This document shows positions 1-64,000 of a DNA stretch of 64,000 nt, piece by piece. This DNA is from Selaginella moellendorffii (Eukaryota > Plantae > Lycopodiophyta), in contig NW_003314283.1 of the NCBI RefSeq assembly GCF_000143415.4, positions 382,752-446,751 on the forward strand, given 5' to 3'. Below the pieces are notes generated by a model. That model made no database searches. It was not told where the DNA came from and worked only from the letters and a program-made list of their open reading frames with translations. Made by a program: the position numbers and the translations under genes. The number at the start of each line of letters is the position of its first letter. Position 1 is the stretch's first letter.

Positions 1-634
1 CGGTCTTGGTCTCAGTCTCGGTCTTGACTTCGGACTCCATCTCGGGTCCATCTTAGACTCCATCTCGGACTCCATCTCGGGTCCATCTCGGGTCCATCTC
101 GGACTCCATCTTGAACTCCATCTTGGACTCCATCTCGTGTCCATCTCGGGTCCATCTCGGACTCCATCTCAGGTCCGTCTCAGACTCAATCTCAGATCCA
201 TCTCGGACTCCATCTCAGGTCCGTCTCGGACTCAATCTCAGATCCATCTCGGACTCCATCTCGGGTCCATCTCGGACTCCATCTCGGGTCCGTCTCGGAC
301 TCAATCTCGGATCCATCTCGGACTCCATCTCGGGTCCACCTCGGACTCCAACTCGGATCCATCTTGGACACCACTTCGGACTCCAACTCGGGTCCATCTC
401 AGATATTTCCACGTGTCATGTGTTAGTCCTTCTAGTCCCTTTTTGGAGCCTCGCTTATTGCTCGCTTTGTGCTCGTTCCTTGAGCACTTTGTTGGGAGTT
501 CCACTCCCGCTCTCGACCTTTCAAGTCAGAGCTTTTAGTCCAAATATGTTATGCTCGTTTGGTTTTCGCTTCGGCCACCACCACATGGCACTCTTCTAGC
601 TCCACTTTGGGGCCTAGGGATTTTGTGTCTCACA
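1..634 (-). mobile_element. Partial LTR containing an 11/12-bp minisatellite (GGACTCCATCTC / GGGTCCATCTC), inserted into the pol of an older gypsy element
   Basis: Colinear with the LTR ends at 56280-56672 and 61760-62254. Ends in TCTCACA at 634, where gypsy pol sequence resumes. Confidence 0.8.
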
Positions 635-3600
635 AAAAGATCATTAGGATTCGTCCCTACAAAATAAAGAAGGATGTCTTCAAAGTGATATTGAAAATGT
701 AAATGCCAGAATGGCAAGTTATCAACAAGTGATATAAAATTCTAAAACCTATTTCAAATCCTTTAAATCCATGGCTCAAGCTTTTGAGCCTCGCAAACCT
801 CATCAAGAGAAGGTGGATCTTGCTCTGCACTTTATGGACACTGAACATCAAGTACAACAACCATTGACGGCACAGAATCCTCGTCTAGAAAATCCACAAA
901 TACTGGAACAATAAGTTCGTCAAAAACATGAGAAGAGAGTGGAGAAGGAAGAGGAGCTCGAGAAAGGGCATCAGCATCAGCCATGTGTGATGAACAACAT
1001 CAAAATCATATATGTGAAGCTTCAAAGCCCACTAAATAGTATGACCAACTAGGTTCTTCTGCTTTAATAATGAAGTAACAATAGTATGGTCACCTTCAAG
1101 TAACGTCTGAGAACTATGTAGATATGCATGAAATTTCTCGAAACCCCAGACTGTTGCTAAACACTCCTTTTCTGTCATGGAGTAGTTCACCTCCGCTGGT
1201 TGTAATGTACGGCTTATATATATATAATAAGATGGCACTGACCAAGCACACTTGGGCTATCTTGGATTAACACACCTTCAAGACCAATATCAGAAGCATC
1301 CATGCACAAAATAAAAGGTCGAGTGTAGTCAGGATATGCCAAAACCCGAAGAGTCGTTAATAGCTCTTTGAGATCCTCAAATGCCCACTCACAATCCGAA
1401 GACTAGATGAAAGATGATGTTGATGACTTCAGCAACGCTCGCAACAGTGTAGTGCAATCAGAAAAATGATCCACAAAACGACCGGGATACTGCATCTTGC
1501 CCAAGAAGCACTACACATTAGTCACACACTTTAGAGTAGGGAACTTTAGAATAGCCATAAGTTTGTCAAGATTAACTTGCAAACCCTCACAAGAAATACA
1601 ATACCCAAGATAAATTATATATTTAAACTCAAACACGCACTTCGACCACTTCAACTTTAAACCAATATCCCATAGCCAATTCAACACTTTACAAACATCA
1701 CGAATATGCTCCTCCCACAACCCCTTCAAGTGGATTAAGATATTATCAATGAAGTCAATAGTCACCTTTGGCATATTGCAAAGAACTTTATCCATCATCC
1801 ACTAGAAAGTTGCTAGAGCATTATTCAAACAAAATGACATCACCAAAAACTCGTACAAACTAAATAATGTATGAAAAGAAGTCTTAAGAATATCTTCTTT
1901 GGCCATCAGTAATTACCAGTACCTAAAAGCAAGATCTAGCTTTGTGAACCAATGACTTCGCCCCAAATGATCCAAGAAATCAATAGTGTGAGGAAAAGGG
2001 TACACATCCGAGATCGTCACTTCATTTAACAAACAATAATTGATGCAGAAATGAATACTCCCATTAGGCTTTAGCACAAGATGAGCTTCACATGCCCAAG
2101 GACTCCACAACTTCCAAATAACCCTTTTCTAACATCTTGACATTTACATATAAAACCTTGATCTCTTTGGGTGACCAATGACAAATAGGATCCTTGATTG
2201 AACCAGCATCCCTGATTGGAATCAGATAACGTATGGCCTTTTTGGCCCTAGATGATAGGTCAAATTCAAAGAGATCAGAATACTCCTTCATGAGCTAATC
2301 AACTGCTATAATACAAAGATTGTCAGAGGGATCGGAAAAGAGAAGATCATAACAAGATAGAAACATAGGAGGAAATAGTGGGGGGACAAAAGTAATGGAA
2401 GCAAAGGTAGAAGTAAAGAGACGAAGAGTTACAAAAGTGAGAAGAATGGATGAAATATGAGGAAGTATGAGACAAAGGGGAAAAGCCTCAAAGTCATACT
2501 TGGCATAATTGCGCTGCAACCAATCCATATTAAAGATGAGGTCAAAACCTTGACTATGCACCACTTGCAATGACTGCAACCCAAGCTCTAGATCGCCCAC
2601 ATGCACAACTAGGTCCGCCTCATCCCGTGCACATGCATGTGTACAGTCGTTGCCATAAAGAATGAAAATTGGTTCCACCGCACAACGCAAGTGTAAACGA
2701 CAACATGTGGCAATAGGTTGAGCAATAAAAGATAAACTCGAACTTATATCAACCAATATAGAGAGAATAATAGGAGACCTCTTATTATAAAAATGAGCTT
2801 AAAAAGTAAACACTGGATGAACTGATGTTGAGTGAACCCTTGATTATACTCCCAAAAGAAAAAAGAGGGGTCATTGGCTTATTCGCGCAAGGTCCCTTCG
2901 TTACTTGCGCAACTCCTCATTTCCCGGATGCATCTCAGTATCCAGACCTTCCACTACAGCAACACCAATAAGATGTTTTTCACGCCAAGGTCTCCACCTA
3001 GGAAATGGAGGTCACAAATCCGGAAAACACTGACAACGCCGATAAGTGTGACCAACTTCATCACATGCCCAACAATGAACTTCACAGCTATAACCATGTC
3101 CTTGCCTTTATCCTTGGACTTGAGCAACAACAGCATCAACCTCCATTGGAACAGGGCCATCACCCATAGGAAGTGGAGTGGAAGGACGTGCAGTGAGAAG
3201 TGGAAGAGGTGACGTCTTATAATGTTGTGCCAAGCAAAGAACATCATCAAGGGTGGCTAGAGCAAGTGCATGCACAAGTTCAACAAAATCTTGATAAAGT
3301 GTTAGCCATAATATTCCTAGTTTGATTTGCTTCAACATATTTGGCTTTGCACGAAGCAAGAGGCTTCGGAAATGAATGCCAAATTGCATCACTGACTCAG
3401 ATGGCTCTCGATGAAGATAATACAATTGCTAAGGCATCGTCACAATCATTAGCATGTCCAAATGCACGTTTGAAGACGTCCAAAAGAACATTCCAATCCC
3501 CACGAATGGTTGTACTCAAACCATTGTACCACTGCAGCATCGTCCCTTGAAAACATATGGGAAACTCACATAAATGTTAAACATCATCCCAAGAATGATA

Positions 3601-3711
3601 TGTGGTAATTACCATGAAGTGATCGAATCAATAGTACACATCATTCATAGGATTCCACGAAAGAACTCCGACTTAACGCGAGGATTGGCACCAAGAGCAA
3701 AAGGAGCTATA

Positions 3712-6202
3712 TGTAGCACACGTGGTTTTGACCCTTTATCTTATGGTGATTTACCATAGGATAACACCACAAAGCGGAACCTAAACCCTCTTTGTGCCAC
3801 GTGACAGATGCCACGTGTCCATGCCACGTGTCCATAGGAACCCGAGGTTCAGGGCCTTGGGCCACTGAACGAAGGAACGGTGCCAAACTCCCAAGCATGA
3901 AGCCAAAGAGTGATGGAACCGAACCACGGAGCAACTCCCAAGCATACAGCCCAAGAAGTGAAGGGACAGGAGCCCGGAGCGACTTGGAACAGTCCTGGAG
4001 CAACCAGCATCCCAATGCCAAGACCAGCACACAAAACGGAGCCAAACAGAGTCTGGCGCTATTTCGGCATACCGGTGGCCTAATGCGAGGATATGGGTAC
4101 TCCACCAGCTAGCATGGAATAGAACTTGGGCTTAGACCCAAGCCGGATGCAGAACAAGGACAGGCACGCAAGCGGGAGCTAGACTATGCCTCAGGTTGGT
4201 CAGCCATGCCCGACCTACCCACTATCCCTACTATACATTTGGAACCCCCCACAGCCCCCCCCCCCCCCCCCCCCTTGAGGAACACACGCTTTGGGCTTTC
4301 ACCCCAAGCCTCCTTTAGTATCAGGAGTTAGTCTCTGGGACAAGCTCGAAACTTACTAAATATGGAATGGCGTTAGATTGCGAATTTGGACACGGGACGA
4401 ACACCATTGTGTTCAGACCGATCTCTACATTCCGTAAATATGCCAAATGAGCAAATCTGGACACTTTCCATAAATAGTAGTTGGGACCGAAATGAGACTA
4501 ACACAAAGGGCATGATAGCGAGGGTGTTTGGCAGACACGGTAAGCTATCATTTGGCGATATTGAGGGACCAACTGTAGCGCACCTTATCTCTCTCCCCTT
4601 AAGCCAACTGGAAAAGGGGCAATTGCTTGATAAAAGAGCCTTTAGTGGCTATTTTATCCCCATTTATCCCCCAAGGTTCCAAGGATCCACGGTGACAGTA
4701 TATCCAAATCTCATCCTATGATCACATGCATTACACTCACCCCCCTACTGAGCCAAGGGGACCGATCTCTACATTCCGTAAATATGCCAAATGAGCAAAT
4801 CTGGACACTTTCCATAAATAGTAGTTGGGACCGAAATGAGACTAACACAAAGGGCATGATAGCGAGGGTGTTTGGCAAACACGGTAAGCTATCATTTGGC
4901 GATATTGAGGGACCAACTGTAGCGCACCTTATCTCTCTCCCCTTAAGCCAACTGGAAAAGGGGCAATTGCTTGATAAGAGAGCCCTTAGTGGCTATTTTA
5001 TCCCCATTTATCCCCTAAGGTTCCAAGGATCCACGGTGACAGTATATCCAAATCTCATCCTATGATCACATGCATTACACTCACCCCCCTACTGAGCCAA
5101 GGGGACCAATCTCTACATTCCGTAAATATGCCAAATGAGCAAATCTGGACACTTTCCATAAATAGTAGTTGGGACCGAAATGAGACTAACACAAAGGGCA
5201 TGATAGCGAGGGTGTTTGGCAGACACGGTAAGCTATCATTTGGCGATATTGAGGGACCAACTGTAGCGCACCTTATCTCTCTCCCCTCAAGCCAACTGGA
5301 AAAGGGGCAATTGCTTAATAAGAGAGCCCTTAGTGGCTATTTTATCCCCATTTATCCCCCAAGGTTCCAAGGATCCACGGTGACAGTATATCCAAATCTC
5401 ATCCTATGATCACATGCATTACACTCACCCCCCTACTGAGCCAAGGGGACCGATCTCTACATTCCGTAAATATGCCAAATGAGCAAATCTGGACACTTTC
5501 CATAAATAGTAGTTGGGACCGAAATGAGACTAACACAAAGGGCATGATAGCGAGGGTGTTTGGCAAACACGGTAAGCTATCATTTGGCGATATTGAGGGA
5601 CCAACTGTAGCGCACCTTATCTCTCTCCCCTTAAGCCAACTGGAAAAGGGGCAATTGCTTGATAAGAGAGCCCTTAGTGGCTATTTTATCCCCATTTATC
5701 CCCCAAGGTTCCAAGGATCCACGGTGACAGTATATCCAAATCTCATCCTATGATCACATGCATTACACTCACCCCCCTACTGAGCCAAGGGGAACCAGCA
5801 CCTTCATTTCCGCACTCAATCTACCAATCCTTCCATTGTGTAGACCAGCTATTCAGCTATTATTATGAATAGCAATGGATACCTTCGTCCGTGGATACTC
5901 CACACAAGAGGAAGGATGTACGCATGGATGCCCAATACGTACGATTTCAAATTTAGGGGTTTTGCTCAAGGGTATATTATACTTTTAAGTAGCCACTAAT
6001 CAATGGGAATTGAACCCGTGTCATTTTCTCTGATACCAACTGTAACACACCTTATCTCTCTCCCCTTAAGCCAACTAGAAAAGGGGCAATTGCTTGATGA
6101 GAGAGCCCTTAGTGGCTATTTTATCCCCATTTATCCCCCAAGGTTCCAAGGATCCACGGTGACAGTATATCTAAATCTCATCCCATGATCACATACGCTA
6201 CA
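3712..6202 (-). mobile_element. Non-autonomous composite LTR/TRIM insertion with 5-bp TSD CTATA
   Basis: Termini TGTAGC...GCTACA. CTATA at 3707-3711 and 6203-6207. Removing the insert restores gag colinearity with the intact copy. Met-type PBS complement (CTCTGATACCA) lies next to the LTR at 6041. Confidence 0.85.
4416..5793 (-). repeat. Tandem array of four near-identical 344-bp TRIM units (162-bp LTR plus 182-bp spacer)
   Basis: LTR copies at 4574-4735, 4918-5079, 5262-5423 and 5606-5767, with a fifth at 6041-6202. Each of the four is preceded on the minus strand by a PPT-like AGGGGGGTGAG. Confidence 0.9.
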
Positions 6203-6826
6203 CTATACCACATGCTATGAATGCCGCCATCAATTGAGTTTAGTTGTTCAATTGCAATCTCATGGCATCAAGCAATTGCACCAATTGCTACTCCAGAGTC
6301 AAAGGAGAAGACTACTACTCTACCATGAAGATGAATGAAAAGGAAAGAGCAAAAGAAGAGAAATGAGAAAAAACTAAAAGGAAAGGGAGATCTAGACAAT
6401 GGAAAAGTTAAATTTTGAAAGGAAAGAACAAAAGAAATGAAATGAAAAAAACTAAATCTAAATGATACAAAAGCTAAATCTAAACTAAAATTCTAAATCC
6501 ACAAAGACAATGAAAAGTGCCCTTCACCTCCACCAATGTGAGTGTATAGAATATCGAAAGGGAATATAGAAAATGTGCATATCAATTAATTCAAAAACCC
6601 TAATTTATATACATGAGTGAATGGTCCAGATTGAAACTAATTCAATGTTACCAAAATCCCATTATGCTAATATTAGTATATGGCATTGTATTAGACCTCA
6701 CAGTTTGTAATTTATAAATACAAGATTAATTTAATTGCTTATCAACTACTAAATGATAGAATAACTAAAAAGGGTTTAAGAAAGTTTATAAATTATAATA
6801 TTAATTTAATGAATAACATTAATTAA

Positions 6827-6863
6827 TTCCCATTACCGGGATTTGAACCTGGGTCGCCTGGGT
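6827..6863 (-). pseudogene. Truncated tRNA-Glu remnant (3' half only)
   Basis: Matches the 3' half of the tRNA at 22266-22339. The anticodon and D arm are missing. Confidence 0.75.
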
Positions 6864-6942
6864 TATCGGCCGTTCAAAAAGGTTGATTACAGTTTATAAA
6901 CACAGATCCTTTTCCTATCAATAGGGTTTACTGCCGGGAATC

Positions 6943-8192
6943 ATGTGGTCGCTAGAGCCCAGCTTCTTCGATGAGCATGGAGCGCTTGTAAGTGATCTTC
7001 CAGCGCTAGATCCAGAGGATGCAGCTGCATGGCTCTCCGCTTCCACCACTTTCTCGACGTTGAGCATCACGGCAACGGTGAAGGGTGTTGCGTTGCAATC
7101 AGTGAATGCTGCAAACCGCTATGCGCTGGTGCACAGGTTGGAACAGAAGTATCCCGGCTGGATGCTGCTCAAAGTGGTGCTTGCGGAGGTGCACTATCTT
7201 CTGTTTGACAAAGCTGGGGCGCAGCAGCGGCTGCTCGATGTCCAAGATGCCATAGGGCGTGGTAAGGATGAGCAGCTGGACAGGGCCGTGCTGGAGCTTT
7301 CCAAGCTTATCCAGGAGGAGGACGATGGAGATGAAGATGACGAAGAGGCGGAGGTGGAAGAAGGCATGCAAGTCACTTCCTATGTGCGACCTCAACCTTT
7401 CTCGTCTGTTCCGTGTTCGTGGAGTGCGGAGGAGATTCGGCACAAGTGGCAGACAAGAACAGAAGTTGATCTTGCTGAGTTTGGCCGCTACGCAGCCATC
7501 ACCACAAACGTCCTGGAAGGAGTGTTTTCGCTTGAGGGTCGCAGCTTGTCGCGGCTGGTCAAGCGTGGATTCGACCTTGACTCGATCGAGGGTGTTCCTG
7601 CCACCAGTCGCATCAAGAGGAAGGCCAAGATCGTGGAAATCCTGGAGAACACACAGTCCTGCTTCGAATACCTCATGAAGAAACCTCATGCATTCTACCC
7701 CACAAGAGACTTATGGAGGAAAACAATCTCAACCACGAGGTTGACAATGGTCGGTTTTATGCTTGTTTCGTGCCTTGCGGCAGCTACCGCCGAGTTCCAT
7801 GCTATACAACCAATGGCAACTTGGAAACTCGATTTTGTCCTTGGAGGCAGATCCCTACGGAGATGCAGTGGTTCTTTGAAGAGGCTCGGCAAGCAATGTC
7901 CGACGACTCTGCTGATCCATTCTTGGTATCGGCCTGGCTACACATCGCGTTTCTCAGCATTCACCCCTTTGCTGATGGTAATGGTCGGGTGGGCCGAATG
8001 ATTTCCTCTCTTCCACTTGTCAAGGCAGGGCTCCCCCCTGTTGTGGTATCTTTCGAGCGGGAGCGGAAGAAGAAGTACTTCGCTGCACTGATAGAAGCTC
8101 GTAAGTCGGGTGATCTAGTACTGCTGGCTTCGTTTCTGAAGGAAGAGGTTGAGCTAGCAATCATTCACATCTCCAATTTGGATGATGCCTGA
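6943..8192 (+). pseudogene. Fic/Fido-domain protein, copy A, frameshifted
   Basis: Near-identical to 22462-23772. A 39-bp segment is replaced by 20 bp at 7681-7700, which puts HPFADGNGRVGR out of frame. Confidence 0.88.
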
Positions 8193-9194
8193 TCTTTGTC
8201 TTGAATTCGTAATTTCCTATTAAGCAATTTCTGGTTGTCAAGCTGAATTTCTAATGGAAAACTCTTCTTGCGTTGTGAAAAAAAATATCTCTCTCGTTTT
8301 TCTAGTTGGTTGGCATCAGTAAACGAGTTTCTTTGCAGATTGCAAGAGTCGAGTCTTGTTTCTTCTCAGGCATCATCCCCGATCCATAGGAAGTGCCTGC
8401 TTGCTCCCACAACTCACGTTGCCACTGCCAGTTCAGCACTCATGTGGGCAGCTGGAGTTGCACAAGTCTGGATGCTTTGCTGCAAGGTAGGAGGGATTTT
8501 GACCAATGTCATCAAGGTAAAGTATGGTAATTTAAATAATAATAAAGGTGTGGAAGCATTAGCAATGAGTTGTAGGATTTGACAATTATAAAACAACTAA
8601 GCAAAAGTTGCAAAATAATTGATTGAATTGGTAAAAATTAATTATCTGTAAACACTTGGTAGTGACCTAAGATTGATGCAAGGTTGCATTGTGTAACAAC
8701 AACACACTTGGGAGATTTCATAGTGCATGGCTCTAGAGCTGGATCTCACACTTTGCAATAGCAATGCAAAAGTTTCAATTCAAGTATTTTTTATGGCGTG
8801 CAATTCATAAAAGGGTGAGTGTTACTGTGGTAGATTTCACTCACAATACAGTGTCCATGTGGCAGTTTTTTATTGGTTCGGCATTAAATGTCATTTGGAT
8901 GCCTCATGGATGCCCCATGGATGCTGGCCGATGGGTCAATGATGTCCCCATAATATGAACAATGTGTTACACATAGATGCCACATATCATCAAGTTTGAC
9001 CCCATGACATGGGGATTCATCAAGTCATAGGGTTTAGGAGATGCTTCCTTGCCTTAGCGCCTTGCTTTAGTGCTCTGTTATTCGGCATATTTCTTGGTAG
9101 CAAATGTGGAAGGTAATTTGGTTTGCTAGTGAGTGGTTTGAAATGTTTTTGTGGGTAGTGTTGGAAGTGGCTTTGATTTACTACTTGATTGTTC

Positions 9195-10947
9195 TTTATG
9201 GACTTTCAAGTTCCTACCATGAATATAGTTCCCTCCCTAGTTTACTTCAAATTTGTGTCACTAAAACTTTTTCTTCCAGGTTTACTAGAAGACGTGGAGG
9301 AAGATGAAGTGGATGGCCTTCCATCCAATTTTAGTGATTCGAATTGTGGTTCCAGTATGGATAGTGACAACGATGCTCTCCCAAAGGTTTGTTTAGTTTC
9401 CAGCCTCCTAGATTCATGATTTGCACATTTCTAGGCCTTCTATAATTTTTTGCAATCAAGGGGATTCGGTAGTCCAGCTGCATTTGGCACTTGGATGCAC
9501 ATGAAGATCCTCGAGACTAAGACTACTATTTACCTCGCATGCTATCTTAGAATTTCCAAGCCAACATTGTACAAATACATGCAGCTTGTCGATCTAAATT
9601 GGAGAGGTGTATATTATAGAGTACCACCTGAAGAGGTACTTCATCACGTTCAAACTAACAATGCTATGAATCGAGGTGGCACAAACTGAGGGATTATCAA
9701 TTCTCGATCTAGTTGTCGAACTGGAGGATACCGATTTAGCCGACACCAAATTTGTGAGGCCTTAGCCACTCACGATCCAAGTAGGCTGGAACAGAGGCAC
9801 ATGACAAGGATTCGACGACGGATTTATAGGAATGAGGAGGCTTATGCACTTTGCTATATGGATTGTGAGTATTCTTTCATTTCTGTTTTTTTGTCAGCAC
9901 ATGTGGTAATATGTTTATTGTAGCATATTGCAAGTTTGTAAGCTATGGTTTCTATGTACATGCCATTATTTGCGGGGCAACTCATTATATTGTAGCTTGC
10001 AAGCTAGCTACCTCCAAAGAATCCCATACAATATTTAACATATATGCGTAGACTGTTCGTCGATTTGGAAGGCCCAAGCACATCCGGAGCGACAATGCTC
10101 CAGAGCACAATGAGGTTGAGAGGGACATGATCCGCTGTTGGGGTCCTGCAGCTAGGAGCTTCATACGTGGGATATCAACATGTAACCAGGTATTCACAGC
10201 GTTAGAGTTTTTCCAAATAAGGACTCATAAGACTAAATCAAATTTGTTTTACAGCGTATAGAGCATTTGTGGAGAGAGCTCTTTGAGCGCGTGGTGTGGT
10301 TTTATAAGCACCTTTTTGAGTCCATGGAAGATATAGGAATTCTCGATGTATCTAATCCATGGCACAACCAGAGTCTACGTTGTGTCTTTGCTCCGTACCT
10401 CAAGAAGGATATTTCACACTGAGTTGCAACCTCCATGAGGTCCGTCCGTATCGATGTGGTGATTACTTCAAACCATCTCATGTTCCTGCAAACTTATTTC
10501 AACCGATGGAACGAGAGCTTGGGTAACAATTTTGGTAATGTTATAGAATTCCTAATAAAATGTGCTTTTGTAGGATTATGCCGAGTGTTGGTGGAAAAGA
10601 TATTGAAAACCTTCCCGGACCATTTCTCTTTAATGTCGAAGGTGCAACTTTGTCAGAGGTAATCTTTAGAGCAAGAATACAATAATTTCTTTAAATCTAT
10701 TTTGTTGTGCTTGGCTACCTTACAGGCTCTTGGCACTGTTCGAAACCAGGCATTTTTGATGCATCGGGAGGGACTCAACTTAGACAAGCAATATCTACTT
10801 CATTTGGATCTAACAATGGAGTGTGCAATGGCTGATGTTGCGGGTGTAGATCTACCACTTTACATCGAGAGTGCCTTGCCTACAGCAACACCAGTGAAGC
10901 GACAAGCTTTGGAAAAATTATACTTGGCCATACTCGGAGAAAATTGA
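9195..10947 (+). pseudogene. Spliced IS3/rve-type DDE transposase with premature stops
   Basis: Hand-spliced exons give an HTH-like LRISKPTLYKYM, then HDP..RIRRRIY..ALCYMD (D at 9861), GFYVHAIICG, FGRPKHIRSDNAPEH (D at 10091) and SFIRGISTCNQ/RIEHLWRE (E at 10261). Stops at 9687, 10049 and 10420. The start is uncertain. Confidence 0.8.
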
Positions 10948-11212
10948 GTGTTCTTTAGTGTACATTTCAAATTAAAATTAAAATTCTGATTTGTTCAATT
11001 TTAGGGTTCCCACGTTTGGGATTAGGGTTTTCACCAAGTCCCACCCATATTAATTGTGCCTTCAACACGGGGCGATTTCATTTTATGACATGATTTTGTC
11101 AATGGTTCATTCGTTCTTCCAATCGATTTGTGTCATCTAACCGGAGGCAAGGCTTCTAGTGCACACTCCCCCGATCACAAGATCACCGCCCAAGCGAGAG
11201 CGCCACAGCTGT

Positions 11213-14200
11213 GATGGTGGGTAACTTCTCCTCGATCAGGTTTGCATAACTAATCCTTTGTGGTTTCTAGGCTAGAAGCAAGAATGCCGCACGCCTCAAC
11301 AGCAGTAGACACTATGCAGGAAACACCTCGCGAGCACGCAGCCAAGCACTCGATGTTCCGCAATTGGTACAGCCAACAGTCCCGTGAGACACACGCCAGC
11401 CACTTGATTTTCTAAGCTCCACAGCAGGGACATCAACTCCAACAGCATCCCATCCACAGCTCCTGACTGCATTTGAGCAAGCAGAGCGCCGCCTAACATT
11501 GCATACATTGCAACATATGCAGAACCTCCAGCATGTTTCATTCTCCTCGCCTTCCTTGGAAAGTAGCAGCCCGCGCATTCGAAATGAGCAAGTCCGGACA
11601 CCTCATGCCCACGGTGTTGTCCAATCTGGAATGCTGCCACCAACACTAACTACAGGACGTGCTCACGGAATCCCATATAGTGCCACTGCTACCAGCCCCG
11701 CAACTCCACCAACCACTACAACTCTTGCAACTCCATCTACCAGTACAAGTGCCAATACCTGGCCATCTACCTCCCGAAGCAACAAGCTGTCTAGCTCGGT
11801 AAGTTTTTCATTTGTACCCGTGTTTTTTTCCATGTGTTTTTCTGCGTAGGGTGAGTTGACAATGCCGCCACACCAGCGAGCTTATAGTTCCCCATCAGCA
11901 TTCCACAACTACTCCCAAGGATCGACATCATCATTTAGTGGAGCTTCGACATCCAGATATGTTCAAGCTGACCCTCAAGGCGGGCTGCCATGTGAGCCAC
12001 AGGTATAACATGACCCCATGCACTCTTCATTTTTTTCTTCTTTGGATTTGTTTAACTCATTTTTGTTTCACTGTGCTAGACTCTCTCACTGCTTGTGGCT
12101 GCAGTGCACACCTATGCCGATAACAATCGGCAGTCCTTATCTTGTCGTCGTGGACGTCGTGGCAGTCGATCCAAAGTCATTTGTGGGATGTTGTCTACGA
12201 CACCCTTGGTCCCCCGGCCATTCACCACAGTTCTTGTCACCAAGTGGATTGCAATCCCAAAGACTTGGCATGTACACTTATATGGGCGGAAAAGAGAGCC
12301 ATCTGTGAAGGTGACGGAACTTGACGAGTTGGCAGTGGACCTCCCAGAGTGTCTCATATGGGGTGGCTTATACTCCAATATTCTTTTCCAGCCCAGCACA
12401 GCCCAACATGCGTTTCTACTATCACTCCAAGCCTCAGGAATCCAACCTTCATCCATGACCAACCCAGGAGCATTTGTCCAGCGTGCAAGGCAGTTCAATG
12501 GTGGTGAGGCCCATACCGAGTCTGCAAAATTTGGCCTCAGCTCTATCCGGCCTTGCTACTGGCCTCCTCAAACATCATGGGGAGCTATAGCAAACAAGGC
12601 CAATGGCAATCAGGCAACAGTAATATATTTATACAATGTTATGGAGCATCTTACTAACAAACATTGGCTAAGTTATCAAAAGCAGGCCTGAGCACTCGAG
12701 GAGAAGGATGTTTGTGAACGTAAGTCATTTTTTTTTAAGTTCCCTCCTCACAAATATATGTTGTGGTCTTTGCAGTTGTAGCTATTACAAATACCTTGAC
12801 TGCAAATGATGATCCAAAGCCAGCCACGTAGGAACCAAACCCTTACGAGAATAATGAAGAAGAAGACTCTGCGGATGAAGAGGACATTCTTCCATTACCA
12901 GAAGAAACTCTCCCCATACAAGACAACATGGACATTAGTGGAGTCAAAGAACAAAGTGATGGTGGGGATGAACCGCACCAAGGATCTCCGGAGACATCCT
13001 TGTCACCAGAGATAGTGGCTCCAGGCCATGCGGCTGGTAAAAAGCATTAACATAAATGAATATTTTCTTCATTTTCTAATTTCTGAGTGCAGATAGGCCA
13101 ATGGTAGTGTATGACAGTGATGGCAGAGGCCTTGAAGACCATGGTGTGCCTCCACCCCCCTTTCTAGAGGGAAGTAGCTCCACTCCATTTACTCTTATGG
13201 AGTTGCTTGACAACTTTTTTACAGTAGAGTAAGATAATTGAAAATTGTGCCATTCAAAATTGAACTAATGTTTGCATGTAGATTGTTGGAGCGTCAACAA
13301 AGATGGATTGATGCCACCAATGCATTTAATGAAGCTATTCAGTTAACCACTTAGGATAGTGCCAACTTCATCATGCTGCAGATTGAGGAGGTTTCTACCT
13401 TACAGGATGCCACCACAACCCTTGAGGTGAGGGCACAGGGGGATGCTAAAGTTCTCTCATAGGTGCAGTGGCTGAAACACAAGCTTCTTGGTTGCTTTGG
13501 CGTGGAAAGCACAAGTGACGAGGAGATGCTAGACACTATTGCTAGACACCCTGAATTCCATTGGGTTGGCGATGAAATATTTTTGCGGCGCGTGCTTTTC
13601 AACCAAACCATGCCTCATTGGCAAGATTGGGAGAGTCTTCTCCTTAAGTTTGGCCTTTCAGAAGCACAGTACAAGGATGTGTTTTGTGACAACACAATCC
13701 AACAGCTCCTTGCTGAAGTAAGTATTAATGTACCTCCTTCAATTCTTGAGTCCACAATAGCATGGTTCATTGAGAAGAGGTATGTGTATCTATTTCTTAG
13801 CACTTAGTACTATCTTATGGTTTTGTGCAGGGACCTACATAGGAATTGGGCGGCTGCACAACAATTGAGAGAACTATTTGACACTACTAAAACACCGTAT
13901 TGTAAGTTCTCTCATTTTTGCATCGAGAAGGCCATGCTTCGGCCATACAGACTTGCTTGTACACGTTTGAGGCCATCTCGCATTCTAGTAAGCAATGAAT
14001 TGCCTATGAATTGGAGTTACCTCACTTGTCCTTCTAGATTGCACCAAACAATGAATTCAGTTGTTTCCAATTTGCCTTCAATACTAATCTCCGCACACCG
14101 AATTACAAAGTGGTCTATGCGTCTGAGATTGGAGGAGCTTTGGTGTGGGAGGAATCCACAATAGATGCGGGTGGGCCACATGCAAAAGCCATTAGGGAGG

Positions 14201-15343
14201 CTGTTCACCAGATTCCAGGATCAATAAGTTTAATTTTCACTTGGCTCACTAGAGTAACTTTGTGTTACAAACGCGTGGACTGTTTGTGCTTAGGGAAAGA
14301 GCCACATATTGGCATCCTAAGATGCCAGTGCATTTTAGGACATTGCAACAAGAAGAGCGGGATGTGGTAAGTTAAGTTTAAAGCACAAGTTTTATATACT
14401 CCTCATTTTTATATGCACAAGCTATCTTTGTGGGATGGTTGCTATTCCAAGCATTCGAATGTAATGCACAGGTTTCTCACAGATGTACAATTGCAACATT
14501 GGCAATTGCAACTAGAGAGGTTCCAAACGAGGATGACTGACGACTTGCCCGAGGAGGACTATATGAGATGGACCTCAAGGCATGCACACTGCATATCTGG
14601 AATGCACTCAACCAATTGCGAGGTGCATCAAGCCTAAAGGAGGAGGGCGATCGGCACAAGTCTGTGGATTCCATCCTAGAGAACCCTGCAATTACTGACT
14701 ACAATGCAGTGCTTGAGTCTAGACTCACTGAACTTGGTGAAGGTTATGAGGAGGCTGTGGAGGCATGCGTGGCTGCGGTGGTTTGGCATTACCTATTCAT
14801 TGAGCCAAATGTAGTGGGAGACTTACTCCGAGATGGCTTCCAACACTTAATGCGCATGGAAGCTCGTCAGAGGCCTCACAAGAGTCCAGCATTGCTAGGT
14901 GGGCTTTCACTCATTGGGACAGATGCTTTGTTACAGGTCTTCTGGGTAAGGACGATCATTCCTCACGCGGAGTTCATCAACTGCCTGATCTTTGATCAGG
15001 ACTTTGGAGAGAACTTCCGCAGCTGGATTGTGGACATCATTCGAGGTAACTATTTACTTTCACAAACAACTAAAACTCTTGTATGTTTGAACATTTTATA
15101 GATATAAGCCTGAAAGAGTTATCCAAGTTCCATCACTTTGTGGTTGATTCTTCAAAGTTCCGACTGGGAGAGCCTATTTGGATCCAAGTTGAGAGACAGA
15201 GTACATCATCTACTTGATTTCCCAGGTTCTCCACATGCACACGAGAAGTTTTCTTCCCTTTAACATACCTGTCAAAGGAGTGGACCAAACACAAGATCCA
15301 CCAGACACTCCAAAATCTAGAGAGCTTGTATGGATTGGGCTGA
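11213..15343 (+). pseudogene. Multi-exon cargo gene(s) ending in a HECT-like E3 ubiquitin ligase domain
   Basis: S/T/P-rich N-terminus. EESTIDAGGP at about 14150-14178. Last exon reads ELSKFHHFVVDSSKF...*FPRFSTCTREVFFPLTYLSKE...YGLG-stop, with Cys at 15236. Several internal stops; exon structure and start are uncertain. Confidence 0.62.
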
Positions 15344-15483
15344 TGTTGTGGAAGTAATGTAGACACTTTCACAATAAAAATAGATAATTGTCTTGAAATA
15401 TGTTTCACACTTTGAAAGAGACTCTTTCCAGTTCATTGGCGAAGTTAAAAGTAAGAATATTCAAAATATTCCACAAATGCCCA

Positions 15484-16074
15484 TTATAGGCACTTGCAGC
15501 CCTTGGTACCCTTTTGGCTTATGCTTGTCTCACCAAGCGTAATCACTATAGCTTCCAAAGCAGCTCCCAATTTAGGTTCTGGGTCAAAACTATCAAGTTT
15601 GGGTGCTATATGATGCCCATCCTCACTTGAGGAACTTTCAACCTGTTTGGTAGAACCAAAATCACCCTCTGGGTCTGTGAACTCGTCCTTGCTTGCATCT
15701 CGAGCAGTAACATATCCCTCGCTGTCGCTTTCTTCAGCAGGACCTTTCCCCTCGGTGATTGGCACAAGATTAGAAGTAGTCTTGGGCTGCCTTGTCGGAG
15801 GGATTGTCGAGCCTTGAGAGGAGGAGGCATCATATAGAATCCTCGATCCTGTCCCCTGTTGGATCCATTGTTGTGCCTCAAAGAAGTCATAAAATCCTCT
15901 CCAGTTTGCCATGCCAGGAGGAAACCTAGAAACCTCAAACATTGCAAAAGGGTTAGACCATATAGGAAACTGTTACAAATCTACTCTTACCAAAATGAGC
16001 ACAAGCTTCCAATCTCTGAAAACTCCAATTCTTTGGCCACAGCGCACGGCATATATTGGATAGTTTTGCCCCAT
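15484..16074 (-). CDS. Cargo gene with an RNase H1 N-terminal (Cauli_VI, hybrid-binding) domain and an acidic disordered tail
   Basis: Splicing out a short intron (acceptor uncertain) gives MGQNYPIYAVRCGQRIGVFRDWKLVLIL/VSRFPPGMANWRGFYDFFEAQQWI, which matches the YAVxxGxxxGIYxxW...FxxxxEA pattern. Confidence 0.65.
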
Positions 16075-17734
16075 GCTTGGAAACCCTTTTTACAAATTTC
16101 AAAATTTGAAACAGTTATGATTGGAAAATATTGTAAGTGTCCATTGTCATTGCTCTTCTCACCTAAATGTTACTACATGCAATTGCAACTTCCATATTCT
16201 CAAATCTCCTTCAGCATGCTCCTCTTGAGAGAACTCCAGGTTCAATTTGAAACAATTATAATTGGAAAATGTTGAAAGTGTCTATTGTTATCCTGAATGT
16301 TACTACATGTAATTGCAACTTCCACATTCTCAAATCTCCTTTAGCATGCTCCTCTTGAGAGAACTCCAAGTCCAAACATCAACACTATGCACCTTTGCAT
16401 AGTACATAATTGAAGTATGAGCCCCACCAATTCATCGAATTGGTTAGACTTCAACCTAATTTTGAGTCATATGCAAATCTTCTAAGCATCATGGTACAAA
16501 ACTCAAGTGTTGAGAGAGCTACACTGGAAATCAATTGCAACGAAAGATAAACTCAATGGGATTAAAGACATGACTCCAAATAGTATATATCCATGGCTTT
16601 GCAATGGAGCTAGATGGAGTTCACTTACGTTTGCTATGAACACTATGTTAAAAGAGGCGTGCCTAGGTGTGACTCAATTTCCAACATTTTCCAGCTATGA
16701 GAGCCCAGGAGTTCTTCGCGTCCATGGTGAATGCACCTCAAGAATCACAGTGCAAGACGGAGGAAGCAAGAGGATTCAACGATTGCTTAGACGCTGTGGC
16801 GGGTAACAATGGGAGCATCGATGATTGCGAGCAGCACAGCAGCGGTCGGCAATGTGGGGAGGATACGGCGATGGCTGTCGATGACAATCAAGGCTGCCAC
16901 ACTCCCAAATTCTAGATGGAGTCCACTTACGCTTGCTATAACACTATGTTCAAAAAGGTGTGCCAAAAAAGGATAATTTAATTCTTTTGCCATGAGCGCC
17001 AAGAGCAAGATGTGAAAACATAGTGCTCTAGATAAGGTAGTATGGTATGCAATTTAGTCGATTGTCCATTTGGTTTGCAACATTAACAACTTGCTCGAAT
17101 GCATGGGATGAATGGGTCTATGGGCCAAGAATGGCTCCATTCCATACATAGCATGGGTCATTGCTATGGGCATGATGCCCCATCCGGGGCATAAGGATTG
17201 GATATTCGTAAAATATTCTATGCCTGTGTTTTTTTCACACTCATAATACACGTAGACCAATAACAGGCATACACGTGGTGTGAGTGAAATCCACCATTGT
17301 AAAATCCACCCTTTTATGAATTGCATGCCATATTTTTAAACTAACTTAATGCATTTAGAACTTTAACACTCACTCAAGAGATGGTGCAAATTGAACCTGT
17401 CAGGTTGCATGGCATATGAAAGGAATTATCCCTTTCCATTGAGGTAAGAATTGCCACTTAAATGCTAAAAACAAATGATAAGAAAGGAATTATCCTTGGT
17501 AAGAAGGCAACAAAGCTTGCTATGCTGGAGGTTGCACACTTGGGATGCTAAAAACATATGATAACTCTGTCCATCCATTGGTAGATTTTAAAATTATTTT
17601 AATTTGGACTTTATGTATGGCTTAGTATATAAGAGGTGCCTATACCACGTCTTTTAGTTACACGTGTACTTAAACACTAAAACTTAATTATCCTCACTCA
17701 CACTTTTAAATTAATTAATTGAGTAGAGCTATAG

Positions 17735-18691
17735 ATGGAAATGATTATATTACTAATTATTTCTTTTCCTTTATGCATTTTAGCACCACCACCATTTGGA
17801 TATATATTTCCTGATCAGCCTATGACGCTTTACTCCAGTGATCCTGATGCACTATCTAGAGATAATTTTAAAGCTATATTGAAGAATATAGATGAATATA
17901 TTGGCTCCCTGAAAGGAGAAAAAACTCTTCCAACAAAGAGTTACTCAAGAACGTTTTATATTACTGATAATGTATATTGTATTTTAACATTATGGATTCA
18001 TTTGCCACTGGGTTTAAATGCAAAAGAACCTACTTATACATTATGCAAGATAATCCCACTACAATATGGATATAATGGATATGAAGCTTATAATATTTTT
18101 CACAGGCTTCGGGATTATATTTCCACGAATGCAACCACTATAGGTAAAGACCAAAATAAAAGGTATTTTGGAGAATTTGAAGCTAATTTAAGAAATTTTG
18201 CTATGCAATATAATGTTTATGGTTCACATCCTCCAACATTTTATAATAATTTTATTATTGAAAAAATTTCTTATAATAATTATGATGGTTATTGTGATAT
18301 TTATAGATCATCTCTTANNNNNNNNNNNNNNNNNNNNNNNNNNNNNNNNNNNNNNNNNNNNNNNNNNNNNNNNNNNNNNNNNNNNNNNNNNNNNNNNNNN
18401 NNNNNNNNNNNNNNNNNNNNNNNNNNNNNNNNNNNNNNNNNNNNNNNNNNNNNNNNNNNNNNNNNNNNNNNNNNNNNNNNNNNNNNNNNNNNNNNNNNNN
18501 NNNNNNNNNNNNNNNNNNNNNNNNNNNNNNNNNNNNNNNNNNNNNNNNNNNNNNNNNNNNNNNNNNNNNNNNNNNNNNNNNNNNNNNNNNNNNNNNNNNN
18601 NNNNNNNNNNNNNNNNNNNNNNNNNNNNNNNNNNNNCTATCTTTATATTTATGATACAGAGAAAGGTGAAATTTTATGGTCAGCTCATTAA
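17735..18691 (+). CDS. Secreted AT-rich protein with a C-terminal bulb-type (B) lectin-like domain, copy A
   Basis: Hydrophobic signal peptide, no introns seen, and the frame is preserved across a 319-N gap. The domain is inferred from paralog B (SLVSPYTNYRLTM..CQL, CFAHLDRTGHL, LEVSDNGYLYIYD..LW). Confidence 0.62.
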   Translation: MEMIILLIISFPLCILAPPPFGYIFPDQPMTLYSSDPDALSRDNFKAILKNIDEYIGSLKGEKTLPTKSYSRTFYITDNVYCILTLWIHLPLGLNAKEPTYTLCKIIPLQYGYNGYEAYNIFHRLRDYISTNATTIGKDQNKRYFGEFEANLRNFAMQYNVYGSHPPTFYNNFIIEKISYNNYDGYCDIYRSSLXXXXXXXXXXXXXXXXXXXXXXXXXXXXXXXXXXXXXXXXXXXXXXXXXXXXXXXXXXXXXXXXXXXXXXXXXXXXXXXXXXXXXXXXXXXXXXXXXXXXXXXXXXXYLYIYDTEKGEILWSAH

Positions 18692-19106
18692 CTAATATTC
18701 TTAATAACTCTAACAAATAATAATGCTTACAATTAAAGTTAAGATTTTACTTCTGTAATGATTTGAACTAATTACAAAACATCCATTACTCGATTAATCA
18801 TACTTATTAACCAATAATTAATAAATATAAATAGAATATTGATAATACATATCCCCTAAAGTGTATATGTTGGCTTTAACTACTTTTTTCCTACCTAGAG
18901 AACTTGCAAGAGAAAATATTGCTCTCTTTTTACTGCCACTAGCAGAGAACTTCCGCATCGTCAATTCGTCAGGTCCTTCTCATGGACCCTATTCATAAAT
19001 GTTTCTGATAGAATCTGCTAGATTCCCTGCGTATATAATATTTCTTTGTCGTAAAAATGGAATGAAAACACGCATCCAAAAGTCTTTCTTTGCCACGATT
19101 TTCTAC

Positions 19107-19206
19107 CTTATATATATGAGCAAGTGATTCGGATTGAAACCAATTTGACAACTACCAAAATCCCACTATGGTAATATTAGTATATGGCATCGTAGCCATA
19201 CACCTT
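19107..19206 (-). mobile_element. LTR remnant of the 49465-54446 gypsy family
   Basis: Reverse complement matches the first part of the 174-bp LTR. It has the same flank (ACAAGATTAATTTAATT) as the LTR ending at 6702. Confidence 0.7.
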
Positions 19207-19325
19207 AAACACAAGATTAATTTAATTTCTTATCTTAAAATATCTTAAAATATCTAAATATATTTTAAGTAACCCATACAGGTTTGCTTAACCAAACTAA
19301 AACAAAGAATAAAAGGGAAATTAAT

Positions 19326-19398
19326 TTCCATTGACGGGATTTGAACCCGAGTCGCCTGGGTGAAAGCCAGGTATCCTGACTGGACTAGAGCAATTGGA
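19326..19398 (-). pseudogene. tRNA-Glu(TTC) pseudogene
   Basis: Anticodon arm is intact. The acceptor and T stems carry mismatches relative to 22266-22339. Confidence 0.75.
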
Positions 19399-19647
19399 TT
19401 TTTCACAGTCCCAGCGAAAGGCCTGGTGTACACCACCTTTACCATGGACTTGATGGATCGAGGGACGCTGGCGGCCTCGGGTGTGGCAATGGCTCCATCG
19501 TTTACTTACATTGTGAGTGGTGGCACTGGCGAGTTCCTTGGAACCTTTGGCAAGATGGAAGTTTTCATTGTTAGCAGTGTTGACGATGGAGCCAACTTTA
19601 TTCTCCTTCACGATGTCACGCTCTATTCTTCCACTAGCATGAATTAG
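19386..19647 (+). pseudogene. C-terminal fragment of a dirigent-like protein
   Basis: RAIGFF...GTLAASG...YIVSGGTGEFLGTFG resembles the dirigent VVGGTGxF motif. No N-terminus is present. Confidence 0.5.
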
Positions 19648-19684
19648 AATATGCTTTGATACTTCTAAAATTTAGGGATTGTGG

Positions 19685-22154
19685 ATGATGCTACTCCTGC
19701 TAGGCTTCGCGCTCGTCGAGGCGCTGAGCGCGCCGATTCCTAGGTTTGAGGAGCGCGCAGCTCTCAAGGAGGATGTCCGAAATATGTAAGATCTGTGATC
19801 TATCCTTCGTGTATTTACTGATTGGGAGCTCAATCGATCGCCAGGTTCCATCACGCCTACGACAACTACATGAAATACGCCTTCCCGGTACGCATTTCTC
19901 TTTCCTGACGAAGGAAACTCACGAGATTTCGCTTTGTCTGTGGCAGCACGACGAGCTCAAGCCGCTCAGCTTGAGTTATACTGATTCGCTAGAGGAGCTT
20001 GGAAATCTTAAGGTAAAGTTTTCTCAAGTTCTCGCAGTTTTTCTTCCTTCTATCATTTTTTCTTTTCTTTTTCCTAGCTTGAGCGTCTCTCAGAGACTTA
20101 CAGTGGATCGGCTTTGACACTCGTGGAATCCTTGTCAAGGTAATAGTGTTCTTGGATGGATTTCCATTTCTTCTTTATCTTTTCTTCTTATATACACAAT
20201 GAAACATTCTCGTCAGCTTGGCAGTCATGAAGAACAGCAGCGAGTTTGAGAAGGGAGTTTTGTGGCTTGCCGAGAATTTATCCTTCGACGTTGATGTCCG
20301 AGTGAACGTTTTCGAGGTACGTTTGATACCATCGCAGAGCCAGATAACGTAAACTCTTTAACGGTGAAGTCTCGCTTCAGTGTAATATCAGGTTACTAGG
20401 GGGATTAATTTCTGCACACTTCCTAGCCAAAGATTCGAGAAAACAATTGATGTCAAATGGATACAATGATCAGTTGCTTATGCTTGCAGAGGACTTGGGA
20501 CTGCGATTGCTGCCAGCTTTTGACACGCCCACTGGAATTCCATACGCTTGGATCAATCTGAAGGTTTGCTACATTTTCTCAACGCTCACCTTTCATTTGG
20601 AAAGCTTTTTATAGACCGGAGTGCATCCAAACGAGACGACCGAGACAAGCACTTCCGGGTGTGGTAAGTAGCGAGTTTCGTTTCTTTCTTCGTTCTTTTC
20701 GTTGGTTTAAGTAAAAGTTTCATCTCTCAGGCTCGCTGGTTTTGGAGATGGGAGCGTTGTCCCGCTTAACTGGCAATCCACAGTTTGAGAATTTAGCTTT
20801 GAGAGCTCTTCGCAAACTGTGGAGTATGCGCAGTGAACTGAACTTACTGGGAACGAACCTTGACATAAATACTGGACGGTGGACTGAGTACTCTTCAGGC
20901 ATTGGTGCTGGTAATATTTTTCAATGTAATTATTTGGTCACCGTCCGGCCTGTTCTTTCTGCAGGCATCGATTCCTTCTATGAATATTTGGTAAAAGCCT
21001 ACATTCTTTTCGGAGGCGAAGAATACTGGGATATGTTTCAGGACGCTTACCGAGCTGTCCAACAACATTATAGATATGGTTCCTGGTAAACTATCAGTAA
21101 ACAGTTCATATGTATTGAAAGAGCTTTATATCAGGTATCATGACGCTGATATGAGAACTGGGAAAGCTACATACTGGCAGTTCACGAGTCTGCAAGCATT
21201 TTGGCCTGGACTACAGGTAGGAATTTATCGAGAGTTTTATGAAACGTTATGATCTTTTATTGCAGGTTTTGATAGGTGATATTGCCGCTGCAAACGCTAC
21301 CCACAGAGAATTTCTCCGCTTGTGGGAGATGTTTGGTATTTTTCCTGAAAGGTTTCGTTTTGTAGAGTTTTGATCCTGCTTTGCTTACTATCCTTATTAT
21401 CTTTTTTTTTTTGTCTCAGATACTTACTTGATGCCGGAAAAGTCCACCCCACAGAAAGATACTATCCACTTCGTCCAGAGTTGGCGGAGTCCACATTCTT
21501 TTTATACCAAGCTACAAAAGGTAAAATAGTAGAAAAAGTTTGGATTTGATTGTATGTTTTGCTTTTCAGATCCTTGGTATTTGGACGTGGGAAAGAAAAT
21601 CATGAACTCTATCAATGTGTTTAGCCGCGTGCCCGGAGGCTTTGCTAGCGTCAGAGATGTCATGACTATGAAACTAGAAGACCATCACCATAGTTTTTTC
21701 TTATCAGAGACGTAAGTACTCACACCTCCTGCGTGCTGATGATCACAAATCCTTTCAACAGGTGCAAATACTTGTATTTGCTATTTGATGACAGCTTCTT
21801 GGACGGCGAGAACCATGTTTTCTCCACCGAGGGCCATCTCTTCCCTGTCAACCAGTCGTGGCAGCAACAGCCCCGTCCCAAGGTACCAGAGGATCAATCT
21901 CGCGAAACATAAGTAGCGTTTGTGTGTTTTGACAGATATTGTCAAGGCTACGACTATTTTCAAGGCAAAAGCCGATAGACACCAGCGCTCTCACATCAAA
22001 GACATGTCCTCGCTTGAGCAGAGGAAGTGTGGAATCGGCATGCCACATCCCAGACACTCGCGCTGACCACCGATGCGTTTCAAGGTCGGACTGTGGCGTA
22101 GACGCGACTACTTGCGCGAAGAGGTCGTGTAGTTTTGCCGGTTATTGCTCGTGA
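19685..22154 (+). CDS. MNS5: GH47 ER alpha-mannosidase (EDEM-like), multi-exon
   Basis: Exons encode MFHHAYDNYMKYAFPHDELKPLS, DSLEELGNLKLE, VNVFECNIRLLGGLISAH, GIGAGIDSFYEYL, YPLRPELAEST and SFFLSET, with GT-AG introns. Confidence 0.88.
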
Positions 22155-22265
22155 CAAGATCACCAAAAAAAAGCATATAGAAATTATTTTTTCTTCCCCA
22201 GAAAAATAAGATGCATATATTGACAATCCCAGAAGAAGAAAAAAAAGGATAAAAGGGAAATTAAT

Positions 22266-22339
22266 TTCCATTGCCGGGATTTGAACCCGGGTCGCCTGGG
22301 TGAAAGCCAGGTATCCTGACCGGACTAGACGACAATGGA
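22266..22339 (-). tRNA. tRNA-Glu(TTC), intact
   Basis: Full cloverleaf: TCCATTG/CAATGGA acceptor stem, CTTTCAC anticodon loop, GGTTCAAATCC B-box, and downstream oligo-T. Confidence 0.93.
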
Positions 22340-22461
22340 TCAATGAAATTTTGGCAGTTCAAAAAGGTTGATTACAGTTTATAAACACAGATCCTTTTCC
22401 TATCAATAGGGTTTGTTATCAAAAACAATCAGTCCGAGAGAGAAAGAGACTGCCGCGAATC

Positions 22462-23772
22462 ATGTGGTCGCTAGAGCCCAGCTTCTTCGATGAGCATGGA
22501 GCGCTTGTAAGTGATCTTCCAGCGCTAGATCCAGAAGATGCAGCTGCATGGCTCTCCGCTTCCACCACTTTCTCGACATTGAGCATCACGGCATCGGTGA
22601 GGGGCGCTGTTTTGCGATCTGTGAATGCCGAACAGCGTTATAGGCAATTGCACAGGGTGGAAAAGGAAAACAAGTACCCTGGCTGGATGCTACTCAAAGT
22701 GGTGCTTGCGGAAGTGCATTATCTTTTGTTCGACAAAGCTGGGGCGCAGCAGCGGCTGCTGGATGTCCAAGATGCCATAGGGCGTGGTAAGGATGAGCAG
22801 CTGGACAGGGCCGTGCTGGAGCTTTCCAAGCTTATCCAGGAGGAGGACGATGGAGATGAAGATGACGAAGAGGCGGAGGTGGAAGAAGGCATGCAAGTCA
22901 CTTCCTATGTGCGACCTCAACCTTTCTCGTCTGTTCCGTGTTCGTGGAGTGCGGAGGAGATTCGGCACAAGTGGCAGACGAGAACAGAAGTTGATATTGC
23001 TGAGTTTGGCCGCTACGCAGCCATCACCACAAACGTCCTGGAAGGAGTGTTTTCGCTTGAGGGTCGCAGCTTGTCGCGGCTGGTCAAGCGTGGATTCGAC
23101 GTTGACTCGATCGAGGGTATTCCTGTCACCAGTTGCATCAAGAGGAAGGCCAAGAGGAAGGCCAAGAGGGAGGCCAAGAGGGAGGCCAAGATCGTGCAAA
23201 TCCTGGAGAACACACAGTCCTGCTTCGAATACCTCATGAAGAATTCTGCTGCTTTCAATGACTCGACGATCCAAGATGTACACAAGAGACTTATGGAGGA
23301 AAACAATCTCAACCACAAGGTTGACAATGGTCGGTTTTATGCTTGTCTCGTGCCTTGTGGCAGCTACCGCCGAGTTCCATGCTATACAACCAATGGCAAC
23401 TTGGAAACTCGATTTTGTCCTTGGAGGCAGATCCCTACGGAGATGCAGTGGTTCTTTGAAGAGGCTCGGCAAGCAATGTCCGACGACTCTGCTGATCCAT
23501 TCTTGGTGTCTGCCTGGCTACACATCGCGTTTCTCAGCATTCACCCCTTTGCTGATGGTAATGGTCGGGTGGGCCGAATGATTTCCTCTCTTCCACTTGT
23601 CAAGGCAGGGCTCCCCCCTGTTGTGGTATCTTTCGAGCAGAAGCGGAAGAAGAAGTACTTCGCTGCACTGATAGAAGCTCGTAAGTCGGGTGATCTAGTA
23701 CCGCTGGCTTCGTTTCTGAAGGAAGAGGTTGAGCTAGCGATCATTCACATCTCCAATTTGGATGATGCTTGA
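22462..23772 (+). CDS. Fic/Fido-domain protein (putative AMPylase), copy B, intact and intronless
   Basis: Canonical HPFADGNGRVGR motif, with an upstream TNVLEG matching the (S/T)xxxE(G/N) inhibitory motif. Confidence 0.92.
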   Translation: MWSLEPSFFDEHGALVSDLPALDPEDAAAWLSASTTFSTLSITASVRGAVLRSVNAEQRYRQLHRVEKENKYPGWMLLKVVLAEVHYLLFDKAGAQQRLLDVQDAIGRGKDEQLDRAVLELSKLIQEEDDGDEDDEEAEVEEGMQVTSYVRPQPFSSVPCSWSAEEIRHKWQTRTEVDIAEFGRYAAITTNVLEGVFSLEGRSLSRLVKRGFDVDSIEGIPVTSCIKRKAKRKAKREAKREAKIVQILENTQSCFEYLMKNSAAFNDSTIQDVHKRLMEENNLNHKVDNGRFYACLVPCGSYRRVPCYTTNGNLETRFCPWRQIPTEMQWFFEEARQAMSDDSADPFLVSAWLHIAFLSIHPFADGNGRVGRMISSLPLVKAGLPPVVVSFEQKRKKKYFAALIEARKSGDLVPLASFLKEEVELAIIHISNLDDA

Positions 23773-24534
23773 TCTTGTCTTGAATTCGTAATTTCCTATT
23801 AAGCAATTTCGATCTCTTTTTTCAAGACTAAGCTTTAATTTCCATTAGAAATTCAGCTCGACAACCAGAGTTGATTGGCATCAGTAAAAGAGTTTCTTTG
23901 CAAATTGCAAGAGTCGAGTCTTGTTTCTTCTCAGGGCATCATCCCCGATCCATAGGAAGCGCCTGCAACTCACGTTGCTAGGGTCCCTGCCAGTACAGTG
24001 CTCATGCGGGCAGCTGGAGCTGCACAGATCCAGACGCTTGCTGCAACGCGGGAGAGGTTCTGACGAAGGTCATCAAGGTTCTGTAAACACTTGGTAGTGA
24101 CCTGGGATTGATGCCAGGTTGCGTCGTGTAGCAGCAGCACACTTGGGAGATTTCACAGTGCATGGCTCTAGAGCTGGAACTCACACTTCGCAACACTCAC
24201 TCAAGAGCTGGTGCAAATTGAACCTGTTTATTTTATGATCAGGAGAGCAGGTTGCATGGTATATGAGAGGAATTATCCCTTTCCATTGAGGTAAGAATTG
24301 CCACTTAAATGCTAAAAACAAATGATAAGAAAGGAATTAAAAGGCAACAAAGTTTGCCATGCTAGAGGTTGCACAGTTGCACATATGATAACTCCGTCCA
24401 TCTATTGGTGGATTTTAAAATTATTTTAATTTGGACTTTATGTATGGTTTAGTAAGCATGTCTCTTCAACACGTGATGATCATCTACTTAAACAATAAAA
24501 ATTTATTATCCTTTTAGATTAATTAATTGAGTAG

Positions 24535-25480
24535 ATTATATTACTTATTATTTCTTTTCCATTATGCATTTTAGCACCACCACCATTTGAATATATATTT
24601 CCTGATCAGCCTATGACGCTTTACTCCAGTGATCCTGATGCACTATCTCGAGATAATTTTAAAGCTATATTGAAGAATATAGATGAATATATTGACTCCC
24701 TGAAAAGAGAAGAAACTCTTCCAACAAAAAGTTACTCAAGAACGTTTTATATTACTGATAATGTATATTGTATTTTAACATTATGGATTCATTTGCCACT
24801 GGGTTTTAATGCAAAAGAACCTACTTATACATTATGCAAGATAATCCCACTACAATATGGATATAATGGATATGAAGCTTATAATATTTTTCGCAGGCTT
24901 CGGGATTATATTTCCACGAATGCGTAAAGACCAAAATAAAAGGTATTTTGGAGAATTTGAAGCTAATTTTAGAAATTTTGCTATGCAATATGATATTTAT
25001 GGTTCACATCCTCCAACATTTTATAATAATTTTATTATTGAGAACAATACTTATCATAAACTTAATAATTATGATGGTTATTGTGATATTTATAGATCAT
25101 CTCTTATTGGTGGTGATATTAACAAACATGGATCTACCATATTAAATGGAAATAGCTTAGTCTCACCATACACAAATTATAGATTGACAATGAAAAATTG
25201 TCAATTATTCTTTTATCAAATTAAAAGTAAACAAACTATCTGGAAAAGTAAAGAGTTTAATTTATTGACTTCAAACAAAGACATTAATTCAGAAATCTTA
25301 AATGATTGTTTTGCACATCTAGACAGAACTGGCCATTTGACTATAGTAAATAATAACTTTGTAATATGGGAATTAATATCACAACATTCTAAATATCAAG
25401 CAGGATTAGAAGTATCAGATAATGGCTATCTTTATATTTATGATACAGAGAAAGGTGAAATTTTATGGTCAGTTCATTAA
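24535..25480 (+). pseudogene. B-lectin-like gene, copy B
   Basis: Paralog of 17735-18691. The start codon region is deleted and an 11-bp deletion near 24925 shifts the frame. Confidence 0.75.
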
Positions 25481-26372
25481 TTATATTCTTAAAATCTCTA
25501 ACAAATTGAAGTTAAGAGTTTGCTTCTGTAATGATTTGATTTTAGTATAATTAATATTCCTAAAATATCCATTACTCGATTAATCATACTTATTAACACA
25601 TAATTAAGAAATATAAATAGAAATATAATGTTTCATCCAGTGCTCAGTTTCTCGTGAAAACTCTTGAAGGAAATGGCTTGACAAAAGAAATCCTCGTCAC
25701 ACCCATGGAAATAATATTGACAATATATATCCCCTAAAAGTGTATATGTTCGCTTTAACTATTTTTTCCTACCTAGAGAACTTGCAAGAGAAAATGTTGC
25801 TCTCTTTTTACTGCCACTAGAATTGCTCAATTCGTCGGGTCCTTCCCATGGACCCTATTGTTTCTGATAGAATCTGCTAGATTCCCCGCGTATATAATAT
25901 TTCTTTGTCGTGAAAATGGGAGTAAACGCGCATCCAAAAGTCTTTCTTTGCCACGACTTCCTGCGTTCGATTATTTTGCTCTCGAGTCTTCACGGCTACG
26001 CGTCACAGAAATTGGACCAGCGACTGGTCAGTGACCACTGTTTACGCCCTTGATTTTCCTCGAAGGCGATTGTAGCGAAATATATTCTCGCTATGCCGCA
26101 GTGTTCCTTATCTAGGGCTAGATCAGCGAGCTGGATTCTCGCAGGAAAGATCGCGCGGCCGGCCAGGAATCGGCGCCGATGGAGGTGAGAATTCGAGGCG
26201 CCGGCAGGTTTTCACAAGATCGGCATCGAATTGCTACCTAGGGAAGAAGATCTCCAAGAATTCGCAAGGATTTTGCTAGATCGTGTCGAATTCCTGGTGG
26301 ATAGGTGAAATATCGCGCGGCAAGCTGAGGTAGAGCCGATAATCCATCGAATTCCAGCCGGATCTGGGAGCT

Positions 26373-27632
26373 ATGGCGCACGATAACGACTATGAAAGAT
26401 CTTCGCCGGCCGCCGTCAACACCAGGATCATGGTCGCGGCAGTGGTGGTGCTGTTCGTGGTCGTGCTCTTCATCCTCTTCTTGCACATCTACGCGCGCTG
26501 GTTCTGGCGTAGCGCCAGGCTCAGGGCTGCCGCGAGGGGCGGATCAGGCGGCCGGGCTTGGTCGCGGCGATTTGGCAGGCGGAGGAGAATGCGATTCACG
26601 GTCGAGCCCGGGATTGCCGCCAACGGCGTGGTGGTGCCGAGCAAGGGATTGGACAAGGAGGTGCTGGAATCGCTCCCCATCTTCTTCTACACGAAGAAAG
26701 ATGGAGAGGTGGTCAAAGAAGGCGACCGCGAAGAGGAGGAGGAGGAGGAGATCTTGGAGTGTGCCGTGTGCTTGTCCGAGTTTGAGGAGAACGAAGCTGG
26801 GCGGAGGCTACCAAAATGCGGCCATGTCTTCCACACCGAGTGCATCGATATGTGGTTCTCTTCCCACTCGACGTGCCCGCTGTGTAGAACCAGCGTGGGA
26901 TTGGAGGCTTCCAGCGATCGAGATCGAGACCTCGAGCGAGGCGAGGCCGCGGAAGCTATAGCGGTGGAGGGTGGAAGCAGCAACGGGTCTCAAGGCGAGC
27001 AGCTGCTACGAGAGGCTGCGGTATCGGGTCTGATCACTGGCACGAATGCTTCTCCAGCGGTTTCCAGCACAGGTGGTACTACTGCTATAGCAATTCAGAT
27101 CCTCCAGGACGAAGGAGCGATTCTACTCCAGGAGCAAAGCGGTCCTTCGTCAAGCTCGTCGGGATTGAAAGGTCAGTCATCTCAGCAGCAGCACTTTCCA
27201 GCCAGCGTTTTGTTCTGGGGGAATCGCTCGTATACAAACTCCAACAGTGCTACAGTTGGTTCTTCGTCGGCGGCGGCATCTCAACAACAACAAGAACAGC
27301 ACGAGACGGCGACGACGACTGTTGCTACTGCCGCGTCTTACACGCCATCGCCCAAGAAGCAGCGACGCGAGCTCATCATCGATGTCCCTCGTCGATCCGC
27401 CGCCAACTTCTCGTCGGCGTGCTCCTCGCAGTTGCCTTCGCCCAATTCGGCAGAAGGTGGGGGGCAAAGATCCCCGCTGGGAGCGCACCTCCGGAGCATC
27501 AAGAGACTCCTGAGCAGGGACTCGAGGCGCGACACTTCGCCATCTCCAGTCGGACGAGATTGCTGTGAATCATCGCAGTATCACTCGGCTTGTCACACGC
27601 CGGGATCCATCACCCCGACATCACAGTGCTGA
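26373..27632 (+). CDS. ATL-family RING-H2 E3 ubiquitin ligase
   Basis: N-terminal TM helix, basic region, GLD motif and CAVCLSEF...CGHVFHTECIDMWFSSHSTCPLCR. Intronless. Confidence 0.95.
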   Translation: MAHDNDYERSSPAAVNTRIMVAAVVVLFVVVLFILFLHIYARWFWRSARLRAAARGGSGGRAWSRRFGRRRRMRFTVEPGIAANGVVVPSKGLDKEVLESLPIFFYTKKDGEVVKEGDREEEEEEEILECAVCLSEFEENEAGRRLPKCGHVFHTECIDMWFSSHSTCPLCRTSVGLEASSDRDRDLERGEAAEAIAVEGGSSNGSQGEQLLREAAVSGLITGTNASPAVSSTGGTTAIAIQILQDEGAILLQEQSGPSSSSSGLKGQSSQQQHFPASVLFWGNRSYTNSNSATVGSSSAAASQQQQEQHETATTTVATAASYTPSPKKQRRELIIDVPRRSAANFSSACSSQLPSPNSAEGGGQRSPLGAHLRSIKRLLSRDSRRDTSPSPVGRDCCESSQYHSACHTPGSITPTSQC

Positions 27633-27902
27633 TTTTTAAAACTCTGGTGAGTTTTTTGTTTTTCTGTTTCAAGCAGATATTCTTAGGTGACGCGTTTCTC
27701 TTTCTTCTCTGTTATGAACAGTTAGCATACGGAAGTTTGCATCGATACGTTAACTGTAAACAAAACAGTGTCCTCGTAACCAGCGGTTCGTTGAACTACT
27801 TCATACAAATTGAGCGAAAAAGTTTTGGCTTTGCATTACAGGAACCAAGAATATGAGCGAAAGAGAGAAAAAAAAAAAAAAAAACAGAGAAATCCTGTGC
27901 GA

Positions 27903-29084
27903 CTAGAGACTGAACCTGCCGCTGAGGCTCTCGATCCACGAGGAAGACTGGAAGATGATGCTGTGCATCCGCGCCTCGTCCTCGCGGATCCGCCGCCGCT
28001 TGCTCCGCAGCTCCTCCTTCCGCCGCTGGAGCTCCTTGTTCACCTCCTGCAAGCTCACCTCGATGTACTGGAGAGACTTCTCCTCCTCCTCGAGGCTCAC
28101 TTGGCCGGGGCCGCCAACGATGGCACTGGGACAGGTCGGGGAGGCGCTCCGGAGCTGCTGGACCCGCTCGATGAGCGACGAGGAGGCGGTGGTGGCGGTG
28201 GCGGAGTTTGGAGGAGCGGCGTTCCCAGCGGCGGCGCCATTGATGGAGCAGCCGAGCTGGAAGTCGGAGAGTGGGAGGTTGCAAGCGCCGACGCTGGCAT
28301 ACGGTTTGAAGGGGCGGGTGGTGGCGGCGGTGGTGGTACCGGCGGCGGTAGCGGTGGCGGCGGCGGTGGGCGATACCGGGGCGCTGCTGCAGCTGTTGAT
28401 GACGAGCGGCGGCGAGTTTTGCTCGTCCGAGGTGAGCGTCCCGGAGTTGGGCGGCGAGGAGGTGGGCGAGAGCGTGGACGAGTGGGAGTGGCCGGCGGGC
28501 GAGCGTGGCGGCGGCGGCGGCGGCGCCACCGCGTTGACGATGGGGATGGTGAGCAGCGGCGTCGACTGCGTGCGCTTGCGCGAGATGCTGCGGATGGGCT
28601 TGGAGTAGCAGGGCGCGCAGAGCGGCGGCGAGGCGGAGGAGGAGGGCGAGTCGGGGCCGAAGTGCGGCGTGAAGCAGATGCAAAAGAGGCGATTGTCGCA
28701 CTTGGAGCTGAGCAGCGAGATGGCGAGCTTGAACGAGGCGCGGCCGGACACCATCCGCGTGGGGCGCTCCTGGGCGGGGAACTCCACGCCGTTGAAGGTG
28801 GTGAAGAGCGGCGGCTCCGCAAGGAAGGGCTTGTCGTCGCGCACCACGGGGGAGTGGTCGTGGGCGTAGGCCACCGACGCGACGATGGTCACGTCCTTGG
28901 TCACGTTGGCAGCCAGGTTGCCCGACTCGTCCAGGAGGTGGACGTTGAGCACGAACTTCCGGCGGCACGACGCCTTGCCCCCGAGCACGGTGAGGACGTC
29001 CGAGCTCTTGCCGATGCCCATGGCCTCGGACGCCACCGACGCGACCAGGCGGTAGGGCAGTGGAGAAGCTGCCGCCGCCACCAT
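27903..29084 (-). CDS. STATL/CudA-like core-domain protein lacking SH2, with a C-terminal coiled coil
   Basis: GVEFPAQERPTRMVSGRASFKLAISLLSSKCDNRLFCICF and PIRSISR resemble the central domain of plant SH2-domain proteins (recalled similarity). Confidence 0.7.
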   Translation of the reverse strand: MVAAAASPLPYRLVASVASEAMGIGKSSDVLTVLGGKASCRRKFVLNVHLLDESGNLAANVTKDVTIVASVAYAHDHSPVVRDDKPFLAEPPLFTTFNGVEFPAQERPTRMVSGRASFKLAISLLSSKCDNRLFCICFTPHFGPDSPSSSASPPLCAPCYSKPIRSISRKRTQSTPLLTIPIVNAVAPPPPPPRSPAGHSHSSTLSPTSSPPNSGTLTSDEQNSPPLVINSCSSAPVSPTAAATATAAGTTTAATTRPFKPYASVGACNLPLSDFQLGCSINGAAAGNAAPPNSATATTASSSLIERVQQLRSASPTCPSAIVGGPGQVSLEEEEKSLQYIEVSLQEVNKELQRRKEELRSKRRRIREDEARMHSIIFQSSSWIESLSGRFSL

Positions 29085-29529
29085 TTCTCTCTCTTTCTCT
29101 ACTCTCTCCTCTCTCCTCTTTTTCTCTCTCTTCTTCTCTCACTGTGAAACTTTAACCCTTCTACCGTTTGCTCACAACCCACACGGTTTACCGCAACCGC
29201 CAGTCTCCAGGCTAAACCGTAACTGTTCATGAACAGTTAGGGCTTCTATACAACATTATCTATAATGGTTAAAAGGAAGTCTAGGGCATGCTTAAAGGAA
29301 TGCACATAGATATCTTCTCTATCTAATTGCTAAGTTGGAGTCTTGAATGCTGAAAGAGGTCGGGCCTTGAAATGAAAGGTGGTCGCTTGGAAGGAGGGGC
29401 AGCAGCCACTTCTGCAGGCGGCAGAGAGTTCCCGAAGCAAAAGAGCAGCGTCTCCAGCGTTGAACTCGAAAGTTCTAGTGTTGAATCATCCAAATTGGAG
29501 ATGTGAATGATCGCTAGCTCAACTTCTTC

Positions 29530-30350
29530 CTTCAGAAACGAAGTCTATCAGTGAGTACTTCCGCTCCCACTCCAAAGATACCACGACAGGGGGGAGCCCT
29601 GCCTTGACAGGAAATCATTCCGCCCACCCGGGAGTGGCTGTTCAGCCTGTGCAACCTGTCAAGGAGAGCGTGGAGAGGAAAGTTGTGGCGACCAAGAAAC
29701 GGAAGGTCGTTGTCACGGGAATGGGGGTTGTGTCCTGCCTTGGACATGAGCCGGATGCTTTAAACGAGAATTTGCTCAGCGGCACGAGTGGAATAACAGA
29801 GATTGAGAAGTTCATAACTTTGAGATCACTATTGGGCCACTGCCTTCTCAATGCAGAGCAAGATACCCGCGCCTGCTTGAACACAAGAAATTATAAAAAA
29901 GAAGAAAATAAAAACGCATAAGCATAACAGGTTCTGTCATGTGATACGCATCGCAAGTCGAACTTCCGCCTAGAAACTCCGCATATATCTCAGCACCTCA
30001 CCTCTGCATTGTTTAGATTGTTCACACTCCTCGACTGCCCATCACAAACGCGTATTGCCCCTGCCAATCCATTGCATCCAACGGGGGCGAAGCTCTTGTT
30101 GGTTCGTTGTTGCGCTGAGACAATGCCCTGCAGGCAACAAATCCTCAGTATAATGGATGAAGTTGAGCAGTGAGTTCACGCAGCAACGGTGGACACATAG
30201 TGTCCAGAATGACATACCAATAGGGATGATGGCTGCATCAGATCCACCAGCGATGTGCAGTAAGGTTTTCTATGATTGTGTCAAAAATATTCTAACTCGA
30301 TCAACTCTCTCGCAATAGTTGCAGGCCGTCCCCATCCATCCCTGGTCAGA
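29530..30350. pseudogene. Scrambled 3-ketoacyl-ACP synthase II (KASII) pseudogene
   Basis: Plus strand: RKVVVTGMGVVSCLGHEPD...SGITEIEKF. Minus strand: GWMG..TAC, AGGSDAAIIPIG, ALSQRNNEPTRAS, AEIYAEFLGGSSTCDAYHMTEP and GAGILLCIEKA. Confidence 0.8.
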
Positions 30351-31782
30351 ACATGAAATCCGTTAACTTTGTGTTTCGCAGAATCATTCTTAGCCGTGTT
30401 CATCCTCCTTGGCACTGGCCTCGTCGGCAGCACCAGTGCCTGTGTTGCACACTCTTCAAAGCCCTTCTCTTATTTCCCGTCAATGTTACAATTCTCCATG
30501 GATAACCACCCTATGGCGTGCTATTCGTAAACCGCATGAGGATATACCTATCATGGCCTCTTGGACGGAGCACAATTTTTTTTGTTGTTCCCACTTTAAG
30601 ATAGAACATGCACCTGATTGCTATGAGCTGCATAAAATCTTCCCATACCACCACTTCCAAGATTCAAACTAGATCTTCTTACTGGAACCTGAGATGAGCC
30701 TATTTTAATTTTGATCGAGACATTGAGCATGCCATACGTTCCAGAGCTCAAGAATTACATTGGAGAGGGGGCAAATCGTTGGATCTGTATCAATGTGATC
30801 TAGAGCAAACTACTTTAATGGCTGTAGAGGCTTGTCACTACGTGGGAAGCGAGCACTCCCATGAAGAAGCACAGCAATTGCGTGCTCGAGCACTGGAAGG
30901 AATCTCTTGGTGGATCCGACCATGACTGTGACTAAGCTCTACGAGCCGGGCCTTCAGCCTGGCCGCGTTCACGTCCTGGTCGTTGTTCGTCTACGCATCC
31001 GGGTTTGTTGTCTTCGTGGTGCCCGAGATCAAAGGCAGAAGCCAAGCGAATTCATGCCGCGCTTCTAAGTTCCAAGATCTACAGCGCTCCTCAATCCCTG
31101 AGATGTGTGATCATTACTGGAGTTCTTTCGCATCTCAGGGCAGAAATTGACAAGGGTTAAGAGAGTATGCGAGTGAGAAACCCGTCTCCAAATCAAACAC
31201 CCAGAGAAAAAGAATGTGAATGTCTGCCAGGTCTCAACATCCAGCGCAGCGACAAAGTGAAGAAAAAAAGTATCTATCTAGATCCTGAATGTTGATCCTC
31301 CGACTTACGTCCTCTCTTATACTGGCCTAAAACTAAGGAAAACGAGCACATTCTAACAGCCAACACGCTGCTCTATCATTTGACTCCTCCACCGACTGAC
31401 ACGGCTTCATGGCAGTAGTCTGCTTGTTTCTCGAAAGCCACAGCAGAGCAACACTAAGCATGAGTGATGCCGATCTCAAGGTCTTTAGAGAAGAGTGCAA
31501 GTGCTAGCTTGTTAGGCAAACTGACACTGCAAACTGGGACGGAGGAATGAAGCCACTGCTGACAAAGATACAAGAAGAATAGCTTTGCTGCGGCTAAGGA
31601 ATGTCATACATAGTCAAAGTATTTTCTGGACGACTAATTCTACCACTACGTCTTACAATACGAAAGCTTTTTTTATGAGGAAGGTGCATTTATTCTTTTA
31701 GTAATTGTATTAATTAGTATAAATAATAATTAATAAGTTTTTATGAATTTAAATGGTATATAAAGTTAAAATTTATGATAAA

Positions 31783-31825
<43 letters not shown>

Positions 31826-33344
31826 TACAATCATGTTTTTTTATAAACTATTATATACATTTTAATTAGAAACAATAACATTTTAAAAACATGACATTAA
31901 TAAGATTAATAATGTTTTTTATTATATCTTAGAGTTAATTCTGAAACTTATTCAATTTCTATCTATAACGGTTCATTAAATGTTATTAATCAATGTGGGT
32001 ATATAATACATATGGAAAACAGTATGATTAATGTAGTGCAAATGATAATACTCTTAAATATGATCACAGAGATAATGTTATAATTCATTTAAATAATTTA
32101 TTAAAAATATATCATGCAACAATATGAAGTATATGAGTAACATTTATTACAATAGTAACTGATTACTGTGCAATTGAGTATATTATTAAAACTTTCATCA
32201 ACCAAAAGCACTTAGAGAAAATCAAAATTCATAACCTTAAAGGATTTTAGAATATATATATATGACAACATGGATTAGTATTTTACCATATTATTATTTA
32301 AGAGCTTCACAATTTTAATTGTCTCCAAATAAAAAATCTCTCCATAATTGTATTTTATATTTATATGTCAGGCATAATTAAAATTGTCTAGAGGATGAGA
32401 TAAATATAAAAATTGTGAATTTAATATTCAAATAAATGGAAATATAGTTTTATATATTAATAGTGATAAAAGTTTTTGGTTTCCAAATATTTTTTGTGGT
32501 ACATTCGTTTATTTTTTATCTTTACAAAATGATTGTATCTTGGGTTTATATGAATTTAATCAAATAAACTTTTCTCAACATCCTTTCATTAAGGTAAGAT
32601 TGTCACATATCCTTGTTAGCATTTAAATTTGAAATAAAACATATATTTTGTAAATAAATATAGTATAACAAAATACACTTATTTAAATTTATCCTTTTAT
32701 AAGTGTACAAGGATTAACTAATTAAATTTTAAAATAAAGAGAATATTGATTTATTTTATTTTTATTATAAATAGAAAAAATTAACCTTCTGCCTAAATGA
32801 CACAAAATATTCTCAAACATATTAATAATTATAACTTTCTATAAGTATTGTATTATCTTTATAATCTGCAAGTAGAAAATATTTAGACAGGAAATCACAA
32901 CTATTATATTATGATATTTTATAAAAAAAAAAAAAAATTCTAGACAATACTACAAAATTGATAGATAGATAGCCGTTGCATCAGACACTAAGAGTAAAAT
33001 TAATCTCAGTATTTCTATATTTTATATTATTTTAAAGCTACCAATAGTTATTACTAATCAACTTATAACCACGAAGTAGCTATAATATCTAGAATATGCC
33101 GTGCGTGCTTGCGTGCTTCTGTATGTCCCACTCAGTGTTTCTGATGCTTCCTGCCAATCAGTGCCGACTTTAAGTTTCTTTTTTCTTCTAATTCGGGAGT
33201 CAACTTGAAAAAGGATGCACAGACTTGTTGACAAGTGGGCTGATATAATGCTTAGTCCACCCAATGTGACATGTATTATGAAACTTTGGTTTGTCTATAC
33301 ATATTATAGACATCAATCAAACCAAAGCAAACAAGCACTGTCAA

Positions 33345-35369
33345 TTATTCTATTGGAGTGACTTCTTGGCTATTGGATGTCAATGGTGTGGTGGCAGGAT
33401 TCCTCGTCTTTGGAATGGGCTCTAAACTTGGCGGCGATTCCCAGCTGCTCCACCGTGTCCACAACATGTTTGAGCCTGGCCGTGGTTTCCAGGAGGAGGA
33501 ACACAAAGGTGGCAAGCGAGAAGTTATTGGCACTTTCCATGTTGTAGTCGAATGTGCAAGTGAGAGGCCCACTGTGGGCAATGATCCTGTCTCTCTTGTC
33601 AAACTCGAATATAGGATCCTCCATGGGGGATGATGGTGTTAGGGGTCCACTCCAGGGAATAAAATTGTCAGTGTCGATGGCTATGGGCAGCCTGTGAGCC
33701 TTGCTTTTGATGATGGTGTCGCTCAATCTGATGTTCACGAATAGGGTTGAGTGGCGCTGGATGGATCTCTGGAGCTCGAATGCGGCCTGATTAACGTCGC
33801 TAAGCAGCTGGCTTGCGGGCTTGTTTTGCTGCATCCTCTTGAGATTGTTGCCTACTTCGGTGATTACTTTGTTGATCTCTTTGCTGACGGCGTAAATCTT
33901 CTTCTCGAAGCACCGCCTCAGCTCTATTGGTGCCTGATCATCAAAAGTTCAGACACTTTGTTAGTGGTTTTCTTTTCAAAAAGTGTGCTACACGTACTTT
34001 TGACTTTGATGTGAGGCAGCCATGCAATGCCATTGCTGTGTAGGAACAATGTCTAAGAGCTGTCCCAACTTTTATGTAGTGTCCCCACGGGTATTTTATG
34101 TTGAAGTCGCCGTGTGGAGGTTCCCAAGTTGCAAAGTTTGCCTGAAAGTATTCTATTTGTCAGCTTGGCTCATCAAAATCCTTTCGATAGCAAATCTTAC
34201 AAGGGAGTCCTCGTGGCTCTTCGACGTGAAAAGAGAATTATACTTTTTGTATGTGGCATCGCTTACGTCAGTCACAAGCTTTTCTTCAGCTTTCGGATCA
34301 AAATACATCTCCACTGTTTCTGAGGAAACGTAATAGGATTAGATCTTATAACATGATTGAATAATTGTTAAGTTAGACTTGCCTTCTAGCGATTCAGCCA
34401 GTTTGGAGAAGTTTTTGGAGGTCAGTTCATGAAGCTCATCACCAGCCCAGATTGGATAAATAAATGTGGTTGTGAAAAGGGAGACAGAACAACCAACAGT
34501 TATCATGTACAATCGAGACGATGCAATCTCAACCGGATGCAGGCTGGAGTTTGTAGAGATCATGAGCAAGCTGAAAGTAAGAAGGAAAACAAGAAGTCCA
34601 TAGTCATATCGGGCCTTCATTTTGGGGACAAACCGCAGAAACGTTGCCACCACTCCTATATACACAGCAAAACTTCCATGAGAAAAGTGCTGTTCATTTT
34701 AAAATCTTCTCCAAACTTACCAACAAAAAATATGGCAATGCAAGCAACTGCTTTGTAGCCTGCTGCGCCTCCAATTTCAGCTAATTGGCTGATACCAAGT
34801 ACCAAAACTCCGGCAAAGAAAGTTCCAGTCACTCGATTGAGTCCTTTGCAGTAAGTTGCCCCTGGAAGAGAAAAACCATCAGTAATAACCCACTTCTCCA
34901 AAAGAAATTTTGTACCAGTTGTAAACTCAAAGATCACCACCACGGACATGATCGCCCAGATTCCATTGTGTCCCACAAAGTCCTCGGTGTGGATGAAAAG
35001 AGTGTATAGAGCGGTAATAATTAGCGCGAGCGCCACCTTGAATGCATGGATGATCTTCCTTCTATCGTTGGCGGCAATTGCACGGAGCTGCCCAAACGTA
35101 GAGCACACGGCACCGTATGCGTACGACACCACGTACGGAATCGCGCGCATCCAGCTGAGAATGACCCCAAACTTTTGGCTAGTGCTCCTAGCAAAGTGGT
35201 TCGTCACTGGGTCATTGTCCGTGCGTGCAAGCGTGACATCCTCGGGAAACACTCTTGAAGATCGTTCCGCTCGGGTGCTCATGCCTTGAAGTTCTTGTTG
35301 GTGACTTGGATTCGGAGGGAGTGGCGCTACAACGGCCGCGGGATGATCGTGGTCAAGTGATGGTATCAT
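33345..35369 (-). CDS. Aluminium-activated malate transporter (ALMT family), multi-exon
   Basis: DRRKIIHAFKVALAL, WAIMSVVVIFEFT, KGLNRVTGT, KARYDYGLLVFLLTFSL, PIWAGDELH and SLATFVFLL. Confidence 0.92.
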
Positions 35370-36688
35370 TTTGAGAGTTGCTAGAGAGTAAGTGCACGAA
35401 ACATAAACCAGGTGGTGACGACTTTGGTGCCAGCCGGCCTTTGCATTGGCTCTGCATTCAAGAGCTGAAACAAGAGCTACTACTCATCATATTGCTCTAA
35501 CTTCGCCCTACAAACTTGGAAATTCTGAAGAGAATTGTTTGCAACTGCTAAGGTTTATAAACAGCTCGGTCTAAACCCACAAGCTCATCAAACAAGTGTT
35601 CTCCAGATGAAATACAGCTGTGAATTCTTGCGCTGCCAGGGGAACTCCAGATGGATTTGGCACGCTGCCGAAAGTTTGAGTCGTCCGGTCTTTATATTCC
35701 AAGGATGTTGACACTGGCCCCATACTGCCGCTAGATTCGTTTGTGCACCTAAAATGCGAATTCAATGGTGGATCTATGGGATTGGACCAAGACATATGGA
35801 TATACTTTCCTTGTAAAAGATTATTGTTTTCCTCATCATTAGTTAACCAGGTTATTAGATCAATAGTTTATTTAAGAGTTTTACTAGACAGCACCAGACT
35901 GTACATTATATTCCTAATGGATTTTAGTCCCATGAGCTCGGGAGATTACTGAGGCCACGAAAATGAGACATTGATTAAGGCCCATGCTTATCACTGGTCA
36001 TAATCTTTCTTAGATAGCATTACACATTGTTTATGTTTCACTTATGGAGAACATTGAGTGTTTGTCTCCATCATGGGCAGCGATGGAATCTAGCGCATCT
36101 GGATTGCAAGGAGCAGAAATTTTTGACCACATACATGGTTGTTATTTGTGGTTGCCAACTTTATTTTCGATCTTGATTTATTTTTATCTATTATCTTTTT
36201 CTAGAGAGATGCTTCAGTGACCAGTACTTTACAGTACTCACCGGACGGTACTTCTGTCTCGCATGCAGGAACGAAAAATTATCCACGAATATGCTACAGT
36301 TTTAATGGCTGAAGCTAGCATTGCCTGCCACTTTGATTTCTTTTGCAAAATTTAAAGCAATGGCTGCGTTCCACTAGTGCATGCTTTAGGGCATGACGAA
36401 GTGGAAAGATGGTACCGCACGGGGTGAAAAGTGCTGCACTTCTCTTTTCACTGTCAAAGGTTTCAAAGATCTGTAATCTTGAAGTGGCAAGGAATTCTAA
36501 CCAGACAAGTGGCTTACCTCTCAGGTAAGCTGAACTCAAAATACTCGAATTTATAGTTATAAAAGAATTACTTTGGTTTAAGTCAAATTCATTTTTAATT
36601 AAAATATGTAAAAGAAAATACCTTTTTAATTATTAATACCTCAATTGGTTGTTTGATCTTATCAGGACTTATCAAGTTTACTATTTCA

Positions 36689-38761
36689 ATGGAACTGGTA
36701 GCGGCTAGCAGCGAAGTTCCACTCCAGCTAGGGATGGAGAACCTAGAGAATCAATGTGTGGGAATTTCCCGGTACGTGAGCTTGATAAAGCACTGTGCGC
36801 AATCCAAATCCCTAGCAGAAGGCAAGTGCATCCATCAACAAGTGAGAACATTGGATCTTGAGGGAAACTTGTCCATTGGCAGCAGTCTTTTGAAAATGTA
36901 TCTTCAGTGTGGGAGTTTGGATGGTGCTCGAGTAGCATTTACCAGGATGGATCTAACTGAACCAGAGAGCTGGAATGCGGCAATCGCAGCTTTTGCCCAA
37001 GAGGGGCATTACTCAGAAGCTATGAAAGTCTTTGAGAGAATGAAGGAGCTGGGATCTGTGGCTCCAAACAGCATCACCATCGTTACTGTTCTCAATGTTC
37101 TCAAGCTTCTTCCTCTGGATTTTAAGTCGCTGGCCATTGCCCGGGAGATCCACACGACAATCCTTGCGAAAAAGAAGGAGATGGATGCTTGTGTGGCGAC
37201 TTCGCTCATGAGCTTGTACGGGAGATTTGGCTGTTTGCCGGAGGCCGAGTCAATCTTCCAGAGTTTGGGTTTTAAAGATCGTGTCTCTTGGAGCGTGATG
37301 ATCTCAGCATATGCTCATAATGGTCGCAAGGATTTGGCGCTGGGATTCTTCCGAGAGATGCAGTTTGAGGGGATGAAGCCAAACCAGATTGTTTTCGTGA
37401 ATGTTCTCAATGCTTTGGGTTCTCCAGGGGATCTTCTAGATGGCGAGAGGATTCACTCGTTGGTGATTCAAGCGGGAATGCAAAACAAGGTGATCCTTGC
37501 CACAGCGCTGATCACCATGTATGGAAGATGTGGATCTCCAGCAGCATCAATCCGTGTGTTCAGAAGAACAAATCCCAAAGACTTGATCTTGTGGAACTCC
37601 ATGATCGGGGCCTATGCTCACAACGGGGAGTTTGAGAAATCCATGAGAATCTTCCACCAGCTTCTCAAAGCTGCTCCAAACCGGGTCACCTTTCTCACAC
37701 TCCTGGGAGGACTTGGCACGTCCAACGAAAACGCCCGCCATGCAAAGGTGGTGGAGCGCGAGATTACGTCCCGCGGGCTGGGTACGGACGCCGTGGTGGC
37801 AACCGCGCTGGTGAGCGCGTACGGCAAGTGTGGCCACGCCGGTGAGGCGCGCAGAATATTCGACGGCATCGAGCCCAGGAATGTGGTCTCCTGGAACTCC
37901 ATGATCTCGGCCTACGCCCACAGCCATCGGCATGAGCTCGCGCTAGATCTCTACCATCGGATGCTCCACGAGGGCGTGAATCCAACGGTGGTCACGTTCG
38001 TGGCGGCGCTGGGCGCTTGCTCGGAGCTTGCCGACGTGGCGGAGGGCGGGAAGATTATCTCCTGCGTGACCGATTCCGGGTTCGAGCTCGACCACGTCCT
38101 CGGTACGGCTGTGGTGGACATGTACGGCAAGTGTGGAAACTTACGTCGAGCTCGCGAGATCTTCGATGGGATGAAGAAGAAAGACGTGGTTGTGTGGAGC
38201 GCTCTCGCGGCCGCTTACTCCCACCACGGGACCGATCGATCGCAGCTCCACACTGCTCTCAAAGTCTTCCACTGGATGCAGCAAGAGGGCGTTCGTCCTG
38301 GCAGCGTAGCGTTTCTCGGAGTTCTCTCGGCGTGTAGAAACGCCGGGCTTGTGGATCAAGGCTGCGCGTACTTCTCGTCGATCACTTCCGACCATGGACT
38401 GGAAGTTACCAGCGAGCAGCTTGGGTGTGTGGTGGATCTTCTGGGACGAGCTGGATGGCTGGCGGAGGCGGAGGCGTTGGCGGCGAGGATGGCTGGGGGA
38501 GGAGATAGCTGCGCTTGGATGATGCTGCTGGGAGCGTGCAGGGATGGCCGGGATGTGGAGAGAGCGAAACGGGCAGCCGAGAGAGTTTTGGAGCGGGATC
38601 CGAAGAATGCAATGGCTTACGTGATGTTGTCACAGGTGTATGCTGCCGAGGGGAGGATGGACGATGCCAGGAGCGTGAGAAGAATGATGGAGGAGAGGGG
38701 GATTCATATTAGCAGGAGCAAAACGGAGGAGTTTACCTCGCTACAGGCTTTCTTCCAGTAA
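36689..38761 (+). CDS. PLS-class pentatricopeptide repeat protein (E-type C-terminus, no DYW)
   Basis: Repeated ALVSAYGKCG...ARRIFD...VVSWNSMISAYA motifs, ending WMMLLGACR...YVMLSQVYA. Confidence 0.92.
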   Translation: MELVAASSEVPLQLGMENLENQCVGISRYVSLIKHCAQSKSLAEGKCIHQQVRTLDLEGNLSIGSSLLKMYLQCGSLDGARVAFTRMDLTEPESWNAAIAAFAQEGHYSEAMKVFERMKELGSVAPNSITIVTVLNVLKLLPLDFKSLAIAREIHTTILAKKKEMDACVATSLMSLYGRFGCLPEAESIFQSLGFKDRVSWSVMISAYAHNGRKDLALGFFREMQFEGMKPNQIVFVNVLNALGSPGDLLDGERIHSLVIQAGMQNKVILATALITMYGRCGSPAASIRVFRRTNPKDLILWNSMIGAYAHNGEFEKSMRIFHQLLKAAPNRVTFLTLLGGLGTSNENARHAKVVEREITSRGLGTDAVVATALVSAYGKCGHAGEARRIFDGIEPRNVVSWNSMISAYAHSHRHELALDLYHRMLHEGVNPTVVTFVAALGACSELADVAEGGKIISCVTDSGFELDHVLGTAVVDMYGKCGNLRRAREIFDGMKKKDVVVWSALAAAYSHHGTDRSQLHTALKVFHWMQQEGVRPGSVAFLGVLSACRNAGLVDQGCAYFSSITSDHGLEVTSEQLGCVVDLLGRAGWLAEAEALAARMAGGGDSCAWMMLLGACRDGRDVERAKRAAERVLERDPKNAMAYVMLSQVYAAEGRMDDARSVRRMMEERGIHISRSKTEEFTSLQAFFQ

Positions 38762-40255
38762 TGACTGCGAATTTGATAAGACCGCTTTTGTAGCCTTGTA
38801 TCATGTAAGTCATTGCAAAGGCTCCTCGGATTGTTGTCCAGCCTGAAAGCTTTTGTTAGGCATGAAAGCTTGGAAACGAGAAGTTTACACAACCTGATCT
38901 TAGAAGGCCGAAAAGCGCTTTCGGGTTGAGTGCTGAAGCGATCACTGCCGGCCAGAATGGACTCACATACACGGACCAATCCTCGGCTCTAACATCCTGT
39001 GAAAAGCGTCAGTCTTTGGTGCTTACAAAGGAGCATTAAATTCACCTCCAGCTGCAGTTCTTTTGCAAGCTCCACATAGTCGAAAGCCGAGCACCACGCT
39101 GGTAAGTAGTACGCGCTGCAAATCTTGTCCAAGAGCTCCTGAGCGTGTTATAACGGGATGAAACAAAAAGAACATACAGAACGACACAAGAACCTGCTCT
39201 TCTTTTCGGAGGGACGACTCTTCGGGAGAAAGATCTCTGTGGCACCATGTAACAATTAGCAGACGACCACCAGGAGCAGCCACTCTCACCAATTCTTGCA
39301 TGAACTAAGGAACGCTACTGTCAGCATCTGAGGAGCTTCCAGTACCAAATGGAGCTTACTTTCCGCTTGTCTGGCATATGCTCCCCGCTCTCCATCGACC
39401 ACACGAGATCAAATTCGTTGTCTGGAAACGGCTGGTTCAAAGCATCCGCGACTTGAAACGACACCTGAAATCCAGAGAAGAAAACACTCAAGTCAGTTCA
39501 CTATATTTCATACAAGCCAACGAAACCTTTTCCCCAAGTCCTGCTTCGGCTGTGATATTGTTTGCTCTTTGAGCTTGCACGGGACTAAGCGTGATCCCTC
39601 TGACCATTGCCGAATACTTCCTGGACAAATGTCGAGCACTGCCTCCAATCCCACAACCAACGTCCACAATTTTCTTCGGTTTCTCTTCGTCAGCTACCAA
39701 GAAATAGGAAAAAACAAAAGCAAAGACTCAAAAGAAAGAAAGAAAAGACTCGGGCGATCAAGATCCAGGAACAAACATAACATCCAGCAACGAACACAAC
39801 AAGTTAAAATCACATAACCACAGGTAGTCCAAGAAAAAAAACAAAAACATAGAACACACACACACACACACACTCACAAATGCTCAAGCGTGAAAGCTCT
39901 TACCTGGAATGCCGGCCCACGCCAAGGCCTCCTCGATCATTCTCACCTGTGCCGCCCTGTGATCGCCTTTGAGCGGCTTCCCGGGATCGTAGAATCCGTG
40001 GTGCATATGCTCGCCCCACACATCCTCCCACACACTAGACGAGGAATCGTAGAACCTGGCAATGCCGCGATTGAGCTCCTCCGGCACTGGCGGCCCCTTG
40101 CTCGTGACCGCCGTCATTGCCGCTCCCGTGGAATCAGATCCAGCGGCCGAAATCTTGTGCTGCGACAGCGGCATCGATCGAAATCCCCACAGCCATGGCG
40201 TTGGCCGGCTAGAGCAGGAATGCGCGGTCGCGGCCCCAGGGCAAGAGGAAGCCAT
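38733..40255 (-). CDS. VTE4: Gamma-tocopherol methyltransferase, multi-exon
   Basis: Transit peptide, WEDVWGEHMHHGFYD, IVDVGCGIGGS, SMESGEHMPDK, RVAAPGG..VTWCHR and GWTTIRGA...GLIKFAVITGRKP. Confidence 0.92.
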
Positions 40256-40430
40256 AGCTGTGACGTCCCCCCAAAATCACTTATAAAGAGAGGATAAAAG
40301 TTAACCCGTGAGCAAAGATCCATGGTCACGAGAAACCCGGAAGCCCTAGATGCGATAGAAGATTCTTCCAGTTTAAATTTTAGGGCTCGTTCAACTCTAG
40401 ATGCGAGAGAAGATTCTTCCGGTTTGAATT

Positions 40431-42488
40431 TTAGGGCTTCTCGCAGTAGACGTTCCTGAGCAAGACGTAGGTCGCGGCGCCTTTGCGGTCCAGATCGAGC
40501 GCGCACTGCGCGGCCCGGGCGGCCGCATCGACGTTCTTGTGGTTGTTGCAAGCGCCCATGAAGCAGATCCAGTCCTTGGCGATGGGCTCAAAGGGCATTT
40601 GGAGGATGAGATCCTCGGCGGCCCACAAATGCCCCGCGCGGCCCAGCGTGTCGATCACGCACCCGAATTGCTGCTTGGAGGCGCTCAATCCGTGGTCGAA
40701 GATCATCGAGTAGAAGAAGGAGTGGGCGATCTTGACGTTGCCTTTGTGGATGCAGCTGAGGAGAACGCAGGTGAATGCGGCCTCGTCCGGAGAGAAGCCC
40801 TCGATTCTCATCTGCCCAAACAGCTCCCAAGCAAATCGCGGCAAACCACAATTGGAGTACATCGCGAGCATCACAACCCACGAAGCCACACTCTGCTCTG
40901 GGCTCGAATTGAAAAGAAATTTTGCTCGGAGAATCTGGCCGTTCTGAGCGAGCGCCGAGAGCATCGAGTTCCAGGACACAACGTCCCGTGACGGCATGGA
41001 GTAAAATATTCTCTTCGATTCTAAAAGATGCCCGTTTTGGGCATATGCTGCGAGCCTAGCGGTCCACGAGATCTGGTTCTTCTCGGGCATCTTTTCAAAT
41101 ATTCCTTCCGCATCTATAAGCTTGTCGCTAAGAGCGTACGCCGAAAGCATTGAGTTCCACGAGACGCGATCGTGAAAGGGCATTGTGTCGAATATAAACT
41201 TAGATTCTTCCAGATACCCGTTTTGGGCATATGATGCGAGCATCGCGTTCCAAGAGACAAGGTTGCGGCAGGGCATATCATCAAATATCTGTTTAGACTT
41301 GGAAAGATTATGGTTCTGAGAATATGCCGAGAGCATCGCGGTCCAAGATACCACGTCCCTCTCTGGCATCCGGTCAAAGAGAGCTTTAGATTCCTCCAGA
41401 TGCCCTCGCTTGGCATGCGCTGTAAGCTTTGCATTCCATGACACGAGATTCCTACACGGCATTTTCACAAACAATGATTTGACCTCATTAAGATTCCCAG
41501 TTTGCGCAGTTGAAAAGAGAATTGTATTCCAGGAGATCAAATCCCTCTCAGGCATAGAATCAAACAGAATCTTCGTTTGATCCACTTGCCCCATTTGAGC
41601 GTGTGCTGCGATGATAGAATTCCACGAAGAAAGGCTTCGCTCGGGCATGGTGTCGAATATTCGCCTTGCTTCGTTTAGATCCCCGTCTTGGGAGAAAGCC
41701 GTTAACATCACATTGAGAGAAAGAACGTTGTGCCCGGGCATGGAATCAAACACGCGCCTGGCCTCGTCCAAATGCCGCGTTTGGGCAAATACGCAAAGCA
41801 AGGTGTTCCATGTTATAAAATTTGGCTGGGGCATCTTCACGAACGTGGAGAGGGCATCCTGGAGATTCCCCGCCTTGGCTATAGCGGCGATCAGGGTGTT
41901 CCAGGAGACCTCGTTTCTCTCCGCCATGGCTTCGAAGATCGAGCGCGCGGCGGCTAGGTTGCCATTGTAGGCGTAGGCGGCGAGCATGAGATTCCAGGGG
42001 AAGATGTCCTTGGTGGGGATGGAATCGAAGACGGCGCGCGCGGATTCTGGATCGCCGCAGTTGCCATACATCTCGACGAGCAGGTTGGAGAGGTAGAGGC
42101 TGCGCTCCGGCGATTGGCGCTGGTGCTGGGCGATGAGCGCGTGGATGCGCGGCGCGACCGCGCTGCTGCGGCAGGATTTCGCGATCAAGCAGCATTCTTT
42201 GAGGTCCATGGGATTTCCATCAAGAAGGTCGGTCAGGGTTTTGGGGGCGCGTCTATCTTGATCGCGATGCGATCGATCAATGGGGCAGGCATCTAGATCG
42301 AATGCCGTCTTTCTCGATCGATCGGGTGAAATTTCACTACCAGGTGATGGATGAGTCGCAAGAACAGGTGTAGAGATCTTGGGATTGAGACGAGTCACTG
42401 GGGAATAAGAGATTACTTCGCGAGATGGGGCTTTGCGAGAATTTCCATTTCCAGGAGAGATGATCCAGCCGAGAGAATCGTCCAGCAT
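40431..42488 (-). CDS. PPR protein with a long run of short (about 31-aa) repeats
   Basis: Many FDSMPERDLISWN-type repeats and an E-like C-terminus. The true start may be a downstream Met near 42209. Confidence 0.9.
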   Translation of the reverse strand: MLDDSLGWIISPGNGNSRKAPSREVISYSPVTRLNPKISTPVLATHPSPGSEISPDRSRKTAFDLDACPIDRSHRDQDRRAPKTLTDLLDGNPMDLKECCLIAKSCRSSAVAPRIHALIAQHQRQSPERSLYLSNLLVEMYGNCGDPESARAVFDSIPTKDIFPWNLMLAAYAYNGNLAAARSIFEAMAERNEVSWNTLIAAIAKAGNLQDALSTFVKMPQPNFITWNTLLCVFAQTRHLDEARRVFDSMPGHNVLSLNVMLTAFSQDGDLNEARRIFDTMPERSLSSWNSIIAAHAQMGQVDQTKILFDSMPERDLISWNTILFSTAQTGNLNEVKSLFVKMPCRNLVSWNAKLTAHAKRGHLEESKALFDRMPERDVVSWTAMLSAYSQNHNLSKSKQIFDDMPCRNLVSWNAMLASYAQNGYLEESKFIFDTMPFHDRVSWNSMLSAYALSDKLIDAEGIFEKMPEKNQISWTARLAAYAQNGHLLESKRIFYSMPSRDVVSWNSMLSALAQNGQILRAKFLFNSSPEQSVASWVVMLAMYSNCGLPRFAWELFGQMRIEGFSPDEAAFTCVLLSCIHKGNVKIAHSFFYSMIFDHGLSASKQQFGCVIDTLGRAGHLWAAEDLILQMPFEPIAKDWICFMGACNNHKNVDAAARAAQCALDLDRKGAATYVLLRNVYCEKP

Positions 42489-42690
42489 TTATGGAAGTTC
42501 TTCAATAGGGGACGTAACCACGAAAAGGACCGGGGAATATCCTTTTGGCGGATCAAAGCTACACATCACTAGGCATGTTTCACGACTCATCAGCACAGAG
42601 AGCGTGATCGAGATTTTAAAGACGCGACTGCCAAGAAGGGATTGAGCTGCCTAGTTGCCACTACTAGGTGTTCTTCCGGGGTTGGCGATC

Positions 42691-45600
42691 ATGGCACTGG
42701 GGAACGGTGTTTTGGGTGTTCTCAAGGAAGAGAAGAATAAGTGGGAGAGGAGAGCTCCGCTCACGCCGACACACTGTGGAAGGCTGCTGCGAAGTGGAGC
42801 TGTGGAGAGAATCATCGTCCAGCCATGCAGCAAGCGGATTCACAGAGACTACGAGTATGAGGACGCTGGCTGCGAGGTCTCGGAGGACTTATCTCAATGT
42901 GGTCTTATTCTGGGGGTCAAGCAACCCAAGGTCTGTGTGTTGGATTCTTTCGTTTTTCATTGTTGCTTGCTTTTCTCTGTCTTGCAGCTTGGCACTCTGC
43001 TGGAAGACAGGGCTTATGGATTTTTTTCTCACACCCACAAAGCACAGCCTCAAAACATGCCTCTCCTGGACGAGGTAAGCGAGAAAACGAGCTTGTATAT
43101 TCAATCTGGCTATCCATTTCTCGTGGTCAGGTGCTTGGAAAGCGTGTTTTACTCTACGACTATGAGCTTATTGTCGACGATCATGGTAAACGACTTGTTG
43201 CGTTTGGGGAGTACGCTGGAAGAGCCGGAATGATTGATTTTTTTCGGGGGCTTGGTGAAAGTAAGCCGTTTGATTTTGTGTTGTTTACAGAAGATTGATG
43301 ATTGAAATTTGTAGGACTTTTGAGCCTCGGGTACTCAACGCCGTTTGTTTCGTTGGGGTCCTCGTATATGTACATGTCATTGAGTGCGGCTAAAGCTGCA
43401 GTGCTCATGGTCGGGGATGCCATTTCAAGCAGTGGTCTTCCACAGGAATTGTGTCCGCTGGTGTTTGTATTTACCGGTTCTGGAAATGGTAAGACTTTTC
43501 TTTGTGTACATGGTAACAGATTTTTCGTTCTTTTTGCCAGTTTCACGAGGTGCTCAGGAGATTTTGAATCTTCTTCCGCATGAGTATGTGCACCCTTCCC
43601 AACTTAAGGTTTGGTGAACAGTTATGTTAGGAAAAAAACCATTTACCGTTCATCTGTGTGTCTGTGTCATAAGGATCTGTCAAACCGACGGATAAGCAAC
43701 CGAAAAGTTTATGCTTCTGTAGTTACTGCGGAGCATATGGTGATACCGAACAACCCCGGGAAACAGTTTAACAAAGTCAGTTTTCATGTGCGTATTCTGT
43801 TGCTAAAATTTCAGTTGCAGGCTGATTACTATGCACATCCCGAGGATTATCATTCAACATTCCACGAGACAATAGCCCCATTTGCGTCTGTGATTGGTAA
43901 TATTTTCTAGAAAAACCTAGAAACCTCAATGCTGATACTTTTATTTTCATCATTTTGCAGTGAATTGTATGTACTGGGAGCATCGATATCCGCAGCTTCT
44001 GACCAACAATCAGTTGCAAGACATGTTTGATAAGCATGCTTCAGAATGTAGGCTATTGGGAGTCTGTGACATAACTTGCGACGTTGAAGGTTCAATCGAG
44101 TGCCTTAAATCAACGACGTGCATCGAGCAACCATATTTCAGGCACATTTTTTTTAAAAAATTTTTTTAATTGACGTGATTTACTTTCTCCTTGGATCGCA
44201 GATACAATCCTGTTACACGTTCGCATCACACGGACCTGGATGGTGAGGGATTACTATTCTTGGCTGTCGACATTCTTCCCACTGAATTTGCAAAAGAGGT
44301 ACACAGGTCTTCACGTGTTTTTAGATTGTTATTATAATCATGCAACAGGCCACCGCGCATTTTGGGAATGTGTTGCAACCTTTTATCAGCACAATGGCAC
44401 GGTGTAAGAATCCCATGGAGGCCGTATCGCCGCTGAGACGAGCATGCATTGCTCACAGTGGCCACCTTAGCCAATTGTTCGACTACATCCAGCGTATTCG
44501 AAATTCTGAAGCTCGGTAAGTTTTCTTACTTTTTTCTCAATGTCGCTGTTTCACTTTTAAGTGATCATGCAGGCTGATGAACGGCACAAGCACATTCACA
44601 ACGAAGGTAAAAAGCATGACTTAAGAAAATCTAAACAGATGTTTTCTAAAACCAGGTGTCACTTAGTGGTCATCTGTTTGACAAGTTTCTGATAAACGAA
44701 GCTTTGGACGTGATTGAAGCAGCTGGAGGCAAATTCCAAATTGCGACGTGCCAGATTGGTCAAACGTGTGATGCCATTTCTTATGCAGAGATTGAAGTAC
44801 GTATGCTTTTTCTCCTGTGAACATATAAGATTTTTGCATTCCAGGTTGCAGCAGAATCAGAAGAGAACTTAAGCCGCATTGTGGACGCTTTATCTACGAT
44901 GGCAACGGGTTCTACAGGAGAGAATCATTGTTCTGAAAAAGCTTCAGTTGTTTCAGAATATACGAACATTCTTATTCTCGGAGCCGGGAGAATGTGTGAG
45001 CCTACATTGATGTACCTCACTGAAAATGCGTTCGAGGACTACGCTGATACGTCAAAGCCGCCCAAGCAAGTTTTTGTTCACGTTGGATCGTTGTATCTTG
45101 AAGACGCATCCAAGGTATGCTTGTCAAGAAGGGAATATATCTTTCCAACTTCTTATTTTCTAATGTATCAGGTGGTTGAGGGTGTCGAAAACGCTCTAGC
45201 AATACAGATTGACGTAATGGATGAGCAACAGCTAAAGAGTCAAGTACAAAAGGTTTTTCCCGGTTTTCATCTTTTTACCTTCCAAAGAAATAATCATATT
45301 GCTTTTCCTCCAGGTTGAAGTTGTGATCAGTTTACTGCCTCCAAGTTTCCACGAGAGAGTCGCGGTTGCCTGCATTGAAGTAAACTGTTCTTCTCTTTTC
45401 TTTTATCCATTTTCACTAATCTTTCTATTCTAGTTAAAAAAGCACCTGGTGACAGCAAGCTATGTAAGCAAAGATATGGCTCTTCTTGATTCAAGAGCTC
45501 AAGCGGCAGGAGTGACATTACTTTGCGAGATGGGGTTGGATCCAGGAATCGGTTCGTATGACGACTTGTGTCTTGTTTTCTAAATGCTTCTTTTGTTTGT

Positions 45601-46980
45601 CTAGACCACATGATGGCAATGAAAATGATAGATGCATCTCATGAAAGAGGAGACAAAGTTCGCGTGTTTGAATCGTACTGTGGGGGGCTTCCATCACCTG
45701 AAGCTGCCAATAATCCTTTAGCATACAAGTTCAGGTACTTCAATGTGTCATCTTTTTTGTCTGCCTCACAAGGAGATATGTCGTGTAGCTGGAACCCGAC
45801 CGGAGCTATCAAGGCAGGAAGGAATGCTGCTACCTACAAGCACGAAAACAAAATCATCAGAGTCCCCGGTGAGTTCCCTTTCTCCCGGCGCTTTTCTTTT
45901 GACGAGTAGCTTTTCTTTCCAGGCGAACGTCTTTTCGGCGCTGCTGTTTCTTTTAGAATTCCGCAGTACCCAGCTTATGCTCTGGAAGTGCTACCGAACA
46001 GGGACTCCTTAATGTATGGTGACTTGTATGGCATCTCCCAGGAAGCTGCGACAATTTTCAGAGGGACTTTACGCTATGAAGGTGAACAGCGTTATTTCTA
46101 TTTGAACATTTGTCACTTTCGGCCTTTGTAGGATTTGGTCAGATAATGGACACTTTGGGGAAGCTAGGATATTACAATTCTGACAATCATCCGCTCTTGG
46201 CTTCTTCAACGGAAACTACATATGCTGCAGTTCTCGAAGCATTGATTCTGCAACTGTCAACCAGTTACAATGGTTTATGTGCGGAGGAGCTTGCTCGTAT
46301 CATCTCCTCGGACAACTTGGATGTGGCGAAGCGCGTGCTAAGCTGCATAAGGTTGCATATGCTACTCTATCTTAACAACGTAATAATGTAAGTACTAATG
46401 CTGATATTTACAGGTTTCTGGGGTTGGACTCCCAAGAAATAGTTCCAAGGTCATGCAAATCAGCTTTCGAGGTTCTCTGCTCGCGAATGGAAGAAAAACT
46501 TGTCTTCCGTGCTAATGAACAGGTATTTGTATACCAGTTGTTGTTTTGGTTGAACCTTTGTTTTTAATCTTATGCAGGATCTAGTTCTTTTGCATCATGA
46601 ACTGGAGGTAGTGTACGAAGACTCGAGATCAGCTGAAAGACACTCGGCAACTTTAGTTGCTGTTGGAGAGAGTTGTAATCAGCTTAAAAACGAGTCACGT
46701 AGGCCGCATTCTGCAATGGCTCGAACAGTTGGTCTCACGGTAGCCATAGGTGCCGAGGTAAAGTTGAGGCTAGCAACGTCTCTCTCTAACAGGCTCGCTT
46801 TGCAGCTACTGTTTACTGGCAGACTTAAGTCCAGGGGAGTCATTCGTCCACTTCAACCAGAAGTCTATGTTCCAGGTATGTCTTACGATTTTGTCGAGAC
46901 AAACTAGAGCCTAACACAAGGATGAAGGTTTGGAGATTCTAGGAAAGCTTGGTCTGGGAGTTGTAGAAAGCGTCGTTTGA
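42691..46980 (+). CDS. LKR/SDH: Bifunctional lysine-ketoglutarate reductase / saccharopine dehydrogenase, multi-exon
   Basis: [87 protein letters not shown] and SAMARTVG. Confidence 0.95.
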
Positions 46981-47092
46981 AACGAGCAGGTGGCATTATT
47001 TTATATTTGAAAACTTCTCACGCTTTCCTGATACGTATCTGATCCAGGAATCGCTGGGTGTTGGCAAAAACAATAGAGTGAGGTATGTGTGC

Positions 47093-48515
47093 CTATCTTG
47101 CTCTCTCTGTCAGGATTTTGACTCCCACATACCTGCATAGATACAGTATCTTATCTCACCATAAATCCAAAGCGTTCTCACCTTCCGAGCATCAAAATCG
47201 TAGCTTGCGGAATTGTTCCCGGCGAGTATTTGAACGTAGAGCCATCCACCACTCTGAGTCCTTTAATTCCCAGAACTCTATAGTCCGAGTCCACAACCTG
47301 TTAACTAAGCAGCCACCGTGGTAGTGCCATATGGTCGTCAAGTGTTCTCTGCAGTAGTTGGCTATGGTGGTGTTTATGGTAGCGGCAAAAGCTGGATTTC
47401 TCCTGTTAGGTGCTCCAACAGTCCCTCCCGATGGTAGAGTCTGGTTATCATAGACAAAAGGCCTGAAAGAGTTTGCGAGTATTACCTCCTCGATCGTGTT
47501 CACCCCTGCAATGCAAGCTTGCAAGTCTCGAGGGTGTTGGAAGTAGTTGAAAGTTACTAACGGATTGTCTCGTACGTGTTTGGATTGCAGAACGAGCGTC
47601 CCGGAAGACAAAGGCCCTGCGACTTTCTCAATTATGTTCCCGGCTCGAGCTCCTGGCACTCCCGTCACGGCAACACCGCAGGCAGCTTCGATAAAATTCC
47701 CGAACGGTGCAGTGATCCCCACGACTTGCGCGAGTGCCGACTCCACTGGCGAAGGTGAGACTATGTTTACGAGGGCTGCTGGATTGTCACTGACTTGCTT
47801 TCCAACTCCAGGCAAGTTGTAAACTACCTTGATCCCCATTGCCGTCAGCTGGTTTGCTGGCCCAACTCCACTCAACAAAAGTAACTGTGGACTTCCTGGT
47901 GTACCTGCGCAGAGAATCACTTCGCCCTGGAGATTTTTCAGCAAGGTGGTCCGTGTTCTCCCGAGAGGATCGCTGTACTTGACTCCATAACTTCGATCTC
48001 CTGCCAAGAGAAAATCCCCAGATCATCTTGCCAGAGGTACGTGTTTGAAACTTCACCTCTGAAGAGAATGAGCTCGACTTGTGCATGCAGCAGGATGTCG
48101 AGGTTGCGCGGATTGGCATAAACGAGTAAATTTGAAGCCGGCCTCCGCGTTCCCTGGTCATCAAAGATCGTTCCTCCGGTCTGGGTCCCGACTTGGAAGT
48201 CGTAACTGGCACCGTTATCAGGAGTGACTCCGGCCTTGATGAGTGGCGAGCCTCCTCTCTCGAGCAAAAGGACTCTAAATTTTTGGGAGAGCGTTGCTGC
48301 TAGCGGACACCCTGCGGTGCCACCTCCGACGACAATATAATCATAGAGCTGTGGATGGAATTTTGAATCTGTAGCTTCGTGCATGGGTGGAAGATTCTGT
48401 GCTGAAAATCCAAAAAAGAAAGCAAAATAAAAGTTAGTGAAACAAAAAGTTCTTTTTCCTTACTTTTGCATGCACTAAGAAGACAAGGAGCTAGGATCAA
48501 AGCCAGGAACGCCAT
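47093..48515 (-). pseudogene. GMC oxidoreductase (HOTHEAD / mandelonitrile-lyase-like), probably a pseudogene
   Basis: YDYIVVGGGTAGCPLAATLS, GSPQLLLLSGVGP and TIWHYHGGC are present. There is a large internal deletion after ERGGSP and a frameshift near 47300. Confidence 0.8.
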
Positions 48516-49080
48516 TTGTTTCTTTTGTCTTTGTTTTTTCAGTGTTAGCATTGTATTTTATCTATCTTCGGTGCAAGTTGGCTACAACGTTGGTAGAAAT
48601 CAGATTATTTTATTGCTTTATTTGTCTTAACTTTTTCTTCATTTTTCCTCCTACTGGTTTAGTGTGTTCTGATCTCCATGGAAACACATATCATTTATTT
48701 TTATTTAGCAAAACTGTGACTCAAGAATTAACCCGAAACACATTGTAAGCAAAACAATAAAAAATGAGAAGAAAAACTTACAAATTTATAAATTAAATCC
48801 TCAGTCAAGAGTAAGATGAGAGAAATAGGATCCTAGGAAATTCACTTAGAACACTTTAAATAACACACTTATAATATTTTTGCTATAAACATCCAAGCCA
48901 TCATCTCCTCTTATTTATTCCATCAGATTCTATAGTTTTCATAGCGAAGGTAGCATGCAGCTTTGCAGTAAGAAGATTTGCATGCTTCCGTATCTACATA
49001 TCTTAGCCAATTGGTAAATGGCCTAAACCTGAGTCTAACTTGTCAAGCCTGAAAGTATTTCTAGATTAAATATAAAATTA

Positions 49081-49111
<31 letters not shown>

Positions 49112-49871
49112 GTAAATTAAAAATTTTAAAGTAAAAGAAAAAATAATATTAAAAAAGAATAAATTGTTCTATGCTAAAATAATTAAAAAATTGAATTTAT
49201 AAAGTTATCTGAATAGTGTTTGAAATCATTTTTATTGACTCCACACCAAATCAAACTAGAAATCATCATACCACTCAAAACCAGCTCAAATTACCACTCC
49301 TCAATATATTTATGAATTATGATCAATCTTGTGTCAATATCTATAATGAAATTACCCACACTACTAGTATCTTTATGTATCTCTATGGAACTATGCTAAC
49401 TTCATTTAAATAGAATGCCAATCATAATTGCATAGAAAAAACCTAAATAAATATTAATATTATTTGTGAGGGCCAAGTGTACGGCTACGATGCCGTATAC
49501 TAATATTAGCGTAGTGGATTTTGGTAGCCGTCGGATTGGTTTCAATCCGGACCACTCGCTCCTGTATATAAGCTAGGGTTTTTGGGCTAATGGATATGCA
49601 CATTTCTGTATTCCCTTTCCATATTCCATGCACTCACATTGGTGGAGGTGAGGGGCACCTTTGATTGTCCCTGGGGAGTGTTTGGATTTGGGATTTTGGT
49701 TTAGATCTAGCTTTTGCATTGTCTAGATCTAGCTTTTTCCATTTCCTTTCTTTTGTTCTTTCCTTTCAGGATTTTGGTTTAGATCTAGCTTTTTGCATTG
49801 TCTAGATCTACCATTTCTTTCCAGCTTTTTGTCATTTCTCTTCTTTTGCTCTTTCTTTTTCATTCATCTTC

Positions 49872-50804
49872 ATGGCCGATCCGCAATCTCCTCCTTTAAC
49901 TCTAGAGCAGCAGTTGGTTCAATTGCTTGATGCTATGCGCTTGCAATTGAACAATCAAACTCAGTTGATGGCGGCGTTCACGGCACATGGTACAACTCCT
50001 CCTGCTTTTGGTGCCAATCCTCGCGTTCGGCCGGAGTTCTTTTGTGGGAATCCTGGGGATGATGTGTACCATTGGTTCGATCACTTCACGGTGATTGCCA
50101 CATATCATTCTTGGGATGATGCTCGACATTTGCGTGAGTTCCCCACATGTCTCCAAGGGACGGCATTGCAGTGGTACAATGGATTGAGCACAGCTACTTG
50201 TGGCAATTGGAGTGTTCTTCCGGATGTCTTCAAACGCGCTTTTGGACACGCCAACGATTGGGATGATGCCTTCCAACAATTGCATCATCTTCGCCAAGGG
50301 CCATCTGAGTCGGTGATGCAATTTGGCGTTCGTTTCCGAAGTCTTTTGCTTTGTGCGGAGCCAAATATGTCGGAGCGGATCAAGCTAGGGATGCTGTGGC
50401 CAGCACTTCATCAAGATCTTGTCGGACTTGTGCATGCACTTGCTCCTGCCACTCTTGACGATGCTCTTCGCTTGGCACAACGTTATGAGACGTCGCCTCT
50501 TCCACTTCTTGCTACACGTCCTTCAGCTCCACTTCCTATGAGTGATGGTCCTGTTCCCATGGAGGTTGATGCTGCTGCTACTCGAGTCCAAGGACAAGGG
50601 CAAGGACGTGGTCGTGGCCGTGACGTTCGTTGCTGGGCGTGTGATGAAGTTGGTCATACTTATCGGCGTTGTCGGCGCTTTCCGGATTGGCGACCTCCAT
50701 TTCCTGGGTGGAGACCTTGGCGTCAGCAACGTCCCGTTGGTGCTGCTGCGGTGGAAGGTTTGGATCCCGAGGTGCATTCGGGAAACGAGGAGTCGCGCGA
50801 GTAA
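49872..50804 (+). CDS. gag: Retrotransposon Gag
   Basis: LQGTALQWY, LRQGPSESV, PVPMEVD and the zinc knuckle CWACDEVGHTYRRC. Confidence 0.92.
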   Translation: MADPQSPPLTLEQQLVQLLDAMRLQLNNQTQLMAAFTAHGTTPPAFGANPRVRPEFFCGNPGDDVYHWFDHFTVIATYHSWDDARHLREFPTCLQGTALQWYNGLSTATCGNWSVLPDVFKRAFGHANDWDDAFQQLHHLRQGPSESVMQFGVRFRSLLLCAEPNMSERIKLGMLWPALHQDLVGLVHALAPATLDDALRLAQRYETSPLPLLATRPSAPLPMSDGPVPMEVDAAATRVQGQGQGRGRGRDVRCWACDEVGHTYRRCRRFPDWRPPFPGWRPWRQQRPVGAAAVEGLDPEVHSGNEESRE

Positions 50805-50843
50805 TGGAGGGACCTTGCGCGAATAAGTTAGTGACCCCTCCAT
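50780..50843 (+). promoter_or_regulatory. -1 programmed ribosomal frameshift signal (G_GGA_AAC plus H-type pseudoknot)
   Basis: Slippery heptamer in gag register, 6-nt spacer, stem 1 at 50793-50801/50814-50822 and stem 2 at 50804-50811/50836-50843. Confidence 0.8.
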
Positions 50844-53800
50844 CTTTCTTTCGGGAGTATCATCAAGGGGTTCACTCGGCACCGGTTCATCTAGTGTTTA
50901 CTTTCCAAGCTCGTTTTTATAACAAGAGGTCTCCTATTCTTCTCTCCGTGTTGGTTGATACAGGTTCGAGTTTATCTTCTATTGCTCGACCTGTTGCCAC
51001 ACGTTGTCGTCTACACTTGCGTCGTGCGGTGGATCCAGTTTTCATTCTTTACGGCAACGGCCGTACACATGCATGTGCACGAGATGAGGCGGACCTGGTT
51101 GTGCGTGTGGGCGATCTCGAGCTTGAGTTGCAGTCGTTGCGAGTGGTGCCGAGTCAAGCTTTTGACCTCATTCTTGGTATGGATTGGTTGCAGCACAATC
51201 ATGCCAAGTGTGACTTTGAGGCTTCTCCCCCTTGTCTCATACTTCCTTATGTTTCATCCATTCCTCTCACTTCCGTACCTCTTCGTCCCTCTACTTCTAC
51301 CTCTGCTTCTATTACTTTTGTTCCCCCACTATTTCCTCTTGTGTTTCCATCTTGTTCTACTCTTCCATTTTCCGATCCCTCCGATGATCTTTGTGTTGCA
51401 GTTGTTGACCAGCTCATGAAGGAGTATTCTGATCTCTTTGAATTTGACCTATCGTCTGGGGCCAAGATTGCCACACGTCATCCCATTCCAACCGGGGATG
51501 CTCGTCCAATCAAGGTTCCTGTTCGTCATCGGTCACCCAAGGAGATCAAGATTTTATGTGCAAACGTTAAGGAGATGTTGGAGAAGGGTGTTATTCGGAA
51601 GTCGCGGAGTCCTTGGGCATGTGAACCTCATCTTGTGACGAAGCCTGATGGGAGTATTCGTTTCTGTATCGACTATCGTCCGTTAAATGAAGTGACGATC
51701 CCGGACGTGTACCCTCTTCCTCACACTGCTGATCTCTTGGATCGTCTGGGGCGAAGTCTTTGGTTCACCAAGCTAGATCTTGCTTCTGGGTATTGGCAAG
51801 TACCGATGGCCGAAGAAGATATTCCTAAGACTGCTTTTCGTACACCATTTGGTTTGTACGAGTTTTTGGTGATGCCGTTTGGTTTGAACAATGCTCCAGC
51901 AACTTTTCAGCGGATGATGGACGAGGTTCTTTGCGATATGCCGGAGGTGACGGCTGACTTCATTGATGATGTCTTGATCCACTCGGAGGGGACGTGGGAG
52001 GAGCATGTTCGTGATGTTTGTAAAGTGTTAGATCGGCTACGCGACGTTGGTTTAAAGCTGAAGCGGTCGAAGTGCGTGTTTGGGTCCAAGGACACAACTT
52101 ATCTTGGGTACTGTATTTCTCGTGAGGGTTTGCAAGTTGATCCTGACAAACTTGTGGCTGTTTTAAAGTTCCCTACTCCGAAGTGTGTGAATGATGTGCA
52201 GCGCTTTTTGGGGAAGGTGCAGTATCTTGGTCGTTTTGTGGATCATCTTTCCGATCGCACTACACCATTGCGAGCGTTGCTGAAGCCACCAACGTCATCT
52301 TTCATCTGGTCTCCCGATTGTGAGCGGGCGTTCGTGAATCTCAAAGAGCTATTGACGACTCCTCCGGTTTTGGCATATCCTGACTACACTCGACCTTTTA
52401 TTTTGCGCGTGGATGCTTCTGACATTGGTCTTGGAGGTGTGTTGATGCAAAAGAGCTCGAGTGTGCCTGGTCAGCGCCATCCCATTGCATACATAAGCCG
52501 TACATTACAACCAGCAGAGATGAACTACTCCACGACGGAGAAGGAGTGTTTAGCAGCAGTCTGGGGTTTCGAGAAACTTCATGCATATCTACATGGTTCT
52601 CGGACGTTACTTGAAGGTGACCATGCTGCTGTTACTTCATTATTGAAGCGGAAGAACCTGGTTGGTCGTACGGCTCGATGGGCTTTGAAGCTTCAGATAT
52701 ATGATTTCGATGTTGTTCATCGCCCAGGGAGTTCTATGGCTGATGCTGATGCCCTTTCTCAAGCTCCTCTTCCTTCTCCACTCACTTCTCATGTTTCTGA
52801 CGAACCTGTTGTTCCAGCATCTGTGGATTTTCTAGATGAGGATTCTATGCCGTCGGCAGTTGCTGTCCTTGACGTTCAGTGTCCACAGGGCGTAGAGCAA
52901 GATCTACCTTCTCTTGATGAGGTTCGCGAGGCTCAAAAGATTGAGCCGTGGATTCGAAGGCTTCGAGATGGGTTTGAGAATCCTGCATCACTTGCTGATG
53001 ACTTGCCTTTTCGGCATTTACATTCTCAATATCGCCTTGAAGATGGCCTTCTTTATTTTGTGGGGACGGATCCTGCTGATCATTTACGGCTGGTGGTGCC
53101 TTCGGTGTTTATTCCGCGGTTTCTCCATACCTACCATGATTCTCCTATTCTAGGTGGGCATATGGGACACCGTCGTGTCATCGAGAAGCTGCGCAGATCT
53201 TTCATGCAACGTGATATTATCTGGTATGTGCGTAGCTACGTTTGGTGCCAAGCTCGTAATACTCCCCCTTGTGTTGCGGAAGGACGGTTGGAGTCAATTG
53301 CAGTTTCTCATGGCGTTTGATCTTATGGGACCTTTTCCGCGATCGACTGCTGGCAATGAGTATGTTATTATTGCTTCTGACTACTTGACTCGTTGGGTGG
53401 AAGTTGGTGCTCTTACTAGTGCCTCTGCAACTGCTGTTGGATACTTCCTCCTCAATCGAGTGGTGTTCCAGCATTCTTGTCCAGAGCGGATTCTTTCGGA
53501 TAATGGTCCTGCATTTATGGCTGAGGTATTTCATGTTTTGACATCTCGGTTGGGGATACGCCACACTTTTACAAGTGTTTATCATCCACAATCAGACGGT
53601 CTGGTGGAACGGCTCGTTTGGACATTCAAAGGGATGATTGTGAAGTATGTGAACTTTCAACATTTGGATTGGGATGGTTATTTGCCGTCTCTTCGGTATG
53701 CCTATGTCACAGGGGTGCAGAGTTCTGTTGGTGCTTCACCATATAAACTTCTATATGGTCATGATCCAATATTACCAACAGAGCTGGGTTTACCTTCGCG

Positions 53801-54128
53801 ATTGCCACGAGCTCCTGATGCTAGGTCATGGGATCAATATTTGACAAGCATTCTTCCACTTGTCCGAGCAGAGTCTATTGAACACTTAGGCCGCGTACAA
53901 GTGAGACAACAACGGCACTACAATTCCCATCATCGTCCACCTGCGGAGTACAAAGTGGATGATTTGGTGTTAGTCCGTTTTCCCCATCTTATGGTACGTG
54001 GTTTATCTAAAGGGCTCCTTGCACAGTGGAAAGGACCGTATCGGGTGTTGCGGCAAGTTGGATCACAAGTTTATGAGGTTCGGCATGACATTCAGCAGGC
54101 CGATCCTCTGGAGATTGTGCATGTGTAG
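50783..54128 (+). pseudogene. pol: Retrotransposon Pol (PR-RT-RH-IN) in the -1 frame, with a frameshift in integrase
   Basis: VLVDTGSS, FIDDVLI, VDASDIGLGGVL and an HHCC remnant. The frame changes near 53315, before DLMGPF...SDNGPAF...GLVER...KGPY. Confidence 0.9.
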
Positions 54129-55022
54129 CGGTTAAAACGCTTCATACAAAGGGATTAGGAGCAGTTAATACCGTCTACAGATCCACCGATGCCTCCTCCT
54201 GACGGTCCTCCAGATCCCGGCCCATCTACAAGAGAACCCTGACGGCCTTCCATTATTCCGAGAGGAGGATGATGTGAGGGCCAAGTGTACGGCTACGATG
54301 CCGTATACTAATATTAGTGTAGTGGATTTTGGTAGCCGTCGGATTGGTTTCAATCCGGACCACTCGCTCCTGTATATAAGCTAGGGTTTTTGGGCTAATG
54401 GATATGCACATTTCTGTATTCCCTTTCCATATTCCATGCACTCACATATTCAATTTTATTTATAAAATCAAATTTATGATTTACATTTTAAACATTTTTT
54501 TTAAAATTTAAAATTACATGGAGGTTAGAGTAAAATTTTATAGAGGGACTAACATTAGCAGTGGTAGCTTTCTATCCTTTCTCTGGATAATGTGAAAGTG
54601 AATATTATCCAAATTATTGTTTAACTCCACTTTATAATTGAGAAAATAAGCTATTTAATTAGTTATGTATATTCAATTAGTAAAAAAACCCTAACTTATA
54701 TGTGAATAGTCCAAATTCAAGTTAATCTAATTACTATACACTATAACATCATAATTATACACCTAAACCTCAAAAGAAGGTAGTTAAGGTTCTTATGTTG
54801 ATAGCCCAAAATCTAGGGAAACATCAAGAGATATTAGTGGATCTATAAGTGGTAAAATTTGTTCTTGATATTTTTCTATGAAGTGTTTTAGTTGTTTCAC
54901 ATACATAATTTATAGAGGATTAGTCTATTAAATGTCATGTTAAATCTTATAAATTTACAATCTAACTTACTACAACACTTGATATAATCCCTTCTATTAA
55001 GCAAATAAAACCTTAAACAAAC

Positions 55023-58000
55023 TATAAGTGATTAAATTTTCCATTCTACTTTAGTCACTTAACCACACCTCTAACCATTTGGAGAAGTCTCACTCACAAC
55101 CTCCATAAGTCCTATTTCAGACTTAGGGCTTGTTATCCTCGAGAATAACATTCATGCCACTCAACCTTTGCACTTGGTCCTAGTATTCAACATATCTAAT
55201 CCTATGATCGAAACCCAAAAGTACCACTAACATATCAGACCGTTACACTAAGGCCATACCCATTCACCTTTGCTATACTAGTGGTCCAACTTACAGTCCC
55301 GTCTCTCAAAGATTAGGCCATCCATCCATGATGGTCATCCCAAATCCACTTTTTAATATCTTTGGGACAACATTTTAGAACACCGTGGCTCTATACAAGC
55401 CTCATAGGTACTCTCCCCACCTTCTACCTTTGGGTGCTTTAGCCATAAGGCTAGAGCGGGGTTTTGTTGAGCCACACTAAGCATCCAAGTAGGTAGTGCC
55501 ACCCATGCTTGGATGGGGAGCATTGACCATTTGATGATCGCTTTGGGTTTTCACCTAACAGCTTGTATTAGTATTCAGACTCAGACTCGGACTTGGTCTT
55601 GGTCTTGGTTTTGGACTCAAACTCAGACTCTGTCTCGGTTTTGGACTCAGATTCGGACTTGGTCTCAGTTTCTATTCCATCTCGGACTCCATTTCGAACT
55701 CTATCTCGGTGTAAGCTCCTAAATTTGAATTTCCCGGGAGGTCATCCAGCCTAGTACTATTCAAACCCAAGGACGCTTAACCCCAAATATCCCAAGACCC
55801 TTAACTAATTGAAAAAAGAAGTGCACTCTTGTTCATGGGCCATATTTAATGAATTGTTTCTCGAGTCGTTCCCTTTGGTTGCTTACAATCCACCACGCTT
55901 CCTTATAAGTTCACGACCTCGTGAATGGAAACTGGTAGCCATAGCTCTTTGGAGAGCCCCGCTCTCTTGACACCCTACCCCTCGGGAGCAAACTGGACCA
56001 GCCAGATGTCAATCAACATATGGTGTGATACTCTTAGCCAACCAACAGAATTGGACCCGAGACCCCTCTAATACCAAATGTAAGCTCCTGAATTTCAACT
56101 TCCCGGAAGGTCACCCAACCCAGTACTATTTAAACCCAAAGATGCTTAATCCCAAATATCCCAAGACCCTTAACCAATTGGAAAAAAGGGTGCACTCTTG
56201 TTCATGGGCCTTTTCCCTCTATATTTGAACCCTAATGGATCATTTCTCAAGTCGTTCCCTTTAGTTGCTTACACTCGAGTCCATCTTGGACCATCTTGGG
56301 TCTATTTCGGACTTCATCTAAGGTCCATCTCAAACTTCATCTCGGACTCCATCTTAGGTCCATCTTGGACTCCATCTCAGACTCCATTTCGGGTCTATCT
56401 TGAACTCCATCTCAGGTCCATCTCGGACTCCATCTTGGACTCCTCCACTTGTTATGTGTTAGTCCTCTTGTATCCCTTTTTTAGAGACTCATTTATTGCT
56501 TGTTTTGTGCTCATTCCTTGAGCACTTCATTGGGAGTTCCACTCCCACTCTCGACTGTCCAAGTTGGAGTTTTTAGTCCAAATATGTTACTCTTGTTTGA
56601 CTTCCACTTTGGCCATTACCACATGGCACCCTTTTGGCTCCACTTTTGAGGCTCTAGGATTTGTGTCTCATAACTTCACCACCCATATATGAAATTTGAT
56701 GTCCTCATCGAACGATAAACCATTTTACAAAGTAACACTAGTATATATTACCCTTTACATCCTAGTTAATATTTATCAATGGTTTCACACCAAAGGCTCA
56801 CCATGCCTTGTCCATCCTCTAAAGAGTATAGTCTCCCTGATTTAGAGATTCATTAGACCACTTATGGTGGTCCTTCCCCTTTTGTTCATTTAATTCATGC
56901 TAAATGTGTTAGAGATACTATCTCTATTTTAATTTGACTACTCATTCAGGAGTAGCCTCAGCCTCTATCAACATAACCATCACACTTTGGAACTTTTAAT
57001 TTTGACTTCTCAAAGTTAATTTCCTAGGCGTCTCCGATACCTTGCATTACACGTGTTATGCAAATTTCACTTCCTCATCCTAGGAAGTTCTTTACTTGAG
57101 AGCACTATCATCCTCTTTCCCATTTCGTGCCACTCTAGGCACTAAGTTCCATTTTTCCATAATTTATGCTAGGGTTGTCCACGGCTCTATCATTTAGCTA
57201 TCTTGTCGCTCCCTCCTTTAGAGCTTTCACTTCACTAAATTGGAGGAAATATATTTCCCTTTCCACAATCCATTAACACCAAATACATGAGTATTCCTCG
57301 TTTAATTACTTTTTTTGGATTCTTTCAAATGATTTCCATGGCCCATTTTTGGCCCTTAGCTTTTTGCTCCTATCCTTTGATTATTGCACCAAGTAACATA
57401 GGATTACTACATCTATTTTCGAGGTATCCTTTTGGTTCCATAATAAAGGCTTTGCTTTGCCAAGTCTAGGGGGCGTTCACCCCTAGTAGGTCTTTTTAAC
57501 ATTTTCTGCTATAAACTTTATACATAGCCCAACTGTGACCCATCCATGAGTCCCTTTCTTAGACTTGCAATACCATTGCATTGTTGCAGTTTATTTCCCT
57601 TTTTTCCCACTTGGTCATTTTGACCAAGCCACACTATTACTAATAGTTCAAATCAACACTTTGAACTAGAAGCTTTATTCCTTAACTTCACAAGGACTTT
57701 GTCCTTATTTTAGCCATAAGACCACCTAATGATCTAATCTTGACACTTTAACAGATTTGTTAATTGGTATTAGGCTTTCCAAACCTTTAACTTGTTGACC
57801 ATGACCCCAGGGGCATTCTCGCACTTAGCAGTGCACCCAAGCTAACCCTTCTAACCAAGGGTTCATCACAATTGAGACTAGATGTCCGCATCTCATTCAC
57901 TATGTCCTTGGTGCCACTTGCACCAAAGTGTTCAAATTAAATATGCTGAGCTTTCACACTAAGCAACCTAACCATACATCATGACTCTAAAGCATCCCCG

Positions 58001-61000
58001 GTTGGCGGTGTGCCCAATCCAATCTCTTTACTAAGAGTCCATGACCATTGAAAAATGAGTGTCCTCATACTCCAAACCATCACCACACTCTAGTGAGTTA
58101 GAATTCAAACCCAAGCATTAGAGGGTTAAGACTCGAACCTAACCTCCGTATATGCATCTATAAATGGCATCACCCAGGATGTTTGGTGTGACTCCTTACG
58201 CCAGTGCACCAACTTATATTTAAAACGTGCCATAGATCATAGCTTAGGAATTTAGTTCTTCCCAATTGCCAAGTCCTCTCACTTGACAAATCTGTAATCA
58301 TGTATAGACTCCTCCATGCTTGGCTTCATGGGCCACACCTTTTTGAAATCAACACCTTCAACTAGGGTTTTTGTTCCTTCCCGACTTGCCAATCTTGCTT
58401 AGTAAGTCACCTGACTAGCGTAACATGGTTTTATGCATAAGTGTAAAAGTCTTTAATTATTAACTTTCGTTCAAAGCCATCTTTTTGAACATTTAGAGAC
58501 TACTTCCCAAACTTTGATAGCTTTGTCTTATAGCAAGCTTTAAGACCACGCTTTTGCTATGCCACTCTGATTTTGCATGTTCTATAAACCATTTACATTT
58601 GTCTTTCTAGGTACTAATCTACCTAAAATTGTCTTTAGGAACATTGAAGGGACTTTATCCCTTAGTTTGCTAAGGCCTTTCCTTTCGTAAGCTTTTTAAT
58701 TGTTATATAGTTTAACATAGATAATTCCATACTTTAAACCCTCTATAGCATCATGGTTGTTAATATCAACACATTAAAGTACCCACTTAATTTTCCATTC
58801 CCAACTTGTATAACCACCCTTGGTTATAACCTTCAATTCCTATGATTTGGTTTTATCTTTTTACTATTTGTTTTTTGAGCTATGCATTCCTTTTAGTTAT
58901 TCTCTTCATATCTAGAAGGGTAATTTTGCACTTTCTACCATGCTTTAGTAAGTATTTTTAGGGATGAACCTACTTAATAACTTAGGGAGTGGATCTTCAA
59001 TTGGGATATGCTCACCATATAATCCCACACACCGGGATTAACAATGCATGGGCTTCTTTATACCTATTGCTAGCCATATCAAAATCCTTTTTAGCTTGGT
59101 CTAATTCAAACAAATGGACTTTTCCCATCTCTATAACTTTGGATGTTGGATAACACATTTTATCCATTATTTGTTAAGAATTTAGTCCCTTAGGCATGAT
59201 ATCTAATGTCCTCATGATACTAAACACCACTTCTTGGTGTTTTAGAGTGTTTAGGTGTCCCAATAATAACCTTCTTTGATAATGAGCATTTCCCTTTTTA
59301 ATATTGACTTATTCAAAAAGGGTTATATCATTTACTTGCTATAGCTTGTTAGTTTATCTGTTAACACTTAGAGTAGAAATTTGCAACTAACTTCTTTATC
59401 ACAAGAAGTCTTGGGTAGTTAACTGCTACCAATCCAATCAATTAGGTTGCACTTTTTGTTTAGTTGCCTCATAATTGTCAAGTTTTACAACTCATTGTTA
59501 GTGATTCCACACCTCCATCATTATTTGGGTCATGACACTCTAATTGCATGCCTTCCAACTTATGCTATGTTATTCCCACTTCCATTAGGATTCCTTTGGC
59601 AAGGGGTTCTCATGAACTTATTAACTTGACCTCAAGGCATCACACCTTGGCACATTTGGTGTCTCCACACCATCGGCTTTATAAATCTACCTTTACCACA
59701 TTTCCCATTTGTGTCTAGGTTTTTGTTAAGACCAAAACAATTGTTTCTCATGCCAACTATTAATTAGCACTGCACCATAGTGTTTACACACAACTCTGTA
59801 CCATATTTTAGGGAACACATTTTCCACGATTTTAGTATAGCACATTTTGCCATCAATGAAATACCCACTATTCTCATACTTGGATCTTATGATCCTCCCC
59901 ATCCTTCGTAGGATACAACACACTTTAGTCTAAATGCTTTCACCAGTCCTTCAGGACCATTTCTTAACTCCACTTGAGTCATCCAACTTTTTAGACTTTA
60001 CTAATTTAATGATGACCCATAAGATTCTAACCTCATGGCTAGTTTTGAGGTGCCAATTCACTAGAATACATTTTATTATATTCATGTTCTATTCACAAGG
60101 ACCACATTTGCAAGTGTTATTCTGACACTTGATTATTTTCCGTTCCCTATAGGCTACTTTTGCCCCTTAGGACTATCTGTCCATATAATGAGAATATTGA
60201 CTCACCCTCTAAATGCACCCCAACCCCTTGGGTTTGTTCCAGCATTTATAAAATATAGCCCCAGTTACTATTTCAAGGACTCATATCCTCATCCATATTT
60301 AATCTTCTATGGTTATTAATTCTAGTATCAAATTCATGAGCATTAGCCTCAACTATATGAGAATAATCTTGTGACTCCTTTATTGTTTTAGAGTCTCTAT
60401 CTTTCTTATGATCCCAACTATAGTTATTTACCACAAATACATTAGCTAGTTTGCTAAGTCAAACGCTCATTTAGATCATATCTTCAACTCTTTGAGGAAA
60501 ATTCTATGCTATTTCTAAGATCCCAAAGTTGTTCCTTTATTAGCCCTTTTTCTATCCACCACAATGCCTACAAGTTCATACATGAACTATAATGAAGAGC
60601 CATGTCCTCATGACCTACTACTCCTCAAGGATAGGCCCACTCCTAGGACCTTCCGATGCTAACACAAATGGTGATATACTTGAGCACTAATAAAAGTTGG
60701 ACTAAGGAACAACTTTGATACCAAATTATAAGCGACTAAATTTTTCATTCTACTTTAGTCATTTAACCACACCTTTAACCACTTGGAGGAGTCTCACTCA
60801 CAACTTCTATAAGTTTTATTCCGGACTTAGGGTTTGCTAGCTTCAAGAATGGCATTCATGCCACTCAACTTTTGCACTTAGTTGTAGTGCTCCACGTGTC
60901 CGATCTCATGACCAACACCCAAAGGTACTACTAACATATCAACCCATTATGCTAAGGCGATGCCCATTCACTTTTGCCACACTGGTGGTCCAACACCACC

Positions 61001-62254
61001 TACATCACAATCCCATCTCTCAAAGACTAGACCATCCATCCATAAATGGTCATCCCAAATCCATTTCTTAACATCTTTAAGATGCCCACAAACATAGGGA
61101 ACAACCTTCCCCAATATCCCTTTTTCAGTCCCTACTAAGTCCCTTTTTATTCATGGCTATGTTCGCCAACACCACCACTAAGTCAAAGCCCACCGGCCCA
61201 ACTATTAAATCCCACTGTCCTTTAAAATTTCCTTACCATGTGACTATATCCTTAGTCACTACACTAGAGGACTGCCCCTTTTTCTTTCCACAGTCTGGCG
61301 CTTTGGGATAACATTTCAAAATACTGTGGCCCTACGCAAGCCTCATGGATACTCTCCCCACCTTTCGCCTTTGGGTGCTCTAGCCATGGGGCTCGAGCGG
61401 GGTTTCGTTGAGCCACGCTAGGTATCCAAGTAGGTAGTGCCACCTATGCTTGGATTAGGAGTATCGTCCATTCGATCTCCAAGGGGAATTAGAGTTGGCT
61501 TTTGAACACTTCACCAAGCTACCCCGCTTGTTTGTTCGTATTCACTTTAGCTTTGGACTCCTCAGTGGATATATCATCACCTAGCATGTGGGCATAACCT
61601 CTCTGAGTCATATTGGCCTTTTCTGGCCAAACTGGCTCCACTGGGGTCCAACCCCCACACTCTCCTTATTATACTTTTAGCCCTTGCATCCCCACCCCCC
61701 CCCCCTCCGGGGGATGATCACTTTGGGCTTTCACCTAATAATTTGTATTAGTATTCAGACTCGGACTCAGTCTTAGTCTCAGACTCGGTCTCAGTCTCAG
61801 TCTTGGTCTCTGTTCCATCTCATACTCCATCTCGGGTCCATTTCAGAGTCCATCTCAGGTCCATCTTAGAGTCCATCTCGGACTCCATCTCGAGTCCATC
61901 TCAGACTCCATCTCAAGTCCATCTTAGACTCCATCTCGAGTCCATCTCAGACTCCATCTTGAATACATCTCAAACTTCATTTTAGGTCTATCTCGGACTC
62001 TATCTTGGGTCCATCTCGAACTCTTTCACTTGTCATGTGTTAGTCCTTTTGTGTCCTTTTTTCTAGAAACTCACTTACTCCTTGCTTCATGCTCATTCCT
62101 CGAGCATTTCATTGGGAGTTCCACTCCCACTCTCAACTATCCAAGTCAAAGTTTTTAGTCCAAATATGTTACTCTTGTTTGGGTTCCACTTCGGCCACTA
62201 CCATGTGGCACCCTTTTGGCTCCACTTTTGGGGCTTTGGGATTTATGTCTCACA
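55023..62254 (-). mobile_element. Old degenerate Ty3/gypsy-like element with long minisatellite-containing LTRs
   Basis: LTRs at 55023-56672 and 60727-62254, Met-type PBS complement CTTTGATACCA at 60713-60723, and flanks CAAAC/TAAAC. The internal region is heavily decayed. Confidence 0.8.
55710..56273 (-). mobile_element. Cassandra-like TRIM (5S rRNA-derived segment in both LTRs) nested in an LTR
   Basis: LTRs at 55710-55887 and 56079-56273 with TGTAAGC...GCTTACA ends. The minus strand carries GTTAAGCGTCCTTGGG..AGTACTAGGCTGGATGACCTCCCGGGAA. PBS complement at 56066-56076; flanks CTCGG/CTCGA. Confidence 0.85.
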
Positions 62255-63013
62255 TAAACTATATATTGTAAGATTGGGAAAATGAACTAATACAAAGTCA
62301 TCCCTTTTATAATCTAGAAATGGACAATGATAAGAGTTTTAATGCTATTGTTGTCCTACTTGTACATAGCTCAAATGTTCAATAGACTCTACTCAAACTA
62401 GTAGAAGGTTACTTATCAATTGTTGATCCCAAGACCTCATTGGTACCTCATAACGATTGTGAAGGCAAACTCAATTTTATTGATCATGACTATATAAGAG
62501 TTTATATGGTGAGACATGAATAAAACTTTGCATCTTGTGACATAAATATTCTAAAGAAATGGTAAATAACCATTTTAATTCAAATGCTAAAAATTTACAT
62601 ACTTTGTGATCATCCATTTGAAACTTTTAATATTGTTTCACCAAACCATTTATCTGTGGATGATAAGCAATTGTGAAAGTGTGATGTCAAAATGTGATAT
62701 GCCTCAGCCATAAATGTGGGATATTATCCGAAAGAATCCACTCTAGACAAAAATGTTGGAAAATCACTCAATTAAATAGGAAGTTTTCAATAGTAGTGGT
62801 AAATGCACTAGCAAGAGCATCAACTTCCACCCAACGAGTCAAGTATTTAGTTAAAAAGGCCTTATCAAATTAAATGTCATCAGCTCAAACAAATAGGGTG
62901 TTTCTTCTACTTTAAAAACATAGAATTTAGAGAATTAAAATCATTTTCTAATTCATCCAATTATGCACTTGCAAAGTCAAACTTCAATTGTCCTTCTATA
63001 ACATAACCCTTCT

Positions 63014-63384
63014 CAAAAGATCAAGGTCAGTCCGTGGTGCACCCCCGAAGGGGATCCCACGAATTAGTTTCCTTTCGCCTGTATGGGTTTAGCACCCACA
63101 AACTCGCATACATGTTAGACTCCTTGGTCCATGTTTCAAGACAGGTCGGATGGAACGCCCAAGTTCCAGCATCTGGCGGGGCACCGGAGCACCCCGCCAT
63201 TTTCAGAGGCAGCGGCGGCATTGGCAGGGAGCCAGAGGCTCACAAGCCATTATCCCGCCGCATCCTCCCATGCTGGACAGCCCCTTGCATTGCTTGGCAA
63301 ACCAGCTCTCGCCGTTCCACACACAACCAAGGGGCGCACAAGGCATCCATTCGCTTCCCTCCCAGCAATTTCAAGCACTTTTTA

Positions 63385-63429
<45 letters not shown>

Positions 63430-63773
63430 GCGCTATCGGTCTCTCACCAGTATTTAGCCTTGGATGGAATTTACCACCCACTTAAGGCTACATTCCCAAA
63501 CAGCCCAACTCACCGAAAGAGCCTCGTGATGCAGCAGGTCCGGGCTAGATGGGGCTCTCACCCTCTCTGGCGTCCCGTTCCAAGGGACTTAAACTCGGTC
63601 CGCTGTAGAGGACCCTTCTCCAGACTACAATTCGAGGTGCAAAGACACCCCGATTTCCAAGTTGGGCTCTTTCCGTTTCGCTCGCCGCTACTAGGGAAAT
63701 CCTTGTTAGTTTCTTTTCCTCCTCTTAGTGATATGCTTAAACTCAGCGGGTTATCTTGCCTGACCTGAGGTCG
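63014..63773 (-). rRNA. 5' fragment of 25S/26S LSU rRNA, decayed and truncated
   Basis: ACCCGCTGAGTTTAAGCATATC and GAAAAGGACTTTGAAAAGAGAGTTAAA on the minus strand, with many CpG-type substitutions. Confidence 0.9.
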
Positions 63774-63946
63774 TGCACATGAGCGATTCGCCACTAGGTG
63801 GGGTGTGTGCCATTGATGCCACACAGACAAGTCGGGGGCCACACCATCCACATGCAATCAAGCCGACCGGAACACAAGTCCACGGACGGCCACATTTGCC
63901 CCACGCTCACACTCACAGAGTGCGCATGAGGCAGCAAATGGTTGCG
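63774..63946 (-). other. ITS2
   Basis: Lies between the 5.8S 3' end and the LSU 5' end. Confidence 0.8.
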
Positions 63947-64000
63947 GACGCTCAGGCAAGCATGCCCTCGGGATGAACCTCGGGCACAAGTTGCGTTCAA
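63947..64000 (-). rRNA. 3' end of 5.8S rRNA (runs off the window)
   Basis: TTGAACGCAACTTGTGCCCGAGG...GAGGGCATGCTTGCCTGAGCGTC on the minus strand. Confidence 0.88.

What the first reader, a model, noticed from the sequence alone, without database searches (positions are those of the whole stretch)
8792..17332. 8.5-kb IS3EU-like DNA transposon in a land plant carrying HECT-like ligase and RNA:DNA hybrid-binding cargo
Seen in the sequence: 54-bp TIRs (47/54 identical) with TAT...ATA ends, TTTTT on both sides, and no such insert at the paralogous site near 24193. The transposase is hidden from the ORF track by introns and stops, but hand-splicing gives HTH + D(9861) / RSD(10091) / NQRIE(10261). 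Recalled knowledge, to be verified: this motif set and TAY..RTA termini fit the IS3EU superfamily, which I know mainly from animals and fungi and not from the standard plant TIR superfamilies. Inference: a multi-gene mobile unit of transposase, ubiquitin ligase and nucleic-acid-binding protein. This copy is decayed.
Basis: partly seen in the sequence, partly recalled or inferred. Interest (0 to 1): 0.92.

Follow-up and report, generated by a model that had tools for sequence, protein, structure and literature searches.

The report
Dead GingerRoot transposon carrying HECT gene
This 8.5-kb stretch is a dead copy of a multi-copy cut-and-paste transposon of the known IS3EU/GingerRoot kind in the spikemoss Selaginella moellendorffii; beside its transposase it carries a very divergent ubiquitin-ligase (HECT) gene and a small RNA:DNA-hybrid-binding-domain gene that I could not find described for any transposon.

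Summary
Arms of 54 nt (47/54) lie at 8792-8845 and 17279-17332, end in TATGG..CCATA and are flanked by TTTTT on both sides. The genome is Selaginella moellendorffii. I fetched eight more loci of the same family (88-97% identical). Five independent insertions give 5-bp target duplications, not the usual 6 bp.

It is dead here: three stop codons and a 7-bp deletion.

The cargo is real and colinear in every full-length copy:
- The HECT reading rests on a borderline Pfam C-lobe match (21-24.8 bits) and on language-model and predicted-structure matches (TM 0.57-0.64 over about 345 residues). This copy's HECT gene has six stops.
- The 177-aa gene on the opposite strand passes Pfam's threshold for the RNase H1 hybrid-binding domain once a conserved 57-nt intron is removed. 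It is intact here.

The novelty claim fails. IS3EU-type elements in land plants were published as GingerRoot in 2019 (lycophytes, bryophytes). This scan had already noted other copies of this family in this genome. New here are the cargo pair and the 5-bp duplication. Cargo function is untested; no RNA reads were found.

The parts
8787..8791 (.). left target-site duplication, TTTTT
   Evidence: The 5-bp length is backed by other insertions: GCTCA (L004), GAATG (L006), ACTAA/ACTAT (L007), CAAGC/CAAAC (L009).
8792..8845 (+). left terminal inverted repeat, starts TATGGCG
   Evidence: The same left-type arm occurs in L001, L004-L009.
9279..10944 (+). Decayed, spliced DDE transposase gene (annotated model SELMODRAFT_413916). 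Exons lie at about 9279-9386, 9435-9864, 9924-10189, 10255-10523, 10575-10658 and 10750-10893. The HTH is in 9435-9686. Catalytic codons are D 9861, D 10091 and E 10261. Stops are at 9687, 10049 and 10420, and there is a 7-bp deletion in 10255-10523.
   Evidence: Pfam rva_4 and weak HTH_17 matches. Exon mapping from paralogue models and splice sites. Own gene model found.
11214..15343 (+). Long gene (annotated model SELMODRAFT_413917) with a Ser/Thr/Pro-rich and acidic N-terminal part, then a divergent HECT domain at about 13832-15340. The putative catalytic Cys codon is 15236-15238. In-frame stops are at 11385, 12689, 12829, 13352, 14538 and 15215, all C>T or G>A changes.
   Evidence: tblastn of paralogue proteins. 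Exon map and stops. HECT evidence.
15484..16074 (-). Intact 177-aa gene (model SELMODRAFT_413918 is mis-spliced). Exon 1 is 15991-16074, the GT..AG intron is 15934-15990 and exon 2 is 15484-15933. It encodes an N-terminal RNase H1-type hybrid-binding domain (15865-16056) and an acidic, low-complexity tail.
   Evidence: The spliced product matches Pfam Cauli_VI over 2-44/44, E 1.1e-6, 29.3 bits against a cut-off of 21.
16103..16375 (.). Subterminal tandem duplication (about 140-nt units, 84%). A second repeated pair lies at 16610-16663 and 16912-16964.
   Evidence: The same repeats are present in all other copies.
17279..17332 (-). right terminal inverted repeat, ends GCCATA
17333..17337 (.). 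right target-site duplication, TTTTT
24185..24200 (.). Paralogous site without the element. It also lacks about 62 nt of the sequence that flanks the element.

Best explanation
Window 8792-17332 is an inactivated copy of an 8.5-kb autonomous-type DNA transposon family of the IS3EU/GingerRoot superfamily in Selaginella moellendorffii.

Shown:
- 54-bp imperfect TIRs ending TATGG..CCATA, and 5-bp target duplications.
- Multiple colinear copies at unrelated loci.
- A spliced transposase with an N-terminal helix-turn-helix, no HHCC zinc finger, and an rva_4 integrase core with D-56-D-34-E spacing.
- A large gene ending in a divergent HECT domain.
- A convergent small gene with an RNase H1-type hybrid-binding domain.

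Inferred:
- The family moved by cut-and-paste. The transposase would bind the conserved 26-nt tips and the inner GATTTCACTCACA block, excise the element and integrate it with a 5-bp staggered cut.
- The two accessory genes were integral parts of the active element, not recent captures of host gene fragments.
- My preferred guess at their role is counter-defence or target handling. The HECT protein would mark a host factor, for example a silencing component, for degradation, and the hybrid-binding protein would act at R-loops or double-stranded RNA made from the element.

This copy inserted after the local segmental duplication and has since decayed, mainly by C>T and G>A changes.
For: Structure:
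- TIRs and flanks.
- Organism and own gene models: 100% match to SELMODRAFT_413918 on a 2.09-Mb scaffold of GCA_000143415.2.
- Full-length colinear copies: L004 at 6237-14694, L006 at 9665-18156, L007 at 6247-15008 and L009 at 8967-19133, plus end-truncated L005 and L008. Identity to each other and to the window is 88-97%.
- TSDs are GCTCA, GAATG, TTTTT, ACTAA/ACTAT and CAAGC/CAAAC.

Transposase:
- rva_4 scores up to 66.8 bits against 16 bits for rve.
- The nearest language-model clusters are rva_4 proteins of Basidiomycota, Chordata, Cnidaria and Ascomycota.
- Fixed differences between two subfamilies are 1 non-synonymous to 6 synonymous (omega about 0.05, p 7e-4).

Literature:
- IS3EU has TA..TA ends and fungal families end TAYGG..CCRTA (PMC10045372, PMC12730594).
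- GingerRoot occurs in Selaginella with a mean size of 8.6-8.9 kb (PMC6839031).
- Fungal IS3EU families carry accessory genes, with the last gene in the opposite orientation (PMC12730594).

HECT:
- The Pfam C-lobe match lies at the extreme C-terminus in two paralogues: 24.3 and 24.8 bits against a cut-off of 23.9. The window copy read with X at its stop gives 21 bits.
- 76 of the 100 nearest Atlas clusters are HECT (score 0.95). Predicted-structure TM is 0.57-0.64 over 336-356 residues.
- A Cys lies 34 residues from the C-terminus.

Hybrid-binding domain. Its intron is conserved in six copies.

Capture: no host parent gene was found. All 13 phmmer matches among 1.84 billion representatives are 75-93% identical. 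Every one I traced by name or locus is an S. moellendorffii gene model.
Against: - The TSD is 5 bp, whereas IS3EU/GingerRoot usually give 6 bp. The TIRs are 54 bp, whereas S. lepidophylla GingerRoot has 100-150 bp.
- I built no tree with reference IS3EU/GingerRoot transposases, because no reference sequences were available.
- The cargo shows no significant purifying selection. For HECT, fixed differences are 11 non-synonymous to 6 synonymous (omega 0.53, n.s.). For the hybrid-binding gene they are 3 to 3.
- The HECT N-lobe has no sequence-level match, and my own AlphaFold model was useless (pLDDT 34).
- No RNA reads were found in three RNA runs. The tool marks this as no test.
- Every copy examined has a broken transposase.
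Confidence: 0.85

Rival explanations
1. The HECT and hybrid-binding genes are passenger DNA picked up once from the host (Pack-type capture). They were then amplified passively, with no role in the element's life.
For: A considerable share of S. lepidophylla GingerRoot elements (22 of 77) carry captured gene fragments (PMC6839031). The cargo shows no significant purifying selection between copies or subfamilies. All copies carry stops in at least one of the two cargo genes.
Against: Captured fragments in GingerRoot are 84-1654 bp pieces that are 79-98% identical to a parent gene. Here the units are whole multi-exon genes with complete domains. No parent or any relative outside the family turned up among 1.84 and 5.8 billion proteins. 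The HECT keeps the Cys at the canonical distance from the C-terminus. The hybrid-binding domain keeps a full-length Pfam match and a conserved intron.
Confidence: 0.2
2. The 'HECT' region is not a HECT domain. It is an unrelated helical protein that language-model and low-confidence predicted-structure searches mislabel.
For: The Pfam match covers only the last 88 profile positions and is at or below threshold. No PDB sequence match was found. The Atlas model of the protein has pTM 0.48 and pLDDT 0.53, and the AlphaFold single-sequence model failed.
Against: All ten structure rows, each standing for a different set of Pfam families, and 76 of the 100 feature hits are HECT. The structure matches align about 345 residues, the full bilobed length. 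A feature score of 0.95 is reached by about 1 in 100 shuffled proteins. The Pfam match sits exactly at the C-terminus with the Cys in register in two paralogues and in the window. UniRef names SELMODRAFT_407700 a HECT domain-containing protein.
Confidence: 0.08
3. The stretch is not a transposon of its own. It is part of a segmental duplication or a composite of two unrelated elements that happens to be bounded by an inverted repeat.
For: L001 and L003 show the left and right halves rearranged around position 13310. One insertion with the same flanks recurs at three loci (L001, L003, L009), so some copies spread by duplication of larger segments. The paralogous site is not a clean empty site.
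Against: Five loci with unrelated flanks carry the same ends at exactly TATGG/CCATA, with matching 5-bp duplications. They are contiguous across 13310.
Confidence: 0.03

Closest known systems
GingerRoot DNA transposons of Selaginella lepidophylla (Cerbin et al. 2019, PMC6839031)
   Same: Same host genus. TIR-bounded cut-and-paste element with TA..TA ends. Integrase-related DDE transposase without the HHCC, YPYY or GPY motifs. Size of about 8.5-8.9 kb. Multi-copy, mostly old and silent copies.
   Different: The TSD is 5 bp here against 6 bp. The TIR is 54 bp against 100-150 bp. The paper names no HECT, ubiquitin or RNase H-related gene and does not mention S. moellendorffii. It reports only captured gene fragments.
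IS3EU superfamily (Repbase; Kojima and Bao 2023, PMC10045372; Kojima 2025, PMC12730594)
   Same: Termini are TAYGG..CCRTA with TIRs above 30 bp, as in rust-fungus IS3EU. The first catalytic D lies 100-300 residues from the N-terminus, behind an HTH-like region. The layout has several genes with the last one in the opposite orientation.
   Different: Fungal families carry TET/JBP dioxygenase and alpha-kinase genes, not a HECT ligase and a hybrid-binding-domain protein. Their TSDs are 6 bp. The hosts are fungi and animals.
Canonical eukaryotic HECT E3 ligases (Pfam PF00632)
   Same: Predicted bilobed fold of about 350 residues at the C-terminus. A Cys lies 34 residues from the end, and an aromatic residue lies at position -4.
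   Different: Sequence similarity is barely detectable and limited to the C-lobe. The N-terminal region has no known substrate-binding domain. The gene sits inside a transposon. Activity is untested.
RNase H1 N-terminal hybrid-binding domain / caulimovirus protein VI domain (Pfam PF01693)
   Same: A full-length 44-residue domain match above the curated threshold.
   Different: It stands alone, with no RNase H catalytic domain. It is followed by an acidic disordered tail and is encoded by a DNA transposon.

Membership tests
IS3EU/GingerRoot superfamily | DDE transposase with an IS3/IS481-like integrase core, no HHCC zinc finger, and an HTH-like N-terminus | tested here: met
   rva_4 gives E 1.5e-12 on the window piece and 66.8 bits on paralogue P0023, against 16 bits for rve. 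HTH_17 gives a weak match at 9435-9686. No HHCC is seen in the translated N-terminus. Spacing is D-56-D-34-E.
IS3EU/GingerRoot superfamily | Terminal inverted repeats ending TA..TA (TAYGG..CCRTA in fungal IS3EU) | tested here: met
   TATGG..CCATA in the window and in the other termini found in L001-L009, except one TAAGG end in L003. Criteria come from PMC10045372 and PMC12730594.
IS3EU/GingerRoot superfamily | 6-bp target-site duplication ('usually', per PMC10045372; 6 bp in PMC6839031) | tested here: not met
   Three insertions have perfect 5-bp duplications (TTTTT, GCTCA, GAATG) and two match at 4 of 5. No 6-bp reading fits.
IS3EU/GingerRoot superfamily | Transposase groups with reference IS3EU/GingerRoot proteins in a tree | not testable with these tools
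   No reference sequences could be fetched, and the supplements are not held. Indirect evidence only: the nearest Atlas clusters are rva_4 proteins of fungi, fish and cnidarians.
GingerRoot as described in S. lepidophylla | TIRs of 100-150 bp | tested here: not met
   The ungapped TIR is 54 nt. By eye, only weak gapped similarity extends to about 90 nt.
HECT E3 ubiquitin ligases | Pfam HECT match at the gathering threshold | tested here: inconclusive
   Only the C-lobe matches (profile positions 213-301 of 306). Sub-sequences of paralogues give 24.3 and 24.8 bits against 23.9. Whole proteins give 20.7-21.4 bits. The window copy gives 21 bits.
HECT E3 ubiquitin ligases | Bilobed HECT fold of about 350 residues at the C-terminus | tested here: met
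   TM is 0.57-0.64 over 336-356 residues to ten HECT cluster models, and 76 of 100 feature neighbours are HECT. Both sides are predicted models and the query model is of modest confidence.
HECT E3 ubiquitin ligases | Catalytic Cys about 35 residues from the C-terminus; thioester formation with ubiquitin | tested here: inconclusive
   A Cys lies 34 residues from the end, within STCTRE, in P0005, P0018 and the window (codon 15236-15238), inside the Pfam-matched stretch. Its catalytic role was not tested.
RNase H1 hybrid-binding domain (PF01693) | Full-length domain match above the curated cut-off | tested here: met
   29.3 bits against 21, positions 2-44 of 44, after removing the 57-nt GT..AG intron. 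That intron is conserved in six copies. Unspliced models reach only E 0.01-0.27.
RNase H1 hybrid-binding domain (PF01693) | Binds RNA:DNA hybrids or dsRNA | not testable with these tools
   This needs a binding assay.

The most novel reading that the evidence does not exclude
The HECT ligase and the hybrid-binding-domain protein form a transposon-encoded counter-silencing module. The small protein would find R-loops or double-stranded RNA made at the element, and the HECT protein would ubiquitinate a host silencing factor there. Such a module may be an old, so far overlooked companion of IS3EU/GingerRoot elements in lycophytes and beyond.
Probability: 0.12. Interest if true: 0.8.

Novelty: new variant of a known kind. 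Interest (0 to 1): 0.42.

Why it matters
IS3EU/GingerRoot elements in lycophytes are already published, so the headline claim adds nothing. Two points may be worth a specialist's time.

First, this S. moellendorffii family makes 5-bp rather than 6-bp target duplications. That widens the definition of the superfamily.

Second, every full-length copy carries two complete accessory genes: a very divergent HECT ubiquitin ligase and a stand-alone RNA:DNA-hybrid-binding-domain protein. I found no report of either in any transposon. Known transposon accessory genes that fight host silencing include fungal TET/JBP dioxygenases (PMC12730594) and, from my own memory, VANC in Arabidopsis VANDAL elements. 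A ubiquitin ligase would be a new way for a DNA transposon to act on its host.

The practical gain is smaller. Three annotated S. moellendorffii 'genes' (SELMODRAFT_413916, 413917 and 413918), and their paralogues I checked, lie inside transposon copies and should be masked.

Tried and rejected
- Other copies in the window: none at DNA or protein level.
- Distant relatives of the HECT piece: phmmer against 1.84 billion representatives gave only 75-93% identical paralogues.
- Word-indexed searches for the HECT region and the transposase: only S. moellendorffii proteins, even at E 10.
- PDB sequence searches with one protein and with a family profile: nothing meaningful.
- AlphaFold2 on the HECT region without a deep alignment: pLDDT 34, unusable, so no fold search was run on it.
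- Atlas search with the mis-spliced hybrid-binding gene model P0002: no useful neighbour.
- RNA reads from three 2026 RNA-seq runs on 10150-16149: zero reads. The tool marks this as no test, so the introns remain predictions.
- A locus expected to hold a more divergent family (P0029, L009): it was another copy of the same family.
- Selection tests on the cargo (singleton against shared changes, and fixed differences between subfamilies): underpowered and not significant.
- GingerRoot supplements for reference sequences: not held.
- Rejected readings: an LTR retrotransposon (inverted rather than direct terminal repeats, TA rather than TG..CA ends); Polinton (no polymerase, capsid or ATPase genes, and only 8.5 kb); Ginger1/2 (no HHCC, and rva_4 far outscores rve).


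Full report
**1. Observation**

The window holds a 54-nt inverted repeat at 8792-8845 and 17279-17332 (47/54). It is much the longest and best inverted pair within 8000-18500. The 26-nt tip occurs only at these two places in the window, against 0 expected from shuffles. The element starts TATGGCG and ends GCCATA, and TTTTT stands on both sides.

The flanks belong to a local segmental duplication. 6868-8758 matches 22353-24193 and 17365-18317 matches 24192-25106, at about 86%. The second copy has no element. It also lacks about 34 nt left and 31 nt right of the element. So it shows absence of the insert but is not a clean empty site.

**2. Organism and family**

The small ORF on the minus strand is 100% identical to SELMODRAFT_413918 of Selaginella moellendorffii. 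The window's other two gene models are SELMODRAFT_413916 and 413917.

Through paralogous gene models I fetched nine loci of assembly GCA_000143415.2:
- L004, L006, L007 and L009 hold full-length copies.
- L005 and L008 have lost the right tip.
- L001, L002 and L003 are rearranged or partial.

Copies are 88-97% identical and colinear over the whole 8.5 kb. Every terminus starts at TATGG, except one TAAGG. The left-type and right-type arms differ from each other in the same way in all copies, so the 7 mismatches of the TIR are a family trait and not decay.

The target duplications are TTTTT (window), GCTCA (L004), GAATG (L006), ACTAA/ACTAT (L007) and CAAGC/CAAAC (L009). They are 5 bp long, and no 6-bp reading fits. 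L001, L003 and L009 share the same flanks, so that one insertion was later copied as part of a larger segment.

A DNA run of the species gave 2055 short contig pieces at 90% identity or more on 6 kb of the element, with mostly transition differences. This fits a family of dozens of copies.

**3. Transposase**

Pfam rva_4 (integrase core) matches the window pieces 10052-10258 and 10237-10419 (E 1e-4 and 1.5e-12). In paralogue models rva_4 reaches 66.8 bits against 16 bits for rve.

The gene is spliced:
- The exon ending HMD (D codon 9861) is followed by a 59-nt GTGAGT..TAG intron at 9865-9923.
- The next exon carries RSD (D codon 10091) and ends NQ.
- A 65-nt intron at 10190-10254 precedes RIEHLW (E codon 10261).

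The spacing is D-56-D-34-E. The N-terminus has a weak HTH match and no HHCC.

The copy is dead, with stops at 9687 (TGG>TGA), 10049 and 10420 (TGG>TGA) and a 7-bp deletion in exon 10255-10523. All other copies examined also have broken transposase genes.

Between two subfamilies the transposase exons show 1 non-synonymous and 6 synonymous fixed differences (omega about 0.05, p 7e-4). This is the signature of an enzyme that was under selection while the family was active.

The nearest protein-language-model clusters are rva_4 proteins of Basidiomycota, Chordata, Cnidaria and Ascomycota. That is the published range of IS3EU/GingerRoot.

**4. What is known**

- IS3EU has been a Repbase superfamily since 2013, with TA..TA ends and usually 6-bp duplications.
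- GingerRoot was described in 2019 from Selaginella lepidophylla. It has 77 intact elements of 3.9-12.9 kb (mean 8.6-8.9 kb), 6-bp duplications and 100-150-bp TIRs, and it was detected in lycophytes and bryophytes (PMC6839031).
- IS3EU and GingerRoot group together with 99% bootstrap (PMC10045372).
- Rust-fungus IS3EU families end TAYGG..CCRTA, exactly the ends seen here. They carry accessory genes (TET/JBP, alpha-kinase), with the last gene in the opposite orientation (PMC12730594).

An IS3EU-type element in a land plant is therefore not new. Other agents of this scan had already reached the same reading on other copies of this family in this genome. I tested their points myself.

**5. HECT gene**

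The annotated model starts at 11214. It runs through a Ser/Thr/Pro-rich part, an acidic part and a helical part, and ends at 15343.

Paralogue P0005 (747 aa, from L004) maps onto 12641-15340 in ten exons with short introns.

Evidence for a HECT domain:
- Pfam HECT matches only the C-lobe, at the very C-terminus. Whole proteins give 20.7-21.4 bits. C-terminal sub-sequences give 24.3-24.8 bits against a cut-off of 23.9. The window's own reading, with X at its stop, gives 21 bits.
- The Atlas search gave HECT families for 76 of the 100 nearest clusters (score 0.95). Predicted-structure TM scores are 0.57-0.64 over 336-356 residues against ten different HECT cluster models.
- A Cys sits 34 residues from the end (window codon 15236-15238) and a Tyr sits at position -4.
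- UniRef already calls SELMODRAFT_407700 a HECT domain-containing protein.

Evidence that is missing:
- PDB sequence searches and my own AlphaFold run gave nothing.
- No relative outside the family exists at E below 0.001 among 1.84 billion representatives. It is therefore not a recent capture of a host UPL-type gene.

In the window the gene has six in-frame stops (11385, 12689, 12829, 13352, 14538, 15215). All are CGA>TGA or CAG>TAG, the pattern expected from deamination of methylated cytosine.

**6. Hybrid-binding-domain gene**

On the minus strand, ATG at 16074 opens an 84-nt exon. It is followed by a 57-nt GTAAG..AG intron (15934-15990) that is conserved in six copies, and then by a 450-nt exon ending at 15484.

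The spliced 177-aa product matches Pfam Cauli_VI (RNase H1 N-terminal domain) over positions 2-44 of 44, at E 1.1e-6 and 29.3 bits against a cut-off of 21. The annotated model uses a different acceptor and loses half the domain, which explains why unspliced queries scored only E 0.01-0.27.

The rest of the protein is acidic and of low complexity. No RNase H catalytic domain follows.

This reading frame is open in the window. In the other five copies aligned it is broken.

**7. Selection and expression of the cargo**

Changes shared among copies and changes fixed between subfamilies give omega 0.5-0.7 for the HECT gene and 0.3 for the small gene. The counts are too few to differ from neutrality.

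Three RNA-seq runs labelled with the species gave no read on 10150-16149 in about 9 million reads each. The tool marks this as no test. Function of the cargo therefore rests on inference: whole genes, complete domains, a conserved place and order in all copies, and no host parent.

**8. Verdict**

This is a real but dead copy of a known kind of transposon, in a genus where that kind was discovered. It differs from the published descriptions in two ways: a 5-bp target duplication, and two accessory genes, a divergent HECT ligase and a stand-alone hybrid-binding-domain protein. I found neither gene mentioned with IS3EU, GingerRoot or DNA transposons in the searchable literature. The mechanism proposed for the cargo, counter-defence by ubiquitination of a host factor, is a guess.

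Noticed in passing
window 6868-8758 and 17365-18317 versus 22353-25106: A local segmental duplication at about 86% identity surrounds the element.
   Followed up: partly
window 8534-8644; 59416-59526; L003 17994-18124: A 111-nt dispersed repeat (75-80%) sits in the left flank. It interrupts the paralogous alignment and is probably a small non-autonomous element.
   Followed up: no
window 4568-6204: A 170-nt unit recurs at least five times at 93-95% identity, the first four spaced 344 nt apart (4568, 4912, 5256, 5600, 6035). This is a tandem array left of the duplicated segment.
   Followed up: no
L001 816-13486; L003 1516-13618; L009 5950-19133: The same insertion, with the same flanks (..aaacaagc | caaacaaaattgtgg..), is present at three loci. 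In L001 and L003 the halves are rearranged around element position 13310, and L009 has an extra solo right end at 6004. So this copy spread by duplication of a larger segment, not by transposition.
   Followed up: partly
L002 8928-9049: A terminus of a related but distinct family (TATGGTGTGTAATTTGTAAAAGCGG...) lies 145 nt upstream of a right end of this family. S. moellendorffii seems to hold more than one GingerRoot-type family.
   Followed up: no
window 18001-19000, 25001-26000 and 32001-33000: Very AT-rich kilobase stretches (GC 0.19-0.30) alternate with GC-rich ones (28001-29000, GC 0.69).
   Followed up: no
window 9687-15215: Nine of the ten stop codons in the element's broken genes are single C>T or G>A changes (CGA>TGA, CAG>TAG, TGG>TGA). 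For the tenth, at 10049, I did not read the codon. This fits decay by cytosine deamination in a methylated, silenced element.
   Followed up: partly

What the first reader, a model, noticed from the sequence alone, without database searches (positions are those of the whole stretch)
15484..16074. Stand-alone RNase H1 hybrid-binding (Cauli_VI-like) domain gene, convergent with the HECT gene
A small intron splits YAVRCGQRIGVFRDW from GFYDFFEAQQWI, so the ORF track misses the domain. This fold binds RNA:DNA hybrids or dsRNA in RNase H1 and in caulimovirus P6, a silencing suppressor. No catalytic RNase H domain follows. It may be an R-loop or siRNA-related accessory factor of the transposon (inference).
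Basis: partly seen in the sequence, partly recalled or inferred. Interest (0 to 1): 0.72.

Follow-up and report, generated by a model that had tools for sequence, protein, structure and literature searches.

The report
Transposon-borne RNase H1 hybrid-binding-domain gene relic
A small two-exon gene inside a dead spikemoss (Selaginella moellendorffii) cut-and-paste transposon really does begin with the RNA:DNA-hybrid-binding module of RNase H1 and has no nuclease part, but the gene is decaying like junk DNA in the family's copies, so its open frame here is probably luck, not function.

Summary
On the minus strand, exon 1 (16074-15991), a 57-nt GT-AG intron (15990-15934) and exon 2 (15933-15484) give an open frame.

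- **First half of the domain: solid.** Exon 1 alone matches the RNase H1 N-terminal hybrid-binding domain (Pfam Cauli_VI, 20.4 bits; 25.4 bits in a sister copy, cut-off 21). Against a bacterial/phage domain profile, hhalign gives P 5.5e-9.
- **Second half: weak.** It aligns in the right register (hhalign P about 0.01), but Pfam, HMMER and the ESM Atlas do not recognise it.
- **No catalytic domain follows.**

The gene lies in an 8.5-kb GingerRoot/IS3EU transposon of Selaginella moellendorffii (54-nt terminal repeats, TA..TA ends, 5-bp target duplication). All 11 copies examined that keep this region carry it. Only two have an open two-exon frame (this one and L021).

Substitutions look neutral. 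The real frame does not differ from wrong frames, the intron or the flanks. An open frame at this copy's 2% private divergence has about a 0.58 chance.

The tail has no relatives outside these copies, and no parent gene was found.

The scan has noted this gene before on other DNA of this genome. Verdict: a real but probably inert relic, of low to moderate interest.

The parts
15991..16074 (-). Exon 1: 28 codons. Start codon, then the first half of the hybrid-binding domain (the Y-A-V-x-x-G-x-x-x-G-V-F-x-x-W motif), then a hydrophobic KLVLIL stretch.
   Evidence: Pfam Cauli_VI at 20.4 bits, E 6e-4. hhalign P 5.5e-9. Best of 2006 six-frame pieces of the window. All 30 Atlas hits were PF01693 clusters. 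The only PDB hit was 3BSU, the human RNase H1 hybrid-binding domain.
15934..15990 (-). Proposed 57-nt GT-AG intron with a CTAAC branch-like site. It is in frame but holds a stop codon.
   Evidence: Read from the sequence. Length 57 in all 11 copies; GT..AG kept in ten, L008 has TT at the donor. Not tested with RNA.
15856..15933 (-). Exon 2, first 26 codons: candidate second half of the domain (strand 3 and helix B).
   Evidence: hhalign places it on profile columns 35-51 at P 0.0085. The score was reached by 1 of 208 random 30-mers and 5 of 208 shuffles. No hit in Pfam, PDB or the Atlas. HMMER gave -1.2 bits.
15484..15855 (-). Exon 2, remainder: a 123-residue tail rich in Ser, Thr, Gly, Pro, Asp and Glu (net charge -8), plus the stop codon (15486-15484).
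   Evidence: No Pfam family. The only relatives are other copies of this transposon. Composition.
15856..15857 (-). Alternative acceptor AG used by the public gene model (135-nt intron, 151-aa product without the second half of the domain).
   Evidence: P0001, SELMODRAFT_413918. Sister models use the same acceptor.
16103..16375 (.). Two head-to-tail copies of a unit of about 141 bp, lying 29 nt upstream of the start codon.
   Evidence: the repeat finder families D1 and D2. Also present in other copies. Tandem Repeats Finder did not report it.
8792..8845 (.). Left terminal inverted repeat of the 8541-bp element.
   Evidence: 54-nt arms, 87% complementary. TATGG..CCATA ends and a 5-bp target duplication, TTTTT.
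17279..17332 (.). Right terminal inverted repeat.
9009..10947 (+). Transposase gene: a helix-turn-helix piece plus an integrase-type DDE core, split over several frames.
   Evidence: Pfam rva_4 at 1.5e-12 and 9.9e-5, rve at 0.016, HTH_17 at 0.002. The annotated 299-aa product carries PF24764.
11214..15217 (+). Second gene of the element (annotated 733-aa product), convergent with the domain gene.
   Evidence: Gene model. No Pfam or PDB sequence hit here.

Best explanation
This is the third gene of one GingerRoot/IS3EU DNA-transposon family of Selaginella moellendorffii.

Its founder sequence encoded the RNase H1-type hybrid-binding domain at the very N-terminus. The first half is certain; the second half probably follows a 57-nt intron. 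After the domain comes an acidic, probably disordered tail, with no nuclease domain.

Such a product could only bind duplex nucleic acid (RNA:DNA hybrids, less well double-stranded RNA) without cutting it. That is inferred from what is known of the domain in human RNase H1 and caulimovirus P6.

The family is now dead. Its copies accumulate mainly C-to-T type transitions with no regard for the reading frame. The window's copy is one of two among 11 whose two-exon frame is still open, most likely because it is young (2% private divergence), not because it is used.
For: **Domain**
- Exon 1 alone scores 20.4 bits against Pfam Cauli_VI. The sister copy L005 scores 25.4 bits, above the cut-off of 21.
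- hhalign against nine bacterial and phage domains gives P 5.5e-9.
- Exon 1 ranks first of 2006 six-frame pieces of the window, by 17 bits.
- All 30 Atlas hits are PF01693 clusters.
- The second half aligns in the right register at P about 0.005-0.02.
- The distance from the Trp to the Phe-Pro equals that in the domain alignment A3 and, from memory, human RNase H1 (sequence).

**Element**
- Terminal repeats, TATGG..CCATA ends, 5-bp duplications and an rva_4 transposase.
- These termini match those reported for IS3EU (PMC10045372, PMC12730594).

**Family**
- All 11 copies that keep the region hold the gene.

**Decay**
- Nine of 11 copies have stops or frameshifts.
- The transition/transversion ratio is 5.6.
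- pN/pS is 0.58-0.67 in the real frame, against 0.32-0.66 in wrong frames and 0.38-0.89 in the flanks.
- Among young copies, 10.2% of coding sites vary, against 8.8% of intron sites.
- The chance of an open frame at 2% divergence is 0.58.
Against: - The second half of the domain is not recognised by Pfam, HMMER or the Atlas.
- The helix after the Trp is replaced by hydrophobic KLVLIL, and the conserved Glu seen in most reference domains there (A3) is missing.
- The loop before strand 3 is two residues longer than in the reference domains.
- The public gene models skip the second half.
- No RNA data could be consulted, so even past expression is inferred.
- Two open copies among 11, plus an earlier scan note of an intact copy, leave room for a recently active master copy.
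Confidence: 0.6

Rival explanations
1. It is a working accessory factor. The master copies express a nuclease-free hybrid- or dsRNA-binding protein. It shields transposon transcripts or R-loops from host silencing, as the related motif in caulimovirus P6 is thought to help do, or it steers the integrase to transcribed DNA. On this reading the window copy and L021 still encode it.
For: - The gene is at a fixed place in every copy.
- It has its own start codon and a canonical short intron; S. moellendorffii's intron-length distribution groups with fungi, not other land plants (PMC6157073).
- Two copies have open frames.
- Fungal IS3EU families carry accessory genes thought to counter silencing (PMC12730594).
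Against: - No selection signal in any comparison.
- Nine of 11 copies are broken.
- No relatives outside this family.
- The second half of the domain is weak.
- An earlier scan note (s1-366185, not checked here) says another copy was silent in sampled RNA runs.
Confidence: 0.12
2. It is a captured host gene fragment. The founder element picked up the 5' end of a host RNase H1-like gene (its start, the hybrid-binding-domain exons and an intron), as GingerRoot elements often do. The fragment never had a function of its own.
For: - GingerRoot elements frequently carry gene fragments (PMC6839031).
- The domain sits at the extreme N-terminus and is followed by a low-complexity stretch, as in RNase H1.
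- An intron lies inside the domain.
- The middle helix is degenerate.
- Evolution looks neutral.
Against: - No parent was found. An exhaustive HMMER search with exon 2 hit only transposon copies.
- The word-indexed searches with exon 2 and with residues 1-40 also hit only transposon copies. Those searches are limited by length window and by word matching.
- The gene lies in the autonomous-type element, not in a stripped-down derivative.
Confidence: 0.2
3. The public 151-aa gene model is the true product. Splicing uses the 135-nt intron, so the protein has only half a domain plus the tail and cannot fold as a hybrid-binding domain.
For: - Most public models join exon 1 at this acceptor: P0001, P0004, P0014, P0015 and P0017.
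- Five of 11 copies are open under this model, against two under the 57-nt model.
Against: - The models are automatic. In the sister copies they must avoid stops that lie in the skipped 78 nt.
- Stops per stop-prone site are no more frequent in the skipped part than elsewhere: 10 stops on 8 such sites against 7 on 9, my count.
- The 57-nt intron restores the domain's spacing and register.
Confidence: 0.2
4. The similarity to the hybrid-binding domain is a chance match in non-coding transposon DNA.
For: The window's exon 1 alone is 0.6 bits below Pfam's cut-off. The second half is not significant with HMMER.
Against: Four independent scorings agree on exon 1. A sister copy passes Pfam's cut-off.
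Confidence: 0.02

Closest known systems
Hybrid-binding domain of eukaryotic RNase H1 (Pfam PF01693 Cauli_VI; human domain, PDB 3BSU)
   Same: It lies at the extreme N-terminus. It has the Tyr-Ala-Val...Gly...Gly-Val-Phe..Trp motif of strands 1-2 and the same Trp-to-Phe-Pro spacing. A low-complexity linker-like stretch follows.
   Different: There is no catalytic RNase H domain. Helix A is replaced by KLVLIL. The loop before strand 3 is two residues longer, and Arg-Gly stands where the Lys-Lys pair lies. The second half is not recognised by Pfam or HMMER.
Caulimovirus P6 (ORF VI, viroplasmin/transactivator), after which the Pfam family is named
   Same: The same motif is carried without a nuclease by a selfish genetic element of plants.
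   Different: P6 is a large multi-domain viral protein. Nothing else is shared, and no similarity outside the motif was seen in any search. What is said here about P6 function comes from general knowledge and was not tested.
Bacterial and phage RNase H / 'viroplasmin family' proteins with an N-terminal hybrid-binding domain (e.g. Priestia megaterium plasmid pFDU301A, L009:1489-2685)
   Same: Exon 1 is 48% identical over 21 residues to the Priestia domain. That domain is a full Pfam match.
   Different: The bacterial proteins continue into an RNase H catalytic domain. This gene does not.
IS3EU/GingerRoot DNA transposons, including fungal IS3EU families that carry TET/JBP and alpha-kinase genes
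   Same: TAYGG..CCRTA termini, terminal inverted repeats, an integrase-type transposase, and extra genes beside the transposase (PMC10045372, PMC12730594, PMC6839031).
   Different: The target duplication is 5 bp, not 6 bp. The third gene is a hybrid-binding-domain gene, which none of the papers I could search mentions.

Membership tests
PF01693 hybrid-binding domain | Score at or above Pfam's gathering cut-off (21 bits) | tested here: inconclusive
The window's exon 1 alone scores 20.4 bits. Exon 1 of sister copy L005 scores 25.4 bits.
PF01693 hybrid-binding domain | N-terminal strands 1-2 with Tyr-Ala-Val..Gly...Gly-[Ile/Val]-[Phe/Tyr]..Trp | tested here: met
   Aligned to profile columns 4-23, hhalign P 5.5e-9. 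Pfam profile positions 2-18.
PF01693 hybrid-binding domain | C-terminal strand 3 and helix B (basic pair-Phe ... Glu-Ala..Phe/Leu) | tested here: inconclusive
   Right register at P 0.0085. The score was reached by 1 of 208 random pieces and 5 of 208 shuffles. No Pfam, HMMER or Atlas signal.
PF01693 hybrid-binding domain | Beta-beta-alpha-beta-alpha fold and binding of RNA:DNA hybrids | not tested
   A fold prediction needs the joined product, which has no reference. A binding assay is bench work.
RNase H1 enzyme | Catalytic RNase H domain after the linker | tested here: not met
   No PF00075 or PF13456 match in exon 2, nor in any minus-strand piece of 50 aa or more downstream.
IS3EU/GingerRoot transposon | Terminal inverted repeats ending TA..TA (TAYGG..CCRTA) | tested here: met
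   54-nt arms, TATGG..CCATA, in four full-length copies.
IS3EU/GingerRoot transposon | Integrase-type DDE transposase | tested here: met
   PF24764 rva_4 at 1.5e-12, rve at 0.016. The annotated product carries PF24764.
IS3EU/GingerRoot transposon | 6-bp target site duplication | tested here: not met
   The duplication is 5 bp in the window (TTTTT) and in L005 (GCTCA). It matches at 4 of 5 positions in L007 and L008.
Captured host gene fragment (Pack-type) | A host parent gene with clear similarity | tested here: not met
   Only transposon copies were found. Limits: exon 1 was searched only among proteins of 83-264 aa that share exact words with it.

The most novel reading that the evidence does not exclude
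A plant DNA transposon evolved or recruited a nuclease-free RNA:DNA-hybrid/dsRNA-binding protein as its own counter-defence or targeting factor. This would be a cellular-transposon parallel to the motif in caulimovirus P6. The window copy and L021 would still be able to make it.
Probability: 0.12. Interest if true: 0.7.

Novelty: new variant of a known kind. Interest (0 to 1): 0.3.

Why it matters
GingerRoot/IS3EU elements are known, and so is the hybrid-binding domain. I found no paper that reports such a domain as a separate gene of a DNA transposon.

If the protein was once active, it would link R-loop or double-stranded-RNA binding to the transposon-host conflict in an early land plant. 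It would also give a small, easily expressed protein to test.

As it stands, the evidence says the family is dead and the gene drifts. The practical value is therefore mainly for annotation:
- The public models of all copies skip half of the domain.
- The family makes 5-bp rather than 6-bp target duplications.

Tried and rejected
1. **RNA evidence.** Splicing and expression are untested.
2. **Joined two-exon peptide.** Exons were searched apart, by reference.
3. **Ancestral reconstruction for branch-wise dN/dS.** I used pairwise counts, fixed-versus-polymorphic counts and singleton counts on extant copies instead.
4. **Second half of the domain alone.** Nothing in Pfam, PDB or the Atlas.
5. 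**Relatives of the tail, or a host parent gene.** None beyond transposon copies.
6. **An alternative frame.** At the end of exon 1 another frame reads E-A-C-A-H-F, which by eye recalls helix A of the domain. The profile gives it no support (-3.6 bits), and most copies have Arg, not Cys, there. I rejected it as chance.
7. **A remnant catalytic domain in the tail.** The tail motifs 'RDASK' and 'ALEAIV' suggested one by eye. Pfam gives no support, so I rejected it.
8. **A C-terminal prenylation box.** 'CKCL' looked like one, but most copies have Arg at the first Cys. Rejected.
9. **The HECT identity of the neighbouring gene.** No Pfam or PDB sequence hit. Left to the reports on that gene.
10. **Phage search with exon 1.** Noise only.
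11. **Bacterial promoter/terminator scan.** Irrelevant for a plant.

Full report
**What is there.** The window is from Selaginella moellendorffii: the public protein SELMODRAFT_413918 (P0001) is 100% identical to the product of this stretch and maps to scaffold GL377587.1.

On the minus strand an ATG at 16074 is the first after an in-frame stop. It opens 28 codons that end at 15991, in front of GTAAGA. Fifty-seven bases further on, after a CTAAC branch-like site, TTTGAG|G (AG at 15935-15934) opens 149 more codons in the same frame, down to the stop at 15486-15484.

S. moellendorffii's intron-length distribution clusters with fungi and differs sharply from other land plants (PMC6157073). From my own knowledge this reflects short introns, so 57 nt is not odd.

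**Is it a hybrid-binding domain?** For exon 1 the answer is yes, by four routes.
- Pfam Cauli_VI gives 20.4 bits, E 6e-4, on positions 2-18 of 44. That is 0.6 bits under the cut-off, for half a domain. The same exon of sister copy L005 scores 25.4 bits, above the cut-off.
- The only PDB sequence hit is the human RNase H1 hybrid-binding domain, 3BSU.
- All 30 ESM Atlas feature hits are PF01693 clusters.
- I collected nine bona fide domains from plasmids and phages by reference. One of them, from Priestia, scores 1.5e-10 on Cauli_VI and continues into RNase H. Against that profile hhalign aligns exon 1 at P 5.5e-9. A HMMER model of it ranks exon 1 first of 2006 six-frame pieces of the whole window, at 22.7 bits against 5.0 for the next.

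**The second half is much weaker.** Pfam, PDB and the Atlas see nothing in it alone, and HMMER gives -1.2 bits. hhalign does place NWRGFYDFFEAQQWIQQ on profile columns 35-51, the expected strand 3 and helix B, at P 0.0085. One of 208 random 30-mers of the window and 5 of 208 shuffles reach that score.

With the 57-nt intron, the distance from the Trp to the Phe-Pro equals that in the reference alignment A3 and, from my recollection, in human RNase H1. However, the helix between them reads KLVLIL instead of the usual x-Glu-Cys-x-x-x, and the loop before strand 3 is two residues longer.

I did not build or search the joined peptide. The whole-domain claim therefore rests on the two exons scored apart. 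I put it at about 0.7.

**No catalytic domain follows.** Nothing turned up in exon 2 or in any minus-strand piece of 50 aa or more downstream.

**The tail.** It has 123 residues, is rich in Ser, Thr, Gly, Pro, Asp and Glu, and has net charge -8. It has no Pfam family.

**Context.** The gene lies in an 8541-bp element bounded by 54-nt inverted repeats (8792-8845 and 17279-17332). The element ends TATGG..CCATA and is flanked by a 5-bp duplication. It carries:
- a transposase with an integrase-type core (PF24764 at 1.5e-12; annotated at about 9009-10947);
- a 733-aa second gene (about 11214-15217), convergent with the domain gene.

The termini and the transposase match IS3EU/GingerRoot as described in the literature (PMC10045372, PMC12730594, PMC6839031). 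The 6-bp duplication of the literature is not met.

I could not confirm by sequence that the second gene is a HECT ligase. Earlier notes of this scan say so; I did not test them.

**Other copies.** I fetched ten further copies (L001-L005, L007, L008, L019-L021). They are 88-96% identical to the window's element. Every one that keeps this region holds the gene at the same place, with a 57-nt intron.

Only the window and L021 have an open two-exon frame. The others carry stops that are mostly TGG-to-TGA/TAG, CAA/CAG-to-TAA/TAG or CGA-to-TGA. There is also a shared 1-nt insertion (L002, L007) and a 2-nt deletion (L003).

Most public models join exon 1 to a 135-nt-intron acceptor that skips the 78 nt of the second half. 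In the sister copies that is where many stops lie. Yet stops per stop-prone site are no more frequent there than elsewhere: 10 stops on 8 such sites against 7 on 9 (my count). So the skipped part is not decaying faster than the rest.

**Selection.** None is visible.
- The transition/transversion ratio is 5.6.
- CpG-rich exon 1 diverges more (15-18%) than the intron (4-11%) or the flanks (0-9%).
- pN/pS in the true frame (0.58-0.67) lies within the range of the wrong frames (0.32-0.66) and of pseudo-frames in the flanks (0.38-0.89).
- Fixed differences between two subgroups are 7 non-synonymous to 2 synonymous, against 52 to 22 within subgroups.
- Among five young copies, singleton changes are 31 non-synonymous or stop to 14 synonymous in the real frame, between the two control frames. 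Coding sites vary as often as intron sites, 10.2% against 8.8%.
- On the tree the window copy has a private branch of 0.02. A simulation gives a 0.58 chance that the frame stays open at that divergence.

**Origin.** An exhaustive HMMER search with exon 2 against 1.84 billion representatives found only copies of this transposon. The word-indexed searches with exon 2 and with residues 1-40 of P0001 gave the same result.

No host parent was found, which argues against a recent capture. But the search for exon 1 was limited to proteins of 83-264 aa that share exact words with it, so an older capture from an RNase H1 gene remains a live rival. GingerRoot elements are known to carry gene fragments (PMC6839031).

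No searched paper mentions a hybrid-binding-domain gene in a transposon.

**Mechanism.**
- Shown: the sequence encodes at least the first half of the domain, probably all of it, with no nuclease.
- Inferred from established knowledge of the domain: a product would bind RNA:DNA hybrids, and less well dsRNA, without cleaving. It could in principle stabilise or mask R-loops or double-stranded transposon RNA.
- Most likely today: nothing is made or needed. The gene is a relic that every copy inherited from the founder.

**Limits.**
- The joined step and the ancestral step were left out.

**Earlier notes of the scan.** The scan has noted this gene before on other DNA of this genome (s1-366185). That follow-up also judged the domain real and the open frame possibly due to chance. 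I reached the same reading from independent tests.

Noticed in passing
window 8787-8791 and 17333-17337; L005 9779-9783 and 18242-18246: This family makes 5-bp target duplications (TTTTT, GCTCA), not the 6 bp reported for IS3EU/GingerRoot. L007 and L008 match at 4 of 5 positions.
   Followed up: partly
window 22462-23772 (+): A 436-aa intronless ORF with a clear Fic/DOC domain (Pfam 8.5e-17), in a stretch with higher G+C than its surroundings.
   Followed up: no
window about 18300-18600: A run of N (an assembly gap) interrupts an AT-rich stretch just outside the element. ORFs there read as X.
   Followed up: no
window 16103-16375: Two head-to-tail copies of a unit of about 141 bp lie directly upstream of the domain gene's start codon and are kept in other copies. 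They could be a promoter, a transposase-binding array or nothing.
   Followed up: no
window 15991-16074 compared with its flanks: CpG-rich exon 1 diverges more between copies (15-18%) than the non-coding flanks (0-9%). The transition/transversion ratio is 5.6, the signature of methylation-driven C-to-T decay.
   Followed up: yes
public gene models P0001-P0005 and P0014-P0018: The automatic models of this gene are inconsistent. Most join exon 1 past the second half of the domain. P0002 reads exon 1 in a wrong frame. P0018 starts inside the second half. P0005 fuses the tail to a transposase N-terminus.
   Followed up: partly
L001 and L002 (GL377568.1, 576-624 kb); L004: Copies here are rearranged or nested: there are inverted segments of the element within a few kb of each other.
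   Followed up: no
L021:7381-7971 (GL377792.1): This is a second copy with a fully open two-exon frame. The element around it is interrupted by other DNA.
   Followed up: partly

Follow-up and report, generated by a model that had tools for sequence, protein, structure and literature searches.

The window analysed here is a stretch of 64,000 nucleotides from the genome of the lycophyte Selaginella moellendorffii. It contains two PPR-E genes, genes for ALMT and a RING-H2 protein, a GMC oxidoreductase fragment and a Ty3 retroelement, together with several copies of a Fic gene, one of which (copy B) is intact. The Fic copies and the features that accompany them are as follows:

22462-23772, plus strand: Fic gene copy B, intact and intronless, 436 aa (open reading frame, Pfam Fic, AF2 model, dN/dS)
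22380-22385, plus strand: TATAAA, a putative promoter element, 77 bp upstream of the copy B ATG
22266-22339, minus strand: tRNA-Glu(TTC) gene (ARAGORN), on the 5' edge of the duplicated unit and 122 bp before the start of the Fic gene
22239-25967, plus strand: duplicated unit B, comprising tRNA, Fic gene and an AT-rich ORF (self-BLAST, direct repeats)
6821-8758 plus 17365-19109: duplicated unit A, split by an 8.5-kb transposon at 8792-17332
6943-8189, plus strand: Fic copy A, a frameshifted duplicate (tblastn, DNA alignment)
29482-29609, minus strand: third Fic copy, a decayed, frameshifted C-terminal fragment of ~57 aa (tblastn)
Other haplotype, copy A': the readable part, aa 72-436, is open and has both motifs
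Other haplotype, copy B': reading frame open over aa 20-436, with a 70-bp AT-rich insertion after codon 18

An earlier note, made from the sequence alone, had described copy B as an intact, intronless Fic gene in a plant genome, and this description holds. The frame runs from ATG to stop through 436 codons with zero internal stops, and the probability of its remaining open at such length is ~8e-10 from base composition. The protein is colinear with full-length chytrid proteins and the alignment contains no gap that would suggest an intron, which supports the intronless reading. It matches Pfam Fic (PF02661) at 62.2 bits (E 8.5e-17, aa 266-377) against a cut-off of 24, and scores below the cut-offs of three NCBIfam models: XopAC/AvrAC type III effectors (NF041381; 39.9 bits, cut-off 450), SoFic (39.6 bits, cut-off 550) and Doc toxins (TIGR01550; 14.7 bits, cut-off 38.65). 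The GC content of copy B (52%) and its GC3 (58%) are near those of adjacent host genes, which fits long residence in the S. moellendorffii genome. The TATAAA upstream of the ATG is also kept in copy A and on the other haplotype, as judged from alignments, and may serve as the promoter of copy B; scans for bacterial promoters and terminators returned chance-level hits only. The copy B protein is absent from ~15 billion public protein sequences.

The RING-H2 protein of the window (26373-27632) shares a 90%-identity cluster with XP_024536425.1 of S. moellendorffii (exact look-up). The scaffold that carries the latter, GL377593.1, has the gene order of the window and flanks that are 96-98% identical, identifying it as the other haplotype. 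Plant genes thus flank the Fic gene on both haplotype scaffolds. GL377593.1 holds two Fic copies, one on each side of a spliced GH47 gene, and none of its gene models covers either of them. In the window, the spliced GH47 (alpha-mannosidase-type) gene lies at 19387-22234 between the Fic units; on the other haplotype its annotated protein has 551 aa.

Units A and B are 88-94% identical by self-BLAST, and the edges of the duplicated units are marked by two degenerate tRNA-Glu copies (19299-19389 and 6821-6863). Carriage of the unit by a transposon was considered and rejected: no terminal inverted or long direct repeats bound it, and the search for repeats found duplicates of the tRNA and the tail only. 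Copy A differs from copy B by a frameshifting 19-bp deletion between 7698 and 7699 and a 6-bp deletion, and tblastn recovers it in two parts, with frame 1 for aa 1-284 and frame 3 for aa 274-436. At the position of the third copy, the other haplotype retains a longer remnant (43% identity). Copy B' is the positional allele of copy B, and its insertion lies at 5889-5958 of the fetched GL377593.1 locus. A GTAAGT 11 nt upstream in the coding sequence, together with the terminal AG, could form an 81-nt in-frame intron; the insertion has either disrupted the gene or given it a new intron.

Downstream of each Fic copy in the duplicated unit is an unannotated AT-rich ORF (26-33% GC), found at 24613-25480 (plus strand) and 17735-18691 (plus strand) of the window and at 8193-9158 of the fetched GL377593.1 locus. 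It is intact on the other haplotype (321 aa, with a signal-peptide-like start), split beside copy B and interrupted by an N gap beside copy A. For a bulb-type lectin identity there was no Pfam or PDB match, and a weak Atlas lead only. Elsewhere in the window, the segment at 27796-29147 is GC-rich (59%), and each of its strands has a long ORF (445 and 448 aa) for which Pfam gave no match; the matching region of the other haplotype carries a minus-strand model with a DG1062_N match. The Ty3-type LTR retrotransposon (49872-54128) has long open frames for gag, protease, RT, RNase H and integrase.

Motifs and predicted structure of the copy B protein

The features that define the protein are the following:

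22531-22866, plus strand: N-terminal TPR-like helical domain, aa 24-135, then an acidic linker at aa 126-142 (models, structure search)
23029-23046, plus strand: inhibitory-helix motif TNVLEG, aa 190-195, with Glu194 (sequence, family alignment, model)
23139-23191, plus strand: 12-bp coding tandem repeat, KRKA/KREA, forming a basic stretch (TRF: 4.4 units, 97% matches)
23542-23577, plus strand: Fic catalytic motif HPFADGNGRVGR, aa 361-372, with His361 (sequence, family alignment, alignment to the FICD motif)

Both Fic motifs named by the earlier note, a perfect HPFxDGNGRxxR and an upstream inhibitory TNVLEG, stand up to comparison with relatives. The catalytic motif fits the pattern HxFx(D/E)GN(G/K)RxxR and is invariant in a family alignment of 17 members, as is the whole catalytic loop. 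TNVLEG matches (S/T)xxxE(G/N), and its Glu194 is likewise invariant in all 17; across these members, the catalytic and inhibitory motifs are invariant or nearly so. TNVLEG lies 166 residues before His361 and, in the AF2 model, ends a helix (176-193) ahead of the Fic core. As the earlier note had also stated, the protein has no evident transmembrane segment: neither such a segment nor a signal peptide was found in copy B, where the highest 19-residue Kyte-Doolittle mean is 1.46 and falls within the Fic core. The count of four 12-bp units in copy B and one in copy A agrees with TRF and with the DNA alignment of copy A, and unit number differs among the Fic copies (4, 3, 1 and 1). The model of copy B has low confidence at aa 220-228, directly before this repeat, whose basic residues resemble a possible nuclear-localisation signal.

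The AF2 model, built from 17 family members, has a pLDDT of 86.8 and a pTM of 0.87. Its residues 158-435 superpose on class II Fic structures with Z scores of 21-23 and rmsd of 3.0-3.9 A over 227-257 aligned residues; the entries matched include 3cuc and 7cb8, and the proteins matched include BT_2513, SoFic, human FICD, FIC-1 of C. elegans and the Fic protein of Mycobacterium marinum. Scores are far lower for Fic structures of classes I and III (Z ~12-13). The structural alignments with class II proteins start at aa 133-169 and so span the inhibitory helix. Beta strands at aa 283-296 of the model correspond to the Fic fold, in which a helical core is joined by a beta-hairpin flap. An Atlas structure search returned bacterial Fic clusters only and contributed no taxonomic information. 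Motif sequence and predicted structure (Z ~22 to FICD, SoFic and BT_2513) agree with the class II assignment first proposed from the letters, and together they support a predicted class II, self-inhibited Fic domain.

The N-terminus had been described as acidic, helical and unrecognised, and the first two terms are accurate. In the model, helices span residues 24-35, 46-68, 76-88, 92-106 and 112-140, and the N-terminal 142 residues modelled alone also form five helices (pLDDT 81.8). The third term gives way to a predicted TPR-like helical repeat: the best structure matches of this domain are almost all TPR domains, including that of FICD (Z 8.2), at Z scores of 8-10, a range reachable by chance for helical repeats. 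Pfam gave no match for the domain at E up to 10, and no TPR model. We call it TPR-like because the Z range is only suggestive and Pfam detects no TPR. The predicted layout, a TPR-like domain followed by an acidic linker, an inhibitory helix and a Fic core, resembles that of FICD without its membrane anchor.

Relatives among chytrids, plants and other eukaryotes

In a word-index search, the full-length relatives of copy B are proteins of Spizellomycetales (Thoreauomyces, Geranomyces and Powellomyces) and of the liverwort Calypogeia fissa, at 42-44% identity and 98-100% query coverage, with a more distant relative in Lentinus. The nearest bacterial Fic relatives align at 26-31% identity over just 54-61% of the protein. 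An exhaustive HMM search gave 299 cluster representatives with E<1e-30; many are full length (profile matches span positions 4-466), and most are unlabelled environmental sequences. Name look-ups added Fimicolochytrium, the Chytridiales strain JEL0842, Rhizophlyctis, a second Thoreauomyces paralogue and a second Calypogeia locus; the family occurs in all sampled Spizellomycetales genera, some of which have paralogues. A word-index search with the family alignment gave no further named members among the matches listed. The nearest ESM Atlas cluster has 78 members and consists of Basidiomycota Fido proteins, and by protein-language-model features FICD clusters rank just behind this fungal cluster. 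One full-length environmental member lies at 6496-7986 of a compact contig (JGI 3300048583) beside a MIOS gene that is 62% identical to the MIOS of Nitzschia inconspicua, which indicates that pennate diatoms carry the chytrid-type family. The family of copy B is therefore eukaryotic and patchy, with members in chytrids, Basidiomycota, diatoms, other protists and two plants.

The second plant gene is that of Calypogeia fissa. It lies on a 46.8-Mb scaffold (CBCUJL010000002.1) between intron-rich aldehyde dehydrogenase genes, and the size of the scaffold and the nature of these neighbours identify it as a plant gene. Its frame is broken by a 17-bp tandem duplication, which the public model CAM6084453.1 bypasses by means of an 89-bp GT-AG intron (10287-10375 of the fetched locus), losing ~28 conserved residues of the N-terminal domain. 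The gene is either a pseudogene patched by annotation or a case of an intronised stretch. The second Calypogeia locus holds a C-terminal fragment only. Besides Selaginella, one plant with the gene can thus be named, this liverwort; no other named plant relative was found among ~15 billion proteins, in protein databases that miss the Selaginella gene too. In the word-index and HMM searches there was no close Selaginella or fern protein, all matches being at or below 51% identity.

Origin and persistence of the gene in plants

Phylogenetic placement was examined with a quick tree of 96 sequences, followed by a careful maximum-likelihood (ML) tree of 37. In the latter, the Selaginella and Calypogeia sequences form a pair (support 96/92) that is sister to Spizellomycetales (98/98), and the diatom, other environmental and Chytridiales clades fall outside this group. 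The backbone is poorly resolved (80/80, with open forks). A tree that keeps the chytrids monophyletic and the plants apart from them is not rejected by an AU test (p 0.082), so the plants stand robustly beside the chytrids and are not demonstrably nested among them, and the direction of any transfer is not proven. Sharing of the Fic gene between chytrid fungi and early-diverging land plants is well supported. The possibility of horizontal acquisition raised by the earlier note is strengthened by these results, the nearest full-length relatives being chytrids and one liverwort. The presence of the gene in a second plant means that the transfer, if single, is old. The simplest reading is that a chytrid lineage and an early land plant exchanged the gene once, long ago, and that it was then widely lost; a fungal donor is favoured by the distribution of the family, and two independent transfers between chytrids and plants are possible.

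Vertical descent of an ancient eukaryotic gene that most lineages have lost offers another account, under which the grouping of plants with chytrids would reflect sparse sampling, hidden paralogy or long branches. The family does span eukaryotes that are very far apart (fungi, diatoms, MMETSP protists and plants), the gene is common to two plant lineages whose split dates back more than 450 Myr, and both the poorly resolved backbone and the AU result are compatible with such a history. We nevertheless consider it unlikely: the node that unites plants and Spizellomycetales excludes diatoms, Chytridiales and Basidiomycota, no green alga or other plant was identified among the 299 representatives (E<1e-30), most of which are unlabelled, and dozens of independent losses in plants would be required.

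A different question is whether copy B is maintained or is open merely for lack of time. Pairwise dN/dS among the three open copies (copy B of the window and the two of the other haplotype) is 0.22-0.32, well under 1 in all three comparisons, and silent changes are in excess (Fisher p 9e-5, 1.5e-3 and 6e-3), which points to selection on the Fic coding sequence since the copies diverged. These values make it quite improbable that copy B is a recently inactivated or dying relic with no present function, as might be supposed from the frameshift in copy A, the fragmentary third copy, the insertion in the other-haplotype allele, the damaged Calypogeia copies and the lack of any public annotation. 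Moreover, the catalytic and regulatory residues have all been retained over the long divergence from Calypogeia and chytrids, and each haplotype has at least one copy that is undamaged where read (copy B in the window and, over aa 72-436, copy A'). Copy B is thus a genuine, unannotated nuclear gene of S. moellendorffii that is constrained by selection. At the level of the family, damage or incompleteness affects three of the four copies at the locus as well as both loci of Calypogeia, and the family could be dying out in plants.

Transfer in the reverse direction, with an early land plant as donor and the Spizellomycetales ancestor as recipient, would agree with the position of the plants as sister to Spizellomycetales and not within them, and contact with plants is plausible for these fungi of soil and plant debris. 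The distant clades of the tree, however, hold other fungi (Chytridiales JEL0842, Rhizophlyctis and Basidiomycota) and no other plants, and all sampled Spizellomycetales genera have the gene while just two plants are known to have it, which renders this direction very unlikely. Fungal contamination or an assembly artefact, suggested by the fungal best matches and the absence of introns, is ruled out by the plant context on both haplotypes, in which the gene lies amid spliced GH47, tRNA-Glu, RING-H2 and PPR genes whose order is kept on two independently assembled scaffolds, unit A is split by a plant transposon, GC3 is host-like and the highest identity to any fungus is just 44%.

The reading that we prefer, with a probability of roughly 0.6, is that S. 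moellendorffii has a gene under selection for a soluble protein with a TPR-like domain and a class II Fic domain, which derives from an old transfer between chytrids and plants and has since undergone duplication and partial decay. A more specific version, in which the first land plants received a soluble, FICD-like AMPylase/de-AMPylase from a Spizellomycetales-like chytrid by ancient transfer and selection still maintains it in Selaginella, can be put forward as a tentative idea.

Proposed mechanism and comparison with known Fic systems

In class II Fic enzymes, the inhibitory glutamate blocks productive ATP binding, and in FICD it also supports de-AMPylation. In this class it touches the second arginine of the Fic motif and obstructs the site of the ATP gamma-phosphate. 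By analogy, we propose that the Selaginella protein would be a soluble Fic enzyme whose resting form is a weak AMP-transferase. Having neither a signal peptide nor an anchor, it should be cytosolic, or may be nuclear. The inhibitory helix is predicted to position Glu194 above the ATP site of the loop that contains the catalytic His361. The TPR-like domain would probably bind a target, and a partner held in this way could be the substrate of a regulated AMP-transferase/de-AMPylase: as with FICD and SoFic, the enzyme might be switched on, or reversed to act as a de-AMPylase, on Ser, Thr or Tyr residues of the target protein. What the analysis shows directly is the structure of the gene, its motifs, the predicted fold, the selection and the phylogenetic position; the activity, target and localisation given here for the copy B protein are inferred. 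On the preferred reading, an early land plant and a Spizellomycetales-like chytrid would have been the partners in the old transfer from which the plant branch arose, and tandem duplication and partial decay would then have followed at the Selaginella locus.

In reviews of AMPylation, Fic proteins have been said to be absent from plants and fungi (PMC12409994, PMC4854385). This statement is wrong, as the Selaginella gene shows together with its chytrid, Basidiomycota, diatom and liverwort relatives. A literature search found no report or experimental study of the chytrid-type Fic family in fungi or plants. The Selaginella Fic adds a plant member to a known kind of enzyme, within an uncharacterised eukaryotic subfamily, and it points to a family, so far unstudied, of soluble Fic enzymes in eukaryotes whose layout is FICD-like. 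It is also a candidate endogenous plant AMPylation enzyme that genome annotation has missed. If a selected gene of chytrid origin is indeed what the locus holds, at least some plants would own a switch based on Fic AMPylation, which might act on chaperones of the cytosol or nucleus.

The closest known counterparts are the 'Fido domain-containing proteins' of Spizellomycetales (Thoreauomyces, Geranomyces, Powellomyces and Fimicolochytrium) and CAM6084453.1 of Calypogeia, which are colinear with the Selaginella protein over their full length at 42-44% identity. They share with it the N-terminal helical domain, the acidic linker, a TNVLEG-type motif, a basic patch and the Fic motif. The Selaginella protein differs in lacking the Ser/Pro-rich C-terminal tail of ~30-40 aa found in the chytrid proteins, and its KRKA/KREA repeat is expanded relative to the chytrid and Calypogeia relatives.

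Animal FICD/HYPE proteins, including human FICD and C. elegans FIC-1, are class II enzymes that, like the Selaginella protein, have an inhibitory glutamate; a helical repeat lies ahead of the Fic domain in FICD, and the predicted TPR-like domain of the Selaginella protein may correspond to it. FICD, however, is a type II ER membrane protein with a transmembrane anchor, whereas the Selaginella protein has neither an anchor nor ER targeting. The similarity to FICD is confined to the Fic core (~20% identity, profile positions 326-434), and the bacterial protein BT_2513 (3cuc) outscores FICD against the family profile. Orthology with FICD was rejected on these grounds and because the closest relatives are chytrid proteins; the shared FICD-like layout may be convergent. 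Bacterial class II Fic proteins such as BT_2513 (3cuc), SoFic (3eqx) and Dde_2494 (4rgl) have the same fold, position of the inhibitory helix and catalytic motif as the Selaginella protein, but they lack a TPR-like N-terminal domain, and many carry C-terminal wHTH or other domains.
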